Of a DNA stretch of 64,000 bases, positions 1-64,000 are shown piece after piece (position 1 is the stretch's first letter; every line of letters begins with the position of its first letter). The notes below the pieces were generated by a model that did no database searches, was not told the origin of the DNA, and saw nothing but the letters and a program-made list of their open reading frames with translations. Made by a program: the position numbers and the translations under genes. The stretch lies in NCBI GenBank assembly GCA_030390025.1, contig CM059431.1, positions 126,420,001 to 126,484,000 of the forward strand. Reading direction: 5' to 3'. The stretch comes from Squalus acanthias (lineage: Eukaryota).

Positions 1-583
1 ATTCGCTTAATGTGCAGTTGGTGTGCGACCACACACAGTGAATTCTCAATGTGAATGCCCGCTATCCTGGCAGCAGCCACAATGCCTTCATCTTGCGCCA
101 GCACTCTTCCAACCACCACGTCAAGCTTGTGACTGGCTGGTCAGAAACAAGGGCTATCCGCTCTCCACCTGGCTCATGACTCCCCTCCTCAACCCCAACA
201 ATCCTGCCCAGCACTCATATAATGAGAGCCATGCCGCCACCAGGAACATCATCGAGCAGACCATCGGGGTGCACAAGGAATGGTTCCGCTGCCTTGACCA
301 TTCGGGAGGAGCCCTCCAGTACTCAGCTGAGTGGATGTCCCATTTCGTCGATGTCTGCTACATGCTCCACAATTTGGCCATCATGAGGGCCCAGCCCTTG
401 CCACCAGGGATTGCAGGACCACCTCAGGAGGAGGAAGAGGGAGAGGAGGAGGACAAGAAGGAAGAGGAGGAACAGGAAGATGAGGAGGATGATGACTAGG
501 AGGAAGAAGAGGAGTGAGGGAGGAGGCAGTCACTCAATCGGCTTTCCGGAAGGGACTGCTTCATCAGACTGTGGTTCCAATAA
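1..583 (+). pseudogene. Harbinger (HARBI1-like, DDE_Tnp_4) transposase C-terminal part
   Basis: SLNVQLVCDH start and WLVRNKGYPLSTWLMTPL...YNESHAATRNIIEQTIGVHKEWFRCLD...MLHNLAI. The catalytic GD motif is mutated, and there is a frameshift and a premature TAG at 497-499. Confidence 0.9.
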
Positions 584-769
584 ATTAAACCCCGGATCCC
601 CATTGCTCACCACATCCCCATCATTCCATCCAGCTGAAATGAGACACACCAGAAAATAATCCAAACTGAATTAATACATTTATCAATAATCAGTTAACAC
701 ATATTTACAACAACAATATTAAGTTTTCACCCTTGTGCAATCCCATAGTGCCTCTCGATATAGTGTCTT

Positions 770-3388
770 TGCCTACTCTAGCGCTCCTACGAAGTGTGGC
801 CCAGTGGCTGCAGCAGGGCTGGTGGAAGGCTGCTGAGTGTCCGTGCAGGAGACTTCAGATGACCTTGCAGGATGCCCTCGACCAGTTCTGGGCCTGAAAG
901 GCTGGCTGTAGACAGCACCACCTCAGCATGGGCGGCAGCAGTCTGGGCTGGCTGGATGACAGACAGCGACAAGGGCAATGACAGATTGCCAGTGGTGGGA
1001 GCAGGAATGCTGTCATCCTGAGAGAGGACAGCAAGTTCCTGCTCCACTGACCCACTGCCACTCCCCCGGGGCAGCACCTCAGCATTCCTAGCAATCTGTT
1101 GCAGCACAGATTGCTGGCCTGCTGCGACACTGTGAAAGCCCCGGTCGACGGTGGTAGATCCAGCCATGATGGCAGCAGTGAGAGCTTGCGTGACATCAAG
1201 CTGAGACTGCATGAGAGCAGTCTGAGTTTGAATGGCACAACCATAGACTGCATTAGAGAATTAAGACATTGGCCCAGTAATTAAACATCGATGGTTCCCG
1301 CGGGGGTAAGGATTCCCCGCGATATCGCACTCCGCGCCTACCTTTTTGTTTGGGGCCCACACGAACTTCAGTTTCAGGGCCTCTCCCTGTTGCAACCGTG
1401 CAGTGCTTGCGTGTCCCAGAGGCGCAATTAGTTCGTGCGAGCTCTGGGATCACGTGATTCAGTTAGAGCCAATGGCAGCACACCATCTTTCATTCATAGT
1501 TTTGACAGCAAGGACTGTCAAAGCTATGAATACTACAAGCCCCCAAAAGAACAGCTGAACCTCAATTAAATTTAAAAAAAAGCCATCACATTAATAAAAT
1601 ATCTATAGTTAAATAAATTAACCACTTTAAACAAAAAATTAAATTTTTGAAAAAATTTAAAATCTTTTTAAAAGTTATAAAAATAAACTTACCTTTCTTT
1701 AAAGTCTCTAAAAAAGATAAACCTGTTGAAAAAAAATTAAAATAACACTTAATTAACTACTTACCTTGTTAAAAGGGGGTCCTACGCCTGCTTTCTTTAT
1801 GTGTAAAATCTTCACCACTTACCTGCACGTTAAAACCTGAAAAAAAACCTAAGTGCACTGCGTGCGCACAGCCTGTAGCACGCACGTGGTTAACTTAGGA
1901 ACCGCCCCCTTTGCAATACACGAAGTGCCGGTTTCCCGCGCATGCGCAGTGCATGCAGGAAACCGGCAATTTGGGACCTAATACGCAAGAGTACACAGTG
2001 CGTACTCTCGCGTATTAGGTCTAATTTTCAGGCCATTGTGTCGCTTCCGCCTGTGCTGCAATGGAAGCTGCCAGATCACCCGTCACACGCAACATCAGGT
2101 CTGGGTCGCCACGGTCTCTCTGGGAGTCTACCATCCTTTTCAGACTGGAAATGATGGGCTCCATGGTGTGCGCAGAGCTTTGTGCGTTGGAGGCGGACTC
2201 CTCCACGCTTCTTACCATTGCCGACAGACTCTCGGACACCCTTGCCATTGCACCTATCATCTCCGTGTGCATGCCCATCACCCTTCTTCTAAAGGCCGCC
2301 CCATCGAGGTCCTCATCTGAGTCCTGTGCAGCAGAACTCACACGCAAACTCACCCTCCGGGGAGCTGTCCCCCAAACTATCCTTTCCCCCTGGATTTGCT
2401 GCAGCCCGCTCCTCCCCGGTGCATCACCCTGTGCAGATCCTGCTATTATACTAGCCTCTAAAGAATGTGTAGTGCCAATATCTGAGCTGGTGCCTGCGGG
2501 TGAGACATGCAGTGACGCGGGGTGTTCTTTCTCCTCCTCTTCTCCCGACTCGCTCTCAACGGTGCCCTCAGGGACAGGCTGCTCAGCGGCTTGCTCATTA
2601 TCTGAAAGCATAAAGGCACAAGAGTCGGGTTAAGGTGAGGGGAGGTGGGCAGGAGGGAGAAATGCATGCATACAGCATGATTAGTTGGAAGGTGCAAAAA
2701 GCTTGTGGGATGAGGGGGAAGTGGGATATGAGAAAAAGGAGTAGGAATGAACATACCGTTGTTGTCCCCAAGGGGGCCAATGTTGCCGGTGGCCACAGCA
2801 CCCACCACCTGTCGCCCAATAACCTCCAGCACTCGATTCTCCAGCGCAGACACTGGTTGGGTGTCGGCTTGTCCCCCGCCTGTGCGCTCCTGCTCCTTCC
2901 TGTTGTGAGCCACCTTGGCCTGCAAGAGAAAGGAAAGTTTGTGAGTGAGTGTGGAGCAATGTATTTGGGTGATGAGCCTGCCATAGTTAAATAGCTGTCA
3001 TTTTGTGCAAGGTGTGAGATGTGGGTGTGAGTGTTGGTAGGCAGAGAATGGTGTTGGGTAAGCACTGGGGATGTGGTGTTTTGGCCAGTGTGTGCAGGCT
3101 ATCGTTCAGACGGTAGTATGTAACATTTGTTGAGGCATTGACTCACCATGACCACCCGAGTGAGGTCATTAAATTTCTTCCTGCACTGTGTGTGGATCCT
3201 GGGGACCACAGGCTGCCCGAGACCTGCTGGGCTACCTCCCTCCACATGGCACGGAAGACTTGCGGCGAGGACCTCCTGCCACTTGCCGGGTAGAGCACCG
3301 CCCTCCGTCTCTCCACAGTGAGGACCAAGGCCTCCAATGCTTGGTCTCAGAATTTGCGAGCTCTCTCCCTGGGGCGTGGATGTGCCAT
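770..3388 (-). pseudogene. Harbinger Myb/SANT-like DNA-binding partner gene, 3 exons (introns 2920-3146 and 2602-2756), interrupted by a MITE
   Basis: Exon 1 reads RERARKF.DQALEALV...WREVAQQV...QCRKKFNDL (Myb/SANT-like). GT-AG introns lie at the same positions as in copies B and D. Confidence 0.85.
1271..2034. mobile_element. Non-autonomous Harbinger-like MITE, family 1, copy 1
   Basis: GGCC termini with an ATT/ATT 3-bp TSD (1268-1270, 2035-2037). Removing it restores continuity with the Myb-gene exon 3 of copy B. Confidence 0.9.
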
Positions 3389-3858
3389 GAGTACAACTGG
3401 TTGAGTTGTCCAGCTCCTTGGGCTTGGCCTGCTCCTGCTCGCTGACACAGGTTCACAGCCAGCAATGCTGAGAATGAGGTTCTGCAGCATGATTGAACCT
3501 CCCCTTTAAGAACTGGAAAGAGCCTGTGGCAATGATGACTAGCGATTAGACTGCACCTGATATTGGTTAGTGCTTTGAGTGTAGTGCCACTGAGCTAGGC
3601 CGTTAGCGCTTGATTTAGCGCTCCAATCCTTTCTTTGAGCGATGCTACTTAATTTTGCATGCAGCATGATTAATTAGCGCCTGGTGCTAAATCTCAAACT
3701 TTTCTGAAGTTACCGTTCATTCATGGGCTATAATTAACTCCTCCCCCTATGCCTCTATTAATAAAGGTCATGATGCGGAGATGCCGGCGTTGGACTGGGG
3801 TGGACAAAATTGAGAGGTCGCACAACACCAGGTTATAGTCCAACAGTTTTATTTGAAA

Positions 3859-3900
3859 TCACAAGCTTTCGGAGCTATCGATCGCCCCTTCCTCAGGTGA
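3859..3900 (-). ncRNA. Minimal type I hammerhead ribozyme (core intact)
   Basis: The minus strand reads TCAC-CTGAGGA-A-GGGGC-gatcgata-GCTCC-GAAA-GC-TT-GTGA: stem I TCAC/GTGA, CUGANGA, 5-bp stem II, GAAA, palindromic AAGCTT stem III, CUU cleavage triplet. Confidence 0.8.
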
Positions 3901-3923
3901 AGTAAAGTCTGTATTTCTTTACT

Positions 3924-3965
3924 TCACCTGAGGAAGGGGCGATCGATAGCTCCAAAAGCTTGTGA
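3924..3965 (+). ncRNA. Minimal hammerhead ribozyme, probably inactive copy
   Basis: Same motif as 3859-3900 but GAAA is changed to AAAA at 3954 (CpG-type transition). Confidence 0.7.
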
Positions 3966-4574
3966 TTTCAAATAAAACTGTTGGACTATAACCTGGTGTT
4001 GTGCGACCTCTCAATTCTATTAATAAAGCCAAGGATCCCATCTGCTGTTTTAACAGCCTTCTCAACTTGTCCTGCCACCTTCAATGATTTGTGTACACAC
4101 ATCTTCAGGTATTTTCATTCCAGAGCCCCCTTTAATATTGTACCATTTATCTTATATTGCCTCTCCTCATTCTTTCTACCAAAGTGTATCATTATACACT
4201 TCTCTGTATTAAATTTCATCTTCCATGTGTCTTCCCATTTCAGCAATCTATCTGTGTCCTCCTGAAGTTTATTACTATCCTTCTCATTGTTTACTACATT
4301 TCTGAGTTTTGTGTCATCTACAAACTTTGAAATTCTGCCCTGCATACACAAGTCCAGGTCATTAATATATACCAAAAAGAGCAGTGGTCCTAATACAAAT
4401 TACAGGGAACACCTCTGCATTATTTCCCTCCAGTCTGAAAAACAACCGTTCACCACTACTCTCTGTTTTTTGTCCCTTAGCCAATTTCGGATCCATGCTG
4501 CCACTGTCCCTTTAATCCCATTGGGCTTCAATTTTGCTAACAAGTCTATTATGTGGTAGTTTATCAAAGGCCTT

Positions 4575-7100
4575 AAGGGCACAGCAGTCATCATGGGTGA
4601 CTTTAATCTACATATAGATTGGGCTAACCAAATTATTAACAATACTATGGAGGAGGAATTCCTGGAGTGTTTACGGGATGGTTTCCTGGACCAATATGTC
4701 GAGGAACCAACCAGAGATCAGGCCATCTTAGACTGGGTATTATGCAATGAGAAAGGATTAATTAGCAATCTTGTTGTGCGAGGCCCCTTGGGTCGGAGCG
4801 ATCATAATATGATAGAATTCTTCATTCGGATGGAGAGTGAAGTAGTTGACTCAGAGACTAGGGTCCTGAATTTAAATAAAGGAAACTACGATGGTATGAG
4901 GTGCGACTTGGGTAGGATTGATTGGGGAATGTCACTCAAAGGGTTGATGGTGGATAGGCAATGGCAAACTTTCAAAGACCGCATGGACGAACTACAGAAT
5001 TTGTTCATCCCAATTTGGCATAAGAATAAAACAAAAAGGGTGACTCAACCGTGGCTAACAAGGGAAATTAGGGATAGCATAAGATCCAAGGAGAGGGCAT
5101 ATAAATTGGCCAGAAAAAGCAGTAACCCTGAGGATTGGGAGCAGTTTAAGATTCAACAAAGGAGGTCAAAGGGATTAATTAAGAAGGGGAAAATAGAATA
5201 CGAGAGTAAGCTTGCAGAGAACATGAAAACTGACTGTAAAAGCTTTTATAGATATGTGAAGAGAAAAAGATTAGTGAAATCAAGCATAGGTCCCTTTCAG
5301 TCAGAATCAGGGGAACTTATAATGGGGAACAAAGAAATGTCAGACCAATTAAATACATATTTTGGTTCTGTCTTCACAAAGGAGGACACAAATAACCTCC
5401 CAGAGATGTTGGGGAACATAGCGTCAGATAAAAGGGAGGAACGGAAAGAAATCAGTATTTGTAGGGAAATGGTGTTAGGAAAATTGGCGGGATTGAAGGC
5501 CAATAAATCCCCAGGGCCTGATAATCTACATCCTAGGGTACTTAAGGAAGTGGCCCTAGAAATAGTAGATGCATTGCTGATCATCTTCCAACATTCGATG
5601 GAATCTGGAACAGTACCCATGGATTGGAGGGTAGCTAATGTTACCCCACTATTCAAAAAGGGTGGTAGAGAGAAAACGGGGAATTACAGACTGGTAAGCC
5701 TGACATCAGTAGTGGGGAAAATGCTAGAGTCCATCATAAAAGATGTAATAGCTGAGCACTTGGAAAACAGTGACAGAATCGGACAAAGTCAACATGGATT
5801 TACAAAAGGTAAATCATGCTTGACTAATCTACTGGAATTTTTTGAGGATGTAACTGGTAAAACAGAAAAGGGTGAACGAGTGGATGTGGTGTATTTGGAC
5901 TTCCAAAAGGCTTTTGATAAGGTCCCGCATAAGAGATTAGCGTGCAAAGTTAAGGCACATGGGATTGGGGGCAAGGTATTGACTTGGATAGAGAATTGGT
6001 TGGCAGACAGAAAGCAAAGAGTTGGAATAAACGAGTCTTTTCCCGAGTGGCAGGCAGTGACTAGTGGGGTACCGCCGGGATCGGTCCTTGGACCCCAGCT
6101 ATTCACAATATATATCAATGATCTAGACAAGGGAGCTAGATGTAATATCTCCAAGTTTGCAGATGACACAAAACTGGGTGGGCATGTGTGCTGCGAGGAG
6201 GATGCCGAGAAACTCCAGGATGATTTGGACAGGTTGGGTGATTGGGCAGAAGCGTGGCAGGTGCAATATAACGTGGATAAATGCGAGGTTATCCACTTTG
6301 GTGTCAAAAACAGAAAGGCAGATTATTATCTGAATGGCAATAGATTGGGAGAAGGGGAAGTGCAACGAGACCTGGGTGTCCTTGTGCACCAGTCGCTGAA
6401 GGTAAGCATGCAGGTGCAGCAGGTGGTTAAGAAGGCAAATGGTATGTTGGCCTTCATAGCGAGAGGGTTTGTGTACAGGAACAAGGATGTCTTGCTGCAG
6501 TTGTACAGGGCCTTGGTGAGACCACACCTGGAGTACTGTGTGCAGTTTTGGTCACCTTATCTGAGGAAGGATGTTTTTGCCATGGAAGGAGTTCAGCGAA
6601 GATTCACAAGGCTGATACCTGGGATGGCAGGAATGACGTATGAAGAAAGATTGGGTCGATTGGGCTTATACTCGCTGGAGTTTAGAAGAATGAGAGGGGA
6701 TCTCATTGAAACTTATAAAATTCTGACAGGACACGACAAACTAGATGCAGGAAGGATGTTCCCGATGGTCAGGGAGTCCAGATCCAGGGGTCACAGTCTA
6801 AGGATAAGGGGTAAGCCATTTAGGACAGAAATGAGGAGGAACTTCTTCACCCAGAGAGTGGTGAACCTGTGGAATTCTCTGCCACAGAAGGCAGTAGAGG
6901 CCAATTCATTAAATAGATTCAAGAAGGAGTTGGATATATTTCTTAAGGCTAAAGGGATCAAGGGATATGGGGAGAAAGCAGGGACAGGGTACTGAATTTG
7001 GATGATCAGCCATGATCGCATTGAATGGCAGAGCAGGCTAGAGTGGCCGAATGGCCTACTCCTGCTCTATCTTCTTTGATCCTATGATCTATGGTCTATG
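4575..7100 (+). mobile_element. Young 5'-truncated CR1 LINE inserted antisense into the older CR1
   Basis: Uninterrupted ORF, CR1-type 3' UTR and (ATCTATG)-like tail. The host CR1 resumes collinearly at about 7101. Confidence 0.95.
4593..6995 (+). CDS. CR1 ORF2 (partial AP endonuclease plus reverse transcriptase), 800 aa without stops
   Basis: MGDFN and SDH endonuclease motifs; KSPGPD, QHGFTKGKSCLTNL, YLDFQKAFDKV, GVPPGSVLGP and [10 protein letters not shown] motifs. Confidence 0.95.
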   Translation: MGDFNLHIDWANQIINNTMEEEFLECLRDGFLDQYVEEPTRDQAILDWVLCNEKGLISNLVVRGPLGRSDHNMIEFFIRMESEVVDSETRVLNLNKGNYDGMRCDLGRIDWGMSLKGLMVDRQWQTFKDRMDELQNLFIPIWHKNKTKRVTQPWLTREIRDSIRSKERAYKLARKSSNPEDWEQFKIQQRRSKGLIKKGKIEYESKLAENMKTDCKSFYRYVKRKRLVKSSIGPFQSESGELIMGNKEMSDQLNTYFGSVFTKEDTNNLPEMLGNIASDKREERKEISICREMVLGKLAGLKANKSPGPDNLHPRVLKEVALEIVDALLIIFQHSMESGTVPMDWRVANVTPLFKKGGREKTGNYRLVSLTSVVGKMLESIIKDVIAEHLENSDRIGQSQHGFTKGKSCLTNLLEFFEDVTGKTEKGERVDVVYLDFQKAFDKVPHKRLACKVKAHGIGGKVLTWIENWLADRKQRVGINESFPEWQAVTSGVPPGSVLGPQLFTIYINDLDKGARCNISKFADDTKLGGHVCCEEDAEKLQDDLDRLGDWAEAWQVQYNVDKCEVIHFGVKNRKADYYLNGNRLGEGEVQRDLGVLVHQSLKVSMQVQQVVKKANGMLAFIARGFVYRNKDVLLQLYRALVRPHLEYCVQFWSPYLRKDVFAMEGVQRRFTRLIPGMAGMTYEERLGRLGLYSLEFRRMRGDLIETYKILTGHDKLDAGRMFPMVRESRSRGHSLRIRGKPFRTEMRRNFFTQRVVNLWNSLPQKAVEANSLNRFKKELDIFLKAKGIKGYGEKAGTGY

Positions 7101-7170
7101 AAAGACCATATGCACAAAATCAACTGCACTATACTCATCAACCCTTTCCGTTACTTCATCAAAGAACTCA
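7101..7170 (-). mobile_element. Old CR1 RT fragment (scaffold piece)
   Basis: The minus strand reads EFFDEVTERVDEYSAVDFVHMVF and is contiguous with KAFDKL ending at 4574. Confidence 0.75.
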
Positions 7171-7179
7171 GTGTTGACA

Positions 7180-9817
7180 TCCTGCACAAACCTGAAGTGC
7201 TGTGCGCGAGACACTGGGTGCCCCTTCCCTGGCTTGTTGAGCCACTTGTGTTAGTGCTGAAGCACCTTAACCATTTTTTTATGTGTGAAAGCAGTTCAGC
7301 TTTAAGAGTTGAAGACTGCCATTGTGGAATTATTTTTAATGTTTATTTCTTTCACAAGGCAGTTGAGCTCTAAGGACTAAAGACTGCCTATTTTTAAATA
7401 ATTGTTATTTTTTTCATTTTAGAAGGCAGTTCCCTTTTAAGGGATCAACACTGCTTTCTAAAATGACAGGCTAGGTTTAAGACAATGCTGCCTTGTTCCA
7501 GGGACGCTACGGCAACGTTACATTGAGCCTCCTGCTGAGACTACTGCCGGACAAAGAGTGTTGCGCGCCAGGTTTTGTGCAGCGCTAATTTAAATTAGCA
7601 GGCAGCATAGGGGAAACATTTGTGCTTGCCAGTAAAGTTGCCAGTGTCACTGGCAACTGGAGTTAATGGCCGCTGAGAATGGCTGCAATGCTAATGGAGT
7701 GAAATTGGTCTGGGGGGCATGGAGATTGGTGGCGCAGCACTTACCTTCCATAGAGTGCCATCCTGGTGACGTTGCTGGAGGCAACTGAGGCAAAGTTCCT
7801 GTCAAGGTGTGGCATTGAAGCTTTGCAAAACCTCTGGTATCGAGGCTTTGGAGTTCGCAAGGAATTGTGGGTAAAGAAGAAGTCTGAGAATTAAAGGGGC
7901 CATGCACACTGAAGCAATACAAAATTAAAGGAAGTGAAACAATGCAGTTTTCTGCCCTTTCTGCCTTTTTAAAAATAGTTAACATTAAAAAGAAGTCCCA
8001 AATGTGAATATTCAGCTCTTAAAGCTGAATTACCTTCCTAACCTCAACAAATGGGAAAATTACCTCAGCACTAACACAAATGGCTCAGCAAGCCAGGGAA
8101 GGGGCACCTAGGGTCTTGCACGCAGCACTCCAGCTTTGTGCAGGGGGTCAATACTACAAGAGAGGTCCTCTACCCACAAGGGCTATGAGGCCCTCCAGAA
8201 AGAAAGCTGTGGGACCAGATCACCGAGGCTGTCACTGTCTGCAGTACCACCTCCACCACCTGGCTCCAGTGCCCAAAGAAGCTTCATGACCTCAGACCAC
8301 TGGTCAAGGTCAGTGAATGCATCTTCAAAAGTCGTCTCCTACCAACTGCACCACTAGTGACACACACTGCTCAATGCACGACCCCCAATCACTCACCAAC
8401 AATCTGCATCAATCATGAGGCACACCTCCCATTTCTAGCCTCACCTCACCCCCTTGGAGGAGACGGTGCAGGCCCTTCTTGGCAGTGGAATGGCTAAGCC
8501 CTTGGCCAGCGGCGGGACTGAAAGGATACAAGATGCTGGTATCCTCATACGTTATCCTCCTTCTGGTGTGCACCTCTTGCTTTCCCGCTCTCCCCTCACC
8601 ACAGCTCCACCCTGTGCCTTCCTCATTTCACACACCCAAGAAATGCAGCCTGCACAGCCAGTGGGTGACCAAGAAGAGGGGGAAGAGAGTGAAAAAGAAC
8701 AAGAACAGAGAAGAAGAAGAAGGTTGATTTGACACTCCCAGCCACCAGCTCCTCAAGATCGACCAGCAAGGCCATTTGCAGTGTTCCCCACTGAAAGTCA
8801 TCAGCCTTCCACCAGCCATGCTGCAGCCACTGAGGTAGCACTGCGAGACATCAGTAGGATAGGCAAAGGCACACACAAGACAGTCACTAAGAGAATGCTT
8901 ACGGGTGATGAGTTGATTTCTTGATGTCTCATTGGATGAATACATGTATATGGGTGGATTGGAAATTTTGCTTTTTGGTGGCTTTTATTTCAGCATCGTG
9001 GCCAAGAGGACATTGTGATGGTCAGTAACAGATGGAAGGTAAGGTGCGGGACTAATGTTGAAAGGGAATTTGGGGTTATGGTCACTGGGACCTTAGGCAG
9101 ATGATTCCATCCGGGATATCCCAGCCACAACGAGGCTGTCTGGGATGTATCCTTCCTCTTCTGCTTCCTCCTCTTCTGTGTCTTCCTCTTCCCTCTGCAA
9201 GCAGATGCTGTAAATGTGAAATGACAGCATAAGATGCTGGAAATACTCATCTGATCAGGCAGCATCTTGACCTGAGACGTGAACTCTGTTTTTCACTCCA
9301 TGTTTTTTGTGACCTGCTGATATTTGCAGCATGTTCTGTCTCCTCAAAGAGCTTCATTTAGCATCCGAGCCCTTGCAAGCGCCCAGCAGCACTCCCTACA
9401 CACTTAAAAAACTTTCACATTCACTATTGCAACAAGCCACCACTTCAATAAAATCAAAAAAAAACAGTCCAAAACTTACATTCAAACTTACCTAATGATG
9501 TGTGTGTCCCTTTAAGAGGTCCAGACATCGCTACTGTCAGCCTGCTTGCACCCCAGGTTAACCTGGCGTGCTTAGAACCCAGCGCTGAATTGAGCGCTAG
9601 GGTCGAAGTTTAAGTTGGTGATGCTAAGTCAATTGCGCGGCAATTGACGTCACCACACCGCCATTTTCTTTCCAGGGCGCTGCCAGTTACCGGCAGCGCA
9701 AAGGGGGGAGAAGAATATGGCAGTCACCACAGGACCCGCTACTAGCTGGCGAAAGAGCGGTGGTCGCCATTTTATCGCCACTTACGGAGTGGCAGTATGT
9801 AGATGAATTTCTAGCCC
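7180..9817. mobile_element. Degraded Harbinger element C (left boundary uncertain)
   Basis: Myb-like start MAQQAREGAPR at 8080, CAAGAAGCTTCATGACCTC-like motif and AAG|GTCAGT donor near 8308. Right TIR AATTTCTAGCCC ends at 9817, identical to the copy D TIR. Confidence 0.65.
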
Positions 9818-10157
9818 TATCTTTAGTCATCCAGGGAGCTCTAGCTTTGGATACCCTTCCTTTCCTCCTAGTGGGAATGTTTCTAGTCTGTACCCAAGCT
9901 ATCTCTTCTTTGAAGGCCTTGCATTGCTCAATTACTGTTTTGCCTGCCAAACTTTTGATTCCAATCCACCTGGGCCAGATCACTTTTCAATTCGCTGAAA
10001 TTAGCCCTCCTCCAGTTCTTTGTCCTTTTCCATGAATATTCTAAAACCTTATGATATTATGATCACAATTCCTCAAATGCTCCCCCACTGAAACCTGCTC
10101 CACTTCATTCCCCAGAACAAGACATAGAAACATAGATCCAGAACTGCTTTCTTCAGC
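9818..10157 (-). mobile_element. Old CR1 endonuclease/linker fragment (scaffold piece)
   Basis: LVLGNEVEQVSVGEHLRNCDHNIIRF and KAFKEEI...KARAPWMTKD. Confidence 0.85.
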
Positions 10158-10387
10158 ATTTTCCAATTTCCTAGCCCTAATCATCTCCTTTTCACCATGA
10201 TGTCCATTCTCTCTACACCTCCATCTCTCACAAGGACACTCTTTGGGCCCTCCGCTTCTTTCTTGAACAGAGGCCCAAACAGTCTCCATCCACTACCATC
10301 CTCCTCTGCCTGGCTGAACTTGTTCTTACATTGAACAACTTCTCCTTGGACTCCACTCACTTCCTCCAAATAAAAGGGGTCTCTATG

Positions 10388-10521
10388 AAATGTTCCCTCT
10401 AAATTTTTTTGGGTGCGCAGTCCATTTAAATTTGCTGGGCGGTATCTTTTCCAGCGGCAGCAGCTGGTGAGCGACCTGCACGAGACCTTCCGATCTGCCA
10501 CGCACCTTAGAGGGAACATTG
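10388..10521. mobile_element. 134-bp hAT-type MITE
   Basis: TIR AATGTTCCCTCTAA/TTAGAGGGAACATT. 8-bp TSD TCTCTATG/TCACTATG (1 mismatch). Interrupts the Penelope RT motif. Confidence 0.8.
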
Positions 10522-12120
10522 TCACTATGGCAACCCGTATGGGGCCTAGCTATGCCTGCCTTTTTGTGGGATACGTGGAACATTCTTTGTTCCAGTCCTA
10601 CTCAGGTCCCCAACCTCACCTCTTTTTCCGGTACTTTGATGATTATATTAGTGCTACTTCCTGCTCTCGTCTGAGCTGCAAAATGTCAGCAAGTTTGTTT
10701 CAATTTCCACCCCTCTCTCAGCTCTACATGGTCCATCTCCAACTCCTCCGTCCCTTCCTCGACTTCTCTATTTCCATTTCTGGGGATAGGCTGTCAACCA
10801 ATATCTACTATAAGCCCACTGACTCCCACAGCTACCTTGATTACACTTCCTCCCACCCCATTTCCTGTAAGGACTCTATTCCATTCTTCCAATTTCTCTA
10901 GCTCCGTCGCATCTGTTCTAACAATACCACCTCCCACAACAGTACTTCCGATGTGTCTTCCTTTCTCTTCAACCGAGGATTAACCTCAACTGTAGTTAAC
11001 AGGGGCCTTGACCGTGTTCGTTCCATTTCCTGCTTTTCTGCCCTCATCCTGTCCCTCCTTTACAGAACCACAATAGGGTTCCCTTATTTCCCCCTTTTCT
11101 TTGGGTTATCTGTACCATTGATTGTTTAGAGATAAGTTAGAAAACTAAAGGAGTCCTCAGCTCACCCTCCTTTTTTCTTTCCCTATCTTTCCTGAATACC
11201 TCCCACTCCACCAACCTGCACATTGAACAGATCATCCTCCACCAATTCCGCCACCTCCAGCGCGATGCCACCACTAAACATAACTTGCCCTCCCCTCCGC
11301 TTTTAGTATTCCGAAGGGTCCATTCCCTCCACGACACTCTTCAATCAACCCAAACACCTGCACCCACTCTCACAGCACCTTCCCATGCAAGTGCGGGAGA
11401 TGCAACACGTGCCCTTTCACCTCCTCCCTTCCTACCATCCTGGGCCTCAAATATTACTTTCAGATGAAACAGCGATTTACTTTTAGTTCTTTCAATTTAG
11501 TATACTGTATTCGCTGCTCACGATGTGGTCTCCACTACATTGGGAGACCAAACGCAGACTGGGTGACCGCTTTGCGGAACACTTCCATTCACTCCGCAAG
11601 TGTGACTCCAAGCTTCCAGTTGCTTGCCATTTTAATTCATCATCCCACTCCCACACTGACCTCTCTGTCCTTGGCCTTCTACACTGTTCCAATGATGCTC
11701 AGCGCATGCTCAACAAACAGCGCCTCATCTTTCGATTAGGCACTTTACAACCTTCTGGACAATGAGCTAGAAATTGATTATAGCCCAGGAATGGGCAGTA
11801 TCATTCGAAAAGTTGAAGAATTAGCGCCAGGCATTAATGCTTTAGACTGCACGCATATTCATTCTCACTGCTCAAAGAAATGATTGGAGCGCTAATTCAA
11901 GTCTTAAAGCCAAAGCTCATTGGCGTTACACTCAAAGGGTGGACCAATACTACATGCAGTCTAATCGCAAGTCATCATTGCCACAGGCTATTTCCAATTC
12001 TTAAAGTGGAGGTTCATTGATGCTGCAGAACCTCATTCTCAGCATTGCTGGCTGTGCAGCTGCCTCAGCAAGGAGAAGCACGTCAAGGAGAATCGCCGGA
12101 TGACTGAAGCAACTGTACTC

Positions 12121-14003
12121 ATAGCAGGTCCATGCCCCAGGGAGAGAGCCCGCAGATTCTGTGATCAAGCATTGGAGGCGTTAGCGTTCGCTGTGGAGAG
12201 ACGGAGGGTGGTGCGCTACCCAGCAAGTGGCAGGAGGCCCTTGCCGCAAGTCTTCGGCACCATGTAGAGGGAGGTAGCGCAGCACGTCTCGGGCTGCACT
12301 GTGGTCCCCAGGACCCACACACAGTGCAGGAAGAAATTTAACAACCTCACTCGGGTGGTCAGGGTGAGTCAGTGCTTCAACAAATGTTACCTACCACCAT
12401 CTGAACCACAGTCTGCACACACTGCCCAAAGCACCACATCCCTAGCACTCACCCATCAACAATATCTACCTAACAACAGTCAAACCCACATGTCACGCCT
12501 TGCACAGCTATTCAACTATGGCAGGCACATCACCCAAACACATTGCTCCACACTCATTCACACACTTTCCTTTCCTTGCAGGCCAAGGTGGCTCACAAAA
12601 GGAGGGAGCAGGAGCACAGGCGGGGGACAAGCCGACACCCAACCACAGTCTGCGCTGGAGAATCGAGTGCTGGAGATTATTAGGCACCAGATGGTGGGTG
12701 CCGTGGCCACCGGTGACATTGACCCCCTTGGGGACAACAACACGTATGCTCATCCCTACTCCTTCTTCTCACATCCCACTTCCCCTCACCCCACAAGCCT
12801 TTCGCACTTTCCAGCAATCGTGGTGTACGCATGCATTTCTCCCTTCCTGCCCCCCTCCCCTCACCTTAACTGGACTCTTGTGCCTTTATGCTTTCAGGAA
12901 ATGAGCAATCAGCTAAGCAGCCTGTCCCTGAGTGTACTATAGAGAGCGAGGCAAGAGAAGAGAAGGAGGAACACACCGTATCACAGCATGTCTCACCCGC
13001 AGGCACCAGCTCAGATACTGGCACTACGCGTTTTTAAGAGGCTAGTATAGTAGCGGGATCTGCATGTGGTGAGGCACGGGGACGAGTGGGCTGCAGCAAG
13101 GCCACAGGGAAAGGGTAGCTCGGGGGCCAGCTCCCCGTAGGGCGAGTTTGCATGTGGGTTCTGCTGCACAGGACTCAGATGAGGACCTCGATGGGTAGGC
13201 ATTTAGAAGAACGGTGATGGGCAGGCACATGGAGATGATAGGTGCAATGGCAAGGGTGCCTGAGAGCCTCTCGGCAATGGTAAGGAGCGTGGAGGAGTCC
13301 GCCTCCAACATTGCACAAGGATCTGCACACACCATAGAGCCGATCATTTCCAGTCTTCAAAGGATGGTAAACTCCCAGAGAGACCGTGGCAACCCATACC
13401 TGATGCTGAGTGTGATGGGTGATCGGGCAGCTTTCATTGCAGCACAGGCAGAAGCAACGCAACGTCCTAGTGCTGTAATACCGGCTATGCTTGGTGGCAT
13501 CCAATCTCAGGCTGCTCTCACGCAGTCTCAGCTTGATGCCATGCAAGCTCTGACTGCTGCCATCGTGGCTGGGTCTACCACCGTCGACTGGCGCTTTCAC
13601 GGTGTCACAACATGCCAGCAATCTGTGCTGCAACAGATTGCTAGGGATGCTGAGGTGCTGCCCCGGGGGAGTGGGTCAGTGGGGCAGGAACCTGCTGTCC
13701 TCTCTCAGGATGACAGCATTCCTGCTCCCACCACTGCCACTCTGCAATTGCCCTTGTCGCTGCCTGTCATCCAGCCAGCCCAGACTGCTGCCGCCTATGC
13801 TGAGGTGGTGCAGTCTACCCCCGGGCCTTCCAGGCACAGAGCTGGTTGAGGGCATCCTGCAAGGTCATCTGAAGACTCCCGCATGAACACTCAGCAGCCT
13901 TCCACCAGCCTTGCTGCAGCCACTGGGCCAACACTTCTTAGGAGCACTAGAGTAGGCAAAGGCATTATATTGAGAGGCACTAATGGATTGCACAAGGGTG
14001 AAT
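12121..14003 (+). pseudogene. Harbinger Myb/SANT-like gene (introns 12364-12581 and 12744-12897)
   Basis: RERARRFCDQALEALA...VVPRTHTQCRKKFNNLTRVV; exon 3 includes ORF 13214-13849. Several stops and frameshifts. Confidence 0.85.
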
Positions 14004-14170
14004 AGTTAATATTTTTGGTGCAAATATGTGCTCACTGATTTTTGATACATTTATTCATTCAGTTTGGATTCTTTTGTGGTGTGTCTCATTTCAGCTTTGC
14101 GCTGTGAAATGGCCTGCGACAGGGATGGAATGATGGGGATTTGGTGACGAATGGGGATCTGGGGTTTAAT

Positions 14171-15397
14171 TTATTGGAACCGCAGTCTGATGAGGTGATC
14201 ACAGACCTCCCTTCCAGAAGGCCGATTGAGTGGGTGCCTCCTCCCTCGCTCCTGTTCCTCCTCCTCCTCGTACTCCTCCTCCTCCTCCTCTCCCACTTCC
14301 TCCTCCTTAGGTGCTCCCTCAATCCCTGGTAGCAAGGGCTGGGCCCTCATGATGACCAAGTTGTGGAGCATGCAGCAGACCACCACGAAATGGGACACAC
14401 ACTCAGCCGAGTACTGGAGAGCTCCTCCCGAGTGGTCAAGCTAGCGAAAACGTTGCTTTAGCACCCCGATGGCCTGCTAGATGAGGTTCCAGGTTGCAGC
14501 ATGGCTATCATTATATGAGTGCTGGGCAGGATTGTTGGGGTTGTGAAGTGGAGTCATGAGCCAGGTGGAGAGTGAATAGCCCTTGTCTCCGACCAGCCAG
14601 CCCCGAGCTTGACATGATGGTTGGAAAAGTGCTGGCACACCAGTCTGGCACAGGATGAAGGCATCGTTGCTGCTGCCAGGATAGCAGGCATGGACGGTGA
14701 GGATTCGCTGTGTGTGGTCACACACCAACTGCACATTAAATGAGTGGTAGCCCTTGTGATGACGGAAGATCTTAGGATTGTTATGCGGTGCCCGCAAAGC
14801 CACGTGGGTGCAATGTCAACCTTCACCATGGGGAATCCCGCTATCCTGGCAAAGCCACATGCATGCTCGTCCTGCTTCTCTCTGGTGATGGGGAAAGAAA
14901 TCTATTCCCTTCTCCTACTGTAGTGCACTTCTGTGACCTCTCGGATGGACGTCGAACTGCAAAATTTTAGCTATGTCTCCTGTTACATATTGGAAGGATC
15001 CACTGGCGAAGAAATTGAGGGCGACGGTGACCTTAACTGCCACTTAGAGAGCCATGGTCACCCTGATCTGAGGCTCCAGGTCTGGTTGCAGGAGGTGGCA
15101 GAGTCCTGTGACCACTTCCTTGGTGAAGTGGAGCCTTCCAATACACTGCTCCTCACTTAATTGGAGGTAGGAGATTTGCTCTCAGAATACCCTCGGAGAG
15201 TTAGGCCTCCTGTTGAGAGCCCTGATGGCCCTCCTCTTCCCTCTGGCCACATGTTCCACTCTTTCTCGCTGCCTCCACTCCCTCCACCGTTGAACTTGGA
15301 GGGCCAGGTAAGCTGCCAGTACAGCCCCCATTAATGTAAGCATAATGTATCGGTTTGATTTTTTTAAGAATAAATGTAACTGCTTTTTAGTTATCAC
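14171..15397 (-). pseudogene. Harbinger (HARBI1-like) DDE transposase
   Basis: RRPNSPRVF, KGYHSFNVQLVCDH...YPGSSNDAFIL...WLVGDKGY...MLHNL, a poly-Glu tract and the C-terminal LIRLRFQ*. Confidence 0.92.
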
Positions 15398-16079
15398 ACC
15401 ACTCCTGATACTAAATTACCTATAAATTACTGAATTAAACTGTTGCGCAATGTCAAACTGACAAGAAAGCACTGAAACTCCACTAACCTGACAGCTGCGA
15501 CTCATTACTCATGATCCCTTTAAATAGCGTCCCTGAAGCCAGCTTCCGGCTGCTTCACGCCAGCTCTCCCTGTCATTGTTTGGTCTGGGCACTAAGGTAG
15601 GTGGCAACAATCAATTTCACAGATCGGGCAGCCAGTGAGCGTTGCATGCTGACTGATGTCATGGTCTGCCTGGCGTTGAAGTCCCCGGTGGTATCTTGTA
15701 CCGGCGGCGCAACCGGGGGTGCCGGATTTGCCGTGCATCGCTGGATTTCCCTTGCCCCAGTAATGGGAGGCACTACGAAACTGAATTTTTTCCCCATTGA
15801 GTTCAGCAATTTCAGATTATAAACACTGCTCCCATTTTTTTCAGACAGCAGGTGCTGGTAATGGTTCTGCTGTCGCCAATTACAGCTCCTCTAGACCCAT
15901 GTTTTGTTTCTTTATTTGTCCCATTACCACCCCCTGTTGCCTTGAACCATCGTCCCATTTCTCATTTAACCACTTCTGCCTTCTATCCTATCACAGACCT
16001 TCTCCTTTGTTCTTTTCTCCCTTCCCCCTTTCCCTGCCTCTGTACTTGCTTAAAAACTGTTACATCTCCAACTTCTTCC

Positions 16080-16116
16080 AGTTCTGACTAAACGTCATCA
16101 ATCTGAAATGTTAACT
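16080..16116 (+). ncRNA. Degenerate hammerhead in a Penelope pLTR
   Basis: AGTT-CTGACTA-...-GAAA-TGTT-AACT. Core G8 and stem II are mutated relative to 28021-28057. Confidence 0.5.
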
Positions 16117-16210
16117 CTGTTTCTCTCTTCACAGATGCTACCTGACCTACTGAGTGTTTCCAGCACTTTCTATTTTTTTTCAGCTTTCCAGCATCCACAG
16201 TATTTTGCTT

Positions 16211-17410
16211 CTGTTTCCTTCCTCGTTGGGCTGGAAACATACTGATCAAGAAAGTTCCCTTCTACGTATTTCAGGAATTCCTTCCCTTCTTTGCCCTTTA
16301 CACTGTTACTATCCCGTCTACACAAGGATAATTGAAGTCCCGCATTTTCATTAATCTAAAGTTCTTGCATTGTTCTGCAATTTGCCTGAAAATTTGCTCC
16401 TCTATCTCATTCGCACTATTTGGTGGCCTATAGTATACATCCAGTGGCACATTAGCTCCTCTATTGTTCTTTAATTCTAATCAAATTGATTCTGTCTTTG
16501 ACCCCCTCAATTACATCATCCCTCTACAGTGCTATAACTGTGTCTTTGATCAATACTGCCACCCCTCCTTTTTTTCCTTCCCTATCTTTCCTGAATATTT
16601 TGTAGCCAGGAATTTTAAGTTCCCAATTCTCCCCTTCTTTGAGCTAAGTCTCTGTTAATGTCGCTATATTATAATCCCATGTGGTGAATTGTGCCAGAGC
16701 TCACCAACCTTATTTACCATGTTCCTGGCATTTACGTACATGCACGCCAAACCCATCTTAGACTGCCTCACATCTTAGACCGCCTCCCATTTACACCCTG
16801 TCTAATCTCTCTTATTTCGGAATGACTTTTTACTCCAAAGCTGTTTGTTTCTTCCAATCTGCTGTGCTCCTTGTTTCTCCTTTCTAATGCTTCATCCTCG
16901 TTCCCAACCCCCTGCCAAAACCCTCCCCACTGCACTATTGCACCTCCCCACAAGTACACTGGTCTCAGCCCTGTTGAGGTGAAACCCATCCATCTTGTAC
17001 AGGTCCCTCCTGCCCCAGAATTGGTCCCAGTGACCCAGGAATCTAAATCCCTCCTTCCTGCACCATCTCTCCAGCCATACATTGACCTGTATTGCTCCTA
17101 TACTCACTGGAATGTGGCACCAGGAGTAATCTAGAGATTACTACCTTTCAGGTTTTGCTTTTTAACTTCATCCCCAGCTCCTTAAACTCTGACTGCAGGA
17201 CCTTAACCCTTTTCCTTTTTATGTCGTTGGTTCCCACATGGACCATGACTTCTGGCTGTTCCCCTGAGCCCATCAAAAGGTTCTGCACCCCTTCCATGAT
17301 ATCCTTTACCCTGGCACCAGGGAGGCAACACACCATGCGGGACTTACGTCGGCGGTTGCAGAAATGCCTATCTGTCCCCCTGACTATCGATTCCCCTATT
17401 ACCACAGTTT
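16211..17410 (-). mobile_element. Old CR1 5' part: ORF1 SGNH esterase plus ORF2 endonuclease start (scaffold piece)
   Basis: VIGESIVRGTD...CLPGARVKD...VHVGTNDI and DGFHLN (SGNH blocks), then endonuclease-like sequence that joins 10157. Confidence 0.88.
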
Positions 17411-17890
17411 TACACTTCTATCACCTTTATGCCATTTCTGGGTTTCCGAGAATCTATGGTGTTACTGACTGCACATGTACAAAGATAAACACACCTTCTG
17501 TGAATGACATTGCATACTTTAAGCAAAACCATTTTGATGAATACACAAGCTATGTTGCCAAATATATGATGATCACTTTCATGCTTACACAAATTTCATT
17601 ACTCTCTTCTGACCACTTCATCTCGCCTTACAGTTCATCTTTCAGCTGGTTTCAATAAATATATTTCAGGAAAAGCTCCCATGTGCTTGTGGCTGTGGTC
17701 TAATCTGTGCTCTTCATTATATTCCCCTGCAATCACTTGTGGCCCACCTGTTCCTTATTAGTGCCTTTCAGCAGATATGCTCCTTTCTATCTCTGAGACT
17801 CCTTCTGTAGCTCCAGTGAGATGTTCCTGTATCTGGGATTTATTACTGCTCCCTTTCCTCCTGCTATCCAGCAAGAGAAAAAGACATAAT

Positions 17891-18626
17891 GGCCCAAAAA
17901 TTCGTGAGGGAGCCTTCGTGCGAGGGTAAGGCCACCCCGCGATCTCTCACTGCGCGCTGGCTTTTTCAGTCCGAGCTCGCACGAACTTGATGTTCTGGAC
18001 AGCAGCTGTGCAGGGCTTCCGTATCCCACAGGCGTAGTTAATTCGTGCGAGCTGTGGGATCACGTGACTCAGTTAGAGCCAATGGCAGCACACCATCTTT
18101 CATTCATAGCTTTCACATAAGTGCTGTGAAAGCTATGAATCTATACCCCCCAAAAGAACAGCTAAACCTCAATTAAATTTAAAAAAACCATCACATTAAT
18201 AAAATAAGTATAGTTAAATAAATTAACCATTTTAAACAAAAAATTAAATTTTTGAAAAATTTAAAATCTTTTAAAAAGTTAGAAAAATAAACTTACCTGT
18301 CTTTAAAGTCTCTAAAAAAGATATACCTGTTAAAAAAAATTCAAAATAATACTTAATTAACGACATACCTTGTTAAAAGAGGGTCTTACGCCTCCTTTCT
18401 TTATGTCTAAAATGTTCCATGCTTACCTGCGCGTTCAAAGCACTAAGTGCACTGCGTGCGCGCAGCCTGTAGCGCGCACGCGGTTCATCTAGGAACCGCC
18501 CCCTTTTGAATTCACCAAGTGCCGGTTTTCAGCGCATGCGCAGTGCATGCAGAAAACCGGCAATTGGAGACAGAATATGCGAGAGTACACAGTGCGTACT
18601 CTCGCGTAGCGGGACTATTTTGGGCC
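17891..18626. mobile_element. Harbinger-like MITE family 1, copy 2
   Basis: GGCCCAAAA...TTTTGGGCC termini, AAT/AAT TSD, homologous to 1271-2034. Confidence 0.92.
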
Positions 18627-19559
18627 AATGTAAACGATATTTTCTCTCCAACAATGCATGTAAAAATTACTGTTATACTAAGGCAAATACAATGGTACAC
18701 AAAATGCAATTCAATGGCAAAATATGTTAAGATGCAGTTAAACTGCCATTTTCACATCGCAGTGAAATAATTTTCACTTCACAGCGATGCAAGTGAGGCA
18801 AAATAATTTGGGTCTGGGGCCTCGATTTAACTCTAAAACAGAGCAGTATGAGACCATCAGGGAGATCGTCTTACTACTTGTGTTTGACAATTTTTGTCTA
18901 TGTTTATATTGCATTTACATTTATGTATTGAGGAGAAGAAAAGGCCATCAAGCCTATACTTGTTTGCCCCCATCCTTGGCTGTATACGTAGAGTTCTCTC
19001 TTGATTCTGAGAGTTTGTTTTGTAGACAGATAGCCAGCATCAATCATGTTTTCTAGACCAATAGCTATAGTGTAAGTTCAGCCAGAATTGAATTATGGCT
19101 AAAAATACCTCTGCTCCCTACAAATGCAAAATCCAACTCATTTTCAGCAAATCAGACAAAGGATTTATACTTCAGTTGGAGACACAGACCACTAAACAAA
19201 CATTAGTTCTTCAAGACGATTTTGTTTGCATAATATATTCAATGGCAGGAAATGACACTACTTTCCAATATTCCATTCAATTCCCAGTTCAAGCCTTGGA
19301 TAAAGTATATTTAAATGATCTGACATGGATCCTTCACATTTGTGGGATTGACTCAATGCCACTGTGGATATTATAAATCATATATAAATACATTTTTGAA
19401 TTTTCCTAGTTGAGTCAGCAATTGAAGCAGGCGGCAGGTCTCCATCACCAGCGCAAACCATTCCAGCATTATTAAGTGTACACATATTCTAATATATTGA
19501 AAATTCCAATATGACACATAATGGAAATTTAAACTAGTTCCATGATGATTTATTAAAAT

Positions 19560-21514
19560 GCAAGGTTGATGTAGCTGTACCTGACTAATACAGTGGACCT
19601 CTGTACAGAGGAGTACAGAAAGTGTAGGGGTGCAATTAAAAGGATATTAGGAAAGCAAAGAGAGAACATGAAAAATTCTTGGCAAGTACAATCAAGGAAA
19701 ACCCAAAGATGTTTTATAAATATATTAAGAGTAAGATGATAACTAAAGAAAGGGTAGGGCCTATTAGAGATCATGAGGGTAATCTGTGTGTGGAGGCGGG
19801 AGACGTCGGTAGGGTTCTTAATGAATACTTTGCGTCTGTTTTCACAAAGGAGAGGGGCGAAGCAGACATTGCTATCAGAGAGGAGGAGTGTGAAATATTA
19901 GATGAAATAAACATAGTGAGAGAGGAAGTATTAAGGGGTTTAGCAGCTTTAAAAGTGGATAAATCCTCAGGCCCGGATGAAATGTATCCCAGGCTGTTAA
20001 GCGAAGCAAAAGAGGAAATAGCAGAGGCCCTGACCATCATTTTCCAATCCTCTCTGGCTCAGGTGTGGTGCCGGAGGACTGGAGGACTGCTAATGTGGTA
20101 CCCTTGTTTAAAAAGGGAGAAAAGGATAGACCAAGTAATTACAGGCCAGTCAGTCTAACCTCGGTGGTGGGAAAATTATTGGAAAGAATTCTGAAGGACA
20201 GGATAAATCATCATTTAGAAAAATACGGATTAATCAAGGATAGTCAGCACGGATTTGTTGAGGGAAGGTCGTGTCTGACAAACTTGATTGAATTTTTTGA
20301 GGAGGTAGCAAGGAGGGTAGATGAGGGTAGTGCTTTTGATGTAGTGTATATGGACTTTAGCAAGGCTTTTGATCAGGTTCCACATGGCAGATTGGTCACG
20401 AAGTTAAAAGCCCGTGGGAGCCAGGGCAAAGTGTCAAGTTGGATTCAAAACTGGCTCGGAGACAGGAAGCAGAGGGTAATGGTTGATGGGTGTTTTTGTG
20501 ACTGGAAGGCTGTTTCCAGTGGGATTCCGCAGGGCTCACTACTAGGTCCCTTGCTTTTTGTGGTATATAACAATGATCTAGACTTGAATATAGGGGGTAT
20601 GATTAAGAAATTTGCAGATGAAACTAAAATCGGCTGTGTGGTTGATACTGAAGAAGGAAGCTGTAGACTGCAGGAAGATATCAATAAATTGGTCAGGTGA
20701 GCAGAACAGTGGCAAATGGAATTCATTCCGGAGAAGTGTGAGGGCTAACAAGGAAAGGGAATAAACATTAAATGGTAGGACACTGAGTAGTGTAGAGGAA
20801 CAAAGGGACCTTGGAGTGCATGTCCACAGATCCCTGAAGGTAGCAGGCCAGGTCGATAAGTTGGTTAAGAAGGCATACGGAATACTTGCCTTTATTAGCC
20901 GTGGCATAGAATACAAGAGCAGGGGGGTTATGCTTCAACTGTATAAAACACTAGTTAGGCCTCAGCTAGAGTACTGCGTGCAGTTCTGGTCACCACATTA
21001 CAGGAAAGATGTGATTGTACTAGAGAGGGTACAGAGGAGATGTTGCCGGGAGTAGAGAATCTTAACTATGAGGAAAGACTGGATAGGCTGGGTCTGTTTT
21101 CCTTGGAACAGAGGAGGCTGAGGGGAGACCTTATTGAGGTGTATAAAATTATGAGGGGCCTAGATAAAGAGGATAGAAAGGACCTATTTACCTTAGCAGA
21201 GGGGTCAAAAACCAGGGGGCACAGATTTAAAGTAATTGGTGGAAGGTTTAGAGGGGATTTGAGGGGAAATTTCTTCACCCAGAGGGTTGTGGGGGTCTGG
21301 AACTCACTGCCTGAAAGGGTGGTAGAGGTAGAAACCCAAACCACATTTATAAAGTACTTGGATGTGCACTTGGGATGCTGTAACCTGCAGGGCTACGGAC
21401 CAAGAGCTGGGAAGTGGGATCAGGCTGGATAGCTCTTAGTTGGCCGGCGCAGACACAATGGGCCAAAATGGCCTCCTTCCGCGCTGTAACTTTCTATGAT
21501 TCTATGATTCTATG
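19560..21514 (+). mobile_element. 5'-truncated CR1 LINE, frameshifted RT
   Basis: ORFs 19679-20158, 20065-20700, 20816-21055 and 21040-21432 carry RT motifs. (ATTCTATG)n tail. Confidence 0.93.
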
Positions 21515-21985
21515 TATGAGGATGGAACAACAACAACTTGCATTTATATAGCAGTTTTAACTCAGTAAATAGTCCCAAAATGCTTCATAGGAGTGTTATC
21601 AAACACAATTTGACACCGAGCCACACAAGGGCATATTAGGACAGGGCTTAGTCAAAGAGGTAGGCCTAGAAATTAGATATGGCCTGAAAACGGGCAGTGT
21701 CATGGCCCAGCGCTATTTAGCTGCGCCGGGTCAAAGTGGTCTTGGAAGTAGGCATAATCCGTGTTCAGTGCTCATTTACATGATTATAGTGCTGATCCCA
21801 GTGCTAAAATGCTGCTTATTGGCTTAATGCTCAACAGGTGGGCCAATGTCAGGTGCAGTCTAATTCCCAGTCATGTTTGGCCGAGGCTTTCTCCACTACT
21901 TAAAGTGGAATGTTCTTTGACGCAGGAGCACCTCATTGTCATTGTATTTGGAGCACCACTTGGAAGCAGAACTGACTAGGAAGAG

Positions 21986-23888
21986 ATGACTGAGGGGCAG
22001 CAGAGGGAGAGAACAACACAATTCTCAGATGCGGCTCTGGTGGCTGTGGAAAAGTGGCGGGCTGTCCTCATCCAGCAAGCCAGTAGGAAGCCATCGGCCA
22101 ATACATGTAGAAGGCTGTAGCAGGAGATATCTGCTTATGTGACGGCCAACAGCGTGGTCGTCAGGTCCTTGTCCAATGCTGCAAGAAGTTTAATGACCTC
22201 ACAAGGAAGGTCAAGGTGAGTGAAGGCTTCAGCAAATGCCATATCCCACCATCTGCACCACAAGCCTCACACACTACTCAATGCACCACACCCCCAGCAT
22301 TCACCTACCAACAATCTCTACCTATCACCACTCAGACCGCAAAATCATAGCTTCATTTCACTCTCACAACCTTACCACTGTTGCAATACTCAAACCCACA
22401 TCTCACACCGTGCACACACTGACAGCTATTCAGCTTTGGAAGGCACATCATCCAAACACATTGCACCACACTCACTCACACACTTCCCTTTCTCTTGTAG
22501 GCTATGGTCGCGCACAATCGCCGGCAGCAGCAGCAGAGAGGCAGGGGGCAAGCCGCGACACAAACCTTGAGTCAACTGGAGGAGAGAGTGCTCGACATCA
22601 TTGGACGGGAAGTCACTGAGGCCGTGGCAACAGGTGAAGCTGAAGCCCTTGGGGAGAAGAACGGTGTGCTCATTCCTAATCCTTCTTCTCACATCCCACT
22701 TCCCCCTCAGCCCACAATCTCTCTCACTTACAAGCTGCTGATGCAGTATGCATGGATATTTTGCTCTCCCACCCCCTACCCCCACCACAACCCAACCCTT
22801 GTGCCTTTCTGCCTTCAGATAACCAAGGACAAGCAGCCACAGAGCCCGTCCATGAGGCAATGGAGGAGAGGGAGGGGGGAGATAAGAAGACACAGTGACA
22901 CTCGCAAACACCAGCTCAGAAACTAGTACAGCGCGTAATCTGGAGGGTAGTGTAGAGGTGGGATCTGCACAGGGTGAGGCAAGGGGTACGAGTGGGCTGC
23001 AGCAAAGCCTGCAGATAGTGTAGCTCAGGGGCCAGCTCCCTGGAGGGCGAGTTCGCGCACGAGTTCTGCTGCACAGGTCTCAGATGCGGACATCGATGGG
23101 TCAGCCTTCAGAAGAAGGATGATGGGCATGCTCACGGAAATGATAGGTGCAATGGCAAGCCTGCCAGAGAGCCTCTCGGCATTGCGAAGGTGCATGGAGC
23201 AGTCTGCCTCCAACATTGCACGGGGCTCTGCGCAGAGCATGGAGCCCAGGATTTCCAGTCTGGAAATGATGGTACACCCCCAGAGAGACCGTGGCGGCCC
23301 AGACGTGATGGCACGTATGATGGGCGATTTCGCAGCTTCCATTGCAACACAGGCAGAAGCGACCCAACGTCTCAGTGCTGCAGCGGAAGCTCAGACTGCT
23401 CTCATGCAGTCTCTGCTTGGTGGCATCCAAGCTCTGATTGCTGCCATCGTGGCTGGGTTTGCCACCATTGACCAGGGCTTTCACAGTTTTGCAGCAGGCC
23501 AGTAATCTGTGCTCCAACAGATTACTAGGAATGCTGAGGTATTCTGGGGGAGTGGCAGTGGGTCAGTGGAGCAGAACCTGCTGTTCTCTCTCAGGGTGAC
23601 AGCATTCCTGTTCCCACCACTGCCACTCCGCCATTGCCCTTGTCGCTGCCTGTCAGCCAACCAGCCCAGACTACTGTCACCCATACCGAGGTAGTGCAGT
23701 CTACAGCTGGGCCTTCTAGGTCCAGAGCTGCTCGAGGTCATCCAGCAAGGCCATCTGAAGTCTCTCCCATGGAAACTCAGCAGCCTTCCACCAGACCTTC
23801 CGCAGCCACTGGGGGCGCACTTTGTATGAGCACTAGAGCAGGAAAGGGCACCTGAACGACAGGCACTAAGGGATTGGACAAGGGTAAT
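21986..23888 (+). pseudogene. Harbinger Myb/SANT-like gene (introns 22216-22500 and 22664-22818)
   Basis: RERTTQFSDAAL...QCCKKFNDLTRKVK|gtgagt. Exon 3 is homologous to copies A and B. Confidence 0.85.
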
Positions 23889-23889
23889 T

Positions 23890-24681
23890 AGTTGATACAT
23901 GTGGAAGTATGATATCATAGCTATTCCTGAAACATGGCTGAAAGAAGGGCAGGAATGGCAGCTCAACATTCCTGGCTAGAGGGTTGTCAGACGAGATAGA
24001 GAGGGGGATACAAAAGGAGGGTGGTCGCAATATTCATTAAAGAAACAATTACAGCTGTGAGGAGGGATGATATGTTAGAAGGATCATCAAATTAGGTCAT
24101 ATGGATTGAACCGAAGAACAAAAAAGGGGCAATCCCACTGCTGGGAGTGTACTATAGACCCCCAAATAGTCAGAGGGAGATATGAAGCAAATTTGTAGAC
24201 AAATTTCTGAGAAGTGCAAAAACAATAGTAGGGGATTTCAACTACCCTAATATATACTGGGATAGAATCAGTGTAAAAGGTATAGAGGTTGCATAGTTCT
24301 TAAAATGCATTCAGGAGAACTTTTTTAGCGAGTACGTAGTAAGGAGAGGCAGCGGTTCTGGACTTTGTTTTAGGGAATGAAGTTGGGCAGGTGGAAGGGG
24401 TATCAGTGAGAGAGCATTTTGGTGGTAGTGATCATAATTCAGTTAGATTTAGCGTAGTTATGGAAAAGGACAAAGATAGACCAGGAGTAAAAGTTCTCAA
24501 TCGGGGAAAGGCCAATTTTACTAAGCTGAGATGTGATTTAGCAAAAGTGGACTAGAAACAGTTACTTGAAGATAAATCAGTGTCAGAGCAGTGGGAGGCA
24601 TTCAAGGAGGAGATAGTGAGGGTTCAGAGCAAATATGTTCCCACAAAGAAAAAGGGTGAGAGTCCCAAATCTAGCGCCCCC
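23890..24681 (+). mobile_element. CR1 endonuclease fragment inside Harbinger D, replacing the transposase 3' half
   Basis: YDIIAIPETWLKEGQEWQLNIPG, GVYYRPPNS, GDFNYP and GGSDHNSV motifs. Confidence 0.85.
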
Positions 24682-24686
24682 GGGGC

Positions 24687-25331
24687 ATGGTTGCACAACA
24701 AACTGCACATTAAGTGAGTGGTAGCCTTTGCAGGTACAGAAGATCTCAGATTGTTAAGCTGTGCCTGTAAAGCCACATGGGTGCAGTCAATGGCGCCCTG
24801 CACCATGGAGAAGCCCGCTATGCTGGCAAAGCCACATGCGCGATCTTCCTGCTTCTCTCTGCTCAGACAGAAGACGACATAATCCCTTCTCCTGGTTGAG
24901 AGAGCCTCAGTGACCTCCCGGATGCAACGATGGATGGCGAACTATTATATGTTAGCTATGTCTCCTACTGCAGACTGCAAGGATCTGCTGATGAACAAAT
25001 TGATGGCCACGGTGTCCTTGAGGGCCACTGGGAAAGCTGTGGTCACCCTGCTCTGAGGCTGCAGGTCTGTTTGCAGGAGGTGGCAAAGTTCTGTGACCAC
25101 CTCCTTTATGATGCGGAGCCTCCTAATACACTGCTCCTCACTTAGGTCGAAATAAAAGAAGTGCTCCCTGAAGACCCTAGGTGGGTAAGGCCTCCTGTTG
25201 AGAGTCCTCCTGGCCCCCCTCCTCCTCCCTCTGCGCGCATCTTCTCCTCTTCCTCGCTGCCTCTGCTCTCTCTCTTGAATATATTCGAGCTCAAGAGGAT
25301 CTGCCAGTATAGCCCCCATGACTGTGACCAA
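24687..25331 (-). pseudogene. Harbinger transposase 5' half
   Basis: RRPYPPRVFREH...LSEEQCIRRLR...VQGAIDCTHVAL. Confidence 0.9.
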
Positions 25332-26732
25332 TTGTTGTGAGCAGAAGCCTTTAAATAAGAATGAAAGTGCTGTCGACTTGCCCCAACATTCCTGTTACCT
25401 TAGGACTTTGAAACAAGTTTATAACGCTGCTAGAGTTGCAGAAAGTTCCACAGAACCATGTAAAACTGCAGAAGCGTGTCAGCTGCAAGTAGTTGCTGAT
25501 GATCCCTTTAAATACCTCTGCTAGAGCCCCCTTCCTGCTTCTCAACGCTTGCTCAGCTGGTTGCACTTCAGGCATTCCGGTAAGTGAAGGGGCACACTCC
25601 AAAATAGCAATTTGGGCGTCATGTAAGCGATGCACACTCACTGATCTATGGTCTGCATAATCTTGATAATGATCGCGAGTGCACACATCAGCAGCGCTGC
25701 CACCCAGCCAAAAATGGCGGCCACCTTGGGACCCGCTGGCAGCAGGTGGAAGTGCGGCGCACCCCATTTTTTTCCCGAATTGGGCCTTAACAGCTGACAC
25801 TAAACCCCCGAATTTCTAGCCCCTAGTTTTTAAAGAGCATCTTAAAAGAGGAGAGAGAAGTAGAAAGGCTGAGAAGTTTAGGGGGGAATTCCAAAGCTTA
25901 GGGCAGAGGCAGCTGAAGGCACAGCCGCCAATAGTGGAGCGATGAAAATCGGCGGTCCACGAGAGGCCAGAATTGAAGGAGCTCAGAGCTTTCAGAGGTT
26001 TGTAGGGCTGGAAGATATGACAGAGATAGGGAAGGGTGAGGTCATGGAGGGATTTGAAAACAAGGAACATTTTTAAATGGAGGCTTTACTGGACTGGAAG
26101 CCAATGTAAGTCAGCAAGCACAGGGGTGATGGGTGAATGGGACTTGGTGTGAGTTAGGATACGGGCAGCAGAGTTTCGGATGAGCTCAATTTTACGGAAG
26201 GGGCAAGGTGGGAGGCCAGCCAGGAGAGCATTGGAATAGTCAAATCTGGAGGTAATAAAGATATGGATGAGGATTTCAGCAGCAGATTAGCTGAGGTAGG
26301 GATGGAGACGGGAGATATTATGGAGGTGGAAGTAGGCCATCTTGTTGATGGTGAGGACATGGAGTTGGAAGCTCAGCTTAGCAGAACTAAGTTACCAGCA
26401 GGTTCATAATATAGATACATTTGGTGATAAAAGTACAGTTCTATTTGGACAGTAGCAAAATGCAAGAAGTCATGCAACAAGAAGTAAGCCATTTGCCACA
26501 CCATTCCTGCCCCTTCCACAGTGCTTGTATGATCCACCATAATGTTGCATATATAGGCTACACACTATATAATGGTCACACCCCAAAATTGAGGGCCTCC
26601 CAAAATAAAACACAATTAACTCATGTGTAGGCCACACCCTCACTTTAAATGATTATTTTACATCAAAAGCAGTTTGAAAGCCTGTATGCAAGTCAGTAAA
26701 GTGCCCTAATGTGGAATCTTCCCCACAAACAC

Positions 26733-27041
26733 GGGCAACACGGTGGCATAGTGGTTAGCACTGTTGCCTCATAGCGCTAGGGACCCGGGTTCGAATCCGG
26801 CCACGGGTGACTGTCTGTGTGGAGTTTGCACATTCTCCCCGTGTCTGCGTGGGGGTGCTCCGGTTTCCTCCCACAGTCCAAAGATGTGCAGGTTAGGTTG
26901 ATTTGGCTATGATAAATTGACCCTTAGTGTTAGGGGGGATTAAATACGTGGGGTTACGGGGATAGGGTGGGATATGTGTCGGTGCAGGCTCGATGGGCTG
27001 AAATGGCCTCTATCTGCACTGTGGGGATTCTGTGATCTGTG
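26733..27041 (+). mobile_element. tRNA-derived V-SINE (HE1-like) with CR1-type tail
   Basis: A box TGGCATAGTGG, B box GGTTCGAATCC, V-domain TGTGTGGAGTTTGCACATTCTCCCCGTGTCTGCGTGG. Confidence 0.88.
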
Positions 27042-27964
27042 AAATTTACTCTACTAAGAGAAACTTCGATGTAAATACTCCCTAATCCCCAAAAGTAATC
27101 AGATGAAACCTCAGAATATTCACTATTCATTCCCACAGGGGATCTCCTGCCGTAAACAGCAATTTGTGCATTTCTCCGAGGTTTCTGCCTTATGTTATGG
27201 TGGGAGCTCGGAGAACCCCCGTGGAAACTCTACCCTTTGTGTTTGTGGAGTGTTTGAACATTTATCTCAATGCACACTTACTTTCGGCTCTTTTGCACCA
27301 TGTAACTGTTTATTATACAACAACGTTGGTAAATGTCCTCTATAATACACAAATGTGGATATTATCCATATACTGTACAGCAAAAGTTCTTTTAATCTTC
27401 TTTATGAACCTTATATGTGGATTTTTATTAAAACCTTCTGAAAATTGAAGCAGTTTATAGCAATTGGATTGCCCTTATCAATCAATTTAGTTACCTGCTC
27501 CCACAATTTCCAACAGATTTGTGAGGCAATACCTATTACTTCTGAATCTATGCTGTCTATTACTTAAGGCCTCTGTGCTCTTTAATTAGCATTGAAAGTG
27601 GATCTGCAGCCATCTAAAGGATATCCCTTTTATGTAACAGGCCATGGAGACTCATTGTGTGCCCATTATTTATAACTTTATCTCTCCTAACAGGATTTTC
27701 AAGATGGAAGATAAAATCCTCTTAAGAGATGTGAAAGCCGTTTCACATAAAGACCTGAGATGTATTAAAGTGCCACCTGAAATTGTCTATTATAATAATA
27801 CTTGAGAAAAGAAAATCAGAGTGCTTTATTTGATGTCATCACATAATACACTTGTGGTAAATAAGCAGAATATTTGACAGTAATCCATTTCAGAGGGAAT
27901 TTGTCTCACTTGTGAGTGGGGAGTATATACTTCAGAGCTGCAGCAGTCAGTAATTATCTGAAAA

Positions 27965-29055
27965 GAAACAAAAAATGCTGGAAATACTCAGCAGGTCAGG
28001 CAGCATCTGTGCAGAGAGACAGTTAACGTTTCAGGTCGATGACCCTTCGTCAGAACTGGAAAAAGTTAGAGATGTAACAGATTTTTAAGCAAGTGCAGGG
28101 GCAGGGAGAGGGGGGAGGAGAGGAAAGAACAAAAGGGAAGGTTTGTGATAGGATGGAAGGCAGGAGAGGTTAAAAGGCAAAAGGGATGATGTTGCAAGGC
28201 AAAAGGAGATGGTAATGGGGCAAATTAAGAAACAAAAGATGACTCTAGATGAGGTGTAAATGGGAATGGCAGAATCATCAACAATAGGGGCAGAGGGTAT
28301 GGTCTGAAATTCTTGAACACGATGTTGAGTCCAGAAGGCTGTAAAGTGCCTAATCGAAAGATGAACTGCTGTCCCTCGAGCTTACATTGAGCTTCGTTGG
28401 AACAGTGTAAGAGGCCGAGGACGGAGAGGTCAGAGTGGGAGTGGAGCAATGAATTAAAGTGACAGGCAACCGGAAGCTCGGGGTCACCCCTACGGACTGA
28501 ATGGAGGTGTTCAGCAAAGCGGTCACCCAATCTGCGTTTGGTCTCCCCAATGTAGAAGAGATCGCATCGTGAGCAGCGAATACAGTATACTAAATTGCAA
28601 GAAATACAAGTAAATCGCTGTTTCACCTGGAAGGAGTGTTTGGGGCCCTGGACAATGGGAAGGGAGGAGGTAAAAGGGCGGTGTTGCATCTCCTGCGCTT
28701 GCACGGGAAGGTGCCATGGGAAGGGGAAGGAGTGTTGGGTGTGATTGAGGAGTGGGCCAGGTTGTCACGGAGGGAGCGGTCTCTGCGTAATGCTGAAAGG
28801 GGAGGGGAGGGGAAGATGTGTTTGGTGGTGGGATCACGATGGAGGTGGCAGAAATGGCGGAGGATGATCCATTGAATGAGGAGGCTGGTGCGGTGAAAGG
28901 TGAGGACAAGGGGAACCCTATCATGGTTCTGGGAGGGAGGGGAAGGGGTGAGAGCAGAAGTGCGGGAAATAGAACGGACATAGTCAAGGGCCATGTCAAC
29001 CACAGTAGAGGGGAATCCTCGGTTGAAGAAAAAGGAATACATGTCGGAAGCATTA
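27965..29055 (-). mobile_element. Penelope 3' part (GIY-YIG domain plus pLTR)
   Basis: ORF 28225-28704: NLVYCIRCSRCDLFYIGETKRRLGDRFAEH...VACHFN...FIFRLGTLQPSGLNI. Confidence 0.92.
28021..28057 (-). ncRNA. Minimal type I hammerhead ribozyme (core intact)
   Basis: Minus strand reads AGTT-CTGACGA-A-GGGTC-atc-GACCT-GAAA-CG-TT-AACT, with a palindromic AACGTT stem III and a GUU triplet. Confidence 0.8.
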
Positions 29056-29056
29056 G

Positions 29057-30060
29057 GATTACATAGAATATACGGCCCAACCAGTCCATGCCGGCATTTA
29101 TGCTCCACACGAGCCTCCTCCCCTCTTTCCTCATCTAAATCTATCAGCGTCACCTTCTATTCCCTTTTCCCTCATATGCTTGTCTAGCCTCCCCTTGAAT
29201 GCATCTATACTTTTCGCTTCAACCACTCTCTGTGGTAGCGATTTCCACATTCTCACCACTCTTTGGGTAAAGAAGTTTCTTCTGAATTCCCTATTGGATT
29301 TCTTGGTGACCATCTTATATTGATGGCCTCTAGTTATGCTCCTCTCCACAAGTGAAAACACTCTCTCTGTATCCACTCTATCAAAATTTTTCATAATTTA
29401 CAGACCTCTATTAGGTCACCCCTCAGCCTTCTTTTTTCAAGAGAAAAGAGACGCAGCCTGTTCATCCTTTCCTGATATGTATACCCTTGCATTTCTGGTA
29501 TCATCCTTGTAAATCTTCTCTGCACCCTCTCCAGTGCCTCTATATTGTTTTTATAATATGGCGACCAGAACTGTACGCAGTACTCTAAGTGTGGTCTAAC
29601 CAAGGTTCGATACAAGTTTAGCGTAACTTCACTACTTTTCAATTCTATCCCTCTAGAAATAAACCCTAGTGCTTGGTTTCCCTTTTTATGGCCTTGCTAA
29701 CCTGCGTCACAACTTTTCGTGATTTGTGTATTTGTACTCCGAGATCCCTTTGTTCCTCTACCCCACCTAGACTCGCACCCTCCAAGTGATAAGTGACCTC
29801 TCTATTCTTCCTTCCAAAATGTAATACCTCACATTTATCTGCGTTGAACTTCATTTGCCAATTATATGCCCATTCTGCAAGTTTATTAATGTCCTCCTGT
29901 AATTTGTTGCAGTCCTCCTCAGTATTGACTAACCCCTCCAATGTGGTGTGATCCGCAAATTTAGAAATGATGTTTTTAATTCCAAGTCTAAATCATTATT
30001 GTAAATTATGAACAGCAGTGGTCCCAGCACTGATCCTTGTGGAACACCACTACCCACCTT
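29057..30060 (-). mobile_element. CR1 3' fragment
   Basis: LYRTLVRPHLEYCVQFWSPYY, RRNFFTQRVVRMW and a 3' UTR at about 29060-29130. Confidence 0.92.
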
Positions 30061-30061
30061 G

Positions 30062-32001
30062 GAAACGTTGAGTTCAACAATTTCAGACTATAACCTCTGC
30101 CCCTATTTTTTCAGGCGGCAGCTGTTGATGATTCTGCCATCCCCATTTGCAACATTTAACCTCTCCAGCTTTCCACCCTATCACAGACCGTCCCTTTTGT
30201 GCTTTCCTCACCTCCCCCCTTTCCCTGCCTCTGCACCTGCTTAAAATCTGTTACATCTCTAAAATTTGTAAGGGTTTTGACCGTCTCTCCGCCTGTGAGA
30301 TTCGTGTGGCTCTGTGCAGCCTGGATGCTAGTGCGAGGTTAGGCCTTGTTGCCTGTTCTGGTCTCCAGCCAGTCTGGGAGCACTAGACACCTGTGAGTGG
30401 TTCGAATCACTCGCCCTTACGGTTCTAGACACTGGACTTAGATGCGAGAGCAGTAATGGAGATGAAACTCAGGTAGACTCGGTTGAATGGTACGAAATGG
30501 AAAATCTTTATTGCATAATACTTAAGATTACGAAATACATGTCATAAGCACAGATTAATGACAGTACAATCTTACACGCAGTTATGTAACTAATTTCAGG
30601 GAAACGAGGAACGAACGACACACCGTAAATGGGGGCACACATTACAATTATCCTTAATACTTGAAAACCCCCCTATCAATATCTGTCCTAAGCTAGATTC
30701 GTAGGATTCGAGACTCATGCTCACCACTCGTGATAACTCGGAGAAATTCCGAATAGCTGATCGGATGTTTTCACCGCAGCACCCACGTGTCGATCAGGGG
30801 GTCTCCTGGCCCCACTTGTTTACTTGTTTCTGCTCCGGCTAGCAGGCTGGAACGTCTGCTGTCATGAAGATCTGTGTTGGTGGTTTTCAAAGTCCAGTCA
30901 ATACTTAAGAAAAGAATCTTCCGGTGTCCGTTCTGTAAAGTTCAAAGAAGTCTTCCTGGCAAGGAAAATGTCAATTCGACCTACAGGCGCGGTCGGGGCT
31001 TACTGACCGTGGCGATAAGTGTGGTCTTCGTCTCTTCCCATCTCATCTCATCTCATCTCTTCTCGGGCCTTTGGTTCCGATACCGGTTATCAACACAGGT
31101 CTTCGCGACACGACACGAGGTAGATCCGAGCGGATCACAAAGTTCAACAGTCTTTTAAAAGAGACACGAGGCAAGCAGGAACAAGACGGCGAGTCAAAAA
31201 CACAGGAGCAGCCACGAGGATGAACACCAGCAAGATACGAAGATAAGAGGATAAGAGAGAGATGGACGGTTGGAGCTTGTAATTATAGTACAAAATCTTC
31301 CGTTTCCCGCCCAACCTCAATGTCCCTTCCCCTTGTTAGGGCTTGGCGCTCAAATGTCCTGTATAGGTGATCTCCGTTTTTTAATGGGTTTCGGGGCTAC
31401 TCGTAAATGTCTGAGTACCTGTTAATATTTCTCCCATTGTTTAATCGGTCGGTGTTCTCCCTGGAGGGGTTTTGGGGCCTCCAAGTGTTTTCTGTAACTA
31501 CCCGCTAACGGCTCTCTCATCGTAGAGTCGTTGGGATTTTACATATTAATGTCTTTGGATGGGTTCTTGATTACTGGGTACAATAGCTTTCATTCGTACC
31601 TGGGAGACCGATTTCAGTATCTATGTGTATACTGCAAACCAAAGATGTCTCGTGTATTATCTTCAATGTGCTGAATCTTAATCGATCTTGCACAAATGTT
31701 TATTGGAACGCCATCTTGTCTGCCTGTCGAAAAGTCTAGAATGTTCCGCCACGAGGTGCGGCGGCCATTTTACAAGCTGCTTGTGTCCACTTTGAAACCT
31801 GACAGCATTCTGCTGAAATAAAAGCTGTTTGAACGAAACTAAGTGTTTTCTCCTTATTAATGAAATCGCGATATATTGCGAATTCTACAAATTTTCCAGT
31901 TCTGACAAAGAGTCATCGACCTGAAACGTTAACTCTGTTTCTCACTCCACGATGCTGCCTGACCTGCTGAGTGTTTCCAGCATTTTCTGTTGTTATTTCA
32001 G
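30062..32001 (+). mobile_element. Penelope pLTR (inverted relative to 27965-29055), interrupted by a solo LTR
   Basis: GAGTTCAACAATTTCAGAC...GTTACATCTCT joins TTCCAGTTCTGAC after the LTR. Hammerhead at 31898-31934 has a mutated core (CTGACAA). Confidence 0.85.
30267..31889 (-). mobile_element. Solo LTR (1623 bp), ERV- or Gypsy-type
   Basis: TGTA...TACA termini, 4-bp TSD AATT (30263-30266 and 31890-31893), AATAAA on the minus strand at about 30506-30511, no convincing ORF. Confidence 0.8.
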
Positions 32002-32730
32002 AGAAATTGAGACGGCCGATGTCACACTGGGAGTTCGCATAGAAAAGATCTAGAGAGGGTAAGAGGCCAGAGGGAGGGGTCCAGGTAGAATGAGAATTCT
32101 GAAAACGGGAGAAAAGTTCAGCTGTGTGGGGGGACGACTCCTGGCCAAAGAAGTGGGCACAGAGACGAAGGCAATGGAAAATGAGCTCAGCGTCATGCTG
32201 AGCTCAAAATTCATTGAGTTGGGTGCATAAGAGGATGAAACTCAGGCCTTTCCTGAGGACCGATCGTTTGGGGTCAGAGAGGGGAAGGTCAGAGGGGATA
32301 GTGAAAACACGGCAGGGGGTGAGATTGGAAGAAGAGATGGGGTCAGAGGAAATTTAAATGGAAGAAGGTTCCAGAGGGGCATTGGTGTCCAAGAGTTGTT
32401 GAAGCTTACGAACCTTGACACCTGAAAGGAAGAAAAACAATTTTTGTTAAAGCACCGGATGAGGTGACGGATGAAATGGAACTGTGGTCCAGGACAGCTT
32501 TGAGAGAGAGTGACACAATAACAAAATACTGCGGATGCTGGAAATCTGAAATAACAACAGAAAATGCTGGAAACACTCAGTAGGTCAGGCAGCATCATGG
32601 AGGGAGAAACAGAGTTAACGTTTCAGGTCGATGACCCTTCGTCAGAACTGGTAAAAGTTAGAGATGTAACAGATTTTTAAGCAAGTGCAGGGGCAGGGAA
32701 AGGGGGGAGGGGAGGAAAGAACAAAAGGAA
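32002..32730 (-). mobile_element. Penelope pLTR plus N-terminal ORF fragment
   Basis: pLTR 32515-32730 is nearly identical to 27965-28135 and is followed on the minus strand by ORF-like sequence. Confidence 0.75.
32613..32649 (-). ncRNA. Minimal type I hammerhead ribozyme (core intact)
   Basis: Identical to 28021-28057. Confidence 0.8.
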
Positions 32731-32988
32731 AAGTAATTATCTGGTTCCCCTCACTCCATTACTGAGACTGAGGAGTTAGCTGGTTGAATGGGTAATGCGA
32801 GATAATCAATGTCATATTGCTGAGGAGTTTAGAGGGTAATGGGATGATGACATTCAGTGCATGATAGGCTGAGGAGAATCGTCAGATAGAAGTAGTGATC
32901 AGCAATTATGAGTATGTATTTGGTGTATCATTTTCTTGACTTTTTTTTGTTACATAGCAACACTGATATGTATATATTCATATATAAT

Positions 32989-33722
32989 GGGCCATATATT
33001 CCGATCCCTATGGGTGTGTACGCGCTATGTACACACCTGTAAGGACATCGGAAATGCCAGTTTCAGGCATGCCAAGCGCATGCGCTGAAAACCGGCATTT
33101 CCGATCTGTCAAGAAAGCTCTTGACAGATCGGACGCCTGTCCTGGAGAAGGGCCTCTGTGGGTGGAGAGTTCCGCTTTCTGGAGAACCTCTGCCCGCAGA
33201 AAACCCTCAGAAATTTTATGCCTGGTAAAAGAGTTGAAAAAAGTTTAAAAAAATAAAAAAATGTCCACTCATTTATCATTTAAAAATACTTTAAAAAAAA
33301 GGTAAGTTTATTTTTAGCCCCGAAAAAAATTGAATTATTTTTTTCAAAAAATTAAATTTTTGTTTAAAATATTTAATTTAATGTAATTTCAACTCATTTT
33401 AAAAATGTGATGTTTTAAAAAAAAATATTTAATGTTTTACAGTGTTTTTGGGGTGATCTCCATTCATGTATTTGACAGGTCTATCTGTCAAGTGTATGAA
33501 GAGAGATTCCCTTCCCCTATTGGCTCCCCATGGCCCACGTGATCCCAGGGACACTTGCGAACCGCATGCGCCCCTGGGAAACGTGGGCCCTGCACATTTC
33601 GAGTTGGAGAGGCCCAGGAATGGAAGTATACGCACCTCGGGAGCCCTCAGGTAAGTCTGTAGATTTTTTCCAGATCGGAGGCCTCTGCACGCATGGAGCC
33701 TCTGATCAGAAAATACGGGCCC
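32989..33722. mobile_element. Harbinger-like MITE family 1, divergent copy 3
   Basis: GGGCC termini with AAT/AAA flanks. Shares the AT-rich core, TGACAG hairpin and CACGTG motif with the other copies. Confidence 0.85.
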
Positions 33723-33868
33723 AAATCTTATAGGAAAGAAATATAGTTGATTTCTATATCCTATTAGTATCTGTGTATTTTTGTGTTCAAGTCTCTGGAA
33801 TGGAACTTGAACTCACAACATTCTGGATCAGTATTATTGCTGTTCTCTACATCACCTCCAGAGCCTGA

Positions 33869-34364
33869 GGCCTTGATATTTATGGCGACGCCGAAAATGT
33901 CCAAAGAACTCAGCAAGGCCAGGGACGCGGAGGTCCTGCTGGACTTAACGGCATGACCTCATTAACATTTTTAGTTCCTTTTCCCACCTGGCAGCCTGCC
34001 AAATTGAAAGCCGGGCCGGCAGCCGAATTAGGAAATCAACGGCAGGAGGCCACAGCTGGGGGCCCTTGGGAATGGTCCCCAACAATCAGGAGGAAGGAAG
34101 GTCAGCAAACTGGGCTGGTGGGGCGAAGGAGGTCAGCGTTCGGGAGGAGGGACAGAAAAGACACGGTCTAAAAGGGGGAGGCCGAAGGCTTCCTTGAGGA
34201 TCCGGGGGGAGCACTCCTGCTCTTACTGGCCTACAAGGAGTGCTGCAAAAGGTACTTCCCTTGTGGAGCTGGTAACTCCCGCCTCCCTTTCACAGCTGGG
34301 TTTCCCGACCCCTGGAAGCTCGACTTAAATATGTTAATTAAATGGGGAGGTTAAAATCAAGGCC
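33869..34364. mobile_element. Harbinger-like MITE family 3
   Basis: TIR GGCCTTGAT(A/T)TTT / AAAATCAAGGCC with a TGA/TGA 3-bp TSD. Confidence 0.8.
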
Positions 34365-34386
34365 TGAATATCTCCCTTGTGTCTAA

Positions 34387-35237
34387 ACGACTGGAACTGG
34401 ACACTTGACTAAATGTGTTGGTTTAGAAAGTTGTTGATGCCGCACCTGTTTTCCAAGCATAAAACGGGCACCTGACCATCCAAAATGGTGGGTGGCATGC
34501 GCACACACATTCCACGCCGAAAGTGCACTGCCTGCCATATTGGCAAATGCTGAAGTATAAGAAATCCATGGGCCGTGCTTGAAACAATCAAAAGGCCCTT
34601 TGCGTACGCAGTTATGGATCCTAACACATGTTTCAGGCCCACTTCCTGAAATTGGGCTGCCCTGAACGCAGCCAGTGCTGGACTTGCTGCGTCAGGAGAA
34701 CAGATTCTACTTGTGGCCTAACTGGGGCTCTTTAAAGGCACTGCAACGGCCGCCACCAAAAGGTAAACTATCAAAAATGAGCTCCTCCCAGCTTGACAGC
34801 AGTCTCGAAGCTCATTGCAGGTGCCCGCTCCGCACCTTCCTGTTCGCCTCCCCCCCCACCCCGCCCCCCTCTCCGAAGTGCCTCCCTACTCTCCCAATTT
34901 CTTCTCCCCTCTCCCGATTGCCTCTCCCCATTTTCACAATCGCTTGGCCCCCTTTCACGATTACCTCCCCCCACTCGATCGCCTCTTCCTTCTCTCGATC
35001 CCTCCCACCTCCTCTCCGCACCGACCTGAGGGCCGCTGTTGGCGACACTCGGCCTGAAATTGAAATGCGCTTCTCTGGCAAGCCAACTGCAGATGCCCAG
35101 CAGAAGTCCACAGCTAAATTAAATGAGGCCCAAGGCCCAATATCAAATGAGCCTTGGGCCTACCCGTTTCAGTGCAGGGATCACTCGCATGCACATATTT
35201 CGTGCCGGCAGACCGGCGCTATCCAATTTCAACCCCC
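34387..35237. mobile_element. Probable non-autonomous DNA transposon (GC-rich, degenerate left end)
   Basis: Right end TCCAATTTCAACCCC resembles the Harbinger-type TIRs in this window. Pyrimidine-rich low-complexity core. Confidence 0.5.
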
Positions 35238-35758
35238 GTGGTCTGGCCAAAGCACTCTAAGTTTTAATCATGACTTCCTTCAGTTCAGAGTTTACTGTTT
35301 TTTAGCTACACAGTTCAGAATACTGTTTGCTCTGTTGATCACTGATCCACAGTGAATGGATGTGTTTTAGTTAAGTGATTATTGTGCTTTCAACTACGTC
35401 ACAACTTGCTGAGACCTTGAAAATGTTACTTTGTTGCATTGTAATATGTTTTTTTACTTTGCTGCTAACATTGATTTTGATATGAACCATTATATTAATC
35501 ATTTGGAGTAAACATTGAAATTCTGAACCACATAAACAGCCTGAAGTCTAAATTTCTTCCTGTCAATTCACTTTAGTATGCGGCTGACAGTCAAATTATT
35601 ATATTTCTCTAATTGGATTACTTCCGGTATTTAAATGTGCAAATTTCTACCAAGCATATTTTACACAATGCAGATTATTCTTCCTAGCCAGGTGGGTCTG
35701 CTATTGTGCTAACTTGTGTTGTTGTTTATTTTCTTTCAATGGACTCCCTTATCTACAG

Positions 35759-35821
35759 CTGGAGTCCTTCGTACTGCAGAATATACTCCAGATCCTAATT
35801 ATAACAACAGCAGCCCCCAGG
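35759..35821 (+). CDS. Candidate 63-nt internal host exon (xGVLRTAEYTPDPNYNNSSPQx), gene unknown
   Basis: Branch-like GCTAAC at 35708, pyrimidine-rich tract, TACAG acceptor, AGG|GTAAAC donor. Frame-preserving phase 1-1, and located in a largely repeat-free island. Confidence 0.3.
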
Positions 35822-36402
35822 GTAAACTTTGTTGTGCAGCATAGATGAACGCAACCACCAATTGGTTTTATTTCCATTGCCTTTATCACCAGCATGAAAA
35901 GGGAGAATGCAGGTATGAGTTAATAGCACTCTAAGTTCACTACCCAGGCACTTCAAAACAGTCAATTGTTTTTCCAGAGATGTTTAACGATTTTCTTTTT
36001 TCCCCTTATTGATTTTCCGAGAGACCACATCTGGTGTAGTGGTTATTGAGGCAACCTACACCGAGATCTTTCAAAATGCTACTCCATCTAGCGCTTAATT
36101 AGTGAGTGACAACTCCCTGAAGTGACTTTTTGTCAGATCTACCCTTCATCCACACTTTTAGATACCTCCACCCAGCTCTCTGATGCTTCTAGGTGGTGGC
36201 TGAGATTAAAAGCTTGCCATTTGGGAAATCACAGTCGCAATTTTGTGAAATGCTATACTAGAGGTACAATGTAATGTGAAAACAAAAGGTGGAATTTTCA
36301 AATCGATGCTGCCAGTGGTAGCACTGCTCCCAGCTACAGTGGTCAATGGTAAAATTATCCTCAATATCACAAGAGAAATATTTCATAGCTTTACAGTATT
36401 AG

Positions 36403-37055
36403 CAACAAAAACTTGCATTTATATAGCGCCTTTAATGTAGCTAAACATCCCAAGGCACTTCATAGGAGTGTTAGCAAACAAAATTTGACACCAAGCCACA
36501 TAAGGGGATATTAGGACAGGTGATCAAAAGCTTGGTCATAGAGGTAGGTTTTAAGGAGCATCTAAAAGGAGGAGAGAGAGGTAGAGAGGCAGAGAGCTTT
36601 AAGGAGGGAATTCCACAGCTCAGGCCCTAGGCAGTTGAAGCCAGGGCTCCAAGTGTGGACGATGAAAATCCGGGGTGTGCAAGTGGCCAGAATTGGAGTA
36701 GCACAGAGATCTCAGAGTGTAGTCAGGCTAGAGGAAGTTACAGAGATAGGGAGGGGTGGGGCCATGGAGGGATTTGAAAACAAGAATGTGAATTTAATAT
36801 CGAGGCATTGCTGGACCGTGAGCCAATATAGGTCAGCGAGCACAGGAGTGATGGCTGAATGGGACTTGGTGTGAGTTAAGATACGGGCAACAGAGTTTTG
36901 CATAAACTCAAGTTTACGGTGTGGGGAGGCGGGTGCAAGGTGGGGGGCCAACCAGGATAGTATTGAAATAGTCAAGTCTAGAGATAACAAAGGCATGGAT
37001 GAGGGTTTCAGCAGCAGACGAGCTGAGGCAGGGATGGAGACGGACGATGTTAAGA
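36403..37055 (-). mobile_element. L2 LINE 3' fragment
   Basis: QNSVARILTHTKSHSAITPVLADLYWL and an L2 tail. Confidence 0.88.
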
Positions 37056-37308
37056 ATGTAATATTCAGCATTAGAAATTCACTGAAACCCCTTTTAATTG
37101 TTAACTACAAAAGAAATATGTTCACATTTCTGAAGCTGTGAAGAAAATTGAGTACTTAATTGGATAAATATTTGGATTTCCTAAACAGGCTTTTACAAGA
37201 AGTGATAATTTAAATAAATAGGCTTTCTAATATACCTGAACAGTTAGCATATTTTATACTGATCCAGTATAATTAATTTAATAATTGGATTCCTCAATTA
37301 TCTTTAAT

Positions 37309-37780
37309 GTCAGCTGTGGCTCAGTGGGTAGCACACTTGCCTCTCAGTCAGAAGGTTGTGGGTTCAAGTCCCACTCCAGAGACTTGAGCACATAAAGCTA
37401 GGCTGACATCCATTGCAGTGCTGAGGGAGTGCTGCACTGTCGGAGGTGCCGTCTTTCGGATGAGACATTAAACTGAGGCCCCGTTTGCTCTCTCAGGTGG
37501 ACGTAAAAGATCCCATGGCACTATTTCGAAGAAGAGCAGGGGAGTTATCCCTGGTGTCCTGGCCAATATTTATCCCTCAACCAACATAACAAAAACAGAT
37601 TATCTGGTCATTATCACGTTGCTGTTTGTGGGACCTTGCTTTGCGCAAATTGGCTGCTGCATTTCCTACATTACAACAGTAACTCCACTTCAAAAAAAAA
37701 GTACTTAATTGGCTGTAAAATGCTTTGAGACGTCCGGTGGTCGTGAAAGGCGCTATATAAATGCAAGTCTTTCCTTCTTT
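37309..37780 (+). mobile_element. tRNA-derived DeuSINE (SacSINE1-like) with L2-type tail
   Basis: A box TGGCTCAGTGG, B box GGTTCAAGTCC, Deu-domain GGAGGTGCCGTCTTTCGGATGAGAC...AAAGATCCCATGGCAC, tail GGCGCTATATAAATGCAAGT. Confidence 0.85.
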
Positions 37781-38060
37781 CTTTGCAAGTAATGGACAAC
37801 GTGTTAAAAACCATTGGCAACTACGGTAGCTCCCATGCCATTGTTCACTATCGACTAGGAGCAGAGCCAAAGGGCTTGGGTAGATCTCCAGGAAGCAAAC
37901 GGAACATTTTTAACAATAGGAACTGGAACAACCCATTGCAGTAGCACTTTCTGGGCAACAAGGCTATGCATGCACAACGAGCGAAAAAATTACATTTGTG
38001 TCATAGGGGATTTTTCTACTATGAAATTGTGGACTGTCTTCCACATGGGCACCTTACATT

Positions 38061-38826
38061 GGGCCAGAAATTCGGCGCTTGTCGGGTGAGTACGCACTGT
38101 GTACTCACCCGTAAGGCCACTTGAAGTGCCGGTTTCCTGCATGCACTGCGCATGCACAGGAAACCGGAACTTCCGGTCTCGTGAAGGGAGGGGTTCAGAG
38201 GTGAACCGCGTGCGCGGGAGAGGCTGCGCGCACGCAGCGAACTTCAGGTTTTTTTCAGGTTTCTCCGGGAGAGGTAAGTATGGAAGAACCTGCGCTTTTA
38301 AAAAGGAGGCGCAAGGCCTGTTGTTAACAAGGTAAGTGGTTAATTAATTACAATTGAAAAAATTTTCAACAGGTTTATCTTTTTTAGATACTTTAAAGAA
38401 AGGTAAGTTTATTTTTAGCACCGTTAAAAAGTATAATTAATTTTTTCAAAAATTTAAATTTTTGTTTAAAGTAGTTAATTTATTTAACTTATAGTTAGTT
38501 TAAAAATGTGATGCTTTTAAAAAAAAATTATTTGAAGTTTAAGTGTAGTTTTGGGGCCGATTTCAATTCAGAGATTTGACAGGTCTTCCTGTCAAATCTA
38601 TGAATGAAAATGCCTTGCTAGGATTGGCTCTCCATGGCCCACGTGATCCCAGGGGACGCTTCAAACTAACTGAGCCCCTGGGATACACAAGCACTGCGCG
38701 CTGGCAGCTGGAGGAGGCCCAGGACCCGAAGTTCTCGTGGGCCCAAAACACAACGGCAGGCGCGGTAGGCAAGTACGCGCGCGATGCTTGCACCCGCAGG
38801 AAGCCAGAAAACCGAATTTCTGGCCC
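38061..38826. mobile_element. Harbinger-like MITE family 1, copy 4
   Basis: Perfect 15-bp TIR GGGCCAGAAATTCGG with ATT/ATG flanks. Confidence 0.92.
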
Positions 38827-39059
38827 ATGATGTTCACCAGTTGTTTTTCTTTTACACACGAGAGCGTCTTTCCACGCCGTCTTTCTCTCTGCTTTCGCCA
38901 GCTTTTCCTGTTTCTATTTCAAATTTGTCTTACTTTTCACAGCATCAGCTGTTCACACATCCTCAGTGCCTCCCTTTTATTTCTGTTATTATGCTTCTTC
39001 CTTCTGTCTCGCATTAATATCACTTCAGCCATTTATTATCTCCTCTTTCCCTTTTCAGC

Positions 39060-39523
39060 ACTTTACCCAGTTGTGGGGAAGAAACTAGAATCTGTCGTTA
39101 GGGACAGAGTGAGAGAGCACTTGGACAAATATGAGCTGATCAAAGAGAGCCATCCTGGATTTGTGATGGGTAAGTCACTTCTGACTAACCTAGTTGAATT
39201 TTTTGAGCAGGTCGCTAACATGATGGATAAGGGAGTGTCTATGGATGTTGTCTATATGGATTTGCAGATGTCATTTGATGAGGCGGACATGGGTTGGAAA
39301 TTAGATGGGAGGTAGGAGACTGAGTCGGAATAAAGGGTATGTATGCTGATTGGTGGGATGTGACAAGTGGTGTACCCCAGGGATCCAAACTCAGGCCTCA
39401 GTTTTTCACCATATTTATCAATGACTTGGATGAAGGTACAGAGTTGTATATCCAAGTTTGCAGATGACACTAAGTTGGGGCACTGAAAGTGGTGCAGATG
39501 GGAGCAGGAAGTTAGGGACATAG
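39060..39523 (+). mobile_element. CR1 RT fragment
   Basis: VVGKKLESVVRD...LTNLVEFFEQV...DVVYMDLQ and SKFADDTKL. Confidence 0.85.
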
Positions 39524-39775
39524 ACAACAACAACAACTTGCATTTATATAGTGCCTTAAACATAGTAAAATGTCCCAAGGTGCTTCACAGGAGCATTATC
39601 AAACAAAATTTGACACTGAGCCACATAAAGGGATATTAGGGCAGGCTTGGTCAAAGACGTAGGTTTTAAGGAGTGACTTAGAGGATAGAGTGGTGGAGGG
39701 GCGGAAAGGTTTAGGGTGGGACTTCCAAAACTTATTGCCTAGGCAGCTGAAGGCACGGCTGCCAATGGTGAAACA
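39524..39775 (-). mobile_element. L2 3' end
   Basis: (CAA)n-CTTGCATTTATATAG tail, homologous to 21526 and 36403. Confidence 0.85.
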
Positions 39776-40633
39776 TTAACTTATCTGCTTCACCCTCACC
39801 TCCGATAACAAGTGTGAGGAGCTCATGGACTTCTTTGTCTCTAAGATTGAGACCATCCGTTCAGCTGCCTCTGCCACTTCCCTTCCTTCTCCTAGCCCAG
39901 TGGGCCAAACTTCCTCTAAGGATCCACCCTGCCCTAACCCTGAACTCACATCTTTCTCCAGTTTCTCTCCGATCTCTCCTCATGACCTCTCCACGCACAT
40001 CTTGTCCATGAGATCCACTTCCTGCTCCCTCGACCCTATTCCCGCCAAACTGCTGACCACCTAACTTCCTTTACTCCCTCTCCTCAGGTACTGTCCCCCT
40101 CTCTCTCAAATCTGCCATCATCACTCCTCTCCTCAAAAAGCCAACCCTTGACCCCTCTGTCCTTGCAAACTACCGCCCCATCTCCAATCTCCCTTTCCTC
40201 TCCAAAGTCCTTGAAAGTGTTGTCACCTCCCAAATCCATGCCCATCTTTCCTGCAATTCCATGTTTGAACCCCTCCAATCTGGTTTCTGCCCTTGCCACA
40301 GTACCAAAACGGCTCTCATCAAAATCACAAATAACATCCTTTGTGACTGTGACAAAGGTAAACTATCGCTCCTCGTCCTTCTGGACTTGTCTGCAGCTTT
40401 TGACAGGGCTGACCATTCCAACCTTCTCCAACGCCTCTCGACCGTCGTCCAGCTGGGTGGGACTGCTCTTGCCTGGTTCCATTCTTATCTATCTAATCGT
40501 AGCCAGAGAATCAGCTGCAACAGCTTCTCTTCCTGTTCCCGCTCCAGGATTTATATTTGGCCCCCTCCTATTTCTCATCTACATGTTGCCCCTTGGGGAC
40601 ATCATCCAAAAACACAGCGTCAGTTTCCACATG

Positions 40634-43376
40634 TGTCCGGAACGACGTACTGCTATTGTTGCCTGGGAGCTCAGATGTTTCGACATAGACATCGCCGCCC
40701 TAAGCGAGACCCGGCGGGCAGAGGAAGGCCGGCTCAAGGAGCAAGGCGGTGGTTACACCTTCTTCTGGAAAGGCAAACCAGAAGAAGAACGCCACCTCCA
40801 TGGGGTAGGCTTCGCCATAAAAAATGAGCTAGTTGAATGTCTCAGAGACTCCCCTTGTGGAATAAACGAACGCCTCATGACTCTACGGCTCAGCCTAGCC
40901 CAGAACCAGTGCGCTACGGTCATCAGTGCGTACGACCCAACACTGGAAGCAACAGACAAGACCAAAGAGGAATTCTACTCCAACCTCGAACAATCCCTGT
41001 CCCGAGTCCCAACGGCGATAAGCTGATCCTCCTTGGCGACTTCAACGCCAGAGTTGGAAAGGACACAGACCTCTGGGGAAGTGTGATCAGCAGAGAGGGG
41101 GTAGGGAAAGCCAACTCCCAACAGTACCCTCCTCCTAACAAAATGCTTAGAACATGGCCTTGTCATAACCAACACCTTGTTCCGTCAGAGAGACAAGTAC
41201 AAGGCTTCATGGCAACACCCTCGCTCCAAGGACTGGCATCTGCTGGACTACGTCATTGTCCGAGCGAGGGACCGCAAGGACGTCCGCATCACCCGCGCCA
41301 TGACAGGAGCTGACGACTGCTGGACAGACAACCGCCTAATCCACCCTGTCATCTCCATCAACGTAGCCACCAAAACAGCGGCGGCAACAGAAGCAATGCC
41401 GCAGGAAAATCAACGCTGGAGCACTCAAAGACCCTGCTAAGAAAGCCCTATTCAGCCTGCGCCTCACAAACAACCTGACGACTCCCAGTGATTCAGAGAC
41501 ACAGACTGTCCACAGTGCCTGGTCTGCACTCAAGGCCTCCATAATCAGCACCTGTGAAGAGACGCTCAGTCACTCGACCAGGAAACACCAAGACTGGTTC
41601 GACGAGAACGACCAGGAGATCGAGGAGCTAACAAGCCGCAAGCGCAAGGCATTCCTGATCTGGAAACAGCAACAGAACTCGAGAGCAAGAAAGCAGCTCT
41701 ACAGACGCCTGAAGGCTGAGGTCCAACTAAAAACTCGCGATCTAAAGAACTGATGGTGGGTAGAGAAAGCACAGGAGATCCAGCAGCTAGCCGACAACCA
41801 CGACGTGCGTGGATTCTTTAGTGCTGTCAAGACCATCTACGGCCCAAGGTCCTACCCCACCGCAGGCCAAGAACGGAGAGGTACTCATCAAGGACAGAGC
41901 GGCAGTCAGTACCGCTGGAAGGAGCACTTCGAAGATCTCCTTAACAGAGACTCTGGGCTGGATTTTGATACTGGGGACGTGATGGAGTCGGGACTCCCAC
42001 TTTTTGGGTTGTAGTCCCGCCTCATTGACTTGTAGCCAACCCACTGTATTTTCACTTGATTGACCTTGTTGAGCCCACCCAGCGGGCTCAGCAGGCCAAT
42101 TAAGGGCCACCCGGCAACAAGTGACGTCACAGATTGACATTTCATCATTCAAGAGCTTTTGACAGATGAAATATCAGCGTTTGACAGCTCCTTGAAGCTG
42201 TCAAACACTGACAATCTGTACTCTAAGTTAATTCCTTCCTCTCAGGCTGATTTAGAGATCTCTGCAGAACAAAAAGCAGAGGCTGCAGCTTTGACAGCTC
42301 AACGGCCATTCTGCTTTCTGTGCCAGTGAGATTTCTGACTCCCGAGACCTGAAGGGCTGACACCTGCAGGAGGAAGTTAAGGGAAGTAAAACTTTTTTCC
42401 ACACTTTACACTTACCTTACACACTTACCTCTGCACACATGCACCCATCACTCACCTGCCCACCGGACATATCGACCCCTCCAACCCCTGCAGACCCATG
42501 GTCCGCCTTGCTGAAACAGCATGGTTGGGACCTGTCGGAGAGCCCACATTTCAGGCATAAAAATAGGGATTAGGCAAAAAACTGCCTGTTAACTGCCTGT
42601 TAACTACCTGTTAACAGGCAGTTTATTGCCACTAATCCCCTTCCCGCCTCAGGAAGGCGGGTCCCAGCACAGGTCGGGTACCCGCCTCCAGCGAAACTGG
42701 CATGGAGGCGGGTTGGGGGCGGGATGGGGTCAGGACCCCCGATTCAGCTATTTTCCATCCAGTCCCACCTCCAAACCCGCCTCCACGGCTCAATGAAAAT
42801 TCTGCCCTCTGTCTTCGACATGAGTGTCCTCAACTCCATCCTGCAGCATGCTACCCGCCACCACCTCAGCACAACCCCACCCTGGCATGAGATTGAAAAG
42901 GCCATCCGACAACTGAAGAACAACAAGGCCTCAGGAGCAGATGGAATCCCCGTCGAGGCGCTAAAACATGGCGGTGAGGCACTATTGGCGCGAATACATG
43001 AACTCATTTCTCTTATTTGGAAGGAGGAGAGCATGCCAGGGGATCTCAGAGACGCCGTAATCGTGACCATCTTCAAGAAAGGTGACAAGTCCGATTGCGG
43101 TAATTACAGAGGAGTTTCCCTGCTGTCTGCCACAGGGAAAGTCATCACAAGAATCCTCCTCAATCGCCTTCTCCCAGTGGCTGAAGAGCTCTTCCCAGAG
43201 TCGCAATGCGGATTCCGCCCACTAAGGGGCACAATGAACATGATCTTCACCACGCGTCAACTACAAGAGAAATGCTGGGGACAGCATCAACCACTGTACA
43301 TGGCCTTCTTTGACCTCACAAAGGCCTTCGACACCATCAACCGTGAGGGATTATGGAGTGTCCTCCTCAAATTCGA
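40634..43376 (+). mobile_element. RTE-clade LINE fragment (endonuclease plus RT N-terminus), interrupted by a MITE
   Basis: ERRTAIVA.EL...IDIAALSETR...GVGFAIK, LLGDFNARVG, WHLLDYVIVR, KASGADGIP, ESQCGFRP, FFDLTKAFDTI. Confidence 0.9.
41955..42807. mobile_element. Harbinger-like MITE family 2, copy a
   Basis: GGGCTGGATTTT...AAAATTCTGCCC with an exact TCT/TCT TSD. Excision restores the RTE frame LLNRDSVFD. Confidence 0.92.
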
Positions 43377-44574
43377 CCATGGTCTCTGACTTAACTGTTT
43401 CCTTCTCCATCCTAATGTAGAACTCCACCATACTATGGTCACTCTTCCCCAGGGGGCCTCGTACCACAAGATTGCTGATTAGTCCCTCCTCATTACATTA
43501 TGAGCAGAAATTTTCTCCAATTAAATATTGGGAAGACCGAAGCCATTTTTTTCGGTCCCTGCCACAAACTCTGTTCCCTAGCCATTGACTTCATCCCTCT
43601 CCCTAACATCTGTCTGAGGCTGAACTACACTGTTTGCAACCTTGGTGTTATACTTGACCCTGAAATGAGTTCCTGACCACGTATCAGTGGCATAACAAAG
43701 ACCGCCTATTTCCAACTCCGTAACATCGCCTGTCTCCGCCCTTGCCTCAGCTCATCCGCTGCTGAAACCCTCATCCATGACTTTGTTACCTCTAGACTTG
43801 ACTATTCCAACGTACTCCTGGCTGGCCTCCCACATTCTACCCTACGTAAACTTGAGGTGATCCAAAACTCGGCTGCCCGTGTACTAACTCACACCAAGTC
43901 CCGTTCACCCATCACCCCTGTGCTCCCTGACCTACATTGGCTCCCGGTTAAGCAGCACCTCAATTTCAAAATTCTCATCCTTGTTTTCAAATCCCTCCAT
44001 GGCCTCACCCCTTCCTATCTCTGTAATCTCCTTCAGCCCCACAACCCTCCGAGATATCTGCGCTCCTCTAATTCTGCCCTCTTGAGCATCCCTGATTATA
44101 ATCGCTCAACCTTTGTTGGCCATGCCTTCTGCTGCCTAGGCCCTAAGCTCTGAATTCCCTGGCTAAGCCTCTCTGCCTCGCTACCTCTCTTTCCTCCTTT
44201 AAGACACTCCTTAAAACCTACCTCTTTGAACAAGCTTTTGGTCACCTGCCCTAATTTCTCCTTATGTGGCTCGGTATCAAATTTTTTATCTAATAATACT
44301 CCTGTGAAGCACCTTGGGATGTTTTACTATGTTAAAGGTGTTACATAAATACAAGTTGTTGTTGTTGTTGTTGTTCTCTCCACAGAGACTGGCTGACCTG
44401 CTGTGTATTTCCAGCATTTATGATTTTGTTTCAGGTTTCTAGCTTTTGCAGTTATTTGCTGTTTTGTAATTACAGCTTGGCAAGTTTACATAGGCAGTTT
44501 CCATTATAAATGTGAATAGTGTAACTTGAAATGGAAGCAGTTGACAGGAAGTGCATGTAGTCATATCAGGTACA

Positions 44575-45220
44575 ATTAGCCCCTCTCCCCTGCTCTTTCC
44601 CCATAGCCCTGCAATGTTTTTCCTTTTCAAGTATTTATCCAATTCTCTTTTGAAAATTACTATTGAATCTGCTTCAAGCACCATTTCAAGCAATGCATGC
44701 CCAATCATAACAACTCGCTGCGTAAAATAATCTCCTCATCTGCCCTCTGGTTCTTTTGCCAATTATCTTAAAACTGTGTCCTCTGGTTACCGACCCTCCC
44801 GCCAGTGGAAACAGTTTCTCCTTGTTTAATCCAGCAAAGCCCTTCATAATCTTGAACACCTCAATTAAATTTCTCCTTAACCTTCTCTGCTCTAAGGAGA
44901 ACAATCCCAGCTTCTCTAGTCTCTCCGCATAAACAAAATCCCTCATCCCTGATACCATTCCAGTAAATATCCTCTGCATCCTTTTCAAGGTCTTGACATC
45001 CTTCCTAAAGTGTGGTGCACACAATTAGACATAATACTCCAGCTGAGACTAAGCCAGTGTTTTATAAAGGTTTAACTTTTGTACTCTATGCCTCTATTTA
45101 TAAAGTCCAGGATCCCGTATGCATTTTAACAGCCTTCTCAACTTGTCCTGCCACCTTCAAAGATTTGTGTATATGAAACCTCAGGTCTCTCTGTTCCTGC
45201 ACCCCCTTTAAAATTGTACA
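44575..45220 (-). mobile_element. CR1 3' fragment
   Basis: RLEKLGLFSLEQRRLRRNLIEVFKIMKG. Confidence 0.88.
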
Positions 45221-45476
45221 AGTGTATGTAAAAGGTATTGGCAGTGGGGGATGGGTGTGAATGTGTTTTTGGGGGAGGAGAGCCTGGATGGTGCTTCAGA
45301 TAGGGACCCTCTGTTGGAACTTTGTGTTGGCATGCCTGGTGTCGACCTGCTTGTCTCGTCTCCTAGGCTCCTGGACCACTGGAGCCTGTTGCGCTTTGCC
45401 AGTTTTCCATGCTTCTATTTCTACCTGCCTTATGCCACACTGACACAGCTATTCACATGCTCTCTGTGTCTTGTAA

Positions 45477-45796
45477 ACACGGTGGCATAGTGGTTAGCAC
45501 TGGTGCCTCACAGCGCCAGGGACCCGGGTTCGAATCTGGCCACGGGTGATTGTCTGTGTGGAGTTTGCACATTCTCCCCGTGTCTGCATGGGTTTCCTCC
45601 GGGTGCTCCGGTTTCCTCCCACAGTCCAAAAATGTGCAGATTAGGTTGATTTGGCTATGATAAATTGACCCTTAGTGCTAGGGGGGGATTAAATTTACGG
45701 GGATAGGATGGGATATGTTAGGGGGAATTAAATACGTGGGGTTACGGGGATAGGGTGGGATATGTGTCGGTGTAGGCTCGATGGGGATTCTGTGTG
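45477..45796 (+). mobile_element. V-SINE (HE1-like), followed by a CR1 3' tail to about 45905
   Basis: Homologous to 26733-27041, with A/B boxes, V-domain and an internal duplication of about 40 bp. Confidence 0.88.
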
Positions 45797-46076
45797 AGAA
45801 AGTAGGGACAGGGTACTGGATTTGGATCATCAACCATGATCGTATTGAATGGTGGAGCAGGCTCGACGGGCCGAATGGCCTACTCCTGCTCCGAGTTTCT
45901 ATGTTTCTTTAATTTCTTCAGTTTCTCTCATTCCTATTGTCTCATGTTAATATGACCATCCACTCTTTTTTACTTAAGCACTTTACAGATCATTCTATTT
46001 GTTTTCTCGTGTGTGTAGGAATATCCTACATCCTCCACCCCCGCCCCCACCGCCACCCCCCAACCCCCCACACTTC

Positions 46077-46904
46077 GGGAGCGATTTTGCCAGCCCTGGG
46101 GAGGCGGGTATGGATGCGGGCCTGCCGGGAAAATGGCAGAATCTGGGAGCGCGTACCCATCCCGCCCCCAACCCACCTCTGTGCCATCTTCCCAGGGGGC
46201 GGATACCCGACCCGCGCCGGGTCCCATCTCCTCGAGGCAGGAAGGGGATTAGTGCCAATTAACTGCCTGTTAACAGGCAGTTTTTTGGCTAATCCCTATT
46301 TTGCGACCTAAAGTGTGGGCTTCCCGACGGCTCCGAACCTCGCCAGGGTCAACGAGGTGAGCCGTGGGTCTGCCGGGGTCGGAGGGGCCAAAATGTCCAG
46401 TGTGCAGGTGAGTGATGAGTGCAAGTGTGGAGAGGTGAGTGTGTGAGGTGAGTATAAAGTGTTTTAATAAGATTACTTACCTTTGCTTCTTCCTCCAGGC
46501 TTCATCCCTTTAGGCTGCGGAGCTGCCTCATCTCACCGGCAGAGAAAGCAGAATGGGTCGCTGCATTGTTAAAGGCAGCAGCCTTCTACTTTCTGCTCAG
46601 GAAAGCTTTCTAAGTGAGCCTTCAGTACAAGGACTCAACTTAGAAGACAGATTGTCAGTGTTTGACAGCTTCACAGAGCTGTCAAACGATGACAATTCAT
46701 CTGTCAAAAAATCTTGACAGATGAAACGTCATTCGCTGATGTCATCTGTCACCGGCTTTCCCTTAATTGGCCTGCTAAGCCTGCTGGGTGGGCTTAACAA
46801 GGTCAATCAAGGGAAAGTAGCATGGGTTGGCAGGACGTCGATGGAGGCAGGACTAAAACCCGACAAGCAGCTTCCATCATGTCCCCATTGATAAAATCAC
46901 CCCC
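46077..46904. mobile_element. Harbinger-like MITE family 2, copy b (opposite orientation to copy a)
   Basis: GGGAGCGATTTT...AAAATCACCCCC with TTC/TTT flanks. Shares the AACTGCCTGTTAACAGGCAGTT palindrome and the TGACAG hairpins. Confidence 0.88.
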
Positions 46905-46906
46905 TT

Positions 46907-48311
46907 TGTTCTAATCCCTTTTCAATGCTGTTCATCTGTAATATCTCCCAGTTCAGGTGAAGCGTGCACTCCTGATATGTTAATTTATCTGTTCTTTCCA
47001 CAGGTGCTGACATGAAGGGATAATTACTAGTCCTAGCCCTTGTCGGGCCACCCCGGATCAGGCGTATTCCCCAGACGTTCACCTTCAACTAAAGTTAGAG
47101 ATAGCCAAATCCCATAAGATGCTTAATTGGGTCTAAAGGTTCAGACTATCTCTCCCTAAAGGAAAGGAATGACTTGAAGATGTTACCATCCTCCAGATAG
47201 CACTTTTAACAAGTTTAACTAGACTGTAACCTTCCGGATATTATGAGGGTCCGGAAAACTCCCCCAGAATTCTGCAACTCCTCACCAAAGAGTGTACAGA
47301 GATTGAGTTCACGAGTTTGATACAGAAGTACTATGTGAGATAATTCTAAAAATATATAGATTTATTAAAGAACCAACATGTAGTTAACAGTTGGTGATTC
47401 AGCCACAACATTAACAGTTCAAAATACAAATAGCTTACAATTCTTATTCTCAGAGATCCTTATTCTCAAATCTTAACTTCGTTACATTTTTACATTTCTA
47501 CTTATTCCTAATCCAGGATATCCACCAAAATCATATAAAAGTACCTTTGATCACCCGAGACTCAAAGAGTTGTAAACTTACAGAGCTTGTCTCTGAAGTT
47601 GAGAATTGCTTGCCCCTTCTAGCGAATTCTGTCTTCCTATTTGAAAATCCTATCTTTATACCCTTTTTTCAGTAGTATATCCTTTGAAGTTTTCTGCTGA
47701 TGTAAGCTAATTATCTCTAGTTATATTTCTGTTGACTTCTTTCTATTCTTACTGTCAGTTCAGCTGTTAGCTTGCAGACTTGTGTCTCTACTTTTAGGTG
47801 TTCAAAACTTATCATAAAAAACGGTTATAACAGAGGTATCTATTTGATGCCATTCTTATGAAGGTCTTCTATTCAATTCTTAAATCACCTCAGCTGGTTT
47901 TAAGCAGACTTCATGTCTCTAGTTGTTCCAAGTTTAAACACAAACACAATGTGATTGCTTGGTGCATCTATTGATGTCATATTTACAAAGTCTTCTGTTT
48001 GTATCTTTTACAACATGTAAATTAAAAACACTTCAACCAAGTACATGATTGTCTTCCTAACTACTTCAATTGATTGTATTAAGAATTATGTCTCCTGTCT
48101 TTCATTTGATGTCATATTTATGAAGGCATATGTTTCTTTAATGTTCTGTGTTTCATTTCAAAGTGTTGGTTTATGACACTTTAACTGGGGATTCCATTGT
48201 GTTCTTCCGAAAGCTCAGACTTTCTGGAAGCTCCAATCTGCTGCTTCAACAGGGCCACTGTCCCAGTGTCAACAACTGATCTTTATTTCAAAAGCCTGTA
48301 TGGTGTTTACA
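46907..48311 (-). mobile_element. Possible solo LTR
   Basis: TGT...ACA ends with CCTT/GCTT flanks. Minus-strand TATAAA (about 47655) lies upstream of AATAAA (about 47362). Degenerate TTGATGTCATATTTA repeats resemble a U3 region. Confidence 0.45.
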
Positions 48312-48792
48312 GCTTTGTGTTGTTGAGGCTTTTAGATTTTAAAACCCAGTTTGTCATGTTTTAATAAAGTCAGAATTCTGTTCATAGGATGGTGTATTTT
48401 TCCGAACATGGCTATTCCTTTACAGACAGACCAGCTAGCACTATTTTCTGGTTTTGTTTTAGAGGTCCAATATCTACAGTTTATTCTGTTTGTATGCAAC
48501 TCCCAGTTGCCTGCAGTTGCAACCTCACCCATTATAGGCTGCATGCTGAGAATTGCATGTCATAATAACAAACACCAGTTTGGCCCACATGGCTTTTTTT
48601 TTTAAGACATCATGGTGATCCATGGTGGCCCCCTCTGACCTCTTGTTCCCTAGAAGTAGGAAGCAATCCAAATCCTAGTGAAGGAAGCCATAGAGTTGTT
48701 GGAGATGGGAATGAGGAGGGCGAATGGCAGCTGTGGGTTCTTGATTATATTCTGCTTTTCTTCCTTCTCATCCTGCTGTATCCCACATTAAT

Positions 48793-51700
48793 GGGAATGG
48801 TAGCATAGTGGTAATGTCACTGGGCTAGTACTCCAGAAGGCCTGGATTAATGATCCAGAGACATGAGTTCAAATCCCACCAAGGCAGCTGGGGAATTTAA
48901 ATAAATCTGGAATAAAAATTTAGTATCAGTAATGGTAACCATGAAACTATCGGATTGTCATAAAAACCCATCTGGTTCACTAGTAGGGAAGAACATCTGC
49001 TGTCCTTACCTGGTCTGGCCTATATGTGACTCCAGACCCATAGCAATGTTGTTGACTCTTAAGTGCCCTCTGAAATGGCCTAGCAAGCCACACAGTTGTA
49101 ACATACTGCTACGAAACACAATAATAAGAATGAAACTGGACGGCATCAACCTTGGCACCAGCTACGGATGCGGCAATGGCGAAGTTCTCCTCACCAACAT
49201 CTGGGGACTTGTGCTAAAGTTGGGAGAACTGCCCCACAGACTGACATAGTCATACTCACAGAATCATACCTGTCAGCCAATGTCCCGAACTCCTCCATCA
49301 CCATCACTGGATATGTCCTGTCCCACCGGCAGGACAGACCCACCAGGGGTGGTGGCACAGTGGTATACCGTCGGGAAGACGTGGCCCTGGGAGTCCTCAA
49401 CATTGACTCCAGACCCCATGAAGTCTCATGTCTTCAGGTCAAGCATGGGCAAGGAAACCTCCTGCTGATTACCACATACTGCCCTCCCTCAACTGATGAA
49501 TCAGTATTCCTCCATGTTGAACACCACCTGGAAGAAGCACTGAGAGTAGCAAGGGCACAGAATACACTCTGGATGGGAGACTTCAATGTCCATCACCAAG
49601 AGTGGCTGGGTAGCACCACTACTGACTGAGCTGGCCGAGTCCTGAAGCTGCCAGGCTGGGCCTATGACAGGTTGTGAGAGAACCAACACGAGGGGAAAAC
49701 CTACTTGACTTCGTCCTCACCAATCTACCTGTCGCAGATGCATCTGTCCATGACAGTATTGGTAGCAGTGACCACCGCACAGTCATTGTGGAGACGACGT
49801 CCCATCTTCACAATGAGGACACCCTCCGTCGTGCTGTGTGGCCCTACCACCATGCTAAATGGGATAGATTCAGAAGAGATCTAGCAGCTCAAAACTGGGA
49901 ATCCATGAGGCGCTGTGGGCCATCAGCTGCAGCAAAATTGTATTCCACCACAATCTGTAAACTCATGGCTCAGCATATCCCTCACTCTACCATTACCATC
50001 AAGCCAGGGGACCAACCCTGGTTCAATGAGGAGTGTTGAGCATGCCAGGAGCAGCACCAAGCGTACCTAAAAATGAGGTGCCAACCTGGGGAAGCTGCAA
50101 CACAGGACTACATGCATGCTAAAAAGTGGAAGCAGCATGCTATAGACAGGGCTAAGCGACCACACAATCAATGGATCAGAACAAAGCTCTGCAGTCCTGC
50201 CACATCCAGTCGTGAATGGTGGTGGACCATTAAACAACTAACGGGAGGAGGAGGCTCCATGAATATCCCCATCCTCAATGATGGTGCAGCCCAGCATATG
50301 TGAGTGTAAAAGACAAGGTTGAAGCGTTTGCAACCATCTTCAGCCAGAAGTACCGAGTGGATGATCCATATTGGCCTTCTCCTGAGGTCCCTACCATCAC
50401 AGAAGCCAGTCTTCAGCTAAATCAATTCACGCCACATGATATCAAGAAACAGCTCAGCGCACTGGATACAGCAAAGGTTATGGGCCCCGACAACATCCCG
50501 GCTATCGTGCTGAAGACTTGTGCTCCAGAACTGGCCGCGCCTCTAGCAATGCTGTTCCAGTACAGCTACAACACTGGCATCTATCCGACAACGTGGAAAG
50601 CTGCCCAGGTATGTCCTGTCCACAAAAAGCAGGACAAATCCAACTCAGCCAATTCCCACCCCATCAGTCTACTCTCAATCATCAGCAACGTGATGGAAGG
50701 TGTCATCGACAGTGCTGTCAAGCTGCACTTACTCACCAATAACCTGGTCACTGATGCGCAGTTTGGGTTCCGCCAAGACCACTCAGCTCCTGACCTCATT
50801 ACAGCCTTGGTCCAAACATGGAAAAAGGAGCTGAATTCCAGAGGTGAGGTCAGAGTGACTGCCCTTGGCATCAAGGCAGCATTTGCCCGAGTGTGGTATG
50901 AAAGAGCCCTAGTAAAACTGAAGTCAATGGGAATTGGGGGGAAACTCTCCACTGGCTGGAGTCATACCTAGCACAGAGGAATTTGGTTGTGGTGATTGCC
51001 CCAGGACATCACTGCAGGTGTTCCTCAGGGCAGTGTTCTAGGCCCAATCATCTTCAGCGGCTTCATCAATGACCTTCCCTCCAACATAAGGTCAGAAATG
51101 GGGATGTTTGCTGATGACTGCACAGTGTTCAGTGCCATTCACAACTCCTCAAATAACGAAGCAGTCCATGCCCGCATGCAACAAGACCTGGACGACATTT
51201 AGGCTTGGGCAGATAAATGGCAGGTAACATTAGCGCCACAGAAGTGCCAGGCAACGACTATCTCCAACAAGCGAGAGTCTAACCACCGCCCCATGACATT
51301 CAATGGCATTACCATCGCTGTATCCCCCACCATCAACATCCTGGGGGTCACCATTGACCAGAAACTTAACCGGACCAGCCACAAAAATACTGTGGCAACA
51401 AGAGCAGGTCAGAGGCGAGTGTCTCACCTCCTGACTCCCTAAAGTCTTTCTACCATCTACAAGGCACAAGTAAGGAGTGTGATGGAATACTCTCCACTTG
51501 CCTGGATGAGTGCAGCTCCAATAAAACACTCAAGAAGCTCGATACCATCCAGGACAAAGCAGCCTGCTTGATTGGCACCCCATCCACCACCTTAAACATT
51601 CACTCCCTCCACCACCGGCGTACCGTGGCTGCAGTGTGTACCATCTACAAGATGCACTGCAGCTACTCGCCAAGGCTTCTTCAACAGCACCTCCCAAACC

Positions 51701-52000
51701 CACGACCTCTTCCACCTAGAAGGACAAGGGCAGCAGGCGCATGGGAACACCACCACCTCCAAGTTCCCCTCCAAGTCACTCGCCATCCTGACTTAGAAGT
51801 ATATCACCGATCCTTCATCGTCGCTGGGTCAAAATCCTGGAACTCCCTACCTAACAGCATTGTGGGAGTACCTTCACTACACGAACTACAGCGGTTCAAG
51901 AAGGCAGCTCATCACCACCTTCTCAAGGGCAACTAGTGATGGGCAATAAGTGCTGCCCTTGCCAGCGACGCCCACATCCCATGAACAAATTTTTAAAAAA
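48793..52000 (+). mobile_element. CR1-group LINE with a tRNA-like 5' head and a single EN-RT ORF (disrupted)
   Basis: A box TAGCATAGTGG and B box GAGTTCAAATCC. DIVILTESYL, MGDFNVHH, SSDH, MGPDNIP, QFGFR, GVPQGSVLGP, FADDCT. Short 3' UTR and A-rich tail. Confidence 0.85.
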
Positions 52001-52134
52001 CTACCAGAGAACCATATTGTGAAACCCTCATGTCACTCATTTCCTCATCTTGCTCTCCCAGTACTTCACAGACATCATGCACTCTATCCAACCCAAGAAC
52101 CAACTCAGCGACGTCTGCCCCAGGGAATGTACTA

Positions 52135-53816
52135 GATGAGCGTAAAGGTAGCAAAACAGATAGTAAGAGCTACAAAAAGGGAGTATGAAAATAAATCTGC
52201 AAGGGATATCAAAATAAACACAAAGATTTTTACAGTTATATTAGGAATAAGAGGGTGGTCAGGAGCAATGTGGGCCTGTTGAAAGCTGATAACGGTGATA
52301 TTGTAAATGAAAATAAGGAAATGGGGAGCATGTTGAATAATTACTTTGCATCAATGTTTAGAGTAGAGGAAGAGGATTGCATGCCGGATATCCAAGAAAA
52401 TTAACATTGAATTAGGGGAGGGGACTCACCAAAATTAACATAATTCACAATAACAGAAATGAAGAAAATAATGGTACTAAAGAGTGACAAATCCCCAGGA
52501 CCAGATGGTTTCCATCCCAGAGTTTTAAAGGTAGTAAGTGAGAATATTGCAGATAACCAAACTATAATCTTACAAAGTTCTCTCAAATCAGGAACCGTTC
52601 CTTTAGATTGGAAAATTGCACATGTCTCTTTGCTATTTAAGAAAGTTGAGAGAGGGAAACCAGGGAATTATAGACCAGTTAGCCTAACATTGTCATGAAA
52701 TTACTAGAGTCTATAATTAAGGATAGGGTGACAGAACACCTTGAAAATTTTCAGCTGATCAGAGAGAGCCAGCATGAATTTGTGAAAGGAAGGTCATGCC
52801 TGATGAACCTGATGAGGTGACTAAAGTAGTGGACAGGAGAATGTCTGTGGATGTTATTTATATAGACTTGCAGAAGGCATTCAATAAAGTCCCTCATAAG
52901 AGGCTGTTAGCTAAAATTGAAATAGAAGGCAAATTATTGACCTGATTAGGAAATTGGCTGAATGGCAGGAGACAGAGAGTAGGGATAATGGACAGGTACT
53001 CTAATTGGCAGGATGTGACTAGTGGTGTCCCACAGGGATATCTTTGTTGGGGCCTCAACATTTGCTGTATTTATTAATGGCTCCGATGATGGGACAGAGA
53101 GCCACATAGCCAAGTTTGCCGATGACACAAAGATAGGTGGCATTGTAGGGAATGTAGATGGAAGCATAAAATTTACAAAGAGATATTAATAGATTAAGTG
53201 AACGGGCAAAACTGTGGCAAATGGATTTCAATATATGCAAGTATGAGGTCATCCACTTTGGCCCTAAAAGGGATAGATCAGAGTACTTATTAAATGGTGA
53301 AAAAATAGAAAGAGTGGAGGTCTAGAGAGACTTAAGGGTTCATGTACATAGAACATTAAAATGTAATGGACAGGTACAGAAAATAATCAAAAAGGCAAAT
53401 GGAATGCTGGCCTTTATATCTAGAGGACTAGAATACAAGGGGGTAGAGGTTATGCTGCAGCTGTACAAAGCCCTGGTTAGACCACACCTGGAGTACTGTG
53501 AGCAGTTCTGGGCACCACACCTTCGGAAGAATATATTGGCCTTGGAGGGAGTGCAGCGTAGGTTTACCAGAATGATACCTGGACTCCAAGGGTTAAATTA
53601 CGATAAGATATTACACAAACTAGGGCTGTATTCCCTGGAATTTAGAAGGTTAAAGGGTGATTTGATCGAAGTTTTCAAGATATTAAGGGGAACAGATAGG
53701 GTAGATAGAGAGAAACTATTTTCACTTATTGAGGAGTCTAGGACTAGGGGACGTAGCCTAAAAATTAGAGCCAGATCTTTCAAAAGTGAAGTTAGGAAAC
53801 ACTTCTACACGCAAAG
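52135..53816 (+). mobile_element. CR1 ORF2 fragment
   Basis: [41 protein letters not shown]. Confidence 0.9.
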
Positions 53817-54368
53817 GCTGTCACCTAAATGTCATTTTGCTTCTCCCCTCCTACAGCAACTTAACCCCAATTACCCGCTGCCTTCCCGCGGATTCAATTT
53901 TATCTGCTCTTTTGAACAGGCGAGAGGGACACCCGTTGGCAGGCAGTGGGGTCCTTTTTTAAATATGTAAATCAGGCTCCAATATAGAGCGCAACTGCAA
54001 TTTTAAGCTGAGGCCAGTGAAGGGATGCCAGGTCATCCTGGTGGCAAGAGGAGCCGGGACCATAAGAGGACGAGAAAGTTATTAATTTTTTTGTTTCTTT
54101 GTGGCCCATGAGGAGCAGGAGTTCTCCTACATGCCCCACAAGGAAACATTGGGCATTCCTGCCCTGGGTTTTCCTCCCCCTCTTCCAATCATGAGGCCTT
54201 CCCACTCTCCGTTCCTCCCAACTACTTACCTGAGTTCCGAGGACCGTTCCTTTGGGTTCCCCATAGCAGCTTAATGCCCCTTGAGACCCCACTCCCGCCC
54301 GTCGGCCAGCTAGCTCAACCCACCAGGTTCATCTAGGCAGATGAGACCATGGAGCTAAAATCGGCCCT
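53817..54368. mobile_element. MITE remnant related to family 3
   Basis: Shares TTGTGG.CC..GAGGAGCAGGAGT and TTAAATATGT motifs with 33869-34364 and 59846-60642. Ends AAAATCGGCCC. Confidence 0.5.
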
Positions 54369-55478
54369 CAAGGGGAAGCACTGTCAAAGAAAACACTAGG
54401 CGCACACTGTAATATATTTTCATGTTAAAATTATGGTTGCATTAAAGTTGTGTTGCAAGACATTATTCTTGAAAGGTGTGGAAGTTGTTATGATGTGTTG
54501 GAATCAATGGGAGCTTTTCAGGTGTTACACATAGAGAAGAACCTGTAGGTGATGGCTTATTTGTGGACAGATGGAGTCCAGAGGACTGTTAATGCATTGG
54601 TCATATATGATAGTCAACAGAAGTTCTCCTGCACGAAATGCACAAATGGTAATGGCAATGATTGTCCTGAGCAACCTCTTCAAGCTACTGCTGCTCCCCT
54701 TGATAATCCCTTTCCTGCCAATTGAGGCCCCCTACCTCCCGAGTATCCATGGCAGGATTTTGCACTGGAAAGCAGGGCAAGACACAAGAGTTGTTCACCA
54801 GCCTCAGGGCCTTCTCATAGCCCGAGGCCCGAAGATCATCTTGAGGAGATTCAATGTACAAAAATCAAATTTACCTGCTGAATCTTCAGGCTGCCCCAGT
54901 GTCCCCAAAGACCCTCTGCTCCAATACCTGCTTTCTTCAGGTCGCCGTCTGATGGGGTACCCCACAGTTGATGATCACATAACTGAGGCAGAGATCAGGA
55001 AGCCCTCCCTCCCACTTAATTTACATTCTAACCGTTGGCCTGTGCATACTCCAGATGCAGGCTCCCTGACGTCTGACTGGAATGTTGAGGAAATCCCTGG
55101 ACAGTGCATTGGTGCAGGGAGCTGCGGTATTGGGTCCCTACCCTTTTATTATCTTTGTTACATCTCCTAACTAATTGTTCCCGCAGCATGACAAAGAAGA
55201 AAATCCACCCTCAGATGATTTCAACTTCCTGTATATCAGTTTGGAAAGAAAAAAGATAGTCCTACTAATCAACCATGTTGTTGGCATAATTGTATGGTTC
55301 GAGAAGGGGAATCCTCAGGAAGTAAAATAAAATGGGTTTGCATGTATAATTTAATTCAGGCAGTTCTGTTTCCTTAGCATGACTGAAGCTAGTTAATCTG
55401 TATAAAGTATGGCATTTTTAAAACAATTTGGCATGTCTAGGAAACAACTAGTATTTCTGTAGCAATCCTCATCATATT

Positions 55479-56243
55479 GGGCCAGAAATTCGGCTCCCTG
55501 GCTTCCCGCGGGTGCAAGGATCACGCGCGCACCTACCTACCGCGCCTGCCATTGACCACTGGGCCCACGGGGACTTCGGCTCCTGGGCCTCCCCCAACTG
55601 CCGGCGCGCAGTGCTTGCGTGTCCCAGGGGCGTAGTTAGTGCGATGCATCCCCTGGGATCACGTGGGCCATGGAGAGCCAATGGCAGCAGACCATCTTTC
55701 ATTCATAGATTTGACAGGAAGACCTGTCAAATCTATGAATACAGATCGGCCCCAAAACATCCCTAAAACTACAAATGAATTATAAAAAAAAATCACATTT
55801 TTAAAATAACTATAAATTACATTAATTAACTATTTTGAACAAAAATTTAAATTTTTGAAAAAATTATTTACATTTTTTAACGGGGCTAAAACTAAACTTA
55901 CCTTTCTTTAAAGTAATTAAAAAAGATAAATCTGTGAAAAAAATGTTTAAATTTTAATAAAATCAACACTTACCTTGTTAAAAGAAGGCCTTGCGCATCC
56001 TTTTTAAAAGTGTATCTTCTCCGTGCTTACCTTCACGGAGGAACCTGTAAAAAAATCCGAAGTGCGAGGCGAACGCGCTGGCCCTCCGGCGTGCGCGTTC
56101 GACCCCTGAACCCCTTTCCTCAGGGGAACGGAAGTGCCGGTTTCCCGCACATGCGCAGTGCATGCAAGAAACTGGCACTTTCGTTCCGTCCACGGGTGAG
56201 TACACAGTGCGTACTCACCCGACAACAGCCGAATTTCTGCCCC
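55479..56243. mobile_element. Harbinger-like MITE family 1, copy 5
   Basis: TIR GGGCCAGAAATTCGGC (1 mismatch), ATT/ATT TSD, reverse orientation of copy 4. Confidence 0.92.
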
Positions 56244-56629
56244 ATTATTCAGTGACTGCGTTATTGCTAAATGTTATGTAGCAAAGTTTAATTCAGAGTT
56301 TGACGTTAACTCAATTTCCTATTTAATATGCCTGTCAATACCAATTATTTCATAAAAACGAATTATGCAATACTATTGTAAAATATCTAATTTCAAATAT
56401 CAACTTGATCTGACATGATCAATATGTTTTGTTACAGCCACTGAATTTAAAAAAATTGTTCAGGTGCTCTGTCAATCTGAAACATCCCATAATGCAGTTA
56501 TACTGCACAGTTTCTGAAATAGTTTCTGACTGCAGTGACACTAAATGAGTAATATAACTATAGGCCAGCTGCCATCAATTGGCGATTTTGCTCTGGTTGT
56601 GAAACCAGCTGGCGTAGGCCGTCATACTA

Positions 56630-57325
56630 AGAGGTTTATGTTAAACTTGTATCGAACCTTGGTTAGACTACACTTAGAGCACTGTGTACAGTTCTGGTCT
56701 CCATATTACAAAAAAGTTGTAGAGGCACTGGAGTAGGTGAAAAAAGATTTGCAAGAATTATATCAGAAATAAAAGGTTCTAACTACAGTATCAGGATAGA
56801 CTGAACAGGCTAGGCTCTTTTCTCTAGAATAAAGAAGTCTGAAGGGTGACCTGATCAAGGTCTTTAAGATTATGAAGGGGTTTGAAAGGGTAGACGTAGA
56901 GAAGATGTTTTCATTTAGACAAAAAATAGGAGCAGGAGTAGGCCATTCGGCCCTTCGAACCTGCTCCGCCATTCAATATGATCATGGCTGATCCTCTATC
57001 TCAATACAAGGGAGACCAGAACTAGGAGGCATAAATACATGATAGTCACTAATAAATTTAATGAGGAATTCAGGATAAACGTCTTTACCCAGAGAGTGGT
57101 TTGAGTGGAACCTGTTCCCATATGAAGTAGTTGAGGTGACTAGCATAGATGCATTTAAGGGGAGGCTAGATAAGTACATGAGGGAGAAAGGAATAGAAGG
57201 ATATGCTAATAGGGTTAGATGAAGTAGGGTGGGAGGAGGCTCGTGTGGAGCATAAACACCGGCATAGACCAGTTGGGTCGAATGGCCTGTTTCTGTGGTG
57301 TAAATTCTATGTAATTCTATGTAAT
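56630..57325 (+). mobile_element. CR1 3' end with an antisense CR1 3'-UTR fragment (about 56915-57005) inside
   Basis: LYRTLVRLHLEHCVQFWSPYY and an (AATTCTATGT)2 tail. The insert matches the reverse complement of the 6996-7075-type UTR. Confidence 0.85.
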
Positions 57326-57942
57326 ACACCACATCAGTTTAACTGCAAGTGGCATGAAACCATCATTATAAAACTGAGTTTTAAGCATGCAAAGCTCCCA
57401 AGTGATCCTCTGACCACCTTCAAATTTCCCATGTTAGGAAAGAGCCAGCAGAAAATCATCTCTTTTGTAACATTAACAATTTCAATGATCAATGAGCAGA
57501 GTACTACATATTCAATTCAGCTCTCCTTTTCCTGCTGTGAATGACGAACAGGCAGTATAATTCCAAAGAACATGCTTGCAGCTCTCTCAAACATGTACTG
57601 GTGTAAATCCGGTAGGTGCTGTATAACTGTACCATAAATTATAAAGGGTATTTTTCGGACTTCACACTGCCAGCAGGTGAGGTCTTCCCACTGGGAAATC
57701 AAAAGTGGAAAATTACCCCTTTGCTTCTTTAACTGTGATTCCCAAAGGATTCTAAAGTTATAAAGCCACTGAAGTGATTTTAATAAAATTTAAATGCTTC
57801 AGGTCAATGGAGTCTCCTATTATAATTGACATTCTGAATAGCTTTCAAATGAAGATAATATATTTTTTTAAATGTCATTGTTTAAACAGTAAATTGACAA
57901 TGACACACACAATACTATCCCTTACAGGGTGACTATATCGTA

Positions 57943-58109
57943 AGATAGATTTTCAACTTGCCACCCGGGCGCAAAAACTGATGTTGCTGATCGGCCGCCC
58001 ATCATAGAAACAATGAAAACAATGGAAATGAATATCAGGTGGTTTCTATAATGAGCAGCTGATCTGCAATGCCAGTTTTACACCCAGATAGCAAGTTGAA
58101 AATCTGCCT
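57943..58109. mobile_element. About 167-bp fold-back MITE
   Basis: AGATTTTCAACTTGC...GCAAGTTGAAAATCT termini, with imperfect complementarity along most of the length. Confidence 0.7.
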
Positions 58110-58122
58110 CATAGATTTCCAT

Positions 58123-59200
58123 TCAACAACAGTAGCCTACATTTATATAGCATCTTTAATATAAAGAAACACCCGAATCTTTCTTTATGGTGATCAAAAA
58201 CTTGGTCAAAGGTATGGGTTTCAAGAAGGTTTCTAAAAGGTGGGAGGGAGTTCTGGAGGGTACGATGGAGATGGTTGAAAGCCAGTGATGGGGTAGGGTT
58301 AGGGGAAATGCACAAAAGGGCAACATAAAAGAAAGAGAGAGAATGTAGGGCTTGAGCGATTTATAGATCAGATGAGGATTAAAAATCGAATTGCTCTAGG
58401 ACATGGAAAGCCAGTGTAGATCAGTGAAGATAGGGGGACAAAGTATGAGACAGGATACAAGTGGCAGAATATTTAATAAATTCAGAGTTTCTGGAGGGTA
58501 GAGAATGGTAGACCAGCAGGAAAAGTGTTGGAATAGCCAAGTCCGATTGTGACAAAGATAAGTATAAGTGTTTCAGCAGCATGGCAGCTGAGGTATGGAT
58601 GGAGGCAGGTGCTGTTGAGAAGGTGAAAGTAAGCAGCAGTGGTGATGGATATGATACGGGGTTGAAAGCTCAGCTGAGAGTTGAACAGGATGGCAAGGTT
58701 GTGACAAGTCAGGTTCAGCCTAAGAAAATGGCCAGGAAGTAGGATTGAATCAGTGGCATGGGAACAGAGTTTGCAGCGGAAACCAAAGACAACAGCTTTA
58801 GTTCATTCAACATTGCGCATCAGGAAGTTGTAACTCATCAGGACTTTACGCCGGACAAGCGGTCTGATAACACGGAGGCAGTCAAAGGGGTGAGAGATGG
58901 TGAAGTGGTCGAGGTGATTATCTTTAGTGTACATGTGAAAGTTAACCCTGTACCTATAGTTGATATCAGTAAGGGGCCGGTTGTAGATAAAGAAGAGGAG
59001 GAGGCATGAACATTTCCTTTGGGAATCCAGCAGGTGACAGTGCTGGAGGGAGAGCAGAAGTCATTGCTGGTGACGCAGGAGCTCTGTTCAGACAACAATG
59101 CAAGGATAGTCCCATGGAGCTGTATAACGGAGGAGAGGCATAGGAGGAGAATGTTGTAGAACGGCCACAGAGGATGAAAAAGGTCATAGTATTCCCAATA
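58123..59200 (-). mobile_element. Old, diverged L2 fragment
   Basis: CAACAACAG...CATTTATATAGCATCTTT tail and collinear similarity to the other L2 3' ends. Confidence 0.7.
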
Positions 59201-59845
59201 CATCCTAAAATGGAAGAGGAACCTGTTTTTACTTCAGATTTCCAGCATCCGCAGTATTTTTGCTTTTGTGAACTATAGTTCTTGAGTTGTACTCTTTACA
59301 ATCCCAAGGGTTTTGGTTCTCACTTGCTGTACCCAGAGGATGCTGGGTCTCACCATGTGCATGTCTCCTGCAGAAGATAACCTTGCAAAGGTTGCAGAGA
59401 AGAAATAGAGACTTGGAGATCAGTCAAAGTCAGGTGGGAGGTGGCTCGTGTTCAGCATAAACACCAGCATAGACCAGTTGTGCTGAATGGCCTGTTTCTG
59501 TGCTGTATATTCTATGTAATTCTATGTAACCAAAAAAAAAACAAGCTGAGATAATTGAGAAAGTTGCTGAAACTATACAATGGTGTATGCCAATGATACT
59601 AGTTGTAAAAATAAAGCATTTTCCAAGGAAAAAGTTAAGTGTAGCTGATACTCAATCCAAGAATTTGTTTCAAGATACAGGTGGATCCGAATCTGAGAAG
59701 GAGGTCAGTATGCCATTGTCTGTAGAAGACAAACAGACAGAAAACAAGAAATGGCTATCAGGAATGCTAAAGAAGGACATTCTAATTAAACTGAAAGTGC
59801 TCTTGTGGATTACTGGACTATTGGACTGTAGGAGGAGAATTCTGG

Positions 59846-60642
59846 AGGTTAAAATGTAAAAACCCAACCCACCTCCAACCCGTCCACTTCTGATTTTAAC
59901 TGAGGCGGGATGGAGAGCGGGCGAACAGCCCGCTCCCAGGAGGCAGATCCCTCATTTAAATATTTTAATGAGGCTGTATTCCTCTATTGTTTCTCTGCTC
60001 CAGCTTTAACGCTGGCCGGCCGGGTTTTCCGAGCTTTGGGAAACCCAGCAGCTGAAGGGAGGCAAGGACTGCTGGTTGCCTTTCCAGCACTGCTTGTGGG
60101 CCAGGAGGAGCAGGAGTGCTTCCCCTCGGCCCTCCAAGCTACCTTGTTATCCTACCCAGCAATAGGACCACCCCTCCACCCCACAATCTGATGCCCTCCT
60201 GATGTCCTCCCCGCCCGCGATCTCCTCCCTGCACTCCCCATGTTCTCCATGGCCTCCTGTGATCTTCTCCCCTCTTCCCCAGATCTCTCTAGGATCCCCC
60301 ATCGATGTCCCCTCTTTCCCCCAAACTCTCCAGGCCCCCCCATCGATGTCTCCCCGACCCCCAATCTCTCGGGCCTCCCCATCGATGTTCCCCCGACCCC
60401 GATTTCTCCCTCCCTCCCTCCTCTATATTCCCTGGCTGCAGCCTGGTGCTGCAGGCCTACCGGCCCGACAGCCAAACAGCCTCTCAGTCTGGCTGGCTGT
60501 GACCGGGAAACAGATTCCAAAAATGGTAATCAGTTCCTGCCTTTAAATTCGGCAGGACCTGAGGGAAACCCACTCTTCCAGGTTTCCTGAATTCAAAACT
60601 GCAACCCTGCTCCCTCCCCACCTCCTCGTAAATATTGGGGCC
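59846..60642. mobile_element. MITE related to family 3, with internal CCCCATCGATGT repeats
   Basis: Right end AAATATTGGGGCC resembles the reverse complement of the 33869 terminus. CCCCATCGATGT occurs three times at 60297-60389. Confidence 0.6.
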
Positions 60643-60675
60643 TATATTTCTAGATTTCTTGAAATAGATTAACTA

Positions 60676-60868
60676 TTGGTTATAACAAGTCATCGTATTA
60701 CTAGAAAACTTAAAAACATGTTCGCTCATTGGGGTATTCCTGAGGAACATACTACCAATAATGGGACACAATTTATGTTTACAGAGTTTCAGGCATTCAG
60801 AACTCAGTATGATCTATATATCATTACTATGAAGGATGATTATTATCCACAAACTAATGGTGAGGCTT
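60676..60868 (+). pseudogene. Gypsy-type integrase (rve) fragment
   Basis: LKNMFAHWGIPEE..TNNGTQF...EFQAF...YYPQTNGEA. Confidence 0.75.
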
Positions 60869-61912
60869 GGAGTGACCCTTGGCTCTGTGGTAGCATTCTC
60901 GCATCTCAGTTGGAAGGTAATGGGTTTGAGCCCCACTCCAGTGATGAGAATTCCGGTTTCCGAAAATTGGTTGACATCCAGTGGGATACTCGCATCCAAT
61001 GGCAGAAGAGAGGCCCTCCATCTCATCTAGCCGGAGCACCTGGCAGGGCTTTGTGAGTCAGGATCATGTCCGACCAGATAAATAGGGTCTTTGTTACAGA
61101 AGCAACCCAGAGCACAATCTGCTGGATGTAAAGCAATGGAAGAAATGGCTTGCCTCATGCCTGTAGGCACGGGAGAGCAAAGAAGAATGGTGAGGCTGAA
61201 GGGCTGTACAAACTTCAAAAGGAATCCTGAAACAAGAGGAATCTTTTCCAGTGATACAGAGAAACTCCAATTGCAGCTACAATTAATATTCCAGCAGAGT
61301 TAATATTATTGTTCTTGTATTGGTAAACTATCTGAAGCCAAACTGACCAAACCTAAAATTGATAAAGCAGATTGAGAAGAAATTAAAGGTATCTTACCAG
61401 CACTTCTGGTAAGCTTCTTGGATTGTGAGCCTTCTAACTACAAAGCTCCTGGGAGATTGTGCACATAATTGGGCAATTCCAGGGCTGAGAGCCGAGTAAA
61501 ATGGTACGATAGGTCTTCCGCCAAATCCGCACCGCTAAAATTCACCACCAAGATTTTTATCAATCCAATTATAGCTGTCCGCTCATTTTCAGTAAATGAT
61601 GGTGAAGGAAGTGGGGCTTAGGCCTCTGGTGAATTTCTCTCTGTTCCCACCTCTGCATTTCCAACTGAAAGGAAGACCTGAAGGATAGAGGTTATAGGGG
61701 TATTGTAGCAGTGGGAGGTAGGCAAAATGAAATATACTGAATAAACAGTAAACACTTTGGCCACTTCTTCTTTCAACCCCTGCACCTGCAGGATATGTGC
61801 AGCTGGGCTTATTTAGAGCCAATGAATATTTAGATTCTGGCTCCCTTAAAATTGGCCCCACCCATTTCAGATGCTACAGTACCTCAAGTTGGAGCCCTAT
61901 TGAAGAGGCTGG

Positions 61913-62648
61913 GGGCTGGATTTTACCAGCCCTGAGGAGGTGGGTTTGGAGGCGGGACAGCGGGAAAAGTCAATAAAAATGGGAGCAGGTCCCGAACCCA
62001 CTCCCAACCTGCCTCCAACTAATCTTCCCGGGAGTCTGGTCCCCAATTTGCGCAGGGACCTGACTCCTAGTGGCAGGAAGAGGATAATAGCCACTTAACT
62101 GCCTGTTAACAGGTAGTTAACAGGCAGTTAAGAGGCTTTTTCCAATTTTTAAACTTCTGCTGCGGGCTACCCGACGTCGGGGAACCCCGCCAGGGTAAGT
62201 GAGGTGTGCTGTGGGTCTGTTGTACTGTTGGTGTACAGATGACTCCTGCAGAAGTGGTGTGAAGGATGTAGTGGGACACTGGTGAGTATCAGAGGTAAGG
62301 AAATGTTGGGAAAGTCATTTTTAATGTGTTTAGATTTTTCTGTAGTTGACAAGCTTTGAAGTGTTTGTGTGACCTCAACTCAATGGGAGAAGTGACAGAT
62401 TGCTTCTGTACCCTCACCTGCAGCTGCCATCTGTTTCATCCTAAGGAGAGAGTCATTGGACAGCCTGAGTGCAAGGGCTCACCTTTGTACAGTGATTGTC
62501 AGTGTTTGACAGCACCTCAATGCTGTCAAACACTGTCAAATCATCTGTCAAAAATTTATGGAATTCTTGTATCTGATTCACACTATAGAAGTGTATCTGA
62601 TGCTGTGATTGCTGCCAAGGCACTTCCACAATATAAAAAAGTCTGTGC
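61913..62648. mobile_element. Harbinger-like MITE family 2, copy c (right end degenerate)
   Basis: GGGCTGGATTTT start, AACTGCCTGTTAACAGG palindrome, TTTGACAGC...GCTGTCAAA hairpin. Confidence 0.8.
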
Positions 62649-62667
62649 ACATATTTTTGGAGGCACA

Positions 62668-64000
62668 GGGCTCGATTTTGCCAGGCTCGAGGAGGTGGTT
62701 TGGGAGGTGTGTGAGGTGTTAAAATCGTAAAAAATGGCGTGTGGGCCCTATCCCACCTCCGAGCAATTTTCCCAGAATCAGGGTTTCAGACCCCGCTTCC
62801 ATCCCGCCTCCAAGAGGTGGGATAGGCCCTTAAGGCCCTTAAGGCCCTTAACAACCACACAATTGCTTCTATAATCCAATTTTGAGAGGCCTTTCTGATT
62901 TTTAGACATTTCCCGCATCCTACACGTCTCCTCTGGAACACGCCAGGTAATCCTGGCGGCCTAACAAGTGGAGTGCTTAGTAACAGCTGCAGCTCCACCA
63001 TTAAAAAGGAGTTTCCAGCAATCATCATTTGCAGGTGGCAGAACTTTGTTGTCTCAGGTCTGGGGGAACTTTTAGCAGGCCTTCTCATTGTTGTGGAAGT
63101 TTGGAGCCTGAGACCCATCTCCAGTGTGACCTCCTGGGAAACCCCTCTCCCCACCTTGACTGAACGCTTCCTCAATTCAGGTATATAACAGAAGCATGGG
63201 AACCATTTATTTCCTTTCCTCCTGGTCATCAGATTCAGACGAAGACCAGCCGCGGCAGCAGCAGAACCCTGAACAAAAGCAGCAGCAACAGCAGCAGCAA
63301 CAACAGGAGCGCCAAGCTGCTGCTCACTCACCTGAAACTGCATAGGCCAGAAGGCGCCAGAGCGCGACCACATTGCTGCCCGGGATGCAAGGGATGCACT
63401 CATGTTGGCCAGATTTGCTTAGCCTGCACAATCAAACACTTTTGTCTCACACCTTCTTACCAGAGCATCGACAATGGACAAGAACCTGTGATTCCTATCA
63501 CTCTGACCACCATGCTGACAATTGCAAGTCGCCCTAAGCCATCAATGTGGAAGTCCCATTTGCAAAATGACACAGGCCACAACTTCAACAGTTTGCCATC
63601 AAATCTGTTTATGATACCATGACAAGGATGGCTGGTCCAAATACACTATATCACAGTACCCAAGTGACTACCCTTGTGGCTACTTGTGCATTATCTTCCT
63701 CTTACGCGTGCTCCTACGTGGTGCTTCCCCTGTGGCTTCAGCAGATGTGGAGGCCCCTTGCTTACTTTCTTGCTGCTCCTGTCTCAATGCCTTTGGCGGG
63801 CATCCTCTGGGGTTGCGAACCTGTGAGGACTCGGCAACAATCTGCTGCTCCTGCAGCTGTGCAGGGGCTGAGAGCCCATCTCAGTTGGGTGAGGACTCTG
63901 GTGGGGCTCTGATCGAGGGCTTTCCAGTGGCATGGCCATGTGAGCACTTGGAGAAGAGCCCCCACTTCCTTGTAGTCTGCCACCAACATCCCTCTCATGG
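62668..64000. mobile_element. Internally deleted Harbinger element E (runs off the window)
   Basis: GGGCTCGATTTT terminus like family 2. A GCA-repeat tract is followed by ARDARDALMLARFA*, resembling a transposase C-terminus, then convergent low-complexity coding-like sequence. Confidence 0.5.

Follow-up and report, generated by a model that had tools for sequence, protein, structure and literature searches.

The locus lies near the left end of a 64-kb stretch of Squalus acanthias DNA (hereafter the window) and consists of a 249-bp insert between exact 13-bp duplications. The duplicated word, TCTATTAATAAAG, occupies 3754-3766 and 4016-4028 with 13/13 bases identical, and among 63,680 window positions scanned it was the sole 13-mer recurring at a distance of 262. 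It is 85% A+T and carries ATT on both strands. No open reading frame (ORF) of at least 120 aa overlaps the insert. Inside, two arms (left, 3808-3907; right, 3917-4016) are complementary at 99/100 positions and enclose a loop of 9 nt (3908-3916), and base 4016 is counted both in the right arm and in the right duplication, which leaves a 1-nt overlap. The exact target site duplication (TSD), the near-perfect 100-bp hairpin and the ORF-less 249-bp insert of the original prediction were all recovered in this way. A further 41 bp (3767-3807), left unnamed in that prediction, extends the left arm only. Within the 64-kb window there is only one copy of this head-to-head pair.

The sole difference between the arms is at 3954, where an A stands against the G (in sense) of 3870. 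In minus-strand RNA this mismatch becomes a U-G wobble, so that the stem is paired throughout, and RNA of the 249-nt insert is predicted to fold with −192.7 kcal/mol (z = −28), with none of 200 shuffles equally stable. Scanning of the window against Rfam gave three chance matches to microRNA precursors, one of them on the hairpin; this match, to MIR6425, scored 43.7 bits where the gathering score is 142, and a microRNA reading of the hairpin was rejected.

The insertion splits an old LINE-like repeat fragment (3747-4143), both flanks of which align contiguously to a paralogous stretch at 45086-45219, where 19/20 bases of the left flank are alike and the right flank continues without a break. 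This paralogous repeat carries the target word once, as an empty site at 45093-45105 with 12/13 bases alike to the left TSD copy, so the duplication was made by the insertion. The right flank also aligns to 20362-20897, overlapping a frame which, by its motifs, we take to be reverse transcriptase (RT)-like. Other mobile DNA surrounds the site. A Harbinger-like element is present as two inverted copies (7-3737 and 11774-14739, 83-85% alike, with a DDE_Tnp_4 match at 11-496), and it ends 10 bp to the left of the repeat fragment bearing the insertion. On the other side, an 811-codon open frame at 4560-6995 with RVT_1 and a partial endonuclease domain marks a young LINE beside the insertion.

Each arm carries a hammerhead motif. 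On the minus strand, 3900-3859 reads as a minimal type I hammerhead with an intact core, i.e. stem I of 4 bp, CUGAGGA, one unpaired A, stem II of 5 bp, GAAA and GCUU, with a predicted cut at 3863/3862 and a stem III that could form only in a dimer, via AGCU. It has the CUGANGA and GAAA cores, stems I and II, the unpaired base before stem II and the palindromic stem III remnant that characterize a minimal hammerhead ribozyme. The plus-strand copy (3924-3965) fails in its core at G12, which is A at 3954 and turns GAAA into AAAA in a CpG context, and the loss of the plus-strand core at this base was correctly predicted. Since no variant was listed at the mirror place 3870 in the family contigs described below, G is the family state there, and the change at 3954 would most simply be a later CpG deamination. 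When both strands of the window were scanned, three minimal type I motifs were found, at 3896 on the minus strand and at 28053 and 32645, the last two in another family. Rfam hammerhead models expect a closed stem III. No hammerhead match was returned by Rfam for the window at E up to 1 or for 3767-3916 at E up to 10, so the ribozyme call rests on motif anatomy.

By this anatomy, the minus-strand motif fits the minimal hammerheads described for Penelope-like elements (PLEs) in passages of PMC4209133, with which it shares the 4-bp stem I, the unpaired base between positions 9 and 10.1, the G10.1-C11.1 pair and a palindromic 15.2-16.2. It differs in a stem II of 5 bp, compared with 7-8 bp in the Schistosoma families, in a U at position 17 and in belonging to a new sequence family; sharks are not named in those passages. 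According to the same source, single PLE motifs of this kind did not cleave, and dimers cleaved weakly.

A read-through RNA in either direction holds one sense motif, which is transcribed later than its antisense copy. The hammerhead fold, if imposed on the two read-through RNAs, costs 76.7 and 73.9 kcal/mol, compared with 2.0 and 4.3 kcal/mol in a single arm. Because it would be buried in the hairpin by about 75 kcal/mol, the sense hammerhead should not cleave in read-through RNA, and in this folding model the locus should be catalytically silent there. Thus, the two back-to-back hammerheads of the original prediction are present as two motifs, but on opposite strands and with one sense motif per transcript. 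Similarly, its hammerhead anatomy and its predicted cut after CUU are right as readings of the motif, but the fold is blocked in the read-through transcript and the motif has no dimer partner in cis. A frame is open through the hammerhead (3860-3906 on the minus strand, 3906-3965 on the plus strand) and stops just past the predicted cut, and the sole ATG of the sense arm is at 3769-3771, at the 3′ terminus of the family; either could mark the end or the start of a parent ORF.

Four public runs (of 20 listed, from 8 studies) were aligned to 3640-3945. Two of them, X1 and X5, are presumably DNA from two samples of one organism, and X7 and X9 are presumably RNA, so expression is not claimed from them. 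Contigs aligned in all four (12,621 in X1, 9,653 in X5, 1,904 in X7 and 1,384 in X9), and depth summed over the X1 contigs, which does not equal copy number, rose from 9,089 at 3750-3760 to 2.76 million at 3772-3782. The family is clearly a very abundant one, with a 3′ end that coincides with the tail end of the insertion. In X1, only 3,341 of the 12,621 contigs are at least 99% identical. Among the 24 rows of loose contig ends listed (with 382 further rows outside these figures), ends pile up at 3767-3770 in 4/4 runs, with 41 and 58 contigs in X1, 37, 38 and 49 in X5, 4, 13 and 10 in X7, and 9 and 10 in X9. Agreement beyond this point is 0.37-0.53, i.e. many unrelated flanks share one terminus. 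On this evidence we read 3767-3807 (minus strand) as a 41-bp ‘tail’, carried by one arm only and reaching the common 3′ terminus of the family. The left arm (3808-3907), which is sense on the minus strand, would then be the tail-bearing, 5′-truncated end of an element, and its complement (3917-4016, plus strand) an inverted, tailless, 5′-truncated copy. A second, tailless recurrent terminus near 3808 is weakly suggested by the loose ends listed, with 17 X5 contigs ending at 3801 and 4 X1 contigs at 3797, and by one X5 contig that joins 3766 to 3811.

The loop belongs to one of the two copies. Depth over the loop region (3904-3936) was 146,507-185,184 in X1 and 31,806-35,322 in X5; in six X1 loose ends the left arm is followed by the loop's reverse complement, and two contigs of one run, X7, match as far down as 3906 before they diverge. 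From these three observations, the 9 nt of the loop (plus strand) are the family's own sequence from upstream of the hammerhead and continue into the tailless copy. The start of this right copy is at 3906 or 3908, so that its 5′ side exceeds that of the tail-bearing copy by 9-11 nt. The dinucleotide AG at 3906-3907 may be common to both, as a 2-nt overlap between the end of the left arm and the sequence upstream of the right copy; the two X7 contigs point weakly to this.

Contigs also carry strand-changing joints of other family members. Among the seven joints listed, six are of inversion type, each at a different place. Five of the seven lead from an antisense arm, at 3779, 3869, 3880, 3888 or 3892, into a sense copy starting at 3908-3924, and in one the strand changes between 3830 and 3867; the sample is small, and the reference used reveals sense starts only between 3908 and about 3925. 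The mirrored asymmetries of the five joints are 137, 37, 22, 16 and 8 nt, compared with 9 in this insertion, so the palindrome centre is variable in the family. Three of the joints listed contain 2-6 extra letters. The joint 3880-3922, with three letters between, has a depth of 199 in X1 and 219 in X5, about ten times that of the other joints (8.5-35.7); this hairpin may have been amplified within a larger duplication or mobilised again as one unit, and some hairpins may thus be multi-copy. As these are short-read contigs, misassembly is possible at hairpin centres, and none of the 32 contig pieces listed (of 25,859) spans the junctions of the insertion itself. In one X5 contig, 3766 is joined to 3811, from a target-like flank into the family body with the tail skipped, which may be a separate tailless insertion into this same site in a paralogous copy of the host repeat and a hint of a preferred target. 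Loose ends at 3874-3876, seen in four of four runs, reflect a related subfamily that shares the downstream part but departs in stem II and carries CUGACGA or CUGAAGA as its core. Searching metagenome, viral and prokaryote genome contigs for exact 26-nt patterns gave 0 matches each, as expected for an animal repeat.

Taken together, the insertion is very probably a 5′-truncated PLE insertion with an inverted copy. Direct and inverted 5′-truncated copies with a 30-40-bp tail on one end are given as a PLE signature in passages of PMC8557442, PMC3846280 and PMC8969392. Here, an inverted 5′-truncated copy stands beside a direct copy, a tail is present on one end only (41 bp, slightly over the quoted 30-40 bp), and the TSD of 13 bp lies in an AT-rich target with an empty paralogous site, as in insertions of EN+ PLEs. 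The fixed 3′ end at 3767-3770 and the variable inversion joints of the family also agree with EN+ PLEs, with the reservation that the taper of depth toward 3900 is confounded by subfamily divergence. In its head-to-head inverted copy, one-arm tail, short TSD and palindromic junction, the locus resembles the complex EN+ PLE insertions treated in parts of PMC8557442 and PMC3846280; it differs in that both copies are cut to about 100-140 bp, with no ORF and a tail of 41 bp, and its TSD of 13 bp compares with 8-10 bp in the rotifer examples of PMC3846280. Pairs of minimal hammerheads on opposite strands, 100-700 bp apart in Schistosoma, are likewise ascribed to truncated PLEs in PMC4209133, as far as the sections cited here go. 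No ORF has been seen for the family, and we infer PLE identity from the terminal anatomy: the insert holds no RT/GIY-YIG ORF, and there is no single dominant continuation among the loose ends listed. The insertion would then be a known PLE pattern at its smallest, i.e. a new example of the pattern.

Both outer ends of the insert are element 3′ ends, one tailed and one tailless, each on a TSD copy, and two cDNAs, one for each nick and start site, are therefore the simplest account. We propose a single retrotransposition event of an abundant, endonuclease-bearing PLE family. An RT/GIY-YIG protein from a full-length copy elsewhere would cut the AT-rich site with a 13-nt stagger. One nick would prime cDNA from an outer RNA start site, giving the arm with the 41-nt tail, and the tailless arm would come from the other nick, where cDNA synthesis would begin at an inner site 41 nt upstream. 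Each cDNA would end shortly beyond the hammerhead, at about 100-140 nt, with the second reaching 11 nt farther than the first. Joining of the cDNA 3′ ends via the 2-nt overlap, followed by filling in, would produce the head-to-head palindrome with its 9-nt loop and 13-bp duplications. A later CpG transition would have broken one hammerhead core, and the resulting stump would be a dead copy, with no ORF and a hammerhead buried in read-through RNA. Within the truncated-PLE reading, we give this two-nick route about an even chance.

LINE-1 twin priming offers a parallel, in which a cDNA is primed at each of two target nicks and microhomology joins the pair, leaving a 5′ inversion inside one TSD. 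The two nick-primed cDNAs, the microhomology joint and the single TSD are alike; in contrast, the part inverted in LINE-1 twin priming is another one, lying upstream in the RNA, whereas here both cDNAs would copy the same stretch, hence the palindrome. The term ‘twin priming’ was not found in the portions of PLE-relevant papers searched, with subscription literature outside the search. Biochemically, the closest system is PAc, the Poseidon element of Anolis carolinensis. In the parts of PMC11167929 on which we draw, PAc cleaves both strands at ATT within AT-rich DNA and extends both, its RT starts at two sites that delimit the tail, and the hammerhead is not needed for insertion in vitro. The AT-rich ATT target, insertion ends downstream of the hammerhead and a tail between two RT starts agree with our locus. 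However, the PAc ORF starts in stem II and its RT starts lie 111-118 nt into the ORF, whereas the sole ATG of the sense arm here is at the very 3′ end, and those parts of PMC11167929 give no account of inverted copies.

The two-nick route has a serious rival in self-priming with later trimming of the tail, which also fits the orientation of the loop and which we regard as possible, at clearly less than even likelihood. Here, an antisense template, either RNA or free cDNA, would fold back at its 3′ end (CT on AG, with the 9-nt loop) and copy itself to the tail, and the endonuclease would trim the tail of the original arm at integration. The minus-strand order of antisense arm, antisense loop and sense arm with tail fits such a fold-back, and the arms are 99/100 identical while the family varies (3,341 of 12,621 X1 contigs at 99% or more). 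Self-priming was proposed for PLE palindromes in 2013 (PMC3846280), and resolution of tails by the endonuclease has been suggested (PMC8557442), each in the passages cited. However, a tail-bearing cDNA folding at the left nick would give the opposite loop orientation, and a tailless cDNA folding at the right nick cannot supply the tail, so that only an unanchored intermediate works. The orientation of the loop thus rules out the simplest model, in which a tail-bearing cDNA would fold back at the nick that primed it, and two models remain. Moreover, joints with a 137-nt asymmetry or with 2-6 extra letters resemble end joining, and we lean to end joining on the strength of such joints. In addition, PAc in vitro uses the cut target DNA as primer on sense RNA, according to the relevant part of PMC11167929.

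The original prediction had offered two alternatives, an extremely truncated Penelope with an inverted piece of its pseudo-LTR (pLTR) or a dedicated non-autonomous, retrozyme-like element, of which the first is supported, and the second is disfavoured by the lack of a tandem array and by the variable inversion junctions. In the second case, a hairpin element of retrozyme-like or MITE-like type would be transcribed and re-mobilised as a whole 249-nt unit, which we consider very unlikely. Such an element would be compact, without an ORF and flanked by an exact TSD, as is found here, and another inversion joint of the family reaches about ten-fold depth in two DNA runs. Non-autonomous PLE derivatives also exist, as excerpts of PMC8557442 and bioRxiv 10.64898/2026.07.22.740005 report. 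However, there is no head-to-tail array and no second copy in 64 kb. Copies with the same boundaries were sought in the public contigs, where the 3′ end proved common but the inversion junctions variable, and with six different junctions in the family the fixed boundaries of a retrozyme unit were also rejected. Non-LTR retrozymes, as described in parts of PMC7229834 and bioRxiv 10.64898/2026.07.22.740005, consist of 150-450-bp units in head-to-tail arrays, from which monomers and circles are released. The insert resembles them in being small, non-coding and related to PLE pLTRs, with a type I hammerhead, but it is a single head-to-head pair that occurs once in the window, for which reason retrozyme identity was rejected, and with its hammerhead buried in the hairpin it would release no monomer or circle. 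Its motif is also minimal and not of the canonical type of retrozymes in the portion of PMC7229834 cited.

A post-insertion origin, in which a template switch during replication put an inverted duplicate in place of the 5′ part of an ordinary truncated copy, is highly improbable. Template-switch inversions can also show near-perfect arms and a short central overlap. Here, however, the right arm runs straight into the TSD copy with a 1-nt overlap, and the loop is upstream family sequence that is missing from the left arm. The same architecture is, moreover, typical of PLE insertions across taxa in the passages of the PLE literature cited above. An assembly artefact is scarcely credible: perfect palindromes can arise as library artefacts, here by a fold-back chimera, and no contig among the 32 pieces listed (of 25,859) spans the junctions, but the arms differ at one base, the tail is on one arm only, and unique flanks join a known repeat with a 13-bp duplication.

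With the truncated PLE insertion as the preferred reading, the single locus matters little, being a clean, very short case of an insertion pattern already described. It is of use as one data point on how PLEs make an inverted copy with a one-sided tail, and a genome with thousands of such stumps could decide between the routes, according to which arm carries the loop and which the tail. Read-through from either strand, as originally suggested, would give about 100 bp of dsRNA, physically a possible substrate of ADAR or Dicer, and if many such hairpins were transcribed they would be a dsRNA source. It is improbable, though conceivable, that some stumps of the family are re-mobilised as whole hairpins, which would make them a palindromic non-autonomous PLE derivative with a buried, silent hammerhead and a genome-wide source of long dsRNA, with the present insertion as one member; the one hint of this is that other inversion joint, about ten times as deep as the rest in two DNA runs.

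A second PLE family is present in the window as nine pLTR-like pieces, two of them with intact minimal hammerheads (27956-28142, 32480-32760, 15999-16207, 31892-32002, 30193-30262, 9201-9339, 44369-44467 and 59223-59270). As originally noted, the insert is unlike this family, with a match to the common 19-nt core only (E 0.19). Decayed ORF remnants of the second family lie at 10389-11739 and 28225-29156; a weak GIY-YIG match (E 0.00075) was obtained at 28228-28764, and the PLE-like ORF remnants go with this second pLTR family. The inverted pair 31892-32002 and 32545-32655 was considered as one insertion and rejected, with no common TSD of at least 7 bp in the ranges searched; the two look like separate insertions. 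The oppositely oriented pieces 9201-9269 and 9269-9339 may represent an older fold-back stump. Other short, imperfect palindromes lie at 57947-58105, 62086-62140, 42566-42639 and 1975-2021, and the first of these, with a direct repeat of 8 bp close to its ends, is a possible MITE.

What the first reader, a model, noticed from the sequence alone, without database searches (positions are those of the whole stretch)
38061..38826. Non-coding MITEs carry a conserved same-strand cluster of consensus 5' splice sites downstream of promoter-like motifs: a possible portable promoter/first-exon or U1-recruiting cassette
Seen: family 1 copies hold three co-oriented donor motifs spaced about 58 and 71 nt apart. 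Copy 4 (+): GAG|GTAAGT 38271, AAG|GTAAGT 38329 and 38400. Copy 1 (-): 1687, 1759, 1817, all MAG|GTAAGT. Copy 2 (-): 18291, 18363, 18421. Copy 5 (-): 55896, 55968, 56025. Copy 3 (+) has 33299 and 33648. The motifs persist although the surrounding A/T tracts vary. The CpG-rich end upstream has GCGCATGCGC (copies 1 and 2) and ACTTCCG/CGGAAGT (copies 4 and 5). The other end has CACGTG next to AGCCAAT. Established: MAG|GTAAGT is the U1 snRNA-complementary consensus; these motifs match NRF1, ETS, E-box and NF-Y sites; U1 binding suppresses premature polyadenylation. Inference: the element may donate a promoter and first exon to host genes, or use U1 to neutralise its own A-rich tracts inside introns. 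The motifs could instead be relics of the parent transposon's 5' UTR or binding sites for the Myb-like protein.
Basis: partly seen in the sequence, partly recalled or inferred. Interest (0 to 1): 0.75.

Follow-up and report, generated by a model that had tools for sequence, protein, structure and literature searches.

The report
Harbinger mini-transposon keeping three splice donors
A very abundant, non-coding cut-and-paste mini-transposon carries three strong same-strand splice-donor signals, which its founder copies kept while neighbouring bases changed but inserted copies lose at the ordinary rate, so the signals likely serve the transposon's own spread rather than host genes, and no RNA spliced from them has been shown.

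Summary
The motifs are real: AGGTAAGT occurs 11 times in 3.8 kb of MITE versus 6 in the other 60 kb. Copies 2 and 5 have weaker variants, and copy 3's second site is not homologous. The element is a 766-bp non-autonomous Harbinger-type (PHIS) MITE with a 3-bp AWT duplication and at least 28,254 copies. Its left ~260 bp, with the NRF1/ETS-like palindromes and donor 1, comes from the transposase-promoter end of intact 4.5-4.7 kb parents (transposase + Myb/SANT). The donors are not plain relics: sampled parents are weak at donor 1 and lack donors 2 and 3. All 21 donor-core positions are invariant across five founder consensuses, versus 66% of surrounding columns. After insertion, donors decay like flanks (2.8% vs 2.9%). 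Intron orientation is 14 sense:26 antisense (p=0.08). Poly(A) signals lie on the strand without donors, so 'U1 neutralises its own A-tracts' fails. No splice from these donors was seen in assembled RNA contigs, an insensitive test. Best reading (0.45): element-level selection for U1 sites behind the inherited promoter. The scan reported similar donor-bearing MITEs elsewhere in this genome.

The parts
38061..38826 (+). Non-autonomous Harbinger-type MITE, copy 4 (three-donor clade, subfamily B4)
   Evidence: Self-BLAST and alignment; 39 other full or near-full matches at 91-95% identity among the 40 scored
38061..38075 (+). Left terminal inverted repeat GGGCCAGAAATTCGG; left flank 38058-38060 is ATT
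   Evidence: same TIR on autonomous L062
38812..38826 (-). Right terminal inverted repeat; right flank 38827-38829 is ATG (one mismatch to ATT)
38061..38319 (+). Segment derived from the transposase-side end (promoter / 5' UTR) of autonomous parents
   Evidence: 79-82% identical to L062/L061 over up to 259 bases; 87-88% to L074/L079 over 196
38083..38188 (.). Two subterminal palindromes; the second holds the NRF1-like GCGCATGC (38149-38156) and ETS-like ACTTCCG (38169-38175); shared with parents
   Evidence: motif names recalled
38271..38279 (+). Donor 1, GAG|GTAAGT; parents have weaker CGG|GTAAGT, CGG|GTAAAT or TGT|GTAAG at the homologous site
38329..38337 (+). Donor 2, AAG|GTAAGT; non-donor in parents and in three other MITE subfamilies, where it is a palindrome arm
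   Evidence: genome counts
38400..38408 (+). Donor 3, AAG|GTAAGT; within an 11-nt run invariant across 7 of 8 subfamily consensuses; non-donor in parents and the outlying subfamily
38340..38545 (.). A/T-rich tract, T-rich on the donor strand; AATAAA occurs on the - strand (38408-38413, 38479-38484); two CAG|GT acceptor-like sites at 38258 and 38372
   Evidence: Sequence
38560..38611 (.). Palindrome with compensatory changes between subfamilies
38623..38651 (.). CCAAT (on - strand) and CACGTGATCCCA block; the latter invariant across all 8 consensuses; not found in sampled parents
38729..38826 (+). Segment derived from the Myb-side end of autonomous parents
   Evidence: 81-86% identical to L061/L062
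1271..2034 (-). Copy 1 (three exact donors), inserted in a decayed coding Harbinger; ATT on both sides, one trinucleotide at the empty paralogous site
17891..18626 (-). Copy 2 (young subfamily; close relatives 95-98% identical)
32989..33722 (+). Copy 3 (older clade; donor 3 plus a separate donor at 33648)
55479..56243 (-). Copy 5

Best explanation
This is a non-coding Harbinger-type mini-transposon that kept the transposase-promoter end of its coding parent and whose successful founder lineages held three same-strand U1-type splice donors unchanged behind it, likely because U1 binding on RNA started from that promoter would keep a founder copy transcribed and open to the transposase. Shown: element class, parentage of both ends, invariance of the donors among founders, ordinary decay after insertion, and a donor strand almost free of poly(A) signals. 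Inferred: that the promoter fires in the germ line, that U1 binds these sites, and that this raises mobilisation. Selection would act on the element before it copies, not on host genes afterwards. Donor 1 is a strengthened parental site; donors 2 and 3 were probably gained or kept only in the MITE line.
For: Full parents with transposase (PF13359, E 1e-43) and Myb/SANT (PF13873, E 1e-14) share the TIR and both ends. Donor cores: 21 of 21 columns invariant in five founder consensuses vs 66% of 243 surrounding columns (Fisher p=0.0003; p=0.017 after conditioning on the two subfamilies the finding was built on). Genome-wide for donor 2: with 17 flank bases fixed, 12,659 of 13,441 matches keep all 8 donor bases; with the donor and 9 flank bases fixed, only 12,659 of 28,254 keep the other 8 flank bases, because subfamilies changed them. 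After insertion, donors change at 14/504 vs 146/5020 in flanks (p=1.0). At donor 2, the three differences from the outlying subfamily's site (-2, -1, +6) all match the U1 consensus. Every consensus has at least one strong donor on this strand and none internally on the other. Donor strand 0-1 vs opposite strand 2-6 poly(A) signals in the three-donor clade, the arrangement described for directional promoters (PMC11230626 introduction). RNA contigs show parents are transcribed and their Myb introns spliced (CT..AC joints 4451-4531 and 4680-4953).
Against: No transcript start, U1 binding or splice from a MITE donor was seen. An outlying subfamily lacking donors 1-3 and two other TIR-bounded families with no strong donor also spread, so donors are not required. 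The poly(A)-signal asymmetry is explained by the T>A skew alone (shuffle P 0.18-0.59 for the donor strand). No transcription-type substitution asymmetry on internal branches. Other blocks (CACGTGATCCCA, TTTTTCAAAAA) are equally invariant. Gain versus loss rests on parsimony with an unrooted tree and weak parent homology. Donors were picked after being seen. PMC11230626 itself finds that poly(A) factors usually do not set directionality. Donors 2 and 3 are predicted mostly paired in a single-sequence fold (unpaired 0.15-0.16 vs 0.38 mean).
Confidence: 0.45

Rival explanations
1. Relic: the donors are left over from the spliced 5' leader of an autonomous parent (possibly extinct or unsampled) and ride along without function.
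For: Donor 1 aligns with a GTAAG site about 720 bases upstream of the parent's transposase ATG. Parents carry other donors there and a pyrimidine-rich AG just before the ATG. One RNA contig joins foreign sequence at that acceptor (loose end at L065:1889). Only 20 of the 150 listed transposase hits were fetched whole.
Against: The 8 parents aligned are weaker at donor 1 and non-donor at donors 2 and 3. A relic should decay among founders like its flanks, and it did not. The MITE middle was not found in any of the 20 fetched elements as part of a parent.
Confidence: 0.25
2. DNA site: the GTAAG core is bound by the element's Myb/SANT protein (or a host factor) during transposition, and the splice-site match is incidental.
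For: GTAAG/GTGAG cores recur in palindromes on both strands near both ends of MITEs and parents; donor 2 is homologous to a palindrome arm in older subfamilies. Harbinger ORF1 (Myb-like) binds element ends (PMC2836001 passages). Founder-level conservation fits a cis-acting DNA site equally well.
Against: The parents, which must bind the same protein, lack donors 2 and 3. The three sites lie 210-340 bases inside, all on one strand, and match U1 at -2, -1 and +6, where the palindromic cores differ. No binding motif for these proteins was found in print.
Confidence: 0.2
3. Host co-option: the family acts as a portable promoter/first exon or U1-recruiting cassette kept because it benefits host genes.
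For: The architecture (CpG-rich motifs, then donors) would allow it. Sense copies with three intact donors exist in introns. Maize Ds donors are used in host transcripts (PMC5432752 passages). With tens of thousands of copies, single co-opted copies are likely.
Against: No post-insertion constraint on donors, in sense (3/144) or antisense (10/336) intronic copies. Excess CpG decay. Sense copies are the minority in introns (14:26), as are strong donors generally (631 vs 808). Poly(A) signals are on the strand without donors.
Confidence: 0.1

Closest known systems
Tourist-like MITEs / non-autonomous PIF-Harbinger elements (rice mPing; zebrafish Harbinger3N_DR). PMC2836001, passages read
   Same: Short, non-coding, TIR-bounded, 3-bp duplication, high copy number, parent encodes a transposase plus a Myb-like protein.
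   Different: Duplication is AWT/ANT, not TAA/TWA. The middle is not a simple deletion of the sampled parents, and ends match different parent subfamilies. No conserved donor cluster is mentioned in the passages read.
PHIS superfamily groups (PIF/Harbinger, Pangu, NuwaI/II). PMC4482050, passages read
   Same: DDE transposase plus second ORF; TIR starts GG; ANT duplication as defined for Pangu.
   Different: Pangu's second ORF has no known motif, whereas this parent has Myb/SANT as in PIF/Harbinger and Nuwa. It fits no single group on both criteria; no transposase tree was built.
Maize Ds and Ds1 (hAT) with clustered splice donors. PMC5432752, passages read
   Same: A non-autonomous DNA transposon with three or more clustered same-strand donors.
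   Different: Ds1 sites lie within 35 bases of the termini and are shown to be used. Here they are 210-340 bases inside, would leave MITE sequence in an mRNA, and use is not shown.
U1-site / poly(A)-signal asymmetry at directional promoters. PMC11230626, introduction read (citing Almada 2013 and Kaida 2010, which I did not read)
   Same: U1 sites downstream of a CpG-rich promoter-like region on a strand poor in poly(A) signals; poly(A) signals on the other strand.
   Different: Described for host gene promoters. Here it is in a non-coding transposon, the poly(A) asymmetry does not exceed base skew, and transcription is unproven.

Membership tests
Non-autonomous PHIS (Harbinger-type) MITE | Short, non-coding, terminal inverted repeats | tested here: met
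   766 bp; 15-bp perfect TIR; no Rfam match at gathering score
Non-autonomous PHIS (Harbinger-type) MITE | 3-bp target-site duplication | tested here: met
   Empty paralogous site for copy 1; 9 of 12 young copies exact (two read by eye), 13 of 25 intronic copies with both ends found; 12 of 30
Non-autonomous PHIS (Harbinger-type) MITE | High copy number, subfamilies | tested here: met
   28,254 matches to one donor-2 pattern; 10,892 to a 30-mer; 8 subfamily groups
Non-autonomous PHIS (Harbinger-type) MITE | Autonomous partner with same TIR, DDE transposase and Myb/SANT gene | tested here: met
   L062, L063, L065 and others
PIF/Harbinger group in the strict sense (PMC4482050) | TWA duplication | tested here: not met
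   Mostly ATT/AAT, also AAG, ATG, AGT, CTT
Pangu group (PMC4482050) | ANT duplication | tested here: met
Pangu group (PMC4482050) | Second ORF without known motif | tested here: not met
   PF13873 Myb/SANT in 3 of 3 second ORFs scanned
PHIS subgroups | Placement in transposase phylogeny | not tested
   No reference transposases fetched
TE-derived promoter / first exon (exonised TE) | Junction reads from TE donor to host exon | tested here: inconclusive
   None among shown joints or loose ends in 4 runs of assembled contigs; 298 loose ends not shown; method insensitive
TE-derived promoter / first exon (exonised TE) | Purifying selection on inserted copies | tested here: not met
   Donor 2.8% vs flank 2.9%; family-level only, single co-opted copies not excluded
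TE-derived promoter / first exon (exonised TE) | Transcription start inside the element (CAGE) | not testable with these tools
   Only contigs were listed
Self-splicing-out transposon (Ds1/Introner-like) | Donor and acceptor at the two termini | tested here: not met
   Donors 210-340 bases inside; no pyrimidine-AG acceptor seen at the right end (sequence)

The most novel reading that the evidence does not exclude
Non-coding DNA transposons in this vertebrate genome have evolved U1 splice-donor clusters de novo behind a captured promoter, selected purely at the level of the element: an RNA-level signal (U1 recruitment, keeping the copy transcribed or shielded from silencing of intronless RNA) that raises cut-and-paste mobility of an element that needs no RNA intermediate. 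The younger subfamilies (2-6% diverged) all carry three donors; the older ones (about 10%) carry one or two.
Probability: 0.3. Interest if true: 0.72.

Novelty: new variant of a known kind. Interest (0 to 1): 0.42.

Why it matters
MITE interiors are usually treated as inert filler. Here an RNA-processing signal is conserved among founder copies but not after insertion, which points to selection on the element itself. If U1 recruitment raises DNA transposition, it links splicing signals to cut-and-paste mobility, and this can be tested directly because intact transposase and Myb genes exist in the same genome. It also means this genome holds tens of thousands of ready promoter-plus-donor modules as raw material for new first exons, even though the family as a whole shows no sign of being kept for that.

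Tried and rejected
RNA: no holder on record as RNA was listed; 8 runs were guessed RNA, all contigs. On the MITE, 4 of 8 runs showed no GT..AG joint and no loose end at a donor among the shown rows. On parent L065, no GT..AG joint for the transposase leader among 15 shown joints (10 not shown). Two contigs cross the leader donor unspliced, and contigs also cross the putative Myb leader donor unspliced. Low cover over the leader in two runs was not used. The foreign sequence joined at L065:1889 was not found in any fetched locus. Orientation: c4-type copies were 0 sense:8 antisense, but this was a post hoc split; the whole three-donor clade is 7:13, the same as the older clades (7:13). Neighbouring copies on contig C1 share orientation in 33 of 78 pairs under 100 kb (17 of 42 under 200 kb), arguing against a very strong genome-wide bias. 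Controls gave no clear positive: CR1 75:69, family 2 24:20. The window's own decayed Harbingers share only the TIR with the MITE. Transcription-type substitution asymmetry: none. Rfam: 4 weak hits, all far below gathering score. A recalled resemblance between MSANTD3's motif and GTGAGT could not be confirmed in print and is not used. Literature searches for this feature listed nothing describing it; the library lacks most subscription papers, and supplements were not read.

Full report
Setting. The window is G000:C7:126420001-126484000 in a 3.7-Gb genome. It is made of LINE remnants and decayed Harbinger elements. A shark is likely from the repeat content (recalled) and from earlier scan notes; I did not establish the species.

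Observation. Five related ~760-bp elements lie at 1271-2034 (-), 17891-18626 (-), 32989-33722 (+), 38061-38826 (+) and 55479-56243 (-). The listed coordinates are right. Ten of 14 sites are exact MAG|GTAAGT; the others are GAG|GTAAGT, GTAAGC (twice) and a private GTATGT. Copy 3 has only donor 3, and its 33648 site is a different position. AGGTAAGT occurs 11 times in 3,790 MITE bases and 6 times in the other 60,210. Background in 1.6 Mb of intron is 0.3-0.4 strong donors per 770 bases per strand.

What it is. The element has a 15-bp TIR and a 3-bp duplication, mostly ATT/AAT. The duplication is confirmed at an empty paralogous site and in 9 of 12 very young copies. One donor-2 pattern has 28,254 genomic matches; 40 copies in 1.6 Mb extrapolate roughly to 90,000. 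A PF13359 search gave many open 384-392 aa transposase frames. Of 20 fetched whole, several are full 4.5-4.7 kb elements with the same TIR, a transposase on one strand and a Myb/SANT gene on the other. Copy 4's first 259 bases are 79-82% identical to their transposase-side end, and its last 87-98 bases are 81-86% identical to their Myb-side end. Different MITE subfamilies match different parent subfamilies at the ends while sharing one core, so the ends seem to be refreshed from co-existing parents (inference). By PMC4482050 (passages), the duplication is Pangu-like and the gene content Harbinger-like, so I file it only as a PHIS/Harbinger-type MITE.

Origin of the motifs. The NRF1- and ETS-like motifs lie in palindromes shared with the parents. 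Parents have GTAAG at donor 1 but with GG or GT, not AG, before it. At the sites aligned to donors 2 and 3, none of 8 aligned parents has a donor; several have one about 20 bases further on. Parents have a pyrimidine-rich AG before the transposase ATG. One RNA contig joins foreign sequence at that point, and two Myb introns appear as CT..AC joints, so the parents are transcribed and spliced. The leader intron itself was not seen spliced, and two contigs cross its donor unspliced. The CCAAT/E-box block and the middle hairpin were not found in the sampled parents.

Conservation. Ninety copies were aligned into 8 groups: 38 unselected window and intron copies of 600-850 bases, 3 outlying copies, and 49 chosen by closeness to copies 2, 3 or 4. 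Five consensuses (67-88% identical) have all three donors; two (A1, A2) have donor 3; the outlying group has none of the three but has CAG|GTAGGT near the right end. In the five, 21 of 21 donor-core columns are invariant vs 66% of 243 surrounding columns (p=0.0003; 0.017 conditional). One of the five is a single copy. Parsimony gave 0 internal-branch changes at donor 3 in 38 copies, the top 2.6% of 8-mers. Genome counts agree: donor 2 is intact in 12,659 of 13,441 copies with fixed flanks, while adjacent flank bases match in only 12,659 of 28,254 copies with a fixed donor, because of subfamily substitutions. After insertion there is no constraint: 14/504 vs 146/5020 in unselected copies; 33/1488 vs 413/14937 in all; for donor 3 in the older clade 6/174 vs 352/5168, p=0.09. 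CpG transitions run 1.4-3.8 times the non-CpG rate. Unselected three-donor copies are 2-6% from their consensus, the others about 10%. Other blocks, notably CACGTGATCCCA, are as invariant as donor 3.

Host effects. I took 1.6 Mb from inside three giant CUB-domain genes (CSMD-like by recall; strand). Copies were 14 donor-sense and 26 antisense (p=0.08), split 7:13 in both the three-donor and older clades. Controls: CR1 75:69, second MITE family 24:20. Strong donors of any origin are also rarer on the host-sense strand (631 vs 808). Neighbour orientation on C1 shows no correlation. A mild cost to sense copies is possible; a benefit is not indicated. The three-donor consensuses have 0-1 AATAAA/ATTAAA on the donor strand and 2-6 on the other, which has no internal donor. 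U1 at these sites therefore has almost nothing of the element's own to suppress. The asymmetry does not exceed the T>A skew. Assembled RNA contigs showed no junction from a MITE donor, but that test is insensitive.

Mechanism. Conservation among founders with neutral decay afterwards means selection acts on the element's ability to be copied. The match to U1 beyond the GTAAG core, the single orientation and the position behind an inherited promoter favour an RNA-level role: U1 recruitment that would sustain transcription and accessibility of a founder copy (inferred, 0.45). That U1 promotes elongation and blocks early termination is from PMC11230626's introduction; that this aids transposition is my inference. 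Rivals are a relic of an unsampled parent (0.25), a Myb/DNA site (0.2) and host co-option (0.1). Donors are not essential: donor-poor subfamilies and families also spread.

Known context. The nearest element class is Tourist-like/Harbinger MITEs (PMC2836001, passages). The nearest precedent for clustered donors is maize Ds/Ds1 (PMC5432752, passages). Searches listed no paper on this feature in vertebrate Harbinger MITEs. PMC9392472 (passages) gave background only. Earlier scan notes report the same kind of finding at other places in this genome. They are unreviewed, and one supplied the 'transposon's own U1 signal' wording, which I then tested here.

Verdict. A real feature in an ordinary element class, with one unusual and testable property: founder-level conservation, and probable gain, of splice donors. 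New variant of a known kind; interest 0.42.

Noticed in passing
L242, L243, L245; also L002, L004, L020 and others: In 3 of 12 copies that are 98% identical to copy 2, the two flanks are ATT and AAT (reverse complements) instead of a true duplication. This may mean the ends carry donor-site overhangs or that the middle base is repaired as a mismatch during integration.
   Followed up: partly
window 38061-38319 and 38729-38826 vs L062, L063, L064, L067, L074, L079: MITE subfamilies share one core but their ends match different autonomous subfamilies (copy 1's left 112 bases are 94.6% identical to L049/L067), suggesting repeated end replacement from parents.
   Followed up: partly
window 38083-38188, 38560-38611: Several palindromes keep their pairing through compensatory changes; 45 of 134 consensus pairs show two or more Watson-Crick types across 8 consensuses. 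DNA or RNA level not resolved.
   Followed up: partly
window 41955-42810, 46085-46905, 61913-62400: A second MITE family carries a cluster of AGGTRAGT motifs; 36 intronic copies average 2.5 strong donors on one strand and 1.2 on the other.
   Followed up: partly
L031-L060, L062, L065: Many autonomous Harbingers have open 384-392 aa transposase frames and spliced Myb transcripts in RNA contigs, so the family may be recently or still active.
   Followed up: partly
L065:1889: One RNA contig joins at least 255 foreign bases to the acceptor before the transposase ATG, possibly a host exon spliced into a transposase gene.
   Followed up: partly
window 7-3737, 11764-15400, 21663-25822, 7170-9817: Four decayed coding Harbinger elements with GGGCTAGAAATT-type ends; copy 1 of the MITE is nested in the first.
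   Followed up: partly
   Followed up: no
window 4560-6995: An 811-aa open frame of a CR1-like LINE ORF2 (class recalled from the sequence).
   Followed up: no
G000:C4:133630848: One CUB exon lies on the opposite strand to the rest of a cubilin-like cluster: a local inversion or assembly error.
   Followed up: no
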